From Tubulanus polymorphus (Eukaryota; Animalia; Nemertea): a DNA stretch of 64,000 nt. The DNA lies in contig NC_134027.1 in NCBI RefSeq assembly GCF_964204645.1, forward strand, positions 13,300,485-13,364,484, in the 5' to 3' direction. The notes beneath the pieces are model-generated. The model made no database searches, was not told the DNA's origin, and saw nothing but the letters and a program-made list of their open reading frames with translations. The position numbers and the translations under genes are program-made. Positions 1 through 64,000 of this stretch are shown piece by piece (within the stretch, counting starts at the first letter, position 1; each line of letters starts with the position of its first letter).

Positions 1-204
1 AGGCCTGAGTAGAACATGGGCAACTAGCCGGATATGGCTTGCGACGAGTCGGTAGGCGTCGGGTTGCCGTCACAAGCCGGCTTATGTCGAACCGATAGAG
101 CAGCAACTGGCGGCCTCTCGTAGGCCGTTAGTTGCCGCTAATCGGCGATAAACCCAGTTGCGTCGGTAGGCGTCGCTTTGCTTGTCGACATAAGTCAGCC
201 TTTA
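1..204. mobile_element. Truncated end of a GC-rich non-autonomous DNA transposon (possibly Harbinger-type MITE)
   Basis: GC-rich block with internal repeats (gtcggtaggcgtc twice) ending ...agccttta, then an abrupt switch to AT-rich DNA. Similar in style to the MITE at 46917-47234. The other end lies outside the window. Confidence 0.3.
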
Positions 205-362
205 TGAAATCACAATTGAATAGTGTAAATTATTAGCCTGGGATTGACTAGTCTATGAGCTGGGAGTGTATTTGGACAAATTTAACCCACAAAATGAATC
301 ATCATTTGCCATTTTATGAAAAGTTGACAGGCTGGCCATAGTGCCCCTTGGGGCTCTTGGAA

Positions 363-3300
363 TTGTGTATAAATATTAGTTATCAAAAAACAAAGTCAGT
401 TTATTTGAGATAGCCTAAGTATAGAAACAACTCCTAATATAGATTAAGTCTTTTAATAGTGTATATGTATTAATTATCAAACACCAAAGTCAGTTTACTT
501 GAGATGAGTATAGAAACAACTCCTACTATAGATTAAGTCTTTTTATAGTGTATAAGTATTAATTATCAAAAACCAAAGTCTGTTTATTTGAGATACGTAT
601 AGAAACAACTCCTTGATTATCAAAAAACCAACAGTCAGTTTATTTGAGATGAGTATAGAAACAACTCCCTATTTGTTATAAAAAACCAAATAAGTCTATT
701 TGACATGAGTAGAGTAACGGCTCATACTATAGATTATGCTTTTTATAGTGTATAACTATAGGCCTAAGTCATCAAAAATGAAAATCAGTCTATGTGAGAT
801 GAGTATAGAAACCATTTGAGATGAGTATATAAAAATGGTCTTTTTCATAGTGCATAATTATTAACCATGAAACACCAAAGTCAGTCTAGTTGAGATATGT
901 ATAGAAACGACTCCTACTATAGAGTAAACTTTTTCATTGTGTCTATTAGTCATCAAAAACTAAAGTCAGTTTATTTGAGATGAGTATAGAAACAACTACA
1001 ACTTTAGATTAAGCCTCTTTATTGTGTCTATTAGTCATCAAAAACTAAAGTCATTTTATTTGAGATAAGTATAGAAACAACTCCTACTATTGAGTAAGCT
1101 TTTTCATTGTGTCTATTAGTCATCAAAAACTAAAGTCAGTTTATTTGAGATGAGTATAGAAACAACTACAACTATAGATTAAGCCTCATTATTGTGTCTA
1201 TTAGTCATCAAAAACCAAAAGTCAGTTTATTTGAGATTAGTATAGAAGCTTTTTTATAGTGAATAAATATTAGTTATCAAAATCAGCAGTGAGTTTATTT
1301 GAGATATGTATAGAAACAACTCCTACGATAGATTAAGTCTTTTTATAGTGTATAAGTATTAATTATAAAAAGCCATAGTCAGTTTATTTGAGATGAGTAT
1401 AGAAACAACTCCTACTATAGATTAAGCCTTTTTATAGTGTATAACTATTTGTCATCAAAAACCAAATCAGTGTATTTGACATGAGTATAGGAACGACTCT
1501 TTCTATAGATTAAGCTTTATTTATAGTGTATAAATATTAATTATCGAAAACCAACAGTTAGTTTATTTGAGATGAGAATAGAAACAGATACTCCTATAGA
1601 TTAAGCCTCTTTATTGTGTCTATTAGAATCAAAAAACCAAAAGTCAGTTTATTTTAGATTAGTATAGGCCTAGAAACAATTCCTACTATAGAGTAAGCTT
1701 TTCATTGTGTCTATAAGTCGTCAAAAACTTAAGTCAGTTTATTTGAGATGAGTATAGAAACAACTCCTATAGATTAAGCTTGATTATAGTGTTGAATATT
1801 AGTTATCAAAAACCAACAGTCAGTTTATTTAAGATGAGTATAGAAACAACTCCTACTATAGATTAAGTCTTTTTATGGTGTATAAGTATTAATTATCAAA
1901 AACCAAAATCAGTCTATTTGAGATGAGTATAGAAACGACTCCTACTATAGATTAAGCTTTTTTATAGTGTATAAATATTAGTTATCAAAACCAGCAGTCA
2001 GTTTATTTGAGATATGTATAGAAACCACTCCTACTATAGATTAAGCCTTTTTATAGTGTATAAGTATTAATTATAAAAAGCCATAGTCAGTTTATTTGAG
2101 ATGAGTATAGAAACAACTCCTACTATAGATTAAGCTTGATTATCGTGTTGAATATTAATTATCAAAAACCAACAGTCAGTTTATTTAAGATGAGTATAGA
2201 AACAACTCCTACTATAGATTAAGTCTTTTTATGGTGTATAAGTATTAATTATCAAAAACCAAAATCAGTCTATTTGAGATGAGTATAGAAACGACTCCTA
2301 CTATAGATTAAGCTTTTTTATAGTGTATAAATATTAGTTATCAAAACCAGCAGTCAGTTTATTTGAGATATGTATAGAAACAACTCCTACTATAATAAAT
2401 TTTCAAAAACCAAAAGTCAGTTTATTTTAGATTAGTATAGAAACAACACCTACTATAGATTAAGCTTTTTATAATGAATAAATTTTAGTTATCAAAACCA
2501 GCAGTCAGTTTATTTGAGATATGTATAGAAACAACTCCTACTATAGATTAAGCCTTTTCATAGTGTATAACTATTTGTCATCAAAAACCAAATCAGTGTA
2601 TTTGACATGAGTATAGGAATGACTCTTTCTATAGATTAAGCTTTTTTTGTAGCGTATAAATATAAATTATCGAAAACCAACAGTTAGTTTATTTGAGATG
2701 AGAATAGAAACAAATACTCCTATAGATTAAGCCTCTTTTTTGTGTCTATTAGACATCAAAAAACCAAAAGTCAGTTTATTTTAGATTAGTGTAGAAACAA
2801 CTCCTACTATAGAGTAAGCTTTTTCATTGTGTCTATAAGTCATCAAAAACTAAAGTCAGTTTATTTGAGATGAGTATAGAAACAACTACTTCTATAGATT
2901 AAGCTTGATTATAGTGTTGAATATTAATTTTCAAAAACCAGCAGTCAGTTTATTTGAGATATATATAGAAACAACTCCTACTATAGATTAAGCCTTTTTA
3001 AAGTGTATAAGTATTAATTATAAAAAGCCATAGTCAGTTTATTTGAGATGAGTATAGAAACAACTCCTATTATAGATTAAGTCTTTTTATGGTGTATAAG
3101 TACTAATTATCAAAAACCAAAATCAGTCTATTTGAGATGAGTATAGAAACGACTCCTACTATAGATTAAGCTTTTTTATAGTGTATAAATATTAGTTATC
3201 AAAACCAGCAGTCAGTTTATTTGAGATGAGTATAGAAACAATTCCTACTATAGAGTAAGCTTTTTCATTGTGTCTATAAGTCATCAAAAACTAAAGTCAG

Positions 3301-4877
3301 TTTATTTGAGATGAGTATAGAAACAACTCCTATAGATTAAGCTCGATTATAGTGTTGAATATTAATTATCAAAAACAAACAGTCAGTTTATTTGAGATGA
3401 GTATAAAAACAACTCCTACTATAGATTAAGTCTTTTATGGTGTATAAGTATTAATTATCAAAAACCAAAATCAGTCTATTTGAGATGAGTATAGAAACGA
3501 CTCCTACTATAGATTAAGCTTTTTTATAGTGTATAAATATTAGTTATCAAAACCAGCAGTCAGTTTATTTGAGATGAGTATAGAAACGACTCCTTCTATA
3601 GATTAAGCTTGATTATTGATTATAGTGTTGAATATTAATTATCAAAAACCAACAGTCAGTTTATTTAAGATGAGTATAGAAACAACTCCTACTATAGATT
3701 AAGTCTTTATGGTGTATAAGTATTAATTATCAAAAACCAAAATCAGTCTATGTGAGATGAGTATAGAAACGACTCCTACTATAGATTCAACTTTTTTTAT
3801 AGTGTATAAATATTAGTTATCAAAACCAGCAGTCAGTTTATTTGAGATATGTATAGAAACAACTCCTACTATAGATAAAGCCTTTTTATAGTGTATATGT
3901 ATTAATTCTAAAAAGCCATAGTCAGTTTATTTAAGATGAGTATAGAAACAACTCCTACTATAGATTAAGTCTTTATGGTGTATAAGTATTAATTATCAAA
4001 AACCAAAATCAGTCTATGTGAGATGAGTATTGAAACGACTCCTATTGTAGATTCAGCTTTTTTATAGTGTATAAATATTAGTTATCAAAACCAGCAGTCA
4101 GTTTATTTGAGATATGTATAGAAACAACTCCTACTATAGATAAAGCCTTTTTATAGTGTATAAGTATTAATTCTAAAAAGCCATAGTCAGTTTATTTGAG
4201 ATGAGTATAGAAACAACTCCTACTATAGATTAAGTCTTTTTATGGTGTATAAGTATTAATTATCAAAAACCAAAATCAGTCTATTTGAGATGAGTATAGA
4301 AACGACTCCTACTATAGATTCAGCTTTTTTATAGTGTATAAATATTAGTTATCAAAACCAGCAGTCAGTTTATTTGAGATGAGTATAGAAACGACTCCTT
4401 CTATAGATTAAGCTTGATTATAGTCTTGAATATTAATTATCAAAAACCAACAGTCAGTTTGTTTAAGATGAGTATAGAAACAACTCCTACTATAGATTAA
4501 GTCTTTTTATGGTGTATAAGTATTAATTATCAAAACCAAAATCAGTCTATTTGAGATGAGCATAGAAACGACTCCTACTATAGATTTAGCTTTTTTATAG
4601 TGTATAAATATTAGTTATCAAAACCAGCAGTCAGTTTATTTGAGATATGTATAGAAACAACTCCTACTATAGATAAAGCCTTTTTATAGTGTATAAGTAT
4701 TAATTATAAAAAGCCATAGTCAGTTTATTTGAGATGAGTATAGAAACAACTATAGATTAATTCTTTTTATGGTGTATAAGTATTAATTATCAAAAACCAA
4801 AATCAGTCTATTTGAGATGAGTATAGAAACGACTCCTACTATAGATTAAGCTTTTTTATAGTGTATAAATATTAGTT
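363..4877 (+). repeat. ~89-bp tandem satellite array, left block
   Basis: Recurring unit tattagttatcaaaaccagcagtcagtttatttgagatgagtatagaaacaactcctactatagattaagctttttatagtgtataa; gtcagtttatttgag recurs at 1997 and 2086 (89 bp). No unique spacers. Confidence 0.97.
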
Positions 4878-5160
4878 CCCAGCTGGCAAATTACCGACAA
4901 ACAACGTCGGATTTTGGTTGATGTTTGATTATGTTAGTAACATGACATTTATCTTACGTCGGATTGACGTCGCACAGTTCGACCAGGATAATTGGTTGTG
5001 ACGTGACATCAATTCGACGTCGGTTCTTTGACGTATCAAGTATTGTGTAAGAAGAGTATTAATACGTCAATACAATAATGAATATTTGTAATTTTTAAGA
5101 TGTCTTTCTATGGAATAACGATTCTGACCTCGAAATTGTATTGAAGAATAATAATGTATT

Positions 5161-5301
5161 CGGGATTCGAACCGCCTCGAACTCCGTGCATACTCTGCTG
5201 TCTGACGTCTAACCAGTGCTCGTACCAGTTGTCGTCTGCCATTTTATTTTCCTCGCTGCGTGACGCTCGCTCGCTGTTTCTTCAGCAGATTTATCATTCA
5301 G
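5161..5301 (+). promoter_or_regulatory. Putative EnSpm promoter and non-coding first exon
   Basis: CpG-richer patch with GCCATTTT (YY1/initiator-like), splice donor CAG|GTACGT at 5301/5302, and a reverse B-box-like GGGATTCGAACC near 5162. Function is inferred. Confidence 0.45.
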
Positions 5302-6238
5302 GTACGTGAGTTCTACATTGTGTTTACTTCCATTACTTGCAATTTAATATGTTCTTCAGTATAACAGTCCACTGTGCACGAGTAAGGAAACTACAATTGC
5401 CCCCAGCCAAATTACGGCTCTCGGTGTCCACTGCGCATGTGCAATTGATATGTCTATTATTTGTAAACATAAGCACATGGCTAACAGTGTTGACATTTCA
5501 ATGTTTGCACGTGCTTTTCTGGCGTTTTACACTTTTAATTTCTTGGACGAATCCAGGAATTAAGAAAGGGAATTTAGACAGAGGCCCAGTGGCACTTCCC
5601 AAGAATGTTTGAAAACAATTCTGTAGGCCTATTGACATTGTTCATAAAACATAATTACCATGCAATAATGTTAGAAAAAAGTAGGGGGAACCCCTTCGCC
5701 CCTTATTAATCTGTCACTGGCAGCACTCGTTATATAGGCCTATTACATATGCCTACCAACAAGTAGTCTAGAAAACGGACAATTTCCAAATCAATTTTTT
5801 TAATTATTTTCCGAACTGTGTAAAAGATTTCCCAAAACTAGTACGATAAAAGTTGTAAATAATAATAACAAATTTTTTTAAAACTCAACCCATATCAATC
5901 TTTACGGGTATCCCATAAAAAACTATCAAGACCTCATCTTAGGCCTACCCGCGGTACTCTCGTAGGCCCATTGGCAGGTTGTCATAATTTTTTTAGAAAC
6001 CATGGCTCGAATGCCGTCAAATTCCATTATTTTCCCGAAGATCTTTGCAAATTTTCATGAATTTTCTTTTCAAAATTTTCCTAACCACCCCCGCTTCACG
6101 ACCTTCGGTCACAAAGGCTTCGCTGGTCTAGGCCTATGGGTCACGGGCTTGTTTCTTGTCAGCCACTCTCCTTTGGAAATTCCTAGCTAGGATCCACACC
6201 CCTGTTTAGGTAGGTCTTCCTGAAAATAGCATTAGATA

Positions 6239-6554
6239 GGCAGCTGCACAATTCTAAAACATTGATTAATATTTCATTTTACACTAAGTATTGAAAGTTT
6301 TATTTGAATGGAGTTGCATCATAGAAAAAGACATGGGTCTTAAATAGGCCTAATCAAGTTTAACAATATGTTTCCGTGCCTTCCGACTGAAATAAAATGT
6401 GCTGAAAACTAAAATAATGGCATGGAAACACAGGAAACATAGGCCTATTGTTAAACATTCAAAATTATGGTAGGCTATCTTATTTCAACTCCATTTAAAG
6501 AAAGACTTGCAATCCTTGAATACAGTGTAAAATAGATGATGTAGTTCAGCTGCC
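6239..6554. mobile_element. Degenerate palindromic MITE inside the EnSpm 5' intron
   Basis: Nested inverted blocks: ggcagctg/cagctgcc, ttttacact/agtgtaaaa, aatggagttg/caactccatt, gtttaacaat/attgttaaac. Confidence 0.6.
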
Positions 6555-7063
6555 CATTTTTGCTGATCATATTAAATTACGTAGGCCCTATCTACAAAAA
6601 CTGAGCTAGGCCACCTGATGTCAAGCAAAGTTGAAATAAATATCACATTTGAAAACGCCCTTTCAAGCCAAGTTGAAAACAAATAGTTGAGACTATTTCT
6701 ATCTATTGTTTTATTTCTAACGTTTCGGGTGGAATACTTCAGAGATTGATATGAAATTGATGGTCACAATACCTAGCAACTGTAGTTTAATATTGTAGCC
6801 TACCTAATTTCATCTCTAAAGATTGGTGAAAGTATTTTTTAGATTTGGCCACCAGGGGGTGCCCCTGGGTGTGGGGCTTTAAATCAGATCATACATTACC
6901 AATTGGCAGTACCAGGTAATATTTTCTTGGGGAGAGTTTTTTTCTGTATTTTATATAGTCATTTAACACACAGCAGAGCTATTAGCCGATAGGCTCCTTG
7001 TTTACGTTGATGATTTAGAATTTGTCTTCAAATCCGTCCTCATTTTCAAATTTAATTAGGAAA

Positions 7064-9015
7064 ATGAATAACTATAGAAGGAACTGGCGTAAACGTCAGG
7101 CAGATGTCAAGGAGTTGGTAAACATGCCCATCGAAAATAATCTAAATATAAGACATATATTTAGTGATGATGAGAACTTGGAAGTTCCTCATTTTAATGA
7201 AAATAACCTTGATGAGGCTGACACAGATGAAGAAAGTAATGTCGATGATGAAAATGATTATTTCCTATCAGATTCCTTCTCAAGTGTATCCGACTCTGAT
7301 GTTGTTGCAGATTCCAGTGATTCGGATAGTATTCCTGAACCAGATTTGCGACAGGAGTTGAGTACGTGGGCCTGTGAAGCAAATATAAGTAGATCTACAT
7401 GTGATAAATTGTTAAATATACTTCGAAAACATGGTCACGAAGAACTCCCTATAGATTCTAGAACACTCCTACAAACGCCGGTAGATGTATCAACAACTAA
7501 TAAATGCGGTGGAAATTATTTGTATCTTGGCATAAGAAAATCAGTGTTGCAGCTTTTATCTTTGTGTAAAGGGCATTATGACTATGGAAATTCTCTTAAT
7601 TTGACTATAAATGTGGATGGTCTACCTCTTTTCAAGTCCAGTGGATCTCAGCTATGGCCAATATCGTGTGGATTATTGCCTTACCCATCTGGAATTCAGC
7701 CAAGTGTGATAGCTCTGTACTGTAGTAATAAAAAGCCAAATTCAATTGATGAGTTTCTGTCAGACTTTTTACAAGAATATGAAATTCTCAAAGAAAATGG
7801 CATTTGGTATGCTGGGAAATTATACAGTATATATATTAAGGCTTTTATATGTGATACACCAGCGAGAGCTCTCTTAAAATCAACGATCGGACATACAGGA
7901 TATTTTGCATGTGAGAGATGCACTGAAAAGGGTGAACATGTTAATCGTAGATGTGTTTTTAGAAGGAATGTTATGCCATTGCGTCATGATAATGATTTTA
8001 GTAGACTGCAATATGTCGGCACTCATCAGAAAGGTAGATCACCATTAATAGATGCAGGTATATTGTGCATTCGTCAATTTTCACTGGACTATATGCACCT
8101 TGTTTGTTTGGGTGTTACGCGGCGCCTATTATTTTTCCTCACAAAGGGACCACGGATATGTAAACTTTCCAATCAGCAATGTCAACAAGTATCTGATGCT
8201 CTAGTAAATTTAAGAGGTAAATTGCCTTCTGAGTTTTCAAGGCAACCAAGGAGTCTGCTTGAGCTCAAACATTGGAAAGCCACTGAATACAGGCAGTTTT
8301 TGCTTTACACAGGTCCACTCGTCTTAAAAGGAGTGCTGTCAGATAATGCCTATACTCATTTCATGTCATTGTCTATCGCAATTTCTATTATGTTAGATGA
8401 AAATCATGATTATAGAACTGGATACTTGGAGTATTCACGTCAGCTCTTAGAATTCTTCGTCTTCAATGCTGCAGCACATTATGGGAATTATTTTACTGTT
8501 TTTAATGTACATTCATTGATCCATTTGCATCAAGATGTTGAATACTTTGGTTCATCGCTCCATGCTGTGTCTGGATTTCCATTTGAAAACTTTCTTCAGA
8601 TATTGAAACGAAAAGTAAAGAATGCAAAAAATCCAATCGCACAAATAGCAAAAAGACTTAGCGAGGAAGAAAAGTCATCAGCATCAGTCGTATCACGAGG
8701 CCGCTCCACCATTTATTCTGCCGCTAAAAAAGAGATAACTGTTTTTTGTTGTGTAATGGAGATGTTGGATTCATCCAAGAAGTGCGCGAGAACACGTTAG
8801 TTTGTGATATCTTGAAAAAGAGAAATGCTCAAGACTTCTTCATTCGACCATGTGAATCAAAGCAATTCGGGATTTTATATATATCACAATTTCAAATGCT
8901 TCATATGCACCGACGAGAGCTCCAGCTTAATCATCTTTTACGAAAAATGGCATGTTTGCCTTATAAAGAAGGAAACATTTTGATACCTCTACTCCAAGAT
9001 GTAAATTTCAATTAA
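7064..9015 (+). CDS. EnSpm/CACTA DDE transposase with one frameshift at the A6 run 8726-8731
   Basis: Motifs INVDGLPLFKSS..QLWPI, FICDTPARA, GHTGYFACERC, LDYMHLVCLGV, WKATEYRQFLLY, NVHSLIHL, FPFENFL. First ATG at 7064 follows an acceptor ttag|g (7059/7060). Adding one A joins ORF 7022-8800 to the C-terminal RDNCFLL...IPLLQ (ORF 8746-9015). Confidence 0.92.
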
Positions 9016-9277
9016 GGAATAACAATTGCGCTCAGGTAAAATATCAATCCAAAGGATCCTGCTAGATAATTTTAACTGTATATTTACTTTACAATGATTT
9101 CAACGTCAATTCACAGTTCAAGTTTACTATTGCAGGAAAACATTGGATAAAACAATTTATTTTTATTTTTTGATAGATGTGATAACTAGAAAATATCAAT
9201 TACAATGTAACATACCCTGGTATACCTTGTGTTGATGTATGCAAATAATCTACCTAATTGTTATTTTTTTCAGTAAC

Positions 9278-12200
9278 ATGGACGATCAAAACCAAATGTG
9301 GGCGCGTGTCGTTTGGTTGGAAAATAACAATGGAACTGAAAAAGAGTTTGAAGATACGGTTCCGCACTCATGGATTGAAAAAGAAAAAGATGTTCTGCGA
9401 TGGCCACCTGGCATTGATGCATCTAAATATCTCAATAAAATGGTCGTTCCAGGCAATAATTGGCGTGATTTCAAGTTGGTTAAAATAAAACACGTTTCCG
9501 GTCAGTATTTTAAAGATATTAATATACAGGTGCATGTACTTATGGTTTCATGATCTTCCTATTTAGTAACTCTGTTCCTTTTTCTTGTTATTGGAGTTGA
9601 TCGTTCAGAGTGTGATAAATGTGAAGAAACTGATGTTACAACCGATCATTGTAAGAAAACCCTATCTGGACGTCATAGTAAGAAAAGAAAAAGGCACGAG
9701 TATTTATATGGTAAGAAATATTGTTTTTTTCTGCTTCAAAATTTAAAGGGTTCTCACTTCGATCAACAAGATCAATATTTCCTACATGTTAAAATAAGCG
9801 ATTTAGAAATACGTGTAAATTGTCTGATTAAGAAATAGGTTTGAATGTTTCAAAATTAGAATTACTGTATATGAATATTATACAAATGCATTGATACAAA
9901 TTTTGGATCAGGGGAGCCAGACACCTCCATTCTGATACCTGTGATTGGTGTGGAATCGGATGACTGGATTTTGTAAGGCCTTTATGTTGCTTTTAATGAG
10001 TTTGTTTTCATTTAGAGTCAGAGTCCGATCAAGATTCAGAAATTGATAGTTTAATGGGTATGTGGATATGTTACGTGTCTGGTTAGCCAATTTGGGACTT
10101 TAAGCAGCGTTCACACGACAACTAGTTAGACCAGTCTAAATTGGTCCGCACCAGTCCTATTCAAATCTGGTTCGCTCCTTTAGGTCGGCCCCAATTAGAC
10201 CGGTCTTGAGCCGAACCAATTTGGAACATAATTTCTGTCCACGGTGAACGCTTGGTCCGGTCTAAATAAGGTTTTGTGAACGTGCCTTGTCTTAGCAGGC
10301 TATTGTTGTGTTCACTTTTTGTCCATTGGTTCGTCACCAATCCATAGTCGGATTCCAGTTAGTTTGGGAAATTTTGAAAATGCTTTCATCAATTTTCTGA
10401 AAGTTTGGTATGGGATCATTCATTTATTACGTACGCATAGAATTTAAATTTTGTGCACTTTACTTTCTATATACATTAAGCATTACTTACAGTTCGCATC
10501 AGGGGAAGATCCAGGATTTTGGATATGGGGGCGGGAGGCATCGGGCTTAGAATACCCGAAATACAGGATGCTGTATATGCGATTTCCAGGCAATTAGAGA
10601 CACCTGTTGTCTTTTTCAAAGCCTATCTCAGTGATAATAGGGGCGGGGGGGCGTACACCACTTCCGCCCCTGCCCATCCCCCTCCCCTAATGCGTACGGA
10701 ATAAATGAATGACCCCCTATATCGTAGCTCCGACATCTTTGGCCTTTGGATCAGTCGACAGAGCCAGCGGTCATATTGTTTTTTTCAATGTTTTTTTGTT
10801 GTTTTTTTTTAAATGAAAATATCCACATGTTTAGTTAAGTTAATTGTTTTGATATTAGATATTTTTTGTTAGCACTGTCACTGAGGGAATTTAAATTTTG
10901 AAGTTGTCAAGCATTTCACCAACTGGGCATAGTGTCTCTCGACTCCTAGTTTAATTTATACTTGTAGGGTATAAACCATTACCACTAGTACCCCCCGTGC
11001 CACCAATGAATCGGTTTGTTTCATCACCTCGTGATCAATTGCAATCAACAGATATGAAGCGTCACACAGCAACATATTCAGAAATGCGGCCTTCGCAAGA
11101 AAGTGTAAATGAGTACATTCTATCACCTCGTCCAGTCAGTGTAAATCAGGACATTCTATCACCTCGTCCAGTCAGTCTCAATCGTACGTTCGATCACTTC
11201 TCTGAACAATCGCAATCGAGGGATATTCCCCTGTTTAAGCGTCACACAGCAACGTATTCAGAAATGCGGCCTTCGCAAGAAAGTGTAAATGAGTACATTC
11301 TATCACCTCGTCCAGTCAGTCTCAATCGTACGTTCGATCACTTGTCTGATCAATCGCAATCAAGGGATATTCCCTTGTTCAAACGCCACGCAGCTACATA
11401 TTCAGAAATGCGGCCTTCGCAATACAAAAAGGATAGGAAGAGTACTTCATCAACGTTAGATCGTTCATTTTCTCAGCAGTCCGATCAATCAATTGAATTA
11501 GCAGTCAATGTAGGCCAACTAGCAGGTGAAAGTATGGATGATGTTTCTTCAAAAACAACCCAAATATTTCCCATACCAGAAGGAAGTAAGTACAATGTGG
11601 AATTTAAAATATTGTGCATATATATTCAATAGTATGTTCATTGATACCTATAATGATTGTATAATACAAAGATATATTCCAAAGAATATTCAGTTAGTAA
11701 AAGTTCACATCTAATATTGTGTTTTCCAGAGTTTCAGAAGAAAGTGTTTTTCTTACTCGCTGAAATTCGAAGCTCGTTGCAGCGGTTTGAAAGAGAGAGA
11801 AATACTGAGGAATACAAGGTTGAGCAAGTGAAGGGTATGAATGAGTTTAATGAATTGGAGGAATTCATCCAAAACCCGGAGAATAGAAAATTATTGGTGA
11901 GTTGCTCTGATCTGAAATAAACCACGTTTTTTTTTCAATCTTAATGGGATTTATAATTTTTTCCTTAGGTTTTGCGATTGGAAAAGATAGGAGGTGAGAC
12001 TGTCGCTAATAGTGTCTTAAAAACCATGCAGAGGTAAGCCACACAAATGATTTCTCAAATTAATTTAGTTATTTTTTAGATATAAGTCCTAAAGTTGGCT
12101 CTTGTGTTTACTTTTCAGCCATTGAAATTGTTTTTCGCCAAAATCTGCTCTTTTTGCACATTTTTGAAGTAATCAAGAGAAATTTGATGAGGGTCATTCA

Positions 12201-12975
12201 TCTATTACGTACGGATTAGACGAGGGGGACGGGTAATGCTTAATATGAAAAAATGGCCGATTTTGCCTGTTGAAGTATTCAAATTCTATGCATACGTAAT
12301 AAATGATTGATTCCAGAGGCTTGAACCCATTATCTCGATCTTTTATATATGTTTGGTCTATCAACATAAGAAACATTGAGTTTATTGATCACAAGATGGC
12401 GGTCCAGTTAGTTCAATTTTGGCATGAATTCCTGAGAACTGTAATTTTCCAATGGTTTGCCAATTTAAATTGAATCTTTCTATAATGGGTATTTTTTGTG
12501 AACTTTATCATTCATGTGTAGTAAGCGAGGGGATGTAGAATATTGAAATCGTCAGGTTTTTGTGCATTTAAGAAATCTTCCCTAATGGGTGTGGACCTCT
12601 AGTTGTTCTTATTTTGTCATTCTGTATTTTAGAGTTATGACCAATGATGTAATGTCAAAATTCAACATGAAAGGAAATCGTGGTAAGAGAGCTTTTGAAA
12701 AGACAAATATGTGCCTTGCAATAACAGGTAATAAAACACAGTATTTTACTGCTTAAATAGTGGATCCTGGAATTACATGTATTGCCATTTTAAATTGATC
12801 ATGACGATTCAGAAGTCATAGCTCAATAACCTCAACTGCTTTGTTCGTATATTTTCCAGAAAGTGTTATGAAACTCTTTTCAACGGCGACAGAGGGTATG
12901 GTTTTAAAATCGATCGGTACAACTTTGAAGTATGCTCCAGATAGAAAGGGCGGACCAGGGCGAAAAGGTGATTAG
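9278..12975 (+). CDS. EnSpm accessory protein with C-terminal DUF4806 domain; 8 exons, 479 aa, intact
   Basis: Exons 9278-9500, 9597-9710, 10016-10057, 10968-11585, 11730-11896, 11969-12033, 12633-12727, 12860-12975. All introns are GT-AG with matching phases, total 1440 nt. N-terminal TVPHSWI...LRWPP; C-terminal FQKKVFFLLAEIR...IGG...MTNDVMSKFNMKGNRGKRAF...LKYAPDRKGG. Confidence 0.88.
10101..10290. mobile_element. MITE fragment in an intron of the DUF4806 gene; related copy at about 37098-37152 in reverse
   Basis: ttcacacgacaactagtta at 10110 matches the reverse complement of taactagttgtcgtgtgaa near 37133-37151; TAA at the left edge suggests Harbinger. Confidence 0.45.
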
Positions 12976-13036
12976 AACTCTCGTCAACATTGTAAAGAAT
13001 GCTAGGGACCAAAGCAAGTAATACTTGCAAAGCAGA

Positions 13037-13443
13037 TTATAACGAATATAAAATTTTACACAAGTTTAAATGCTACTCAGCTGATAGTGATATTATTATA
13101 TCATTATTAACTGAGTTTCCATCCCCGCTTGCCAGGGTCTGATTGGCTCCCGCTGATGATCACGCCAATACACACCCTGACTGCAGACTCTTCATTGGTC
13201 TATTACACCCTCAAGATTTCTTGTGCGGACTGGTGACCACTGGGCGGCAACCCGTCCACCCGAGATTGGACGTTGCAATAGCCCAATCACGGGTTTGTGG
13301 CCAGGGTTTGTGCTGGCGTGAGCTTCAGCGAGAGGCAATCAAACCCTGGTAAGCGGGGATGGAAACTCGACTGGAATGAAATAATATTATCACTATCAGC
13401 TGAGTAGCATTTAAGCTCGTGTAAAATTTGGTATTCCTTATAA
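13037..13443. mobile_element. Palindromic MITE with ~120-bp imperfect inverted arms, just downstream of the DUF4806 stop
   Basis: ttataacgaata...aaatgctactcagctgatagtgata...gagtttccatccccgctt pairs with aagcggggatggaaactc...tatcactatcagctgagtagcattt...tattccttataa. Confidence 0.8.
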
Positions 13444-13911
13444 TTTATAGTTTTATTTGGTTGTCCACATTGTTTGATTTATGATTAGTTAAGTTAAGAA
13501 GTTTAAGTTACAAATTTTTTAAGGACAAAAACTTATGAGGGTGCATATTGGAAATTCTCTCTAGAGGGTTACTCTGTTTAGTTTTCTATTCAAGTCACAT
13601 TTTCTATGACTATAACGTTTTGAAAAAAATGAAGTTATTCGTGAGTTTCGAATTATTTTTTAAACATTAAACCTTGCTAAACGTTGGCAAAATGGACTGG
13701 AAAAATAATATGAGTTAAGTTATTGTTTCCTTAAAAAGAAAACAAAATATATTGTTCAAAGTCCAAGTAAGCTGAGGTTTACTGTCAATGTGATTTATTG
13801 AGAATTATGTGTTAAAATCGGTATTGATCAAATCCTTGTGTGACAATTAGAATTTGTTTTTTAAGTTGTATGTAACAAGCGATGGTTGTAAGATGTTATT
13901 AACCTGCTTAC

Positions 13912-14649
13912 TTTTTAGCCCATTTGGGACTTATGTCCCAGCGGGCTATTGCGTTCATTTTTTCGTCCTTCATAGCGTTCGTCCGTCCGTAGACGGAATC
14001 CAGTTATTTTGGGAACTTTTGATATTTGGTTTATACATGTATCTACTCTAGGTACATCTTCAGCCCAAAAACTTTTGTACCAAAAAGGATAATTTTGGTT
14101 TGAAATTCCGAGACCTGTAGCTTTTTACTGGTTTATAATTTTTCGTTGAAATTTGTGATGGGTATTGTATGAGGGGGATCTGTAAATATTTAGATCGGTT
14201 TTGCAATCAGTAAAATATCATGCACTTGGCGGCCATCTTAGTCCTCATTCGTTAGTTGTGAAAAGGTTTTTTGAGGAAAATGAAAACTGGTTTTAAATTG
14301 TAGTAATGATATTTGGAATTAGGATTACCCAGTTTTTAGTTCTCGCCACCAGGGGGAGTTAAATATTGAATCATAAAGTTGTAGCTCACGACATGTTATA
14401 ATATGATTGTGGTAAGGTTCAATTTTGAATAGCGGAATAACTTTATTTCCTTATAAAATTGGCACCTTTTGATATTTTGTTACTACAATCAGTTGCGAAA
14501 TTGTAGCTCATGACATGTTCTATGATTGTGGTGAGTTGCAAGTTCTCAACGTGGTTTCAGTCTTAAGTTCACCAGGGAATATTGAAATTGTTACATTGTT
14601 GAGCATTTCAAAGCACCCAAGTGGGCATGGTGTTCCTGGACCCTTAGTT
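13912..14649 (+). mobile_element. Helentron-associated (DINE-1/HINE-like) non-autonomous element
   Basis: Starts in a T-run; 5' subTIR gcccatttggg; (gtcc)n microsatellite; 3' subTIR cccaagtgggc (14616-14626) followed by a short stem-loop and ...tagtt. Second copy at 40578. Confidence 0.7.
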
Positions 14650-17507
14650 AAAGCTTGCAATGTATTTTGTGCGCTCAGGACAATTTTTTAGATAAAGACC
14701 GTTATATTAGCAAGAGCTAATTTGTTGTATTTATGTAAATAAAGTTTATTTGAATATTTTAATTTCTAATCTCTTGAGTTAGTTGTGGTGAAACCGTAAT
14801 TTAAACGTCTATGCGACATTGTAAAGTGGTTGGTATATTGATGTCTCGGATGAGTTGTAAAAATTACGTCGAAAAAACTTCCATTTTCGACCTGTTTTCC
14901 AACCAAAATCCAACGTCATATGCGTCATATTTTTACGTTTTTTCAACGTTGATAACACGTTGGAATGCCAGCTGGGTTATCAAAACCAGCAGTCAGTTTA
15001 TTTGAGATATGTATAGAAACAACTCCTACTATAGATAAAGCCTTTTTATAGTGTATAATTATTAATTATAAAAAGCCATAGTCAGTTTATTTGAGATGAG
15101 TATAGAAACAACTAGGCCTATAGATTAATTCTTTTTATGGTGTATAAGTATTAATTATCAAAAACCAAAATCAGTCTATTTGAGATGAGTATAGAAACGA
15201 CTCCTACTATAGATTAAGCTTTTTTATAGTGTATAAACATTAGTTATCAAAACCAGCAGTCAGTTTATTTGAGATATGTATAGAAACAACTCCTACTGTA
15301 ATAAATTTTCAAAAACCAAAAGTCAGTTTATTTTAGATTAGTATAGAAACAACACCTACTATAGATTAAGCTTTTTATAGTGAATAAATATTAGTTATCA
15401 AAACCAGCAGTCAGTTTATTTGAGATATGTATAGAAACAACTCCTACTATAGATTAAGCCTTTTCATAGTGTGTAACTATTTGTCATCAAAAACCAAATC
15501 AGTGTATTTGACATGAGTATAGGAACGACTCTTTCTATAGATTAAAGCTTTTTCTGTAGCGTATAAATATAAATTATCGAAAACCAACAGTTAGTTTATT
15601 TGAGATGAGAATAGAAACAAATACTCTTATAGATTAAGCCTCTTTATTGTGTCTATTAGACATCAAAAAACCAAAAGTCAGTTTATTTTAGATTAGTGTA
15701 GAAACAACTCCTACTATAGAGTAAGCGTTTTCATTGTGCCTATAAGTCATCAAAAACTAAAGTCAGTTTATTTGAGATGAGTATAGAAACAACTCCTACT
15801 ATAGATTAAGCTTGATTATAGTGTATAAATATTAGTTATCAAAACCAGCAGTCAGTTTATTTGAGATATGTATAGAAACAACTGCTACTATAATAAATTT
15901 TCAAAAACCAAAAGTCAGTTTATTTTAGATTAGTATAGAAACAACTCCTACTATGGAGTACGCTTTTTCACTGTGTCTATAAATCATCAAAAACTAAAGT
16001 CAGTTTATTTGAGATGAGTATAGCAACAACTCCTATACATTAAGTCTTTTTATGGTGTTTAAGTATTCATTATCAAAAACCTAAATCAGTCAATTTGAGA
16101 TGAGTATAGAAACGACTCCTACTATAGATTCAGCATTTTTATAGTGTATAAATATTAGTTATCAAAACCAGCAGTCAGTTTATTTGAGATATGTATAGAA
16201 ACAACTCCTACTATAGATTAAGCCTTTTTATAGTGTATAAGTATTAATTATAAAAAGCCATAGTCAGTTTATTTGAGATATGTAAAGAAACAACCCCTAC
16301 TATAGATTAAGCCTTTTTATAGTGTATAACTATTTGTCATCAAAAACCAAATCAATGTATTTGACATGAGCATAGGAATGATTCTTTCTATGGATTAAGC
16401 TTTTTTTATAGCATATAAATATTAATTATCGAAAACCAACAGTCAGTTTATTTGAGAAGAGAATAGAAACAACTATTCCTATAGATGAAGCCTCTTTATT
16501 GTGTCCATTAGTCATCAAAAAACCAAAAGTCAGTGTATTTGTGATGAGTATAGAAACGACTCCTTCTATAGATTAAGCTTGATTATAGTGTATAAATATT
16601 AGTTTTCAAAACCAGCAGTCAGTTTATTTGAGATATGTATAGAAACAACTCCTACTATAGATTAAGCCTTTTTATAGTGTATAACTATTTGTCATCAAAA
16701 ACCAAATCAGTGTATTTGACATGAGTATAGGAACGATTCTTTCTATAGATTAAGCTTTTTTATAGCATATAAATATTAATTATCGAAAACCAACAGTCTG
16801 TTTATTTGAGATGAGAATAGAAACAACTATTCCTATAGATGAAGCCTCTTTATTGTGTCCATTAGTCATCAAAAATATTAGTTATCAAAACCAGCAGTCA
16901 GTTTATTTGAGATATGTATAGAAACAACTCCTACTATAGATTAAGCCTTTTTATAGTGCATAACTATTTGTCATCAAAAACCAAATCAGTGTATTTGACA
17001 TGAGTATAGGAACGACTCTTTCTATAGATTAAGCTTTTTTTATTGTGTATAAATATTAATTATCGAAAACCAACAGTCAGTTTATTTGAGATGAGTATAG
17101 AAACTACTACTACTATAGATTAAGCGTCTTTATTGTGTCTATTAGTCATCAAAAAACCAAAAGTCAGTTTATTTGAGATGAGTATAGAAACTGCTACTAC
17201 TATAGATTAAGCCTCTTTATTGTGTCTATTAGTCATCAAAAACCAAAAGTCAGTTTATTTGAGATTAGTATAGAAATGACTCCTACTATAGAGTAAGCTT
17301 TTTCATTGTGTCTATTAGTCATCAAAAACTAAAATCAGTTTATTTTAGATGAGTATAGAAACAACTCCTTCTATAGATTAAGCTTGATTATAGTATTGAA
17401 TTTTAACTATCAAAAACCAACACTCAGTTTATTAGAGATGAGTATAGAAACAACTCCTACTATAGATTAAGCCTTTTTATAGTGTATAAGTATTAGTTAT
17501 CAAAATC

Positions 17508-17856
17508 CATCCTCCCCCGGCAGGGATTCGAACCTGATGGCATCGAGATTGCCACGGCACGAAACCCTGCCATAATCGACCGTATGCGCAGATACATGCG
17601 CAGTTCAGATGATGTGATTTTTAGCCAATCAGAAATCCCGTTTTATTTTAGCCTGGGTTTTCCCATTTATAGTTCTTCTATAGTTATAGTTGAAATTTGC
17701 CTCAACGATTATACAACGGGCAATCTGATTGGTGCCGCCAGTTTTCGTTCGGAAAGCTGCGCATGTACATGCGCACCCGGTCTACTGATGCAGGGGTTCG
17801 TGCCGTGGCTGAGTGTAGCGATGCCATCAGGTTCGAGTCCCTGCAGAGGGAGGATG
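17508..17856. mobile_element. 349-bp MITE with CAT...ATG termini and 8-bp TSD (hAT- or P-type)
   Basis: TIRs catcctccc..gcagggattcgaacctgatggcatcg and cgatgccatcaggttcgagtccctgc..gggaggatg. Flanks tcaaaatc and tcaaaaac are a duplicated 8-mer of the satellite. Confidence 0.85.
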
Positions 17857-18272
17857 TCAAAAACCAACAGTCAGTTTATTTGAGATAAGTATAGAAACGA
17901 CTCCTTCCATAGTCTTTTGTATAGTGTATGAATACTAATTATCAAAAACCAAAGACAGTTTATTTCAGATGAGTATAGAAACAACCCCTACTATAGATTA
18001 AGCATTTTTAAAGTGTATAACTATTTGTCATAAAAAACCAAATCAGTGTATTTGACATGAGTATAGAAACGACTCATACTATAGATTAAGCTTTTTATAG
18101 TGTATAACTATAGGCCTAAGTCATCAAAAACGAAAATCAGTCTATGTGAGATGAGTATAGAAACGACTCCTATTATAGATTAAGCTTTTTTATAGTGTAT
18201 AAATATTAGTTATTAAAAACCAAAATCAGTTTATTTGAGATGAGTATAGAAACGACTACTACTATCGATTAA

Positions 18273-18560
18273 CCCTTTCAGTGCTGACTAATTAATACCC
18301 TATAGTGCTAGAGAAAATTTGAAAATTCTAAAAAATTCCACCCTAGTGTGTTGAACAATGGGAATACCACTATAGTGCGTCTACACCGCAGTGCGGTGTA
18401 TCGTTAGTTACTAGTATTTCACTATGTTTGACACTTGCTGCCATTTTTCAATAGAGATAATTACAAGTTACGAATTACATCAATACACCGCAGTGCGGTG
18501 TACTAGCAAAATCCATCACTGATTTATTCACCGCACTGCGGTGTAGACGCACTGAAAGGG
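18273..18560. mobile_element. piggyBac-family MITE
   Basis: TTAA|ccctttcagtgc ... gcactgaaaggg|TTAA, inserted in the satellite's gattaag; three internal palindromes caccgcaStgcggtgta. Confidence 0.92.
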
Positions 18561-19503
18561 TTAAGCCTTTTTATTGTGTATAAATATTAATCATCAAAAA
18601 CCAAAGTCAGTTTATTCGAGTTGAGTATAGAAACGACTCCTACTATGGATTTAGTCTTTTTTATAGTGTATAAATATTAATTATCTAAAGCCAAAGTCAA
18701 TTTAGGCCTATATAAGATAAGTATAAGAATGTGTCCTACCATGGAATGGATTCAATTATAGTGTATAAGTTATAATCTTTAAAAAACAGTCTATTTGAGA
18801 TTAGTATAAGAATGTATCCAATCATAGAATTAATTAATTTCAGTATTGTGTATAAATATTTATCTTTAGAACCAAAGTCAGTGTATTTGAGATAAATGTA
18901 AAAACGACTCCTATCGGTTAAGTCTTTTTCATGCTGTATAAGTATCAATCATCAGAAACCAAAGTCAATCTAGACCTATTTGAAATATGTATAAGAATGT
19001 GTCCTAGCATAGAATGAATTCAATTATAGTGGACGATAAAAACTACTACTTAGATTGAATCTCAGTAAAGTGTGCGAATATTAATTACCAAAAACCACAG
19101 TTCAATAGAGATGATTATATAAAAAAATGACCCTTAGAATAATATGATTCAGAGAATAGTGTAAAACATAAATCTTCAAGAACCAGAGTCATCACAAAGG
19201 AGATGATTGTAGAAAAACAACCCCCGTGTAGAATAATTCACAATAAAGCGTGTCCTGGTATCTTCAAATACCTAAGTCAGTCTGTTTGTGATGAGTACAT
19301 AAAGGTGACACCTTGTATAGAATAAATGTAAATATAGTATTTCTGTATAAATACAGAAGGTATCTTCAAGCAGCAAATCTAGTCCATTTTATATTTAGGA
19401 TATTGATGCCCAAGTTTATGCAATTTTGTTATTTTCTTTGTTATCTTTGTATATTCTTATCATTTAGGCCTGTGCCTAATCTGTAATTTGGTTATTTTCA
19501 TAG

Positions 19504-19603
19504 TGAACAACATGGAGGAGATCGAGGCGAATAGTTTGGACAAAGGATTTGTCTTTATTTTCAAGATGTAAATTTGAAGTAAAAGGTGTCAGTAAAGAAA
19601 TTG
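19504..19603 (+). CDS. Possible last coding exon of an upstream host gene (..NNMEEIEANSLDKGFVFIFKM*), followed by a possible 3'UTR exon from 20510
   Basis: Branch-like cctaat and acceptor tttcatag at 19503; donor G|GTAAGC at 19603/19604; stop at 19569-19571 if phase 1. Next acceptor ttttctag at 20509; AATAAA twice near 21548-21559. Protein not recognised. Confidence 0.35.
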
Positions 19604-21959
19604 GTAAGCCATTACAGTATCCTTATTGAGCCCTCGGTTTTTTTCCCAATTGGATATCGACCATTTTAGTACTACTTCCCATTTTCGACCAGAAGATCTT
19701 CACCGATTCAGCGGCTATCATGAGCCTGGGCTAAGCAGGTGATTTTAAGTCACAAAATGGTAATATTCCCTGGGTTTTGTTTCTAAACATAAACCCTTCC
19801 GTATAACGATTCACAATATTTCTATATAAATATGTATCTTAATGTAGAACGACTGGCAGTAAAGTATTCCTATAGAAATATTACTCTTCAAAAACCAAAG
19901 TTGGTATGAATATACATTGTATATAAAAATGACCCCTACTATAAAATTATTCCAAGTGTAGTATTTCAACATGAATATTACTATTTAAAACCAAGTCAGT
20001 CCTTTTGAGATGATTATTAATCAACTGACCCCTACTTCACGTAGTATATAAAACATATAAAAATGACCCTTACTATAGAACTGATCCCTACTTCACGGTT
20101 TAGTTTTTACGTGTATTACTTTCCATAAACCAAATTCATTCCATTTGAAATGAGTGTATAAAATGACCCTTACTATAGAATTATTCTCAATATATATAGT
20201 ATTCCTATATAAGTTTAATTTCTTAAATTACAACCTCAGTCTATTTGAGTTGTACGTTTGGGAGGCGTACATGAAAATGACCCATACTATTGAATGATTC
20301 ACATGGTGATCATCCTGATAATCCCTAAAACCAACATATTGTTGTTCATTCCTTCAATTATTGCCGATATCGAAACATTTGAATACGACTCCCAGATGTG
20401 TGCTGCTACATCAGGAAATTGTTTTTCTTTAGAAAAGTGCAATGCGTATTAAAATTGAATGGGCTTTATTTTTTCATACTCATATTTGAAATTATCATAT
20501 ATTTTCTAGGGAAGAAGTGATGGAGCAAAACCGAAGAAACGCGTTTTACGGACCTTTTTGTAATTATATCGAGCAGAGGCTACTTTGTCCAACTTCTATT
20601 CTGTTTACACAACCTTTAGAATGTTGTCCATTATCATGCAGAATGACATTTGTTTTGATACACTTGGACTGTTTATCATGTTGTGATTATGTCATATAGC
20701 TAATTAACTCACTTAAAGATTGTTCATTCATAATTCCTTTAATGTTTAGTTGTTTTGCAGTTAAACAATTTTACCATATTGTGTTAAATGTTTGGTGGTT
20801 TACAGTGGCAAAAGATTAGTTCAGTGTATGTTCATCTGGGGTGTTGCATATAAAATTGTCAGATTGCAATTGGAACCTCTTCTTGATTGGGCATGGTGTG
20901 TCTGGACCCCTTGTTTTTCATACTATATACCTTTCATGAATGTATCTCTTTTGGATGAATACACTTACACAAAGACTTGAACCCATTTATTATTGCGGAA
21001 ATTATGACTGCAATTTTAAGTAGTTTATTCTGCTATTTGCTCTGTAATTCTGAAGAAGTTAAGAGATTATGGTTAATAATATTTTATAGATTATCACAAG
21101 GGTTAAGTTGAACCACCTGTGTAATGTTTTTAAAATATATAATCAGAATTAATGTACTTTGTAATCTGGGGTCAGTTAATCAAAAGTTGGTTAGGGCAAA
21201 CCAGTAGATAGTTGACACGGTAACAATTGAAAGTTCATTGTTACTACGGTATCTGTCTGCCATTTATCTTTATTGAACATTTGAGTTACTGACTTATGCG
21301 TTTCGCAAAGTTAAATAGATATAACTAGCTTCTGTATGCATACTCTGAACGGTTAGATTTTAAGACAAATGGTAATCGAAGGATCTCATATGCTCGCGAA
21401 ATATGAGGTCATAGGTTGGAATTTTCAATGAGTATCGAACAAAGCACCATCACCTAGTTGCATCAGTCACACGATCACATATTATGTTTGTAATTGAAAA
21501 TATTTTTTCTAATTGTAGTTGAAGACATGTACACTTAATTATATATAAATAAAAATAAACATGCTGTTTCCACCATAACTCGTGATAAAAAATCTTATAG
21601 TTTTATCGATAAATAATTTTAAAATGAAGCATCAGGCAGTGTAGAAAGATTTCCTAAAGGATATGTGCAGATTTATCCCAAAGTTTATCCAATCCCTACC
21701 AATACTCAACTTGATAGCAGCGTAAAGCATGAGCATGTATAGCAAGGATTGACTGACTTCTGGCAACATACTATGGACGTTACCGTACTTAAGGCCCCAC
21801 TACCACTGTGTTATTAAGGAGCTTATCCGAGACCCTCAATCTCCAGTATCCGACAAAGATTTCAAGCGAATGATGCAGGTGACATAAGCGAAACTACCAA
21901 TATATGTTTGAGAAGATTCCATCAGGCTGACGATGGTTGGAGAAAATATGTATGAACTA

Positions 21960-22680
21960 TATGAGTCGTCCTATCCTACCCATCTTAAATACCGGTACTC
22001 ATACCAAATACGCTGGGGTAGAGTCATTCTATACTATAAGCCATTAAATATGTCTTAAATTGGCCGACGATACGTGTTAGCCACAATTTAAAGTAAAATA
22101 CAAGGAGTATATCTATGCTAGGAATCATTTAATACTCATTTCAACAGTGCGAAGATAGATACAGTAATCCCCATTATATTCTTAGTCAGTGTCGCGCATA
22201 TTCTCGTGATATACAATATTTTACTGATATTGCGAGCTTGTGCCGGCCAGACATATTGCAAATAGTCATACTCATACTACATATGAGTATGTACATTTCA
22301 TTCTAGTCGGTTGTACGACGATTATACGACGAGTGATCCTGAGTCGTTTTATACGTTATATACTCAATCCAATTAGGTTTATGTTGGTTTTAGGGGAAAA
22401 TATGTATAAGTAGGCCTGTTACATATACAACGAGTCATTCAATGTTAGGAGTCAGTGTAGTACGAGTTTAGTGTACTTATTTAGTGTACTCATACTAGAT
22501 CACGAGTCATCCTATGTGATCAGTTATTTGATATACTCATCTTGAATAGGCTTTGAATAATAAGATACTCATTTCAAAATTGGCTGACGTTGGGGTAAAA
22601 ATGTATGTATATACATATTAGTTATACAACGAGTCATTTGATTGTGAGAGTCATTTATTATATACTCATATCAAATTAAC
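21960..22680 (-). repeat. Highly decayed inverted copies of the satellite unit
   Basis: Recurring gagtcRttt..atac and tatactcat motifs are the reverse complement of the unit core atgagtatagaaacgactc. Confidence 0.55.
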
Positions 22681-24223
22681 ATACAGTCATACATCGATTT
22701 AACACCATCCTTGGGGATTGCCGATTTTGTCGGTAAATTGCATCTGCGGGAAATCAGACTTTAGTTCCGGTTGATCAAATACCTAATATACCTGCTCAGA
22801 ACGATCCATCGTTATTGTGATGGATTATGGCCGATTATTATTATCCAATTGTACTTTTTTTAGAATGAAATTTATATGTAAATCAGCCTTTCACAAACTT
22901 AAAACAAACATACATTTATGATACCCCTTGCTCCGTGAGAATAAAACACCGAACTAGGTTTGCCGTTACAGCCAATATGAATAAAAGCCACATCATAATC
23001 GATGTCAGATGGCAGACATCTCTTGAATGGATGATCGACGGGCAAAATAGTTGCGCCACGAAAACCAAGAACTGTATGTCAACGCGATTGGATTCGAATC
23101 CTTAAATAGGAAAGGATTAGTACTATTAGCCTGTGTATAAACGAATGATCGAGGACCACAATTCTAACTACCATGATTGAAATAAAACGTATGCGTCTAG
23201 GAAACTCAGACGGACTGAATCGCCACGAGGTTACTCAGTGGGCGGAGTTCAACAAGTGATAAGACACGTGTTAGATCACGTGATAGATAAACGACGCTGG
23301 CTCTCATAAAACATTTTCATTTCCTACCGTAAAGAAATTCCTTTATGAATCTATCGCTGATCGAGTTATACTTACTCTACCTAAGGACCCATTAATTATT
23401 ATAATTAAAAGTTGTATATTGGCGAACAGTTAGGTCTCAAACTTGTTTTTCAGTTAACTTCGACGAGAGATTCCGGTTCTGAGGATAGATCTACCTATTT
23501 ATACATTTTTGAGCATGAACAGATATGTTTCCGTGCGTCATTATATACTAGGAGCCATTGGTTTTTTTACCCAAATGGATTTTCTTTAATTTTTGGAGAA
23601 ATTCTTGTGAAAAAGTGTTGCACTCAAATGGATAATTATGTTCTAGGAATCATTGTGTATACCGGTATTCATCTTGAGTGAACTGACATGATTTCTGTAT
23701 ATTATTCGAGCTCATATATATATTTAAATATATATACATATATACTTGACTGTGGGTCAGTTCAGGAGTCCTATACTCATCAATGGATTTTCGCTTTTGA
23801 AGATATTCAATTTAAGCATAAATATTCTTTTTTTTTTTCAAATGGACAAACTTAGGTCTGTGAACAATTATAATTGAGCAGGAAGATCTGCATACCTGTT
23901 TTAGTTGTATTGTTTTACTAGAAGAACATTTGTTATAAGGAATATGTAATCAGTAATGTGTTACAGAAGCAATAATCATGCTATTCTGCAGTACACCACA
24001 TGTTGGCCACATTTTATGATTCATGTCTTATTTTAGGCTAGAAATGATACCTGTTTCCAAACATGACGGAGCTTTTTTGCGATCATTTACCGTAAAGTAC
24101 ATGGGTGCGTGAGTTTTCGACTAACGCTTGAGTTCAACCTTGGTAGGCCGTATAGGCGTGAGATAAATATATAGTTAATCAACTTTCAATCTCAAAATTG
24201 CCCGACACAATCACACAACAACC

Positions 24224-24332
24224 GATATCAAAATCAAACCTTGGTAGGTTTGTTAGGGACACCAAATCCAACAAATCAAATGATATCTACCAATCAAATG
24301 AATAACAGGATGAATCCCCATTTTAAGATCAA
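24224..24332 (+). repeat. Dispersed repeat; second copy at about 37310-37438
   Basis: Both copies share caaaatcaaacc...ggtttgtWagggacaccaaatc...aatcaa...attttaagat. Confidence 0.6.
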
Positions 24333-25090
24333 AATATCGTGAAGCTGAAAATATGAAATAGAACAGGTGGTTCATGTATTGGCTGCATCTCTTTTGATAT
24401 CCACTACACGCCAGAAGATAAACAAGGTATTTGAATTTTGAAATCGGAAATGCAAGTACATAAAAGATGTCCATGTCTATGAAATCGAAGTGCAGAAATA
24501 ATTATCATACTTTCTTTCGTGTTCGTTTTCACGTGTATGCTGGTACATCTGCATATTCCGAATGGATTGAAGTCTTCTTTTGAGTAGATCATGTAGAATG
24601 TTTTCGTTGAATATGTTACAACATCACTTATCGCACAAGCCAATATTATCTAGACGAATGCGCTACGTCTACGTGTGATTCAATCGGAAATGTCTACTAT
24701 TACTTCGGTTAACTAACAAGACCGTGAATGTCAAGCATAAAGCCCTTGCTTCACTGATCACAGAGACAGTCGGGCCCTCAATTTAAACCACCACGAAAAT
24801 CTCGAAGTCTTCTTTAAAAACACATAAAACCGATAAATAAAACATATTTTGATTGTGAAAATAATTTTGTAATGTAGTTAAATGAAAAAATAATTTATTA
24901 TTATCATTGTACTGAATTTTGGCTAATTTCTGTTAAATCTTGTCGGAAATGAATACTGATGCGATCTTCAAGTATAGCCCTCCGCGTCAGTGATAGTGAT
25001 ATCCTTGCGCCATTTTGACGCATAACTGGGCCTCAAATCAAAACCCTCTATGTCGGTTTTAAGATGCAGGCGCGTATCTCAGGTAATTTC

Positions 25091-25197
<107 letters not shown>

Positions 25198-25287
25198 GTT
25201 AAATTTAATATAGAATACAAATATTATATTTATACTCATACTATTCTTCCAATTCATGTGTTTAAAAGTAAAATATATATATCATTA

Positions 25288-25356
25288 CACTCATCCACTC
25301 ATCCATTCATCCACTCATCCATTCATCCAATTCATCCACTCATCCACTCATCCATC
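25288..25356. repeat. 8-bp tandem repeat (caYtcatc)n
   Basis: Read directly from the sequence. Confidence 0.9.
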
Positions 25357-25417
25357 GATATGTAAATAGAAATTAATCTTTTTCATTTTCATATTTTTCT
25401 TTAAGCTTATTACGTTC

Positions 25418-26433
25418 TTACCCTATAATCCTTTTCAGTGTCATTGGTATAGTTCCTAAATGATTCCCGAATTTATATTTATAGAATGTTGCTCTTGAAA
25501 ATATTTTTGGAATATAATTTTCGATTTCAGTTTTAGATGGATGTTTATTTAAAAATTCTCTAAAATCATCATATTTAAGTTCAAATAAGTTCATTGCATA
25601 AGTTACATTTGATTTAAAGTTATTTAACTTTTTCAATATGGTAACTATATCATTACCCGAGAAATAATCTATAAATGTTTTTCTAAACCACCGATAGTCT
25701 AATATATTCATTTTATTAAATTTCGGCTTTACAATTAATGGATTTTCTATTACATTATCTGTACCTATATGTTTAATTGAATATTTATGATTCAATTGTT
25801 TGTCATGTATTACATATTCTTTACATTTTTCACACCAAGACTTAAATACCTGTATTGCATGGGCTGAATCATTTCCACCTTTGGTTTTGATTTATAATGT
25901 TTTGCCGAATTAGCCTTTGTTATACATTCATTACAGAAGGCACAATAATTTTGATCCTCTTTGCATTTATCTTTATATATATTAGCATATGTTTTTACTA
26001 ATTGTAAAATATGTTCATCTTTTTTGATGTGCAATAAATAATCATTATTATTATCAAAATCTTCTTCACAATACATACATCTGATGTTATCTTCTATTTT
26101 AGATTCAATATTATCTTCTATTTTAGTTTCATTATTAGCTTCTATTTCAGTATCAATATTTTCTTCTTTTTTTGTTTCAATATTATCTTCTATTTTTGTT
26201 TCAATATTCTTATTATTAGATGTAGAAGGTATATTATCTATATTATCATTATTATTATCTTTTTTAGTTATATCATAATTACGTTCAATTGAATATTCTT
26301 TGTATTGATTTAATTCATTTAATAAGATTGTTCAAATATATTCATTTATTCTTTTATAAGGTATTACATAATACAAATCATCATTGATTTCTTTATCAGC
26401 TTTGATTCTTTCATATAACTTACCTTCATCCAT
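25418..26433 (-). pseudogene. Polinton-like element copy A: decayed zinc-finger/hypothetical genes downstream of the capsid gene
   Basis: Very AT-rich, intronless. Starts at TAAATG (ATG at 26433, MDEGKLY); CMYC..H and CAFCNEC..HYKSK zinc-finger-like motifs; stops and frameshifts. Confidence 0.55.
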
Positions 26434-26465
26434 TTATTATATTAATTTTTATTTAAACTAAAATT

Positions 26466-27450
26466 TTAATACATAACACTATTAAATTGAGAATTAACAA
26501 TATTTAATTGCGCGTCAGATATAATATAAATGTGCATTTTGAAATTTAAGCTTCCTTTTTTCTTTGCCATGAATAATTGTATTCCATCTTAAGTGTTCTG
26601 TAATTTTTTCCCAGAACCATGTAATAAGTTATCCTCTGTTGTTCTAAAATCTAACCATAATGCGTATTTATTACCGGTATAATAATCAATTTGATTAATA
26701 TTACAATCTTCAGATGGTTTCATTTTTTCAAATGTTTTCTAATTTCTGGCCCCTGATCAATCATTCTCATTCCTTGACAGAATATCTTATTAGCTATGCC
26801 TTCAATTGTTATTTCTACTTTTGTTATTTCAGGATTATAATACTTATCAACCCGTATTGCACCATTTATATCCCATATCTTTAACAACGCTAGATAATAC
26901 AATTTCATTAACAGGAGCAAATGTTATTTCAAATATAATATCTTCTTGAATTGCATATTTATATAAAGGTGCATTATTATTTATCAATTCAAAATCTAAT
27001 GGAATTTTATATTTACTACCATAAATCTTTTTTATCAAATTATCTGCGGTACGAGTTACTATTGTGTCATTAGCTCCTGATCTTAATTTATTATGGTTTT
27101 CTGATTGGATGCCTTGAAATATCATATTATTTCTATTTTCTTTTGTTAACCATAAATCTTTATAATGCATTAATAAATTATAATCATCTAATGAAAAAAC
27201 TGTTTCTGGTCCAATCTTTATGGTTAATTTTTTAATCAAATATCTTCAAACATTATCAACAACATGATTATTATCATGGCCAGTTACTTTTATATCGGCT
27301 GATAAATAAATACTATTTGGAACATAAAATCGTATTTTATGTTAATCGAGGGATTCTCATATATTAAGTTTCATCGGGATTAATATTAGAAGGATTATGA
27401 GTAATTATATGATGAGATCTCTCTGCTTGAATAGCATTCGATATAAAACC
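26466..27450 (-). pseudogene. Polinton/adintovirus-like major capsid protein remnant with an internal deletion
   Basis: HNPSNINP, LIKKLTIKIG..VFSLDDY..YKDLW, KYKIPLDFE, FEITFA, YNPEITKVEITIEG, KYALWLDFRTTEDNLLHGSG, SDAQLNI..SVMY*. These resemble motifs of the capsid family in invertebrate Polinton-like elements (recognised from memory). Confidence 0.75.
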
Positions 27451-27572
27451 AACAATCGATGCAATAACTCCAGGTAAAACTGCAGCAGATTTTTTAGATA
27501 GTTCCCATAAATATTTTTCATTCTTTTTAACTAATACTAATGATGATTCAACTCCAATTATTTTGTTTTAAG

Positions 27573-28966
27573 ATTATGCTAAGAAAAGCAATTCAGATGA
27601 AATCATGGCTCGACTGGAGGAACTGAAGAAAAAATGACTCAATAAGGTATAGGAATAAAGCCTGCCTAGAAAAATGTGCATCTAAAGGTTTTAAGTGAAG
27701 AGTATTTATCCAGAGAAAGTCGCTTTATATATATTTTCATTATTATGCACTGTCTTTTAGGACACGAAGGCCGGAACTGTCTGTAAAGCAAAGAAATTAA
27801 AAACAACCACCTCTTCTGATTCTGGGACAAAGAAGGTAGAGTTGGGGTGGAAGACTTTCGATCCATCAAAAAAAAACCTTATAAACAGAAAAGAGTGTTG
27901 GTGGAGCACGAAGCTGGGCATTTGGAAAAGCATCTACTTCAGATGTTATTTTAGCAAGATGTATTCAGCTGTACGATATTGAATCATCGATGTTTCAGTG
28001 CAATCTAGCTACTCCATCTGTAGGATACTGGATGATACATTTAGACTCGGAGAGTATATCGAAAAAGAAGGTCTCACTAATGCCCCATGCCGCTTAATTC
28101 TTTATACGCGTGAACAAAGGTGAGCAAATGGATTGAGTTTTTGTATATATTGATAAATTTGTATTGTCCAAATTTGAGCTTGATTTATACTTTCTTAAGA
28201 TATAAACATGCGGCTTTTAAGATGTTTCATTTTCATTTTTTCATGACAACCCATTTTAATCAAGCACAGCGGAGCTATATCAGCTGATAGACTGCGGGTA
28301 TATTTTTTCTCTCCACCATCTTGAAATGTGAAGACCATCAGTCAATTTAGAAAAAAAGCTATATCATTTGTTTTGTAGTAAAAAACCAGATCATTTGTAT
28401 TTTTAGTAAAAAACCAGATGATGAAGAACCAGATGTTCAAATAGCTGATCATGATGAAAACGTTGGTGAACAAAGCAATACAGAAATAAAAGAGCGGAAC
28501 AAGATATGACATGTACCTACATCAGTGTAGATATCGATGATGTAACTTATTATTTGCAGAATGAGAAAGACAAGGAAACAGAGCCTGTATATGTTGAAAA
28601 CGACGTAAAAACATTTGAAAATTATGATAAAAATAAATATGTCCCCGTGTATAGTGAAGTGTCCCATGTTCACTATTTTCTTCAAAATCATGCGAAAAAC
28701 AGTGCCGAAAAAAGTTAGCCCATGGGAAGAGTTTGTACTGCTTACCCATCAGGAGCTGCATGAATTGAACACCTTTAAATTAGGATTAGACATACGTACC
28801 CAACATTGTTCTGGTTACACCACCTTTAATATACTGTACATTTACTCTGCAGTTAATTAACTTGTATGACGATGTCACTATCCTTTGCGAGAAAGTCTGG
28901 AAGCTAAAGCCCTCTGCCAAGCAACGATATGATGAATGGGTGGCAGATCAGAAGTCGAAATTGTAG
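27573..28966 (+). pseudogene. Spliced, decayed accessory gene convergent with the IS3EU-like transposase
   Basis: Exon-like blocks with AG/GT signals encode ARLEELKKK, TKKVELGWKTFD..YKQKR..GGARS and LGEYIEKEGL..RLILYT, resembling the partner gene found beside this transposase family. Frameshifted. Confidence 0.5.
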
Positions 28967-29679
28967 TTCATGTATAAGTGTTTATATCTATGCAGATATT
29001 GATATGTATGCATTTAACGTAAATGTACATGCTATGGTATAGGTCTCAATGGGCCAGTATTAACACAGGGGATTACAATGATTATAATATAATTTTTTAA
29101 GATGATACACAGTATTGCAATTTTCTTAGTTTTGTTTTTATGTTGCGTGTTATTCGAAAGTGATTAATAATAGATTTATACTAGTAAAAGCTTGTAATAG
29201 TTAAATTTACTTTCAGTCCACTTATTAATCTCTCGAGAATTTTGTAGAGAATTTATTTTCAAGAATAAAAGACATGTCGATGTCTCAGTATTTTTAATAA
29301 ATCCCGTATAGGTCGGATCTTTTCAGAACAAGGGTTTTTCTTCGGAAACAACTGTTACATTGTAAATATGGTAAAAATGGTCACGATACAGCTTCAATGT
29401 AGTAGTAGAATCCTGTGGAAGAGTTAACTTCCTGTCATTTAATACAACCAAAACGGTAACGGTATGTGATTCATTATATTATTTTGAAAAATTGTGTACA
29501 ATTTTAACGCATGTAGTCATCCCAAATGGGGTTTTATTTTTTTGTGATAGAAAATAAAGTAAACGAACTGTTCAATCGTTTTGTTTCTTCGTAAAATGGG
29601 TAAAACAATAAATCACAAAATATTTTGAAGAAATTTGCAATGAAGTTCAAGTGCTACAGAGCAGTAAGTTGGTAATGCC

Positions 29680-32252
29680 CAATCACTTAATAGACATATC
29701 TCAAGGTATAAAACGGCTATATCGTCCGAACAGCCATATGTATTTAATGGTGGTCCAGCAATAGCAAAACACTAATCGAATATCTCCCTGTCCAGTGGAA
29801 ACTTATAGTCAATTGTATCGTATAGCACAGGCATTTTGTAGATCACACCGGGTATGCCAGCTGGACAACCCATATGCCTAGTTTCCCTAATCTTGTGGTT
29901 ATTCCAAATGTTTACGACGTCATTAGCCTCTTTTCTTAGTAATTCTGTAAAACAAAACCGAAACAGGGTGCCCTGTATTTCATCTGCAGGATCATACAAC
30001 TGAACTTCCACCAAATCTTGAAACAAGAAAATTAATTTTAGAAAATTATTTGACGCCTGGGAAAAAATGTAGAATTTCTGGGCTAAGCTAATGTGGAATT
30101 GCAAATTTGAAATCGAAGTTTTAAGAAATTTGGGGAATGATGAGATTTGGCGATTGGGTAGATAATACAGGTCTTCGACTCTAGTAGTGGTTTAAATTTT
30201 TTTATTGAAAATTCTCAATAATTGATCGCGAACTTGCGACCGACTTCATTTACTTATGCCTCTAAGCTGGTCTGCAACTTCATTGCCTCCATGGATGAAG
30301 AAAGAGCTCTTCTGATGTCTGCTTCATTATGACTTCGAGCATATCGTGTGGCCTAGCCAGCCGGCCCGGTCCCCGGGCCCGGGCCACGCGTTTGGCTGTC
30401 ACTCGATTTCCTAGAGTCTTGAGTCTGGGTGGGTTGAAGTAGACATTGTCATTTAAAATAACATGCTTATGTTGTTCTGTATGAATTACCCGTGTGTCAT
30501 GTATGTTGTATTAATTTATTTTAAAATTTGTATTTATTGAATTTGGGAATTTTATCCCGGAATTTCAATGTAATAAGGATCAATAAAGAATTGAATTGAA
30601 TTGTCACCTAATACACATGCCATCAGAGGACACGGAGCCGTATATGACAGCTATGCTATTATAAATTGCTAATCTCACGAAACTTGCATACTCCTAATAT
30701 CAAACATATTTTCACAAACGATTGAATATTGAAATTATGTGTTTACACATTTTCATATTAACCGCTTGTAGCCGCTGATGAAATTTACGCCGGCCCTACA
30801 CACATCGTAGATAGCTTCGTCATTCCACCGGCATGCCCACGTCAGGGTCTGACTTTTATATCAGACTTCCGCATCGTGTATACATCCGCCATTTAACCGA
30901 ATAATCCGATTTACTTATCATTTCTATTTATGCCTGCCGCTTCTGATATAATCATACATCCTTTACTATTACAATACGTCTTCTAATGATATTCAATGCA
31001 ATATAACATTTCGACGTTCAAATATAGGTCATTATATAATCACAGGAAGCCATTCTACATCTATGTCAATAATATTTTGCCAGATAGCTTGTTTGTGTAC
31101 ACATAAACCTGTGACGTTTTGCACATCGATTTACGGCTGTCGTTTGTAAAATGACGCTGAATGGTTAGCATTGTTTAGGTTTCATAATGGTAACGTTTTA
31201 TAAGGCGTCAAAAAATCCTTGCCAATATTCCGTAAAATGTTTATATAGGAAACACCGCCACGATTCTATTTTCTGATTATGCGGCGATTTACCAACAATA
31301 TATGGCTTGGCTGACACTGCATCGTCATGACCCAAACGCAGCAATGAGTGCAGCATATTATTTTCAGTGCCTGGGTTACATCGCACTAACTTCGGAACGC
31401 CATTGATTGCATTAACAAAGTTAAGATATGACAGGGCGACGGTTCCACTATCTCTGTTCGAATTACCGAGTGTGAGCCATAACACTCGTCGGGTAAATCC
31501 ATCTATGCATCCATGTATGCAAAAACCATAAAACCGTAGTTTATCGTATTGGTCCACGTGAATAACGTAATGGGGACGCCACATCATTTTAATTCCCATC
31601 AAACGAGCGCAGCCCTCCAATTCTTGACTTACAGCACTGATAATGTCGTTAAGTGGAGCTTCTGGACCTCGACGCCTAAGATGCATTGCTTTCAATCGCC
31701 TCTGAACCTGGCGAACGCTAAAAATCATGTAACAAAACATTAGGCATTTTTCTAATTACTCGAAGCACGTATTTTATAAAGAAGTGGAGGGCGGAGAGTG
31801 AAAAAAAGGAAAATAAGAATTTCTTTCTTCGTGGCGTTTTATGGAAGGGATCAGGAAAAAATACAAATAAAATTATTTTAATACTGGAGCATTTTCCACA
31901 TAAAACCTGGGGAGGACAGCAGAAAAAAATAAAGCAGAGTGAAAATTCTGATTAATTTAATTCAAATGATGGGAGAAATGGAAAAAAACTGTTTTTTTTT
32001 GCAAATCAATAGATTGAAAATTAAGATGAACATAACTTTTACAAGTTACAGACTAGATTGAAAATCAAGACGGACATCAAAAAATAATTCTCTTTTTCAT
32101 TGAAAAATTGTGGTGAAAACACGAAGGCCTTTATGCTTAATACTGAATACTTACGACGTCAACTTCCCTTGAAGTGATAGTTTGCATGTTGTTTCAGATG
32201 CGTTTAAGCCCTGCCGAAAAGCCTCCTCAATATTTGCATCAACTATAATCAT
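29680..32252 (-). pseudogene. IS3EU-like (integrase-core DDE) transposase pseudogene; two exons, interrupted by an insertion
   Basis: Exon 1 32252-32155 (MIIVDANIEEAFRQG) is phase-compatible with exon 2 from 31717. Motifs HVDQYDKL.FYGFCIHGCIDGFTRRVLWL, RCNPGTEN, GKSPHNQKIESW, WNNHKIR, GIPGVIY. Reading YWQGFF|QDLVE resumes across the 30021-31212 insertion. Confidence 0.8.
30021..31212 (-). mobile_element. Helentron-associated (HINE-like) element inserted into the IS3EU transposase
   Basis: On the minus strand it begins tttgacgcct and ends ggcgtcaaa + hairpin aattttctaaaatt + cttgtt. Inserted in a T-run with no TSD; removal restores GGA TTT TTT CAA. Confidence 0.7.
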
Positions 32253-33037
32253 TTCTCATTGTTAAGGAGCTGGCGCGACTAGGGGACAACGGGTGAACTA
32301 GGCGTGGACAGATATGCCATCTAAATGACCCATGCTAACTTCTATTTAACAAACAAAAACCACAGATACAGTAAACCTTGCGTAAGTCGGATCTATTGGG
32401 ACCAAGAAAAATCCCCCGACTTTTGAATGAGTCGGATTTCCGGCCTTTAGTCCGAAAACTATGACTCGAGAATTACGAAAACTGAATCAACAAGAAATGC
32501 TTTAAAACTCTATTCGGGTTTATTTTTCTTTTCTAATACACTTATCGGAACTAAAACAACAATTGTTGATGTAGGCCTATATATCGTTTATTTCAAGCCA
32601 GGGAAGAAATCAAACTGCAATAGGAAAAAGATAGCCCTCCGACTTTCGGTGATTGATTTTTCATTTTGGGACCAAGAAAAGGCCACTACGAGATAAACGA
32701 GTTACCGACTTTTTGAATATAAATTTCTTCGAAAAAGAAAAGAAAAATAGAGGCGCAGCTGCCCCAATGTAAATTCAAATTATAAAAGGACCGACCTTCA
32801 CTTCACAGGCGCAACTCGTAAAAAGTCGCACATTGTAATTCCGTGGTTTTTACTAAAAGTTTTAGCCTTTCACAAAATGTCAGATTAGGCTAAATAGTCT
32901 TTCTACATTTCATTAATAACTTGAATTGTATTATTGTAGTCCTAAGAAAAGGATACATTCCATTTTTCCCAGGAGTATCGGTAGCCGTTTTAAACGTGCA
33001 TTTTTACCGCTGTGTTTCTTTTCAAATTATGTAGTAA

Positions 33038-33128
33038 AGTCGTAAAACGTAAGACGTAAATCGTAAGTACTAAGTCATAAATCGTAAGTAGTAAATCGTA
33101 AGTCGTATGGCGGTCCAGGAATTCCGTA
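33038..33128 (-). mobile_element. Probable terminus of the IS3EU-like element
   Basis: Array of cgtaa(g/a) repeats ending ...ggaattccgta (TACGG on minus), the TAY-type end expected for this superfamily, upstream of transposase exon 1. The matching end was not found. Confidence 0.5.
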
Positions 33129-34039
33129 CTCCAGCGATGCACACTATGATCTTTAGAACCTGTCTCTGCTGACTGGGAATAAGATATTTCTATAAGGTCT
33201 GAGAATAAGCGACATTCAATGCTAGTGTTTAAGGCCCGTAAACACGAGTTCTCAGAGCGAAGGGGGCGGGTGCAGCATCACGTGGTCCCGCTCCGCGAAT
33301 AAGCGTGAGCGCACCGCTCGCTAGATTTTCAAAGAAATGAGTGCACGCGTACGGCCGTGACCACTTGTTAGTGACGGCATCAAGAAGGATGGCCCCGAGA
33401 ATCCCCAAATCACAGGTTACTGTGAACAAATGGGATTCAGATATGCGGTCCTTGGTTTCACATCGTCACTGTTCTCAATTGTTGCGTTCAAAAATTCCAA
33501 GAAACGCCAGCAAATATCTGCATTTCATTTCCTTTAAAATGGTGTATAAATTAATTTCATCGAGCAAGGGACTGCAGAACTATATGATATTCAATCTAAA
33601 CTTATGTTTTAAAAATGAGCGCAAATTATCGTTACAATGGGGGCCTCGAGGGACCGCCACAAAATGGCGCCTAGAAACTGGAAACTTCTTTATTGATTTC
33701 AATCGTCCCTTCAAATAATTCTATGAACATTATTTCGGAAAATGCAGGTGGCGCACAATCATAATACATACAACTCATCAAGCTGACGAGTCGTTTCCGT
33801 AACCAATGTTACAGACGGGTAACCGATCTACTCGACTCCACAGACAACTCAACGACCCGAGTAACCCCTAGTTTGACTATAACTATAAATTATGTTATGT
33901 TAAACCGTATTGGTGTGACTTGACACATCAAATGCGTTTCCCGCATTGATATATTTCTATTATCCACTTTTCAAATTATGAATAGCACGCCTGCTCAGAA
34001 AACCCGTTATCGCTGCTTTGCAGCTATATTTGTATATTT

Positions 34040-35539
34040 CTTTTCTATCTTGATCAGTTAATTCTTTATTCAACGATTCAAAATCCCCATAAATTACAAA
34101 TGGCACTATATTTCAATTTATAATCTTTTTTCGTTGGCATTATCAATTATCAAAAATCTGTATTATCACATAATTCTTTATGTTTTAATAATGCATTCTC
34201 GCTCATAAATTTAGATAAACATTTTCTACATAGATATATTTTACGATGGTGATCACTTTCTGTTCTAAAGAATAAATCTATTTGTTTTAACCAAATAAGA
34301 TGTTCATTTTCATCTTTTTTGTAATATAACAAATCTATAACATTTTCATCATCATAATATTCTGTTAAATATAAAGCTTCTAATGTATAATCTTTAATAT
34401 TTTCACCTTTTGTCTCTAGTAATTGCATTAATTCGAATACATTTATTTCTAAATTATTAACTTTTTCTATTTTAGGGATCATCTTTATAGTTACTGGATA
34501 TTGATCAATTTTATATAATGTTTCATATTTCCGATAATCTGTTATTCTACAAACATTTTCCTTGGTTGGGTGTAAACAACTAATAATTGGCCGTAGAAAA
34601 CATTTATTATCTTCATTTTGAACATTCATTACTGCTTTTGTTGTAAATGGTAATTCAATATGAGATGATGCTTTAATGTCCTTTTCTATTGTAAAGTTTG
34701 AATCATTTGTAAACATTTTATTACTTTTAGATGCTTTATTCCTTTTTGTATTATAAATATTTAAATCTAAAGATATAACTTCATTCAATGATAAGCCAGA
34801 ACCCTCAAAATATCTTTCTTCAATATGACGTTTAAATTCATTAAATATTTTATCTAATTTCTCTTTTATTTGTGTTTTTGAAATTATTTCTTCAGAATGT
34901 CTTTGAATTCTATACTCCATTTTTACTTCTGATTTTATAAAACTTACTTTTCCAGAAATACAAATTTTTGGTTATTCAACATCTGTTACAAAGTCCATCA
35001 TTTTTTCAATTATTTCAATATATTTGCTATAATCTTCTATTGTTGATCCTTTTAAAAATCTAAAAATCTAAATATAATAGCTGCCGGTCCAATTCTACTA
35101 CGTAATGATTCTAAAATTTCAATTATTTCTAGAGTATTAATATAATTTCTAACATTTTCCATGTAAGGTTTATTTGAAATAGATTTAGTTATTGAAGCTG
35201 GTTTTTTTACTAGTTGAGGTTTATCATCAAAATATTTGTTATTCTGTTCCTAAAAATTTTTTATTTAAATTTTGTGTTTTTGTGATTCGAGATGTCTTTT
35301 ATAATTCCTTTTTACTATAAATTCATTACAAACTTCACATTTTATTTCGTCTTTTTTCATATCATTTATTTGAATTTGAATTTTCTGGTGTTTCAAAATC
35401 CATGACATTTTTTTTTTGATTTGCAGTTTTTTCATGTCGTGCTTTATGAGATTTATCAATGTATTTTTTGCAATGTGTACAATAATATTGATTTTCATTA
35501 ACATCATTTTTTTTCTGTTTGGTGTTCACTGTCCCCCAT
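34040..35539 (-). pseudogene. polB: Polinton-like copy A: N-terminal part of protein-primed DNA polymerase B, truncated after Exo I
   Basis: N-terminal zinc fingers (YYCTHC, CEVC..RHLESQKH), ASSHIELP..KAVMNVQNEDNKCF, LEINVF, YLCRKCL..KHKELC, then PFVIYGDFES near 34075-34110. Paralog at 56190-57023. Confidence 0.85.
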
Positions 35540-35887
35540 TTATCAGGGGAAAAAATTACTTGTGGTGATGAGTGCTGTGACGCCCTCTCGCCCTCTGATC
35601 TGAAACCCACATTTTCCATGTTTTACTCATATACGTATAACTTATGTCATCGTCTACAAATGAATCACCAAAACCATAGAAAGATAATTTTTCAAACGTA
35701 AACCCGCGAACTATCATTTTTATTTCTCGCTCAATATATTTTGTACAAATATCATTACAATCTAGAACGAGGCTCCGGCCGCATCAGCACGATAATTTAT
35801 TTCAAAAACACACTTTAAGATCGCCTAAACCAAGAAGTGATACTTTTACAAAATCTTCATATTTGGAGTCTTAAAAATAAAAACCTG

Positions 35888-36029
35888 GGGCCAGTTGCAC
35901 AGTCATGAATGACTTAAGTCCAAAAGTGGTCTTAAATCTTAAGGCTGGTCATAAGTTGTTAGATTAGCTATAGAGCTAAGTTGGTCTTAGACTGGTCTTA
36001 AGTCTAAGCCGTGACTATGCAACTGGCCC
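35888..36029. mobile_element. PIF/Harbinger-type MITE (142 bp)
   Basis: TIRs gggccagttgcaYagtca and tgactatgcaactggccc; 3-bp TSD CTG at 35885-35887 and 36030-36032. Confidence 0.85.
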
Positions 36030-36590
36030 CTGGACGCAAGTGGCCTATAATAGAATCAGAATCGACACTATCGACGTGGTCGTTTGTGTAATTAACCGAA
36101 CGCCTGTTTTACTAGTTTTTTACACCTACATATATATCCTGACTTCGACACTTTAGGTAGGTTCTGTTTTAGAATGTACAGGGATGACTGTCTATCAAAA
36201 TTTGCATAGAACTGTCTGAACATTGTTATTTTGTATCACCACATACACATAGTTTACCGTTTCTGGTGTTTGGACTGTAAACTCAGACTCACTGCCGCGA
36301 TAGCTGGAAAGCTGCCTCCGTTTTCGGCTTCAGGATAGCAAGCTCAGCTATTTGCACGTAAAACTACCAAAAACCCAAATATAACTATCGATTAACTGGG
36401 GTCGCCGCCTTGATAATTCACTGATGGCCTCTCATGGCGCATAAGAACTGTCGGATAATTATCAGAGCAGTATGCGCTTTGATCAAGACTGTAAATAAAA
36501 CCGATCAAGACTGTACATGTGTATCATTGTATCAATCTAACTCGCGTGCCTGTGCCGCTCTCTCACTGGCAGTCTTTCAATGCGCTCAAG

Positions 36591-36646
36591 GTGTGTGTGT
36601 GTGTGTGTGCGTGTGCGTGTGCGTGTGCGTGTGCGTGTGCGTGTGT
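36591..36646. repeat. (GT)n/(GTGCGT)n microsatellite
   Basis: Read directly from the sequence. Confidence 0.95.
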
Positions 36647-38301
36647 GGACAGTAACTGGGACCAGGTCCTGTCTTATTCGTAATTCTGAATCTCTGCGGT
36701 AGATGTCGCAACCTCTGCGTTAGAGTGTGAGTCCAGTTTATTAAGTTTTAGTTTTGAATGCTTTTTATTATCGTTTATATAATCATTTCTAAATACTGTG
36801 TTCCTTCCCTATACCATAGAAATGTTTGGAGCCTAACAAATATTCGTATTCGTAGGTCACGATCATCATCCGTTTCACCATCGGTTTGAATCGTGTTTAA
36901 ACGACAGTTTCAGCGTGATAGAATAAAATCGATTCGCAAAAATGTCTAAACCTGACAGAGAATTGAATTGATCAAAGGAAGAATGTCTTGCTCTACTTGG
37001 AATCAAGAGAAAATCTGCATCTAGGCCCAGTTTAGCAGATGGCGAAATCTTGTGGGCCCGGTGTCAAGCGATTTTATCAACGCGTGTCAGAATGCCGTGT
37101 GAACGCTCGCCAGAATTTGGTCCGGACCGGTGTAACTAGTTGTCGTGTGAACACAAAACTGCCCCCGTGTACAACTTTTTCCTTAAGGCAAACTCAGCAC
37201 CAGATGCGTTGGACCAACTGTACCTGTTGACGAAGATGCCAATCCTCACCGGAGCTGCACCGTCGATGTCATATAACAACACTTCGGATACCAGGACCGT
37301 ACTCATTTCCGATTTCAAAATCAAACCAACAGTTTCGTTCCCGGCAGGTGTGGTGGGTTTGTAAGGGACACCAAATCAAAAAATCAAACGAAATCAATCA
37401 AACAAATAAATAACATGGTCAATCCTTATTTTAAGATTAATGACGATTGCACATACCACGAGGATGACACGCCACTTCGTCTAAGTGGCGTTTCATCCTC
37501 GTTCATCTCAGCTGGTTGTTTGGGGAATGCCATCGGTATTCCGTAAACAACCAATCGGAGAGCATCTTTTCTGTAATGACGTTAGAAGCACGATTATGTA
37601 AGGACCTATACCGTTGAAGAGCAGTGATTGGCCGAGGGAGCTACAGGGGGCATGGTACAAACCACTCCTTGAACATTTTTGTGAAATTCGATATAAAGTG
37701 GCGATTCTACCGATAAAAATTGACTTAAGAAAATCTGCTCCCATATAATCAAGCCTCGTATTCGTAATTTCGTGAAAAATTCATCAGTCAGTTGTAGCTT
37801 TCGGTTTATACAGTGTATATTTAATCAGATTCTCCAGATTTTATTGAAAGTAGATATCATTATCATAGATGTGTAAAATGTTGAAGATGATGAAAATGAT
37901 GTGAGATCATGATTTTTGTGATTTATTGATAGAATATGAAATAAAACTTGAGTATTACTTAAAAATTAATGAGAAAATACTGATACTGCCAAATAGTGAA
38001 AGCTCTATTGGAGAGTAGGTTGAAACGTGATGAAAGCCGACCAGGGTCGGAGTATCGAAGCGTTGGAATTTAGACTATGCCCTTTTCGGTCTTAGCATTC
38101 CTTTGTCAGTGATACGTACTAGACTTATATGAGCTAACTTGTTAATATGCTTGACCCATTCACTGTGTTTGTTGTATGTACAATCTATTATATATTTCTT
38201 ATCAACACGGATATGCAGCGATAACAGGGCCTTCTGAAGTTTATTGGACACGTGTGTATACGTTTTTAGTAGCTTTAAAAAGAATACTGCTATAAGAAAC
38301 G

Positions 38302-41300
38302 ATGTTTTGTACGGTACTGGTATATAGTTCCTTAACCTTAACAGTAATTCTGCTTACGGTAGGTAAATGATCTTTGTACGGAAATGTTTCTGATAGGCCT
38401 ATACGTAGTTGGTTGAAATTGAATGAAATAAGTATATTTGTTTTTCTGTTGAAGATAAGAAACGGTGAAGGAGGAAATACTAGTGGTAAACTAATAATTG
38501 GAACTAGAAAACATGCTTTGGAAGGTAAAAGCTACATGATCCACTGCTTTGTACGCTGACAATTAATGGAGAACTATATTAAGACAGCAAAAATCATAAA
38601 TTTCAGTCATTCCCGAATTGTGTCTATTTTTTCCGTCTAGTGATGATAATTCCGCACAGAAATTTCCACCAAATTTCAATGCGCGAAAGAAATAAAGCAC
38701 AAGTAGTTGTTGGATTTGATATAATGCCAACTCTAAAACAATCGAACGGAAGACAGAGTTTGAAGAATACGCATCACCGATCAAAGCGGAAGGCCGTTCG
38801 CCTACCAATATATCACTGGCCTAATGGTATAGTGCCGTACAGTTACCACCCGTCTATAGGTAAGAATGCACATCTCATTAGGTAATGACCTAGTAATGAA
38901 GGCTCCTTCAAACCGACCCACTGAAGTCTATAACTACAAATGTATTAGACAGTGAGTCACAAAAGCCCGAGTACACTATTAGAATATTATCTAGATATGG
39001 GCTACTTCATTAGCCACCCAAATCATGGCCTTTCATACTATTGATTACTTAATGCATCATGCATCAATGACATCATCCTGCGTGAGATATTCAATCGCCC
39101 ATGAACGTTGAAATGATGAAATTGATATATAGCTCATGGCGATATAGCTGTGGCCCTCGTGTAATGACCTCATAGGTAAACTGTAGCAGCTAATGCAATT
39201 ACACCAATTAGTTTAATCAGCGAATACACTGATAAAGCGGTATTGCAACGCGATGTAAATCAAGCCAATAGAAAACTGATGGTCGGAACTACAGTGTTTC
39301 GCGATTGTGTGAAAAGTAAGATTAATACGTGAATGGGTGAAATTTCAAAATCGGTAGGGTCGGGCTTCGGGTCGACTTACTAGCAGGGTTGGGCTATGGG
39401 GTGATTTACTAGCAGTGTTGGGCTATGAAGCGATTCAAGGGTCGGATCTGGCTCTCACAGAGAACCTTCGTGTCAGTGATGCATCGCTGTTGTGACTCCT
39501 GATCCACGTTAGCTCGCGACGCAATATAACGGAGCGCCGCGAAGCGGCCAGTCAGGACTGGATAAAGGGCTGGCGATAAGCAGGCGGTGGGATCAGGCTA
39601 TGGGGAAATTCTTTAGACGAAATCATGTGAATTTCTAGTTGGCCTATTCGCTGTTGTTGGTTCATATTTCAAAATTGCCATGAGGAGATGAGGGTCTGGC
39701 TTTCACCGTAAACCGATCGTGTCATCGCTATCGCTACCCATGTCTACACGAACGCTAATTAGTATACGCAACATACGGAGCGCCACAAACCGGTCACTCT
39801 CAGGATTGGGCTAAGATCTGACTATAAGGGGTGGGGTCGGGCTATGAGGAGATTCACTGCTAGGGTCTGGCCACGAGGGGATTTACTGGTAGGGCCTGGC
39901 TATGAGGAGATTCACTGGAAGGGACTGGCTTTGAGGAGAATGAATATATTACTATAGTGTCCACATTCCTTGGTCTGAGGCCGACAATTTAAGCCCTAGG
40001 GTGGGTGCCGGGTAGTTTCGAAGTCTTTTCCAAACATATTTTCCAATCAAGGTGTCGATACGTATGAGGTTAATTCCTCATACGGGAAGCATTAATAAGT
40101 GCGGGAGACATCGACAAGTAATAGAATTGATCGCGAACACCTAAACCTAACGCCAACAGAAATCCTTATATTTCTCATTTTTCACACTCTCATAACATTG
40201 AAACGTGACATTATCGATGTTCAATGAACGACTTTTTATTTGGAGATAGATATAACACATATAGTATCACGTACATGTCCCTCTCCCTCTCCAGGCTCCC
40301 CTTTTCCCTGCCCCTGTCCCTCTACTTCTCCCTCATTGATTTTCAACTACGGCCTCTTCAATCGTCCCGGCTAAAACCACCTGATACTCGAGTGTTGGGT
40401 GTTTAACACTCAGATAATCACCCAAAATATATTGATAACGGCTGTCGGGTCGGTATGGTGTATTCGGTGTTGGGTTGTTTATAGCTTCTTTGATAAGAAC
40501 CTGTGGTTACTTCCAATGTCACCATAAATTCCATGCACCGCAGTCGGTCTTGGGAGTGTAAAGGAGATTTTCAACGCTTTTTAGCCCACTTGGGACTTTA
40601 GTCCCAGCGGACTATTGCGTTCACTTTTCGTCCGTCGTCCGTCCGTAGGCGATATCCAGTTATTTTGGGAAGTGTTGAAAACGCTTCAAGGTAATGTCTT
40701 GATATTTGGTTTACATATGTGTAACCCTCTTGAAATTCTGTTGATTATTTTCATTATCATTATTATAATAAATTTTCCATTTTCCAGCCAAAATTTTTTC
40801 ATAAAATATAACTCCTCTTAGATTCGACCACTAACCGCTTATTAACGTAATTTTCATTTCTGTCAGAAATATAACTCACCTGACCATTTCGAATTTGCGT
40901 ATAGTAATCTATCATGAAATATTTCCGGGTGTAGTTACCGGATCTAAACAGCGACAAGAATAACGCAAAGCATTGTCATCCATTGATAAAAGTACACCCC
41001 GAAAAGCCTGCAAATTACCGGACGACCTCGAGCATCAAACTCAACCGTAAATCGCGGATTCAGACTTACAACTAGTCCGGATCCGTCATTTACCGCGAAC
41101 AATATACAGCCAACATGGTGGATGGTTGAAATGATTTTCAGCTTAAATTTATCGCAAATTTATGGCGAGTTTTAGGACTTTAATGAACTACGATCCCTAT
41201 AATGAATTAATAGATTAATTCGATTAGTAAATCAATTTACGTTGGCTACATTTCCTGGAGATTTCTGGCTCAAATCAAGGTAATATGGACAGAAATGGTA

Positions 41301-44300
41301 GGGATTTTCGTATGGAATTTTACTTCCGCGTTCACTTGACGACTCGGATCAATCACAACGACAGCAGAGTTTATGTAATAATTTAAGGTGAGAATCCATT
41401 AACCAGGGAATGTTAGACATGATTTCTTGGTCAAACTGCAGTTAAGGTCACCTTCCTACTGGGTGGTGCTATGATATGAGTACATATGGTAGCAAATGAG
41501 TACTCGGCAAAGCAACGATCATTGTTGGCTGCCTACTTACCTAATGCCTAGCTTTTTGAGGGATACGCCTAGAATAGATTTAGGCCCTTAATGTAGTGTG
41601 TAGAGCCAGTGGAAAGTGAATTAGTTAGTAAGGGACTGGTTTACACTTATGTATATGACTATTTATTTCGATTACTTTCTTTCCAGCTATTAATCGTGGC
41701 GAACTGGTCAATACGGTCTTCAATTCCTTTGCCGAATCTTGCAGCTGGAGGGAATATATTTAAACCACAGTGTGCAAGTGTACGTTTCAGATTAAGCGTC
41801 TCAGATGCTGTAAGTACTTGATGTTTTGTGTAATTGTTTTTTTCTAATGTCATGTTTAAAATATTTGGATTAGTAATCAGTCGTGCTAGTGTACATGCAG
41901 AATTGGATTCATTGTTATTATGGGATGATAATTCACGGGCATCGAGAGTCCTTCGATATACCCGTGATATGAAGCTTTTAAAGTTTATCAGAGACTTACA
42001 CCGAATAGCCCTTAAAATACCAATTCCACATGCTTAACGGTCGGTGTCTATGCTCTGCGAGACAGTAGTAATAGATGTTTCACGACATGCACGATTTAAA
42101 TTGGTCTCCTAAGATATCTCTTATACTTTCTTTCACTCCTCTATTATATTGCTTAATAACAGGTGGAAAGAGGTCCGATGGCATGAAAATCGACTGTGGC
42201 TGACTAATTGGCACGAGTAGATAAAGCGCTGAGGTTTCAAAAGGTGTAGCAAAAATGCTTGTATCATCAGGGGTAGACGAATTATCCGAAGATAAATGAA
42301 AACTTCACCTTTTGAACTGTGATCGTCAGTTTATTTTGCTGTAATTATTTCGCCTGGATAAATCAACAAACATATCATTCATTTCAAAATCTGTGTTCAC
42401 TAGGATTTCTTTCAATAAAAGGAAAATTTATTTGACTAATTTTTATGTATTCAAGATTGAATTTGAATTGATCTTTGAATTTACAAATCCGTAGACTCAT
42501 AATGAAATTCTGTGAAGTCACTTAAGATCTTTTGCTCGAATTAAATTGAGGGCTCAGGTGCCTAAAATTCAATTTTTCAATGTCCCTGAAATGCTGAGTA
42601 CGATGGAGTTTACACACTGAGAAACGATAGGCTGTGCAAGTGATTTAAGTGAGCAATATAATGACCGCCCTGCCCCGCTGCATCTGAGACATAAACAAGT
42701 TACACTGTATTGCTTTGATGCTTTGAAAAACTGACTTGAAAAGCAAGATGACCTTCCAAATCAAATATAAAATAGTTGTAAAGCGTGTTTCTATGTGTTT
42801 CCTACTAAAGAACATATAATGTAGATGAGTTGAAATTCATTGATGGAATGAAATAATTTTGAATATTACTACATCTATAAACACACATATTTGATGCTTA
42901 ATACAGATTTTCCCGTGGGATTTTCCTTAGTCACTGCACATATACAGGTCTGTAAATAGTAGACTATTTTATTTAAGATATGTCTCTTTCTAATAAAGGT
43001 AAACTAAAATTGTTTCCTTCATTTTTATTGGTCATTTGAATTTGGAAAATCACGAAAAATATACTTTTTCACAGCTTAAATAACTTGGGTATGAGATAAT
43101 GACTACCCTACATGGCCCAAGTTCGAGATGCACAAGCCAGTGCTGCCACGCTGTGGTCAAATAATTATGAACTAAGTTATTTTGAGATGTGATGTTTACC
43201 CGTCTCCATTTTTTGTTCACCAGGGGGTGTTGAATAATACAATATCTTAGTAAGCGCACAGCGAGCGCCGAAGGCGCGAGCTGGAAGCTCCTTAAGTTAA
43301 TCGCGCGTATGAGGCAAATTCAAATTTTCTATTTTTCTCCATACCGTCCTGCTCAAAAAGTGGAGTTTACATCCGGGACAGATGGGCATTGGCTAAATCG
43401 TGGCAACGAAAATGACGGTCACGGACGGATTTTCGTCGAAACTCGCGGGCCGCGTCGCGCAGGTAGTTTAAATACGTGAATGAAGAATAACAAAATGATT
43501 ATGTGTAATTTTCAGAATATTTACAAAGAATATTCACAAAATAATGTCAAAAAATTTTATTTTTAGTTCGTATTCCTCCGTAGAAACCGATTGGATGACT
43601 GGATTCGAATCCCACAAAAAGCACAGTCCCTTAGCAACGGGTCGAATTTTTAGAATAACAAGCGCGCCGGTTTCACAGCATCACTGAGGGTCGAGTCCCG
43701 AAGAATAAGGCGCGCGCGCGGTCCGCGTGTTACAAAAAGACCGTCCCGTTACACACAAGTACTGAATGATTAAATCAAAATTTTGCAAATCCCTGGGAGT
43801 AAAATGCCGTTCGTTTTTTAATATATCTTATCTTTATTTGTCTTTTACTCCCGTTTTTCAAACGTTATTCCCCTTTTCCGTTTCGAGTAAAATTCGTATA
43901 CGCTATAATCCGTATTCAAAATACCGTTGTTCTATTTATTCCGTACCCATGCAACCCGTTGATATACTTAGGAACAAATCTTTAGTGTAAAACATATGAA
44001 TATTGAAGCCATGAGATTTAATGTAGAAATCTGACGTTTTTTAACTACAGAAGAATTTATTTTCGTGTAATCGATAAAACAATAGGCTCTCAATATGTGA
44101 TCAACATTCCCAAACTCCCACGTTGTTTTTCGCAGAAAATGAGTTTTTTCTTTTTTAATCATGGGTCCCTTAATTCGCTCGAAGATCTATCATGGGTGTT
44201 CTTCGGTCACGCCACCGGGTGCCTTCCTTCAGCAAAACCTACATTTTTTACAATGTAGAATTTGGGAACATTTTTGTTGTGTAAAACTTATAAAACTATA

Positions 44301-47300
44301 AAGACGTTCGTAAAACATATCAGATATGTGCATATATAATATCATATAAGATTTATTGTCGTATGAAAGATAAAACAAACAAGGCTTTCAATTTGTAATC
44401 AACACTCCCAAAGCATGTTTTTTCTATACATGAATTTGATCACGGCGAATCTTCGCTCGAATAGATCTTCGACATTTTCGGTGATTTTCTTTGGCCACGG
44501 ACCACACCGAACACAGGTGCCCCCGCAAAACCTATGTTTTTTACAATGTAGAATTCTATATAAGTTGCCGAAAGGGCACTCGCCTCTGGCTGTGCGCTTC
44601 ACCAAGTTTCGACTTTGACATATTATTTCTATATTATAGACGGACGCGGGCGCCGGAGGCGCCCGGAGGACGTCCCTTTGGTAAACGCGTATATGTGGAT
44701 ACTACGAAGTGTCTTCTTAACCGATTCTGACTAGCTGACAAAGTCAGAAAATAATGACGTCACTTGACGTCCGGTTTGAAGTTCATGGGGAAATCGGAAG
44801 TAGTATTACGTCACGCTAAAATCCGGCATTCCACTTACTAAAATACGGTAACTTATGGATCGGGTTATTTGAGAATGTATCTATTTCATGAAATTTCGAA
44901 CAAGATTGGGTCGATGAATAGTTTAACAATGAACCGCGTTGATCGATCGAGTTGAAAATAGCTGAAATTCCCTTAGCAACAGGAGCGAATTAATAATAAA
45001 AAAACGCGGCCGCGGTCCGGTGCCACGCGGTTCGGCGCGCAGGTTCGAATCCCGGAGAATTACGCTCTCGCGCGCGCAGCCGCAGCACTGAAATTACACT
45101 TTTTTAATCAAAAGTAATGACCCTAAAAACTGCGGTGAGAGTCGCGTTAGAGTCGTAAAATTTCTCGGCCAGCGCGGCGGCGGATCGGCACGGCGTAGTC
45201 TCGCTCTCGAGCAGCAGCAACAACATCGCGGTCGGCAAAATCATTAGTCTCCGCCCCTTCTTAACCAAATAAGGAATTCGGAACCGCTGGCCGCGTGCAC
45301 TGCTTATTTGAACCGTATTCCCGGCGGATTAGAAAGAAATGTATATTTTTCGCAAGAGAAATCAATTTTTGTACGGACATTCGCATTTCCTGCTAATTCG
45401 AGTTTTTTCTAGCAGAAAATAATTTTCCGATTTGTGCGTTTCAACGGGTATTCGATTTTTTTCTTTTTAAAGGCAATTAAGAAATGCGTTGTAATCTTCT
45501 CATCTTCCTTTTATTTCCAAATGGAGTTAATTTCTAAATTAACTACCAGGTCAAAATTCTTCAATATTGCAAAACCCCTCTCAGTTTCCACCATAGAAAT
45601 GTCATTGGTTACATTATGGTTTCACAAAGAGTTTTAAACCATTAAAAAATGACACTTTATCTAAATCGAAAGAATAATCTTTTTAGCAGACTGTGGTACC
45701 GAGACCTAATTTATAAGAAATTTTTCAAGTTTTTTTCTCGCAAAAATTAAAATATTAAATTTAATTTGATCTTATAATATAAGATTAAAGAATTATGAGG
45801 TTTGATTCATTTCTGAAATTTGGGCTTATAATATATCAAGCCCAAATTTCAGAAATGAATCAAAACTTACAGTTACAGAGTTACAGTTTCATCTTCTTTC
45901 TTCCCACCCCTTAACTCGAGCATTAATTTTAAATTTTCCAAGTTTTGACAAAGAATTGATTTAATTTCTTCATTAATTCATTGCTTTGGGTTAAACTACA
46001 GTACAATTTCAATACTGCAAAGCAGCGATAACGGGTTTTCTGCACAGTCTTAAAATCCTGTTCAACGGTGGATTTCGACAAAGCATTTGATAAGGTACAA
46101 CATCAGCCATTACTAACTAAACAGGCTATTAGGAAACAGTATCAATGATAGGTCGGCCAAATGGCTCAGCAGTTATCTCTGAACGAAAACTTGTAGCCGA
46201 AATCAACGGAATGTCTCATTTTGGAATAAGTCGGTCTAACTAGTAGAGTCACGCAAGGTAGTACCCTAAGTCGTCTTCTGTTTATTGTCCTGACAAATGA
46301 CATACACTGTAATCCAAAATATACCTGACCGAGTAAATTTCCAAAACGAACTTAACACGCTGTTCGACCAAAAAACTTAATGTTCCGACAAGAAAATCGT
46401 GTTCGAGTGAAACAATTCAGTTTGGTTGAACAATACGCTTTTTTTGAACCAAAACTTTCTTCATTCTGACAAAAAAATGTGTTCGAATGAAAAGCTATGT
46501 TATTGTTGAAATGAAAAACTTTTTGTCCCGGCAAAAAAATTTGGTTGAGCGAAAACAATTTGTTCGAACGAATGTTGTGAATGAAAACAATTCTGTTCGA
46601 TTGAACGAAATACTTAATACTTTTGGTTCGGAGAAAAAACTTTTTACAATATACTTGTTCGAACGAAAAACTTAATGTTCTGACAAGAAAGTTCAAATTA
46701 AAACGATTCTTTTCGATCGAACGATTGTTCGAACGAAAAACCTTTCGTTAGGAAAAAAAGTTTGTTCAACTTTGTTCTAACGATTTTTCAAATTGGTTCA
46801 ATCGAAAAGAATATTATTGGTTGGAACGAAATAAATTTTGTTCCGACGAGAGGATTTTCAAGCGAAAGGTCTTTTGAACGAAAAAAAGATATTTCTGGGG
46901 CTCCGCAGTAACTTAAAGCCGGACGTAGGTCGGCCTTGTGACGCGATGCGATCCTCGCATTGCATCGCAAGTTTCGGTGCAAGTCGGTTGCGATACGATT
47001 GTGTGCAACTAGTTTCTGCCAGTCGCAAGAGCGCGAAGGTCGGTTGTGACAGTCGGGTCGCGTCGCAGAAAGTAGAACACGTGTGACTCCTTGTGACTGG
47101 CGTTGCTGACAGTCGCAACCCGTCGCAAGGGAGCGTAGGTTGATGAGTCGTTGTGACACAATCGTCACTGGCGGTCGCAGTGAATGGCGTCGCAGTGAGT
47201 CACAAGCCCTTTCAAAGCCGACCTACGCCCGCCTTAACTCATTAGGAATTAATGAAATACCAGTTTCATTTATGATGAAAAAACTCAAATGAAAAGTCTG

Positions 47301-48202
47301 GCTTATAAAGCTGTCTGCTCAGACGAAATTTTCAAAAAAAAATCATCATTTTTGCCAATAAAATAGATAATTGTGATTGATCGTTGCAAGTCAGAACCAG
47401 TTAATCACTAATTAACATGCATTTTAATAAATCAGGTTCCTCCTATACAGTGAACTTACTTTAACCTAGTGAGGCTACTAGCCTATGTAGGCCTATGTAT
47501 ATGCGTAGGCCTAACATCCGGACTGATTTGTCGTAGGCCTATTGAATAACAACCCTCCTAAATATCGTAAATTTTGTTTTGAAGTTCAATCCAATGAGTC
47601 CGTTAATAACCGCAACATTTATACTGTGTTTGTTTGAGACATTAAATGTCAGTACCGGTAGGCCTAAAGCCTTAAGGTCGCGTAAAACTTGATAAACACT
47701 TCAAGCGACACAGCAAACGATCTCCTTTCCCCCACAGCGAACGCTTACCCCGAATGTCAAGTGTGAGTCCAACATACGGATAGGAGTGTGTTATATACTT
47801 GTATTTAGTAAATACCTTCCTCCCTCCCTCCATGAAAAAGCATATCGTTTTCCATACATGGCTCTTGTCATGTTGGCTAGATGGAGATAGGACAGTCCCC
47901 GCATACCAGGGCATTGTATCTTCATTAATTCATAATAAACATTGCAACAACTGTGCAAAACACTTTACGTAATTCTCTGGGTAGCATAGCTACTCGGATA
48001 AAGGCATCACGCAAAAAGTAAAATCTTGCTTATGACAGAAACGTTTCTTTAAAATATTTCTAGAATATGCCAACAGAAGAATACCGCATGTTATACGAGC
48101 AGCTATGAATCATTGGGAGAAACATACTTGCATCAAATTTGAAGAACAACGGTACAATATGCCAAGGATAAGGGATAGATTGATTGTAAAGCGCGGAGAA
48201 TG
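38302..48202 (+). CDS. Host astacin-family (M12A) secreted metalloprotease, first four exons; gene probably continues beyond the window
   Basis: Exons 38302-38358, 38455-38485, 38641-38859, 48064-48202, GT-AG with consistent phases. Signal peptide MFCTVLVYSSLTLTVILLT; propeptide GFDIM; furin site RSKR; WPNGIVPY; IRAAMNHWEKHTCIKF. The HExxH exon was not seen. Confidence 0.85.
39350..39935 (+). repeat. Degenerate ~31-bp tandem repeat with a larger internal duplication (astacin intron)
   Basis: Repeats of gggtcKggctatgaggagattcactg; ggatctggct..accttcgtgtca..ggagcgcc at about 39445 recurs near 39692. Confidence 0.6.
40578..40730 (+). mobile_element. 5' part of a HINE-like element, same family as 13912
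   Basis: ttttagcccacttgggactt..gtcccagcgg..ctattgcgttca..(gtcc)n..ccagttattttgggaa aligns with 13912-14040. Confidence 0.75.
43235..45310. repeat. CpG-rich unclassified composite repeat region
   Basis: GNRA-type hairpins gcgccgaaggcgc (about 43265) and gggcgccggaggcgccc (about 44648); duplicated blocks cccttagcaac..gaattt and gcaaaaccta..ttttacaatgtagaatt; several GGTTCGAATCC-like motifs. Confidence 0.45.
46065..46303 (+). mobile_element. CR1/L2-type LINE reverse-transcriptase fragment
   Basis: DFDKAFDKVQH..LLTK, KWLSSYLS, VTQGSTLSRLLFIVLTNDI, with frameshifts. Confidence 0.75.
46304..46910. repeat. Array of gttcgaacgaaaa-like repeats starting with CACTG (possible CMC-type non-autonomous element)
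   Basis: Many ttcga/gaacgaaaa motifs; cactgtaa at the left edge; right end uncertain. Confidence 0.45.
46917..47234. mobile_element. Harbinger-type MITE
   Basis: TAA|agccggacgtaggtcggc ... gccgacctacgcccgcct|TAA; internal gtcgca repeats. Confidence 0.8.
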
Positions 48203-48799
48203 GTGAGCAATGATAATTAGTTTTCTGTTTTTAAATTCATTGATTTTATAACACTGTAATTAGGGTTTCGGGATTTGCAGGGACCCATATTTTTATTTCG
48301 TTTCCTACTACAAATTACTATCGACGCAACACCAATTTCAAAAAGGACTAGATAACGTTCTATTCGAACACCATAGTGTCCTGAAACATTTACTGGTTCT
48401 ATTGCAAAGTTAGTAATTAGTTGTGGATTGTATTCCAAAGTTGTTTTTTTTGCAAAGTTTGTAATGGAAGGTGTACCCATCCACATTCACCCCAAATATA
48501 GGCAAACCCTAACCAACCCTAGACAAGTGTGGCCTAATCACCTACACCCAACGCTGCCTGCCACACACAACCATTCAAAAACATTTCACATACGCCCATA
48601 ATCGCTTTTACCCACCCAACATATCAAACATCGGAATGGCCGATTGGCGGCAATATATGTTTGCAAACATTTTAAATAATTTTATTCTTTCAATGATATC
48701 TCAGAATTTGGTTTTATCAACAAATCTTTAAAAAAAACTTTTAATCTATTAATATTATAATCATATAATCATATGATAACATTATAATCATATGATTTT

Positions 48800-49782
48800 A
48801 ATAATAATTTAATTTCTTCTTTCCGTAATTCTATGTTATATTCTAAATCATCTTTTTCTTTTTCTAAATATGCATTTCTTTTTTTAAATTCAATTTCTTC
48901 AATAACTTTATTATCTCAATCTAATTTTAATTGTTCTATTTCTTTAATTTTATCAGTTCTATCTTTTTCTAAAGTTCTAATTTTAAAATCTCTTATACTT
49001 TTATCATGCGAAATTTTATCAGATGCAAGACTTATACTAATAATTTCTCTAATTGCTTTATCAGAAAATATATTTAAATCTTCTAATTCTTGATCTGTTG
49101 CATCTAGTAACCCATTTGGTAAAAGTTTTTCAATTGGAACTTTATTTGATTTAAGTTTACTAGTTTTGGAAGTTATATTCTGTTCAGAAGTTGTTTCTGG
49201 TTCTAAATTATTATTGATTGTTTCAAATAATTCGTTAATTCTTTGTTTAAATACTCTTTTATTTTGATTTATTTCTGTGTCGGTAACATTTTCTATTTCA
49301 TTACTATTACTTATTCTTTTAATTCTAGATGATTCTAAATTACTCAAAGTTGATTCTGCCAATATTTTGTTTTGATCTTTATAAGTGATATTAATATAAT
49401 AATCATCTTTCAAATGATAGTCATATTCACCATCTAAAGATTTTAATTCTTGTATTAAATATCTGGCACCTCTATCGTTTATATTATATCCAGATTTTTC
49501 AAATATAGGTTAAAAATTATTTATATATTCATTATATTCTAAATTCTGTCTTACTAAATCTGGATTTTCATTTTCAATATTTATTCCCCGTCCCGCTCTT
49601 CTATCAAAATCGCCTGTTGTTATTATATTATCATTAAAACCACTATCTGCTAAATTATTATCATATTCTGGCTCATTACCGTCATTAAAACTTGTTTAAT
49701 TAAAATCAGGCGGTTGTTCTTCAGTTATGCTGGGTTCATCAAAAGTATCTATTCCAATATCTTCTCCAACTTCTACATCCAT
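48800..49782 (-). pseudogene. Polinton-like hypothetical protein (acidic N-terminus, coiled coil)
   Basis: ATG at 49782 (MDVEVGEDIGIDTFDEP..TSFND), continuing into ORF 48916-49413; internal stops. Confidence 0.55.
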
Positions 49783-49804
49783 TAATATGATAAAAAAATT
49801 AAAA

Positions 49805-51195
49805 TTAAAAATAAAATATTCCTCCTATTACAATTCCTATACAAGTAATAGCTAATTTAGCATTTTCATGTGATTTATTATTATTACTTTTAATTATTTC
49901 ATGTTGAATATTATCAGTTTTTATATTTTCTGTAGTATTGTAATCTTTTATTTTAGAATCATTATCCAAACTAATATTTTTAGTTTTAGTTTCTGTTGAT
50001 TGAATATGTTTTTTAATTTTTTCACCTTCCATTTGTTTTGGAGCAGTAATAATCTGTTTATTTATATCATTTAATCCAAACCTGTTATTTATTGTTGCAG
50101 TTTTAATTAGATTATAATAACCAATTATATTTCCCATCTTTAATATTAAATCATCAGAAATAATAAATAAATTAGGTCCTATACAATAATTTAATCTCAC
50201 ATGAGATTTATCTAAATAATTTTGGTACCTGACTATATTTTCTGGAATCGATCTATTTTTATCATTATGAATTGAACCTTCAAATGAAACTTTTAATTGT
50301 TTTTGTGTATCAAATGATGTATTTAAATTTCCAATTATTGGGGATCTTGTTTCAACTTGAGCGCCTAGTATACATATCAAATAAAATCTAATTGATTGAT
50401 TTATTCTTTGTATACCAGCTTTAGTAAATCCTACACTATTTTCTAAAATAAAATAAACCCAACCATTATTATTGTCTTGTTTTAAATTATCATAAAATTT
50501 CGGAAATTTATTGAAATTTAATGTTTCTAAATCCAAAGTTTCTATTTTACCAATATTAATTTACCAAATTTAATTTATGATTATAGATATAAAAACTATT
50601 AGATGGTATGGGAAGTGCACAATGTTCTACAATTTTTTTAGGGCAAGGAAGTGATCTTATTGTTCCAATTTTTGTTCTAAAATCAGAATTATTTATATCT
50701 ATATTAAATTCATTACAACTTTTATAAAACTTTGATAAATTAATATTATTATCTAATTCTTTAAAATACCTAGATCCTGGTAAAGGGGTCTCTAATTCAT
50801 TTAATATTAATCTTATTTGAAAGTATGTATGGAATCTAAATAAACTTTGAATTAATTTATATTTACAATTATTCAATTGATCATTCCAACTTATTCTACA
50901 ACCTGTTGTTGCACAATAAACAGCAAAATTTAATTGGTTCTGCCAATATTTTCATATTAGATTTTAATAACCATTGTTTTTCATCTTTCAATTTTTTAAA
51001 ATTAATTAAATATACATGAAATATATTTTCCATCTTTGCATTAAAATTATTAGTTTCAGTAACATAAATATCTAAATTAATTAATGAATCTAAAACTTCA
51101 TTTTTGTATGAAATATCTTTATAAAAATCTATTGCAGGAATATTATATCTAATTGATTTGTTATATTGAAAAGCTTTTGGAAAACTAATTGCCGT
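49805..51195 (-). pseudogene. Conserved Polinton-like protein of unknown function with C-terminal hydrophobic anchor
   Basis: YWQNQLNFAVYCATTGC, FRFHTYFQIRLIL, GFTKAGIQRINQSIR..CILGAQVETRS, ending AITCIGIVIGGIFYF. Start codon mutated to ACG; frameshifts. Confidence 0.7.
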
Positions 51196-51678
51196 TTATA
51201 TAATAAAAAAATTAATAATTTATTAATTATTTTAACAATTTATCCTGCTCTTGTTAATTCTGCAATTCTTATATTACCATTTAAACTTATTATATAATCT
51301 AGTGTATTTTTTAATTTATTAATTTCTTATATATTAGATTCTATTTTTTCTTTATTACTTTTTATATTCAACTTTGAACTTATTCCGGTTAAAACACTTG
51401 ATGATAATCCTAACACGCCACTTGATATAGCTCAAGGAGTTAATGGACTGAATATTGCTAGAAATGTTATTACAGAACTTATTGTAACTGAACTACTAAT
51501 TATAAAATAATATATAATTTTACTAATTTCTAAATATTTTTTCTTTTTAATTTTCAAATCATTTTCGAATTCTAATATTTGTTTTTCCAAATATAATTTT
51601 AATTTAGTTTTATTTATATCATGCGGAATAATATCAATATTATCAACTTTATCATCAATTTATTTAGAAAAGAAATTA

Positions 51679-52111
51679 CTAATTAGTAAATTTATAAGCA
51701 ACAAATAATACAATAACTGTTCCATCTAAAATCCAAATTATTTCATATTTTTGTTGTTCACTACTTGGTGTATAATAAGCTGATAATTTAGGTTTATAAA
51801 GATGTAATTTTTCTTATATAGATGTAATTTGTTACTGCGTTGTATAAACTCATAGCTTCATCGACTGATTGCATATCTCTATGTGTAATTTTCTGATTAT
51901 TTAATTCTTTATTAATGTAATCCATGTAACTTTGTCTCTTTTCTCTGTAACCTTCTGCAGCTTTATTGTATTTCTCTTATGCTAAGTTATGTCTTCTTTG
52001 TTCTGCTAACGAACTATTTTTATCAATATGCTTAAATAAATACCCACCACCTGTATATGCTAAAGTGTTAACAATTGCCGATCCTATAATAGTTATAATT
52101 GCAGATGCCAT
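51679..52111 (-). pseudogene. Small conserved Polinton-like protein with hydrophobic ends
   Basis: MASAIITIIGSAIVNTLAYTGGGYLF...EQRRHNLA*...PKLSAYYTPS; contains an internal stop. Confidence 0.65.
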
Positions 52112-52112
52112 T

Positions 52113-52358
52113 CTAATTTAGTAAAGAAATTACGCATTTATATAGGAGGAATATATTTTTGTTTTCCAAATAATCAATAATTAAATTAGATAAAGTAACT
52201 GCTAATGTTAATTTTAGAATATCATTGATATCAAATCTATCAACATTAACACTTCCCGTTTTAAATACTTTTTTTAATACCATTGTATAACCAACAGTTC
52301 CAACTGATAGTAAGGCACCATTATATAATCCATTTATTATCCACTTATTATCACTCAT
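52113..52358 (-). CDS. Small hydrophobic Polinton-like protein
   Basis: MSDNKWIINGLYNGALLSVGTVGYTMVLKKVFK..FDINDILKL..DYLENKNI, with a TAAATG start. Confidence 0.65.
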   Translation of the reverse strand: MSDNKWIINGLYNGALLSVGTVGYTMVLKKVFKTGSVNVDRFDINDILKLTLAVTLSNLIIDYLENKNIFLLYKCVISLLN

Positions 52359-52733
52359 TTATTAATCAAAAAAAATACCATCTTCAAAATATTTAGTTAT
52401 CTTATTTATGATTAATTCAACATTTATATTATTATTAGTTTCATTTTCATATATTTCAGTTATTATTTTTTTAATATCATTAATAATAAAATCTTCATCT
52501 AATTCATAAAATCTTAAAGAATCTCTTATTAAATCAGTTATCTTTTCTATATTAAAAGTTTCTTTATTTATTGTTGTTTCATATTCAAATGTTGTTTCAT
52601 TAGTAAATGCAATATTTATGAGTTATTGCATCATTAATATCAAATTTCATTTCTTTCTCACGTTTGAAATCAAATCCAAAACATATACTCGGTCCAACAG
52701 TTATATTCATTTATATAATGCAAAAATTACTCT

Positions 52734-53486
52734 CTACATCTTATAACTAATTCATAAATTACAGGAAAACTATTCAAATCAATTAAGTATCCATTATGAT
52801 TTCTAATTTCTAACTTATAATTATTAAATTTTGGAATACAAGGTTTGAAATCACATTCAGCTAAATTATAATTTATTTGCGTTTAAAATTGTTTAACATT
52901 TCTTAATGGTAAAATATTTAATATACTAGAATTACAAATTGTATCGCTTAGTTGCTTCGAAAGTTTTTACAGGGTCAATTTAATTGCAATAAATATAAAA
53001 GTTTGTAAAAGGCATTAAGTTTGGTGTAGATTAGGCATTACGTATCCTTACATCTGGGTTAATTCCTAACAGTTTAGCTATAGGTTTTTTAACCACAAAT
53101 TGATGTTCATCATTAGCTAACTTTATTCTTACTTTATTATTGATATCACTTTTTAAAGATTTAATTCCAAATCCAACAGACCCTCCTCCCATTTTTAAAC
53201 GAGCTCTTTTATTAATTTCTTGCGCGAATGTTTCTAAATTATATAATCCAGGATTTAAAAATAGATGATACCATTTGTTCAAATTTCTAGCATGAACTAA
53301 AAAAGCTAAATGATCAAGACTTTTATTCGTTATATTGTAAAAAGAGTTACATAAACTTACATTTACTAATTTTAAATCTACACAATTTTTAGATTATCTA
53401 TCTAATTGTACTAGTAAATTATGTGATTTATAATTTGTAAGTTTTCTAGAATCAACAAATATTCTATATTCTTTTAATTCACCCAT
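52734..53486 (-). pseudogene. Minor capsid (penton-like) protein
   Basis: NSFYNI, LNPGLYNL, IAKLLGI, FYIYCN, ILNILP, LEIRNHNGYLIDLNSFPVIYELVI*; this is the pattern of Polinton single-jelly-roll pentons. Contains stops and frameshifts. Confidence 0.7.
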
Positions 53487-53553
53487 TATTTATAACGCAA
53501 AAAAATTACCTCGAACCATTAAAGTTAATTCCAATAACATTTTTCCTAAATAA

Positions 53554-54859
53554 ATGGATGAGAAGGTAGGATGTGAAATTTGTGGTGAACTTCAAAGAAA
53601 AAGTAATATGGCTCGACGTATGAAAAACCATGATAAAAATTATAAAACTCCTAAAATAAACTGCCCAAATTGTAATAAGTTATTCTCAAGAAATTATGTT
53701 AAAACAAATTCAGAGAAGTGTAAAATTAATGACTCAACGGTTAATGTTGATAGTGACGAAAGTAATAATAATTCTGTTAAAGTTGAACCTGAAATTATTT
53801 GGAAAAGACCTTACTTATTCTATGACAAGAATAATATAAAAGATCATTTCTGTGAGCCTCGTCGAATATATTTTAGCCCTGAAAATATAGAAGATTGGGA
53901 AAATCATCAATTTCGTAAAGCACATATAGATAAAATTTCTAATAAATTTGAAGCAGAATTCAATGAAAGAAAAAATAATATATTAGAAAACATAAAATAT
54001 GAGAAAACGTTACCAGATAATGAGGAAACACTTGAAAAGTTGGAAAAACAATATAATCAATTAGTAAGAAAAACATATTATTGCAAATATTGTAAATTGA
54101 TTATTACAACAAGTAATTCAAATCTACATAATAAAACAATAAAACATAAAGAAAACGTAAGAAAATACCAAGAATTTAATGAAGATCTATTACCAAGATA
54201 TGATAGAAAAAAAATGTATTTATGTGTACTCAAGACAAGAAGATTCTGTGATATTTTGTAATGAATGTGGATGGCAAAGAAATTTATGGGGTGATGAAAA
54301 AACTAGAGATATTCTTATAGAACCAAAATTAAAATATCTAGATGAAATTTTTAAGATATTTTCTATGGAAGATCATACACCAGAATATAAGCAATGGCTT
54401 GAAAAAATGAAAATGATAGAAAATAAAAATGGTGAAATAACTAAGAGAGATATAATAAAAACAATTATTCCATCAACATGTAACACAAAAGAAAAGAAAA
54501 TTTATTTATGTTTATTATTTAACGATTATTATAAAAAACCTAAATTAACAAAAGAAGATATGGAAAATATAAAGGATACATTCACAAACATGTTAAAATT
54601 TTATGTGGATAATAAAATAACAGATTCAATTAATTATGAATTCTTTTTAAATAGGATTGTAAATTTTTTAAACGTCGATATTATAATTCCATTTGATGAA
54701 TTAACAAACAAAAAGAAACAAAGAGAGCGGGGTGAAATGTGGTACAATATAGAACTCTATTTAAATGAGAAAAATGAAATGAAAGAACCTAAACAATTAA
54801 ATGAATATGAAGAAACCAATAGTGATTTTGAGTATGATGATATTGATTTTCTGTTTTAA
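53554..54859 (+). pseudogene. Zinc-finger protein fused to a VLTF3-like (poxvirus A2L-like) domain, split by a frameshift near the A8 run 54207-54214
   Basis: CEIC, CPNC and CKYC..H..H fingers; then IFCNECG, PKLTKEDMENIKDTF, INYEFFLNRI, LTNKKKQRERGEMWYNI, resembling the VLTF3 C-terminal pattern. Confidence 0.55.
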
Positions 54860-55312
54860 TGACCGTAAGGTAATGTTTTTATTCCATCACCCAAAATATA
54901 TCTTTTCTCATCGAACGGATTTAAGCTAGTTTTTTCAACTTCATTAATGTACATCTCGTGATCTTCTGATCTTAAACAATTCATTTTATGTTTCATTACA
55001 ATTGAGTTATATAAACACTTTTATATGATCTTGAAATTCTATCTGTTTATCAACCACATGTTTTGTTATTCCTTTTAACTTTTTAGCTTCATGATCTTTT
55101 GTTCTATAACTATACATTTTACTTATCATCCCAACAAATTCAATCATTTCATCGCCCCCTAATTCATCTTTAAATTTACCATGAATTTTTTTATTATCAT
55201 TGCTAAATAGTTCCTGATCTTTTGGATAATTGCTTAAGTCAAAATGATGTTTGAATGTTTTTAAGTCTTTTGTTATGTCATTTGTCTTGATTTTTAGTAT
55301 GTATGCATCCGT
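54856..55312 (-). pseudogene. polB: pPolB C-terminal extein (copy B)
   Basis: TDAYIL, FDLSNYP, NKKIHGKFKDE, EFVGMISKMYSY, KKLKGI, KTSLNPFDEKRYILGDGIKTLPYGH*. Confidence 0.92.
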
Positions 55313-56113
55313 ATTAAGCAAATTAATGGAAATCCACAGTTAAATGTTCCATCTTCAGTTGATAAATCATAAACATAATCTGATGGGTTAGATGTTTCAA
55401 ATAAATCTTTAACTTCTTCAGTTATTTCTTTTTCTGTATGCCTTAGATTAAAACAATTTAGTTTAGATCTAATCAATCCAATATTCATATTAAAACCTAA
55501 TGAATTACATAATAGATTCAATCCTGATATACCAATTTTTCCTTTTTCTGCAAATGTTATTGCTGGAGAACTCGTAAATTTTCGTACCATCTGCTGCGTA
55601 GAATCCAATGGAGATTTTCTAAGATTATATTCTGCATTTAATACATAATCTGGCACTATCTTTTCTTAAGTTGAAGTATTACTTTTCACTATTGCATGAA
55701 TATATAATTCATTATTATATTTTGTAGCAAAATCTTTAGGAATATTTACAAATATTCTATAAACCGCTGATGATTTCATACGATCCACGATTCTAAATAT
55801 TTTATGTGAATAAACTTCTTCACATTATTTCTTTATTCTTTCTAATAATTTCAAATCTTGATTGCATAAAAACCAACAATATTGAGTGCGACTAACATAA
55901 TTACACACAACTGCTGAACCATCACCCATGAAAAATCCTTTGATAAAATATTCGTTTTCTTCTAATGTTTCAGGTTCTATATTATAAATATTATCAATTA
56001 TTTCATCAAATGACATATGATTCATTCTTTGGAAAAACCTTTTATGTAATAATTCTTCTCCAATTTTTATATCAGTTGGTTTTATTTTATCACCATTATG
56101 TTTTCTAATTAAA
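55313..56113 (-). mobile_element. Intein remnant with LAGLIDADG homing endonuclease inserted at pPolB motif C (D|TDS)
   Basis: Block F/G DYVYDLSTEDGTFNCGFPLI(x)LN ends in Asn (55313-55315) immediately before Thr (55310-55312). LAGLIDADG motif FIKGFFMGDGS; KGKIGISGL..LCNSLGF; post-block-B segment LIR..NGDKIKPTDIKIGEELLH. The N-terminal splice junction is deleted. Confidence 0.85.
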
Positions 56114-56189
56114 CCAACTGATATAAAAATTGGAGAAGAATTATTACATAAAAGGTTTTTCCAAAGAATGAATCATATGTCATTTTTAA

Positions 56190-57023
56190 ACATTGTATTA
56201 CTTTTTGATGCTTTATTCCTTTTTGTTTTATAAATATTCAAATCTAAAAATATAATTTCATTCAATGTTAAACCAGAACACTCAAAATATCTTTCTTCAA
56301 TATGACGTTTAAATTCATTAAATATTTTTTCTAATTTCTCTTTTATTTGTGTTTTTGAAATTATTTCTTCAGAGTGTGTTTAAATATTATAATCCATTTT
56401 TTTTTCTTATATTACAAAACTTACTTTCCCAGAGATACTAATGTTTGGATATTCAACATCTGTAATAAAGTCCATTACTTTTTCCATTATTTCAATAAAT
56501 TTACTATAATCTTCTATTGTTGCTCCTTTAAAAAATCTAAATACAATAGCTGCAGGCCCAATTTTACTACGTAATGTTTCTAAAATTTCAATTGTATCTT
56601 TTATTTCTAGTGAATCAATATAATTTCTAACATTTTCTATATAAGGTTTATTTGAAATAGATTTAGTTTTTGAAACTGGTTTTTTTACTTGTTGAGGTTT
56701 ATCATCAAGATAATCTGTTCCTAAAACATTATTACTTAAATTTTGTTTGTGTTTTTGCGATTCGAGATGTCTTTTATAATTCCTTTTTGCTATAAATTCA
56801 TTACAAACCACATTTTATTTCATCCACATTCATATTTTCTAATTGTTCTTTTCTTTCATTGGAATTTTCTGGAGTTTCAAAATCTATAACATTTTTTTTA
56901 ATGATTTGCAGTTTTTTCATGTCGTGCTTTATGAGATTTATCAATGTATTTTTTACAATATGTACAATAATATTGATTTTCATTAACATCAATTTTTTCT
57001 GTATGTTGTTCACTCTCTCCCAT
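56190..57023 (-). pseudogene. polB: pPolB N-terminal fragment (copy B), paralog of 34700-35539
   Basis: Colinear high similarity with copy A (YYCTYCKKYIDKSHKARHEK, RHLESQKHK, ISGKVSF, FNEFKRHIEERYFE). Confidence 0.85.
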
Positions 57024-57249
57024 TTATTAGAAAAAAAATTACTTGTGGTGATGAGTGGAGTGTCGCCCTCTCGCTCTCTGATCTGAAACCCACATTTACC
57101 AATTACTAGAATGGTGCACCTTTAAGCCACGATTTTTCAGATCAGGTTATAACCATAACTACTACTATTCAAGGGTAATCGTACGGTTCGTTTTATTTAA
57201 AACTACTGTTGATGCTGTGACAACTGCCTCCTCTCAGATAATTATAGAA

Positions 57250-59905
57250 AATACATGAATATTATTTGATGACGGCTCACAAATGTCATTCATAACCAAA
57301 TCATTAGTTCATCAATTACAATTAAAGACGAAGAGACGAGAATTTTTGAACTTGTCTGGTTTTGGTGCTAGATCATCAGGATTCAAAGAAGTTGATATTG
57401 TTTCTTTGAATGTTTATTTCTGTCGACAAAATAAACCTATGTCAATCCCAGTTACATCGTTTCTAGGATTCTTGAGTTCAAGGTTCTAACATTAGCACAT
57501 AGTGTGAACGGTGGTTCAAATTCTTTCAATGTGGCGTTATTAGTTGGTTCAGATTTTTACTACCACTTCGTATATAAATCCAATGTTCTGAATCTGGCCT
57601 GGTTGCTGTAAGCACCAAATTAGGCTATGCTGTGACCGGTCCGTGGTTGGCTATACCTGGTAGCGACGTCCATATGTTGAGTGTAATTGCGGAACCAAAC
57701 TTTTTCCTGACTTACAGAAGTTTTTGGGCTTTGGAAAATGTGGGTTTTCAACCAAACAATGACTATTCTAAAAAGTGATTTCTCGATTAGTATTGTGATA
57801 CCCATATATCTAAGGGCTATGTATTTATTTGGCTAAATTACCATGGAAACCAAATCACGGATCACTACCAAGCAACTATGGTATTGCTTCCTGGTGGTCT
57901 CTTGCACATAGTTTTTCTCCGGAATTACGTATTAGATACAATGATATCTTTCAATACCAATTAGATAAGGACATTATCGAGAAAATAGACGATCCCCGAA
58001 AGTTTTTGGCAAGGTTCACTCTATACCACATCACGCAGTGTTTCTGCAATCCGCTACTACGCAGATTAGGATTGTCTAATTGTAGTTCTCGTTCATTATC
58101 AAATCCAGTTTCATTGAATGATTGTTTAGATAGCGGACCTCCTTTATTGAATGGCGTAACCTCAATTTTGATGCTTTTTAGACTTTTCCGATACGGTGTC
58201 TTTAATGAAATAGAGAAAGCGTTTCTCCATGTCGGGCTGGACATGTTGTGTTTTTATGGTGTCTCCACCAATTTTATGATTGCTGTTTCCATCAGTGTGT
58301 TTCTTCACCAGTGTTGTGTTGGCGTAATCTCTACCCGTGATGTAGTGAGGGATCTGTCTTAGGGCTGGATCTTCAGTCCTCGTTCTTGACTATCTTCCAA
58401 GGCTCCCGTATATAACTTAACGACTTCTTAAATTATATATCCGTTTATCATCTCTTGACTAGATGTATACTATCTCTTCCTGGAGCTCTGTTCTCTTAAG
58501 CTCTAAAAACTTCTAACTTTCTTAAACCCTTTTTGAACCTTTCTTTAACAACTATAAATGCTCCCTTTTTATACCATTTTCTCTTTAGTAACGTGTGCAG
58601 GCCCTCTTCCACACATGGTTTGGAATTCGTGGATTGTGACGTATTCCTACGTCACAACATTCCTCCAATCCATGTATGGGTGATGACGTATCAGCACATT
58701 TCACAATTATCTAAATATTTTTTTTTGCACTCACCAGAGTCCATGGCCCACCATATTAGGTTTTCCTACGTAGACACATACGTCACTTCCTGACTTTTTA
58801 TTTATATTACTTCTATTTATGTTTATGTTTGACGTACGAATCCACGCATGTTGTCTGGTAACTGCAGCACTGGCCATGAACACCAGCTTCCGTACATTAC
58901 TTGTTGGTATAGTTTAACTGCTGATGACTGAAACCTACTAATATGTTCCCTAAAAGCTTGTTGATATAATTCATAAAGTCTCCACAATAGACCCCTGCGA
59001 CAGGGATGTAACCAGGTTTTTGGCTCAGCGATCACACCGACTCGGAGAGTCCTTTAAACTGTTTTCGTTTTAGGCGTGTCCTGTTCGGTGCATGTTGTTG
59101 TATGTTTATGTCCATTTCACTTATTCACCATTTACGAAATTACGTTGGTGAATTTGCTGATCAGATATTGCGCGATATATATAATGTAAGTTTTAGCATC
59201 CAGAGCGAATGTGATGTAGTTAAGTTTTATCACGAGTGTCGTGGTTTCAAATCGAAAGCTATTTTCAATTTCAGATGCTGGGCTTCGAATTGTGCGGAAT
59301 GGGAAAATCGTGCAATGTCTGATCAGGCAGCCGAAAGTTCAAATTGCATCAAGAATCTAGGCTTGTTATGGGATGTGAACGGGGACCATCTCAAATTTCC
59401 AGATAATTCAGTTTTATTGGGAAAAGCGAACTATCCTCCATGTAGCTAGCAGTATTTACGACCCTCTAGGGCTACTATCTTTTGAAACTGTTCGATCCAA
59501 AATTTTATTGCAGGATATATGGAAACAATCTTTTGATTGGGATGAGTTGTTACCAGCAAATATTTGTTTAGAATGGGGTTCAATTGCTAACATTCGAATA
59601 TTCCGGAATTGCATGTCTATTCTGACACGAGTTCAAGGGCTTACGGGGCAGTCTGTTATTTTAAATCAGGTTCGGAGTATTCTTTGGTCATCATGTCGAA
59701 GTCACGGGTAGCTCCAGTTCGAATTCTAACAATCCCTAAACTCGAACCTATGGCCGCAACTGTGGCTGCGCGTTTGGTTAACCACGTTCAATCGACCACA
59801 TCAGTGGCACTTAAAAGAGTACTGAACGTACGTTTTTGGACAGATAGTATGATTGTCCTTGGGTGGCTTACTTGTGACAAGACTTTACCTGTGACAAGAC
59901 TTTAA
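57250..59905 (+). mobile_element. BEL/Pao LTR retrotransposon pol remnant (protease, RT, RNase H)
   Basis: LFDDGSQMSFIT, LVGSDFY, KLPWK..LPSNY, SLNDCLDSGP, IEKAFLHVGL, FRFRRVLFG, WASN, LGLLWD, YDPLG, DWDE, HVYSDTSSRAYGAV, MSKSRVAP..TIPKLE, FWTDSMIVLGWL. Confidence 0.9.
58243..58990 (-). mobile_element. Insertion within the BEL RT, containing a decayed LINE-like segment
   Basis: Separates FLHVGL from D.CDRDVTRF; the minus strand reads RAPGRDSI...FKKSL, like the CR1 pre-RT KAPGPD motif. Confidence 0.45.
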
Positions 59906-60317
59906 TTCGTGCCGTATTAAGCTATTTAGATTTATCGCAGCTGTCTTGTGAAAATTTGTAAGCAGTCCTTATGTATTCCCTGTGTAATCAAAACTTAATT
60001 TCTATGTTATACACGTGTTTTGATTACGATTTCCCCTCTACATGTTTATCGAGAAGCGCCTGATTACAAGCTGATTACAATTGATTGTCAACAGAGTTAC
60101 AGCGATTTACTGTGAGACAAAGAAAATACTAAATCTATTTAGTTTTCTAAAATTTTGTGTATGTCTCATACCCTCTCATTACCTCGAACACTGTGTATCG
60201 TATCACTCGAAATTCATAAATCTACCTGGCTTTATTGGGTACTGTTTAAAAGTTATAAAACAAATTACACCCAAAACACCAATACCTATCTTTCTAATTC
60301 AGGTTATAGCGTTTAGT

Positions 60318-60617
60318 GGTGGGAGAAATATTCCTCCCTAAATCAATATACTTTGAATCTAAGACTTAGGTCCATTTTCCATCAGTTGACATGTGACAAT
60401 ATTTCGAATATCGGACCAGGTCCATTTTCCTACGTTTGACATAGGGAGGAAGATTCCCCCCGAAGTCAATACTTTGAATATCAGACCTGATGGTCGAATT
60501 CTCTTCGTTGATCTTGGGACGAATATTCCTCCCAAAGTCAATTGTTTGAATATCGAACCCCTTGGTCAAGTTTCCATCGATTGACTCTGGGAGGAATATT
60601 CCTCCAAAGGTCAATTT
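60318..60617 (+). repeat. Four degenerate direct repeats with palindromic core ggaggaatattcctcc
   Basis: ggga.gaatattcctcc.aa.gtcaat..tttgaatatc recurs near 60320, 60445, 60516 and 60589. Confidence 0.7.
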
Positions 60618-61299
60618 TCACAATAGCGGTCCTCTTAATTGGTGACATTCAAAGAACGTGCGGCTCAGATTTCTATTGTGCGCCTATCGTGCACTGCGCG
60701 TGAATCACTTACGTAATATTTTCTGTAAATGTGAAGACCTTGGGGGCATTATGTTCACTAAAGCCCGACATTATCCCACATTCCGGACTGTTAATAGGTT
60801 GATTTTACGGCAGAGTCGACAAGTTTCAACAATTTTTAACTGTTCATTTATGAATATTTGAGGACTTATGGACTAAAAATTCTAAATTTTCGATACATTT
60901 TGAGAAAGTCACAAAACATTTGAGACTGCATTGCCAATGGAAATGTACGTGCGCCACTCTAATTGGCTAGAATCCTTACATTCAATAGAAACTGGCGGCA
61001 TCAGTGATTTACCGGGGAAATTAGAATTGTATGTTTGACCACGGATTCTTCGTTTTTGAGTCTATGGCTTGGCTCTGGTTTTATCATGAGTTTGAACAAC
61101 GTACATAGAAAAAAATGGTGGGGATTCGACTAACGTGCATCTTTTATTCAGAAAAGAGTATCATAATATAAATACATGTAGAAATTAATATTATTTAATG
61201 ACTCTAAAACGATTTGGGTTTTAGAGTCCATGGTTATATGAATATCTAATTATTTCTCAACTTTCATCAAATACTTAGGAACGCCATTGACAGATTGTC

Positions 61300-62227
61300 A
61301 AACCATTGAACGTTTGGGTAAAAAGTTCTGCTAGAATTGATTACGATCGGCTTTTTAGATAATCTCCACGAAGGTCACAATTTTAGTGATTTGACCTTGG
61401 GAGGTTTAAACCTCTCGAATCCAATTAGCGAAATATCGATCCTCTTTGTCGGCGGTAATGAAAGAATAGCGCGAAGTTTCTAATGTGCAGCGGTCGCATT
61501 TTGTTCACGAATAGCTTACGTAATTATAATTGAAAGTCGAGATCAATGGCGGATATAGCGCTCTATGGCCCACGCTCAATTCATAAACTGGTCCACAAAT
61601 AAAGTGTTTAGAAGTATAATTGACACGTATGGACGATATTACGCTGTAAATTTATCATTTTTTCAGGACTTAAGGACCGGAAATTGGCAATATTTTTGAT
61701 ACAAACTGAGAAGGTATCAAAACATTTGGGAACGTGTTGCTCGATGAAAACCCGGAAATCGCCTTTGATTCCGTCAAATATCAGGATAGTTATCCGCTTC
61801 ATTTGGTTACACAAGTCCCGGTCTAACGATGATTTTTCGTGTTTTGATGATGAAATATCTATAGAATTATTTATTTTTCTTTCAACTTTGGGGGCGACGT
61901 GTTGCGAAATTCTTCTCCTCACCTCAGCAACGGTTTTGTCATATGAACGCTGAATATTCTCCGCCTCGTGGTCATAGGCAGCTGAATTTCTGGTGTCGTT
62001 CGCTGAGAGATTATCTAAGTTTTTAATACGAAGGTAGTTTCATGGAGTAGTTGTGATTCGACCAGTAAAATTGTTATGTTACTTACATCTTTTTCTGCAA
62101 TTAATGATGTCTTGAGCTTTGTTATCTTTGTTTTTAATTTTCGTTTTTCCTGGATTTGATCCGAGAAGGAATATTCCTTGTCCTTCACTTCCGGCTCGGC
62201 ATCCTCGATTTGGTCCACGTCATCCAT
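61300..62227 (-). pseudogene. BEL/Pao gag remnant (DUF1759-like)
   Basis: KRKLKTKITKL coiled coil and MKRITILIFDG..GDF..F, immediately downstream of the PBS. Confidence 0.6.
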
Positions 62228-62305
62228 TTTGACAAGCGATGTCAGTCTATTTCGGAACGATTTAGAACGATTTTTACGATATTCACGATTGTCACGATGT
62301 ATACT

Positions 62306-62557
62306 ATCCGGTTCGAGGGACCGTGTGGGGACGATTGTCCACCAACACGATATCCTTAGGATTGAATTTGATACGAAAGAAGAATAACGAAAGAAAACGA
62401 TGTATACTGTACAATGCTACGATGATGACTGTTTTTATTACTGATAACACGTGACTAAAAAGAAAACCTATTAGTATAGGAGATGGAGCTTGTAAAAATT
62501 AGATTCATACAATCGGCGAGCCATACGGACTTTCTTGGTACCGATGGAAAGACAACA
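62306..62557 (-). mobile_element. BEL/Pao 5' LTR (62324-62557) and tRNA-Tyr-type primer-binding site (62306-62323)
   Basis: LTR has TGT...ACA ends and a minus-strand AATAAA near 62434. The adjacent cggtccctcgaaccggat approximates TGGTCCTTCGAGCCGGA, the complement of the tRNA-Tyr 3' end. Confidence 0.7.
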
Positions 62558-63067
62558 TCTTGGGGCTTCGGACGCTGGGTGTTGTAACCCTGACAACAGA
62601 TGCAGCGTTGCAATAATCGCTTGTCAAGGTGACGACGGTGCTTTTCTTTTTTCTTTTTACCTTATTTCTAAGCATCAACAAAATCAGCAATAACTGGAAA
62701 ACTATGATATGTAGCCTTAAAATTTCAATAAAAAATATTATTGTGGATAACTGTCAACCATTATCTATAAAATATAAATACTTCATGTAGGTATTTACCA
62801 CTGAACTAAGCGGTTCTTTCCGTAATTTGCGTTTTTCCCATGGTTCGGTCAGATTGATTATTCCTATAAAATTAACTCAAAATACTAGGATAACTTTGCA
62901 TGGATTAAATTATAGTCTATGATTACAGCTTCATGTCCATCGTTGGTAAAAGATGAAAAATAGTCGTTTCCATGGTTACATAGACAACAATAGATGATAA
63001 GATATATTGATCAGAAGACCGCAGAGCAGTAACGCGCGAAATACCTCGGGATAATCTCGGGAACAAC

Positions 63068-63228
63068 AATCATAATCATAATCATAATCATAAAAATAAT
63101 CATAGTAATCATAATAATCATGATCATAATAATCATGATAATAATAATCATAATAATAATAATCATAATGATTATTACATTTATTACATTCCAATCTTAA
63201 TTATTATGATAATAATAATTAGATAATA
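63068..63228. repeat. (ATAATC)n/(ATA)n microsatellite
   Basis: Read directly from the sequence. Confidence 0.92.
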
Positions 63229-63244
63229 AAGAGGGTTTTCACGA

Positions 63245-63720
63245 GAGCAGCAAGATCACGAAATGTATATTAGTGAAGTTGAAAAAACTAGTTTATATTC
63301 CTTTGATGATAAGCGATTTATATTGCATGATGGAATAAAAACATTACTTTATGGTCATTAATTAAATAATGCTAATCTTTTCTTTACTTATTCTATTTCT
63401 ATATGATTATGTTTTATAAAATAATCACGATTTTCTAGATTACTTAATTGTAAATATTAAGTACTCATATGTAAATTATTATAGTTTTCTGGGTTGCTAT
63501 TCTCTAAATTTTCATTGAACTTTCTTGTTTTTTCATCACCCCATGAAGTTTTTTTGATAACCTCATTCATTACAAAATATCGTAGAACTATCTTGGAATA
63601 AATTATTATGAATACATCTTGGACATTTATGTATATCATATTTTCTATTAGATGTGAGTCAAGTTTTTGATATTTGCTCACTTTTTTACGTTGTTTTTTT
63701 TATTTATTAAGTAGATTTTA
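63245..63720 (+). mobile_element. Polinton-like copy C fragment: pPolB C-terminus (+, stop 63359-63361) tail-to-tail with a ZnF/VLTF3-like paralog (-)
   Basis: QDHEMYISEVEKTSLYSFDDKRFILHDGIKTLLYGH*; the minus strand reads KCPRC..IFCNE..WGDEKTR, homologous to 54210-54310. Confidence 0.8.
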
Positions 63721-64000
63721 ATTACTTGCTGTAATAACCAACGTCCAATATTTACAATAATATGATTTTTGGTTTACCTATGTTATGGCTGTTGGTTTGC
63801 AGTCTGCCAATAGTATGTTAAATCGTGGCACAAAATTTAGTGGTAATACTTACGGCCGTTAAGCTTCGAACGGCCGATGCAATATTTTCGAGAAAAACGC
63901 GAAGAACATCGAAAACTCTTCGCTTTCTATAAGTAACTTGTGTTGACCTATATTTGTGTGTCGACACTTATATAAGGAATAGGATGAAAATGACGGGAGG

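Follow-up and report, generated by a model that had tools for sequence, protein, structure and literature searches.

The element at about 48,770–57,100 of the window (the whole 64,000-nucleotide stretch of the Tubulanus polymorphus genome analysed here) is the dead and truncated remnant of a Polinton in an animal genome. It belongs to a Polinton-type endogenous virus that is present in this animal in multiple copies. It combines the remains of an intein in its protein-primed DNA polymerase (pPolB), a gene for a VLTF3-like late transcription factor and a recurrent motif at its gene starts (Table 1). In our view, these traits are best accounted for by a giant-virus-type intein together with active ancestors whose genes were transcribed by a co-infecting poxvirus-like helper's RNA polymerase, through their own VLTF3-like factor; we hold this tentatively, at somewhat less than an even chance.

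A decayed, multi-copy Polinton

The presence of both a protein-primed PolB and a minor capsid protein places the element among the Polintons (Polintoviricetes). Its GC content is 0.234, compared with 0.349 in the remaining window, in agreement with the very low GC described in an earlier note on this DNA. The flanks are those of an animal host, with an astacin/BMP1-like exon at 48066–48203 and a Pao retrotransposon at 57100–59900. One element end lies in the window, with no partner inverted repeat there, and a second 5' copy at 34703–35618 is 86% identical up to about 57101. We regard the element as multi-copy because the raw DNA read depth is 100–830 over the element (145–210 over the intein) but 7 in the host-exon bin. 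None of the RNA data sets among the matches listed contains the element. The copy in the window was ruled out as active or switchable, since it is truncated and broken.

The capsid genes of the earlier note reduce to a penton, a fragment of which (53381–53025) matches a profile built from five relatives (iE 1e-6); major capsid, ATPase, integrase and protease gave no profile match in 48400–57300. A weak capsid match (iE 0.0065) is found in a separate low-GC fragment at 27332–26976. One penton relative (L002) is predicted to fold like the mavirus penton (E 2e-9), and the penton alignment matched no solved structure by sequence. The gene at 49.8–51.2 kb was considered as a major capsid and rejected, as it has no profile match and ends in a hydrophobic helix. 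No relatives of it were found in viral contigs, and no genomic context in viral, metagenome or prokaryote contigs. Pfam named nothing beyond zinc fingers on 25 window fragments.

Table 1. Features of the element, in window coordinates
Feature	Position	Strand	Evidence or remark
Putative terminus of element plus leader, carrying the polymerase gene's GTAATTT..TAAATG start motif	57024..57107	-	86% common to second 5' copy
pPolB N-terminal part (zinc fingers, terminal-protein region), several frames	56186..57023	-	tblastn P0002 48-228, 29%, E 7e-14; zf-U1 match
Inverted copy of 56008-56086, at deletion edge	56107..56185	.	79-nt arms, 99% complementary
LAGLIDADG intein remains, pol-c (Mimivirus-site) allele	55313..56103	-	54% to P0002 intein
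pPolB C-extein, begins Thr-Asp of motif C, one frameshift	54859..55312	-	56-58% to P0002 1537-1689
VLTF3-like late transcription factor, N-terminal zinc fingers, TAAATG start	53554..54859	+	relatives P0145, P0146; HH-align; Foldseek
Minor capsid protein (penton), broken	52730..53486	-	profile match 53381-53025; limit 52730 judged by eye
Small broken gene, no family named; GTAATTT..TAAATG start	52365..52710	-	
81-aa ORF with hydrophobic stretches, no family named; TAAATG start	52113..52358	-	
Small broken gene, no family named; GTAATTT..TAAAT ahead of ATG	51682..52111	-	
Small broken gene, hydrophobic stretch; GTAATTT..TAAAT ahead of ATG	51358..51655	-	
Broken gene, about 450 codons, terminal hydrophobic helix; no family found	49805..51195	-	
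Broken acidic, coiled-coil-like gene; left edge of low-GC stretch	48772..49782	-	

The polymerase intein

That the PolB carries an intein at the site used by Mimivirus was borne out by a match to the intact pPolB P0002, by the junctions and by the intein tree. P0002 contains the Pfam domains DNA_pol_B_2, Intein_splicing and LAGLIDADG_3, and its junctions (YGD/S...N/TDS, the slash marking the splice point) are identical to those of Mimivirus PolB (P0059). Positions 56103–55321 of the window correspond to P0002 residues 1274–1534 (54% identity), and the C-extein comes next, at 55315–54859. The deletion that has the inverted copy 56107..56185 at its edge has removed P0002 residues 229–1273, about 1,045 codons comprising the polymerase core and the intein N-terminus, so that the intein lacks its N-terminal ~90 residues. 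It contains two in-frame stops, with frameshifts at and beyond its C-terminal junction, across one of which the N/TD junction is kept. The first LAGLIDADG motif (GFFMGDG) is intact and the second has decayed; the domain is PF14528 in P0002. On read-through, Intein_splicing matched the window intein with E 0.014, which is below threshold.

The same intein is found in four intact pPolBs and in one other broken pPolB (L070, two stops). The insertion is at PolB motif C, YxD/TDS, in P0002, P0020–22 and L070. Five relatives possess Ser/Cys1 and the block B TxxH, which fall in the region deleted from the window copy, and TIGR01445 matches three of the four intact intein-bearing pPolBs. A metagenome search with the intein-end pattern gave 58 matches, 54 of them due to chance; one of the four inteins was in a pPolB (L070), the start of which is not TAAATG. 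No DNA context for the four intact intein-bearing pPolBs was found in viral, metagenome or prokaryote contigs.

Occupied and empty intein alleles likely coexist in the host species, because the raw read depth is 450–620 on the C-extein compared with 140–195 on the adjacent intein, and because the match of 94 reads breaks off no more than 10 bases from the intein junction. The lower intein depth could also stem from faster divergence, and no joint skipping the intein was present among the matches listed.

The six pPolB inteins form one clade among giant-virus-type PolB inteins, with support of 100/100 in IQ-TREE (47 of 143 rows) and 0.97 in FastTree (131 rows); five of 135 proteins yielded no intein by the extraction pattern and were excluded from the trees. 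Of the 119 non-self proteins listed, 116 carry the DNA_pol_B (PF00136) tag and the other three are pPolBs. The same C-terminal intein motif recurs in 11 viral contigs; each of them carries a Mimivirus-like PolB, and nine of the 11 are named giant-virus bins. The pPolB inteins belong with mimivirus-like PolB inteins, and the tree does not place them specifically as sister to that of Mimivirus. A specific transfer from Mimivirus was not adopted: the tree is equivocal here, the forced sister placement costing 19.7 log-likelihood units without being rejected (p-AU 0.14).

On the alignments, the intein has evidently crossed between two barely alignable pPolB classes, since the inteins of P0020 and P0002 align well (46% over 362 amino acids, E 2e-99) and their exteins do not (26% over 91 amino acids, E 0.96). 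The intein looks like one old gain common to the six pPolBs. It may record a single ancient contact only, because one branch of the extein tree (support 92/100, 12 rows) has the intein-bearing Beta-type pPolBs together on the same side and identities are alike for inteins (43–48%) and exteins (38–46%).

The VLTF3-like factor and the start motif

Profile–profile comparison and a predicted fold confirm the product of 53554..54859 as a divergent homologue of VLTF3, as the earlier note had proposed. A frameshift splits the gene into ORFs 53554–54261 and 54161/54179–54859; the relative P0145 (46%, E 2e-41) covers both halves, and a second relative is P0146. None of the three proteins matched Pfam Pox_VLTF3 (PF04947) at E 1. 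A separate PF04947 search covered 7 of 19 records. HH-align against five giant-virus VLTF3s gave 91.3%, E 9.6e-7, over 186 columns, with a score of 48.7 compared with a maximum of 22.6 among 254 shuffles. A zinc ribbon is followed by a helical domain, collinear with the VLTF3/poxvirus A2 family. In a Foldseek search of BFVD, 12 of the first 19 matches were named late transcription factors (VLTF3 or putative), ranks 1, 2, 4 and 5 being pox or entomopox proteins; the query model has a mean pLDDT of 60, E-values are 1e-3 at best, and rank is no phylogeny. Eight intein-free relatives yielded no VLTF3-like match (best E 0.04), no match to the VLTF3-like ORF came from a word-based search, and no genomic context for P0145 was found in viral, metagenome or prokaryote contigs.

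The TAAATG gene starts that had been noted are exact at four of nine starts, compared with 14 of 316 other ATGs (p 7e-4), and TAAAT lies within 12 bases of seven of the nine, compared with 21/316 (p 5e-7). A T-run and TAAAT occur jointly at 7/9 starts and at 3/316 other ATGs. An upstream GTAATTT, a motif picked after the data had been seen, is present at 5/9 compared with 2/316 (p 9e-8). The sample is small, with nine starts from one decayed copy, one of them lacking an ATG. The motif is retained in the 86% identical second copy. Its layout matches the vaccinia late promoter, which has a T-rich core, a spacer of 5–7 bp and TAAAT(G/A) overlapping the start (PMC5294985). In the eight intein-free relatives TAAATG is found at 3/84 starts (p 0.001 compared with the window), and A occupies position -3 in 60/84, whereas the window motif has T there. 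The motif is in part common to Polintons in general, because L002 (14/15 starts) and L003 (9/12), both without intein or VLTF3, also place TAAA beside the ATG.

Helper dependence, rival readings and known systems

The earlier note counted three independent links to large DNA viruses. This did not hold, because the promoter motif and the late factor make up a single functional unit with a weak lean towards poxviruses; the intein groups with mimivirus-like viruses and looks like one old gain. Two of the outcomes that the note named as refuting, a failure of VLTF3 homology by profile search and a non-significant motif, did not occur. All three traits were seen together in the window family only, because no DNA context was found for the intact intein-bearing pPolBs.

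On sequence grounds, we give a helper-dependent life of the element's ancestors a probability not far below one half. The source of the intein would have been the PolB of a nucleocytovirus co-infecting the same cell. It would have reached pPolB a single time, by homing at YxDTDS, the one motif that the two polymerases share, and would later have moved to a second pPolB class. Intact inteins would splice out via Ser1, the terminal Asn and Thr+1, and coexisting occupied and empty alleles would feed homing. The T-run and TAAAT at the start codon would act as a poxvirus-late-type promoter, and the first transcription round would come from outside, i.e. from a helper, because the motif also heads the polymerase gene and that of the factor itself. 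Animal Polinton-like viruses (PLVs) packaged with entomopoxviruses exist, according to the accessible text of PMC11296320. Against this, no single helper is named, mimivirus-like viruses being indicated by the intein but poxviruses by the motif, and TAAAT also occurs in ranavirus promoters. Mriyaviruses, predicted to be nuclear, retain VLTF3 without an RNA polymerase (PMC11253617).

An autonomous nuclear Polinton is a possibility to be taken seriously, albeit doubtful on balance. The VLTF3-like protein would recruit host RNA polymerase II to a promoter word private to the element, and the intein would be a souvenir of an old co-infection. The predicted model matches cyclin/TFIIB folds (Z 5.9–6.8), the pPolB-related contig L008 encodes its own TBP and TFIIB, the mriyaviruses offer a precedent, and a helper would already possess VLTF3, making a second copy needless. 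However, with the motif heading both the polymerase gene and the factor's own gene, no early class is left, and TAAAT runs into the start codon, putting a T at -3 where most relatives differ. Mininucleoviruses, which replicate in the nucleus, lost VLTF3 upon moving there, as tabulated in the accessible part of PMC6960288 (Table 1).

The helper-dependent reading can be extended: the animal Polinton family would consist of provirophages of a poxvirus-like cytoplasmic virus, their own VLTF3 redirecting its late RNA polymerase to the T-run and TAAAT promoter and the intein still homing from occupied to empty copies in the genome of the animal. We consider this rather unlikely. If true, a homing intein would be alive in a metazoan germ line, and helper-dependent Polintons could be recognised by a sequence rule.

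It is improbable that the traits are unrelated, the start context being the AT-rich one widespread in Polintons, the factor a cargo gene and the intein a selfish insert, all brought together by chance in a mosaic element. The GC content of 23%, the occurrence of TAAA near the ATG in 39/84 starts of relatives and 41/137 starts of giant-virus loci, and the mosaic nature of Polinton genomes (accessible text of PMC11296320) suit such a view, but GTAATTT and TAAAT are enriched at the starts over other ATGs of the same DNA and the motif persists in the second copy. An assembly artefact or contaminating giant-virus fragment, to which the low GC and a best run holding only 26% of sampled words might point, is hardly tenable and largely refuted, as the polymerase is of the pPolB and not the giant-virus type, run X1 contigs span both host junctions without difference (47789–48730 and 57076–57395), raw reads from a second study cover the element end to end, and the second copy and further fragments lie in the same window.

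The literature gave us no report of a pPolB from a Polinton or PLV that carries a Hint-domain intein, although subscription papers, supplements, Repbase or InBase may contain one. VLTF3 in animal Polintons and poxvirus-associated PLVs have already been published, as the accessible texts of PMC11131425 and PMC11296320 state. One review, as available, describes inteins as absent from multicellular organisms (PMC5874633), and in the available text of Ogata et al. direct homing between distant PolBs was thought implausible (PMC549080). The pol-c intein appears to have passed from giant-virus-type to protein-primed polymerases, then to a second pPolB class and into many copies in an animal genome, a path that would be physical evidence of Polintons and nucleocytoviruses sharing cells and swapping DNA. 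The start motif and VLTF3-like factor make autonomy or helper dependence of animal Polintons a testable question.

Mavirus, the provirophage of Cafeteria, is an integrating pPolB virus with a helper-type promoter before its genes, and its reactivation has been demonstrated there. It resembles the present family in a penton of the same predicted fold as that of L002. It differs in its protist host and in its motif, TCTA (the late motif of CroV; PMC5294985) instead of TAAAT.

The Mimivirus PolB intein (Ogata, Raoult and Claverie 2005, PMC549080, accessible text) shares the site YGD/TDS, Ser1, terminal Asn, Thr+1 and LAGLIDADG with the pPolB inteins and aligns end to end with the P0002 intein at 39% identity. 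It resides in a Pol-delta-like giant-virus PolB, whereas the present one is in a Polinton protein-primed PolB; the inteins of pPolBs group in a clade of their own, which the tree does not settle as sister to Mimivirus. Animal Maverick/Polintons (adintoviruses; Starrett et al. 2021, PMC8502044; Bellas and Sommaruga, preprint 10.64898/2026.06.19.733378) share pPolB, penton and multi-copy animal integration, and the relatives L002 and L003 are of the 15–20-kb type with a double-jelly-roll capsid. Neither main text, as accessible, mentions an intein, in contrast to the pPolB intein here. Missing from the window copy are the genes for major capsid, ATPase, integrase and protease as well as one of the two ends, which makes capsid-based grouping impossible.

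Stony-coral polintoviruses (Stephens et al. 2024, PMC11131425) also encode a VLTF3 homologue, ascribed in the accessible main text to exchange with giant viruses; that text contains no promoter analysis or intein, and the window protein differs in its extra zinc fingers and in being too divergent for Pfam Pox_VLTF3. Entomopoxvirus-associated PLVs (Barth et al. 2024, PMC11296320) are likewise animal PLVs, proposed poxvirus parasites exchanging genes with their helper. Their discovery inside occlusion bodies is direct evidence, which sets them apart from the window element; their main text, as accessible, mentions no promoter, VLTF or intein. Nematode pPolB2 with HNH or VSR (Jeong et al. 2023, PMC10748475; Krupovic et al. 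2024, PMC11071308) also has an endonuclease domain inside a Polinton polymerase, which Krupovic et al. suggest stems from intein invasions. The accessible texts describe no Hint splicing domain or motif-C site there, whereas the pPolB intein reported here is a full canonical LAGLIDADG intein that splits the catalytic motif.

The element and its surroundings

The element has a GC content of 0.234, compared with 0.349 in the remaining window, which bears out the very low GC described in the earlier note. It lies between an astacin/BMP1-like exon on the left and a decayed BEL/Pao retrotransposon on the right, which identifies the host as an animal, and it may sit within an intron of the astacin/BMP1-like gene. 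Both borders between element and host are spanned by contigs of run X1 with no difference from the window, and the raw-read depth in a second study was 100–830 on the element versus 7 on the host-exon bin; we therefore regard the element as a real, multi-copy family. The window copy is dead; its longest reading frame is at most 251 codons and a single element end is present.

The capsid genes attributed to the element were recovered in part. A penton fragment is the sole capsid gene found, and a profile search gave no match to major capsid, ATPase, integrase or protease within the element. A weak capsid match 22 kb away lies in a different low-GC fragment, which may represent the absent arm of this family or of a related one.

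Features of the window and their positions
Feature	Position	Details
Satellite-like arrays (two)	296–4908; 14888–18229	89-bp repeat
Transposase-like frame	7019–8797	593 aa, weak DUF4218
Low-GC fragment	25400–27600	Weak Polinton major capsid profile match (iE 0.0065); zinc-finger ORFs
Integrase-core fragment	31201–31755	rva_4, E 5e-17
Second 5' fragment of same Polinton family	34047–35618	86% identical, same start motif; retains pPolB part (P0002 124–432) missing from main copy
Astacin/BMP1-like exon	48066–48203	Pfam Astacin, E 4e-5; 570 bases from element's left end
Element	about 48,770–57,100
VLTF3-like gene, frameshifted	53554–54261 + 54161–54859	Two ORFs, judged one gene from intact relative P0145
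Intein query	56172–55297	X placed at its two stops
BEL/Pao retrotransposon	57100–59900	Directly abuts element's right end
Pieces of pPolB 3' end and VLTF3-like gene	63239–63769	Short, inverted, 74–84% identity

The intein of the protein-primed polymerase

The intein query matched 16 longer proteins, the best being P0002 (54% identity, E 1e-81), an intact protein-primed PolB (pPolB) of 1,693 residues with DNA_pol_B_2, Intein_splicing and LAGLIDADG_3 domains. The weakest match came from P0017, a type II topoisomerase; it contains a LAGLIDADG intein related to that of the window. The window matches P0002 at residues 48–228, 1274–1534, 1537–1634 and 1638–1689, and so about 1,045 pPolB codons have been deleted; a 79-nt inverted duplication borders this deletion. 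A search with the P0002 intein matched 499 proteins. The 120 matches listed include three further pPolBs (P0020–P0022) and 116 proteins with a DNA_pol_B tag, Mimivirus PolB among them (39% identity). Almost all of them show YGD|S...N|TDS at their junctions, the site that Ogata et al. (PMC549080) describe as pol-c. With a pattern scan we recovered one more pPolB intein, the sixth (L070, with two stops), and 11 viral contigs with the C-terminal intein motif, whose PolB is Mimivirus-like.

The pPolB inteins form one clade, both in a tree of 131 rows (five pPolB inteins, support 0.97) and in one of the 47 rows nearest by BLAST out of 143 (six pPolB inteins, 100/100). The clade has no supported sister group in the tree, and constraining it with Mimivirus was neither favoured nor rejected (p-AU 0.14). 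P0020 and P0002 share 46% identity over 362 aa in their inteins, yet their exteins barely align (26% over 91 aa, E 0.96). Judged from these alignments, P0020 is a pPolB of a class other than that of P0002, and the intein is best read as having moved horizontally between the two. Four Beta-type carriers are separated by one branch (92/100) from seven intein-free relatives, and their inteins have diverged to an extent similar to that of their exteins, which together disfavour recent, repeated gains. In the host species, read depth falls from 450–620 on the C-extein to 140–195 on the intein, and 94 reads cease to fit within 10 bases of the intein/C-extein junction; intein-free alleles therefore likely coexist with occupied ones, although the intein may also have diverged faster and so contribute to the lower depth.

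The element's novelty comes mainly from this intein. Helper-associated Polinton-like viruses (PLVs) of animals are already known (PMC11296320), as are endonuclease inserts in pPolB (PMC10748475, PMC11071308). We found no literature report of a canonical pol-c intein in a pPolB or in an animal genome, supplements, Repbase, InBase and subscription papers lying outside the search; none is mentioned in passages of PMC8502044, PMC12220804, PMC5718144 and 10.64898/2026.10.13.758929.

The VLTF3-like factor and the gene starts

The Pfam profile Pox_VLTF3 does not detect the VLTF3-like family, whether in the window ORF or in its relatives. Aligned by HH-align with five giant-virus VLTF3s retrieved via PF04947, the family nevertheless matches from the zinc ribbon through the C-terminal helix (91.3%, E 9.6e-7), with a score of 48.7 against a maximum of 22.6 among 254 shuffles. 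Foldseek, using a model of mean pLDDT 60, places late factors of cowpox, two entomopoxviruses and a bat poxvirus at ranks 1, 2, 4 and 5 (best E 1e-3); another eight of the top 19 hits are also named as late factors. The proposed VLTF3-like factor is thus upheld as a divergent homologue. Comparison of the model with the PDB gave cyclin/TFIIB folds at middling scores (Z up to 6.8). VLTF3 has already been described in animal Polintons (PMC11131425) and in PLVs (10.64898/2026.06.19.733378).

Nine gene starts, one without an ATG, were defined from reading frames and compared with 316 other ATGs in the same DNA. The TAAATG starts noted earlier proved significant, occurring exactly at four of nine (p 7e-4), with TAAAT within 12 bases at seven (p 5e-7). 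A T-run lies upstream of all nine and GTAATTT, a motif chosen post hoc, upstream of five (p 9e-8). The start motif is preserved in a second copy of the element, and its parts are arranged as in the vaccinia late promoter (PMC5294985). Eight intein-free relatives gave no VLTF3-like match and have TAAATG at 3/84 starts; two of them, L002 and L003, place TAAA beside most ATGs, so this style of start is not unique to the element. These two Polinton relatives have a regular motif of their own, AATTTT and then TAAA beside the ATG (14/15 and 9/12 starts), and promoters close to the ATG may therefore be common across this group.

How the element may have worked

The claim of three independent links to large DNA viruses was too strong: motif and factor constitute one, poxvirus-like, and the intein another, mimivirus-like and old. 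Our tentative preference is that the active element was transcribed by a cytoplasmic large-DNA-virus helper, aided by its own VLTF3-like factor. It would enter the cell along with the helper, whose RNA polymerase, assisted by this factor, would transcribe all element genes, the polymerase included, from late-type promoters; the intein would be spliced out of pPolB before pPolB copied the element, and the copy would then integrate. Mavirus has a helper-type promoter ahead of its genes.

Somewhat less probable, but a serious alternative, is that the element was autonomous, lived in the nucleus and used a switch of its own. VLTF3 does not by itself demonstrate cytoplasmic life, since Mriyaviruses carry it without an RNA polymerase (PMC11253617); the nuclear mininucleoviruses have lost it (PMC6960288). 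That intein, VLTF3-like gene and start motif are unrelated traits is unlikely.

In L008, a pPolB-bearing contig in a giant-virus bin, the genes for TBP (E 7e-14) and for TFIIB (E 5e-11) adjoin each other at positions 9876–11074 of the contig, next to capsid, protease and integrase-like genes.
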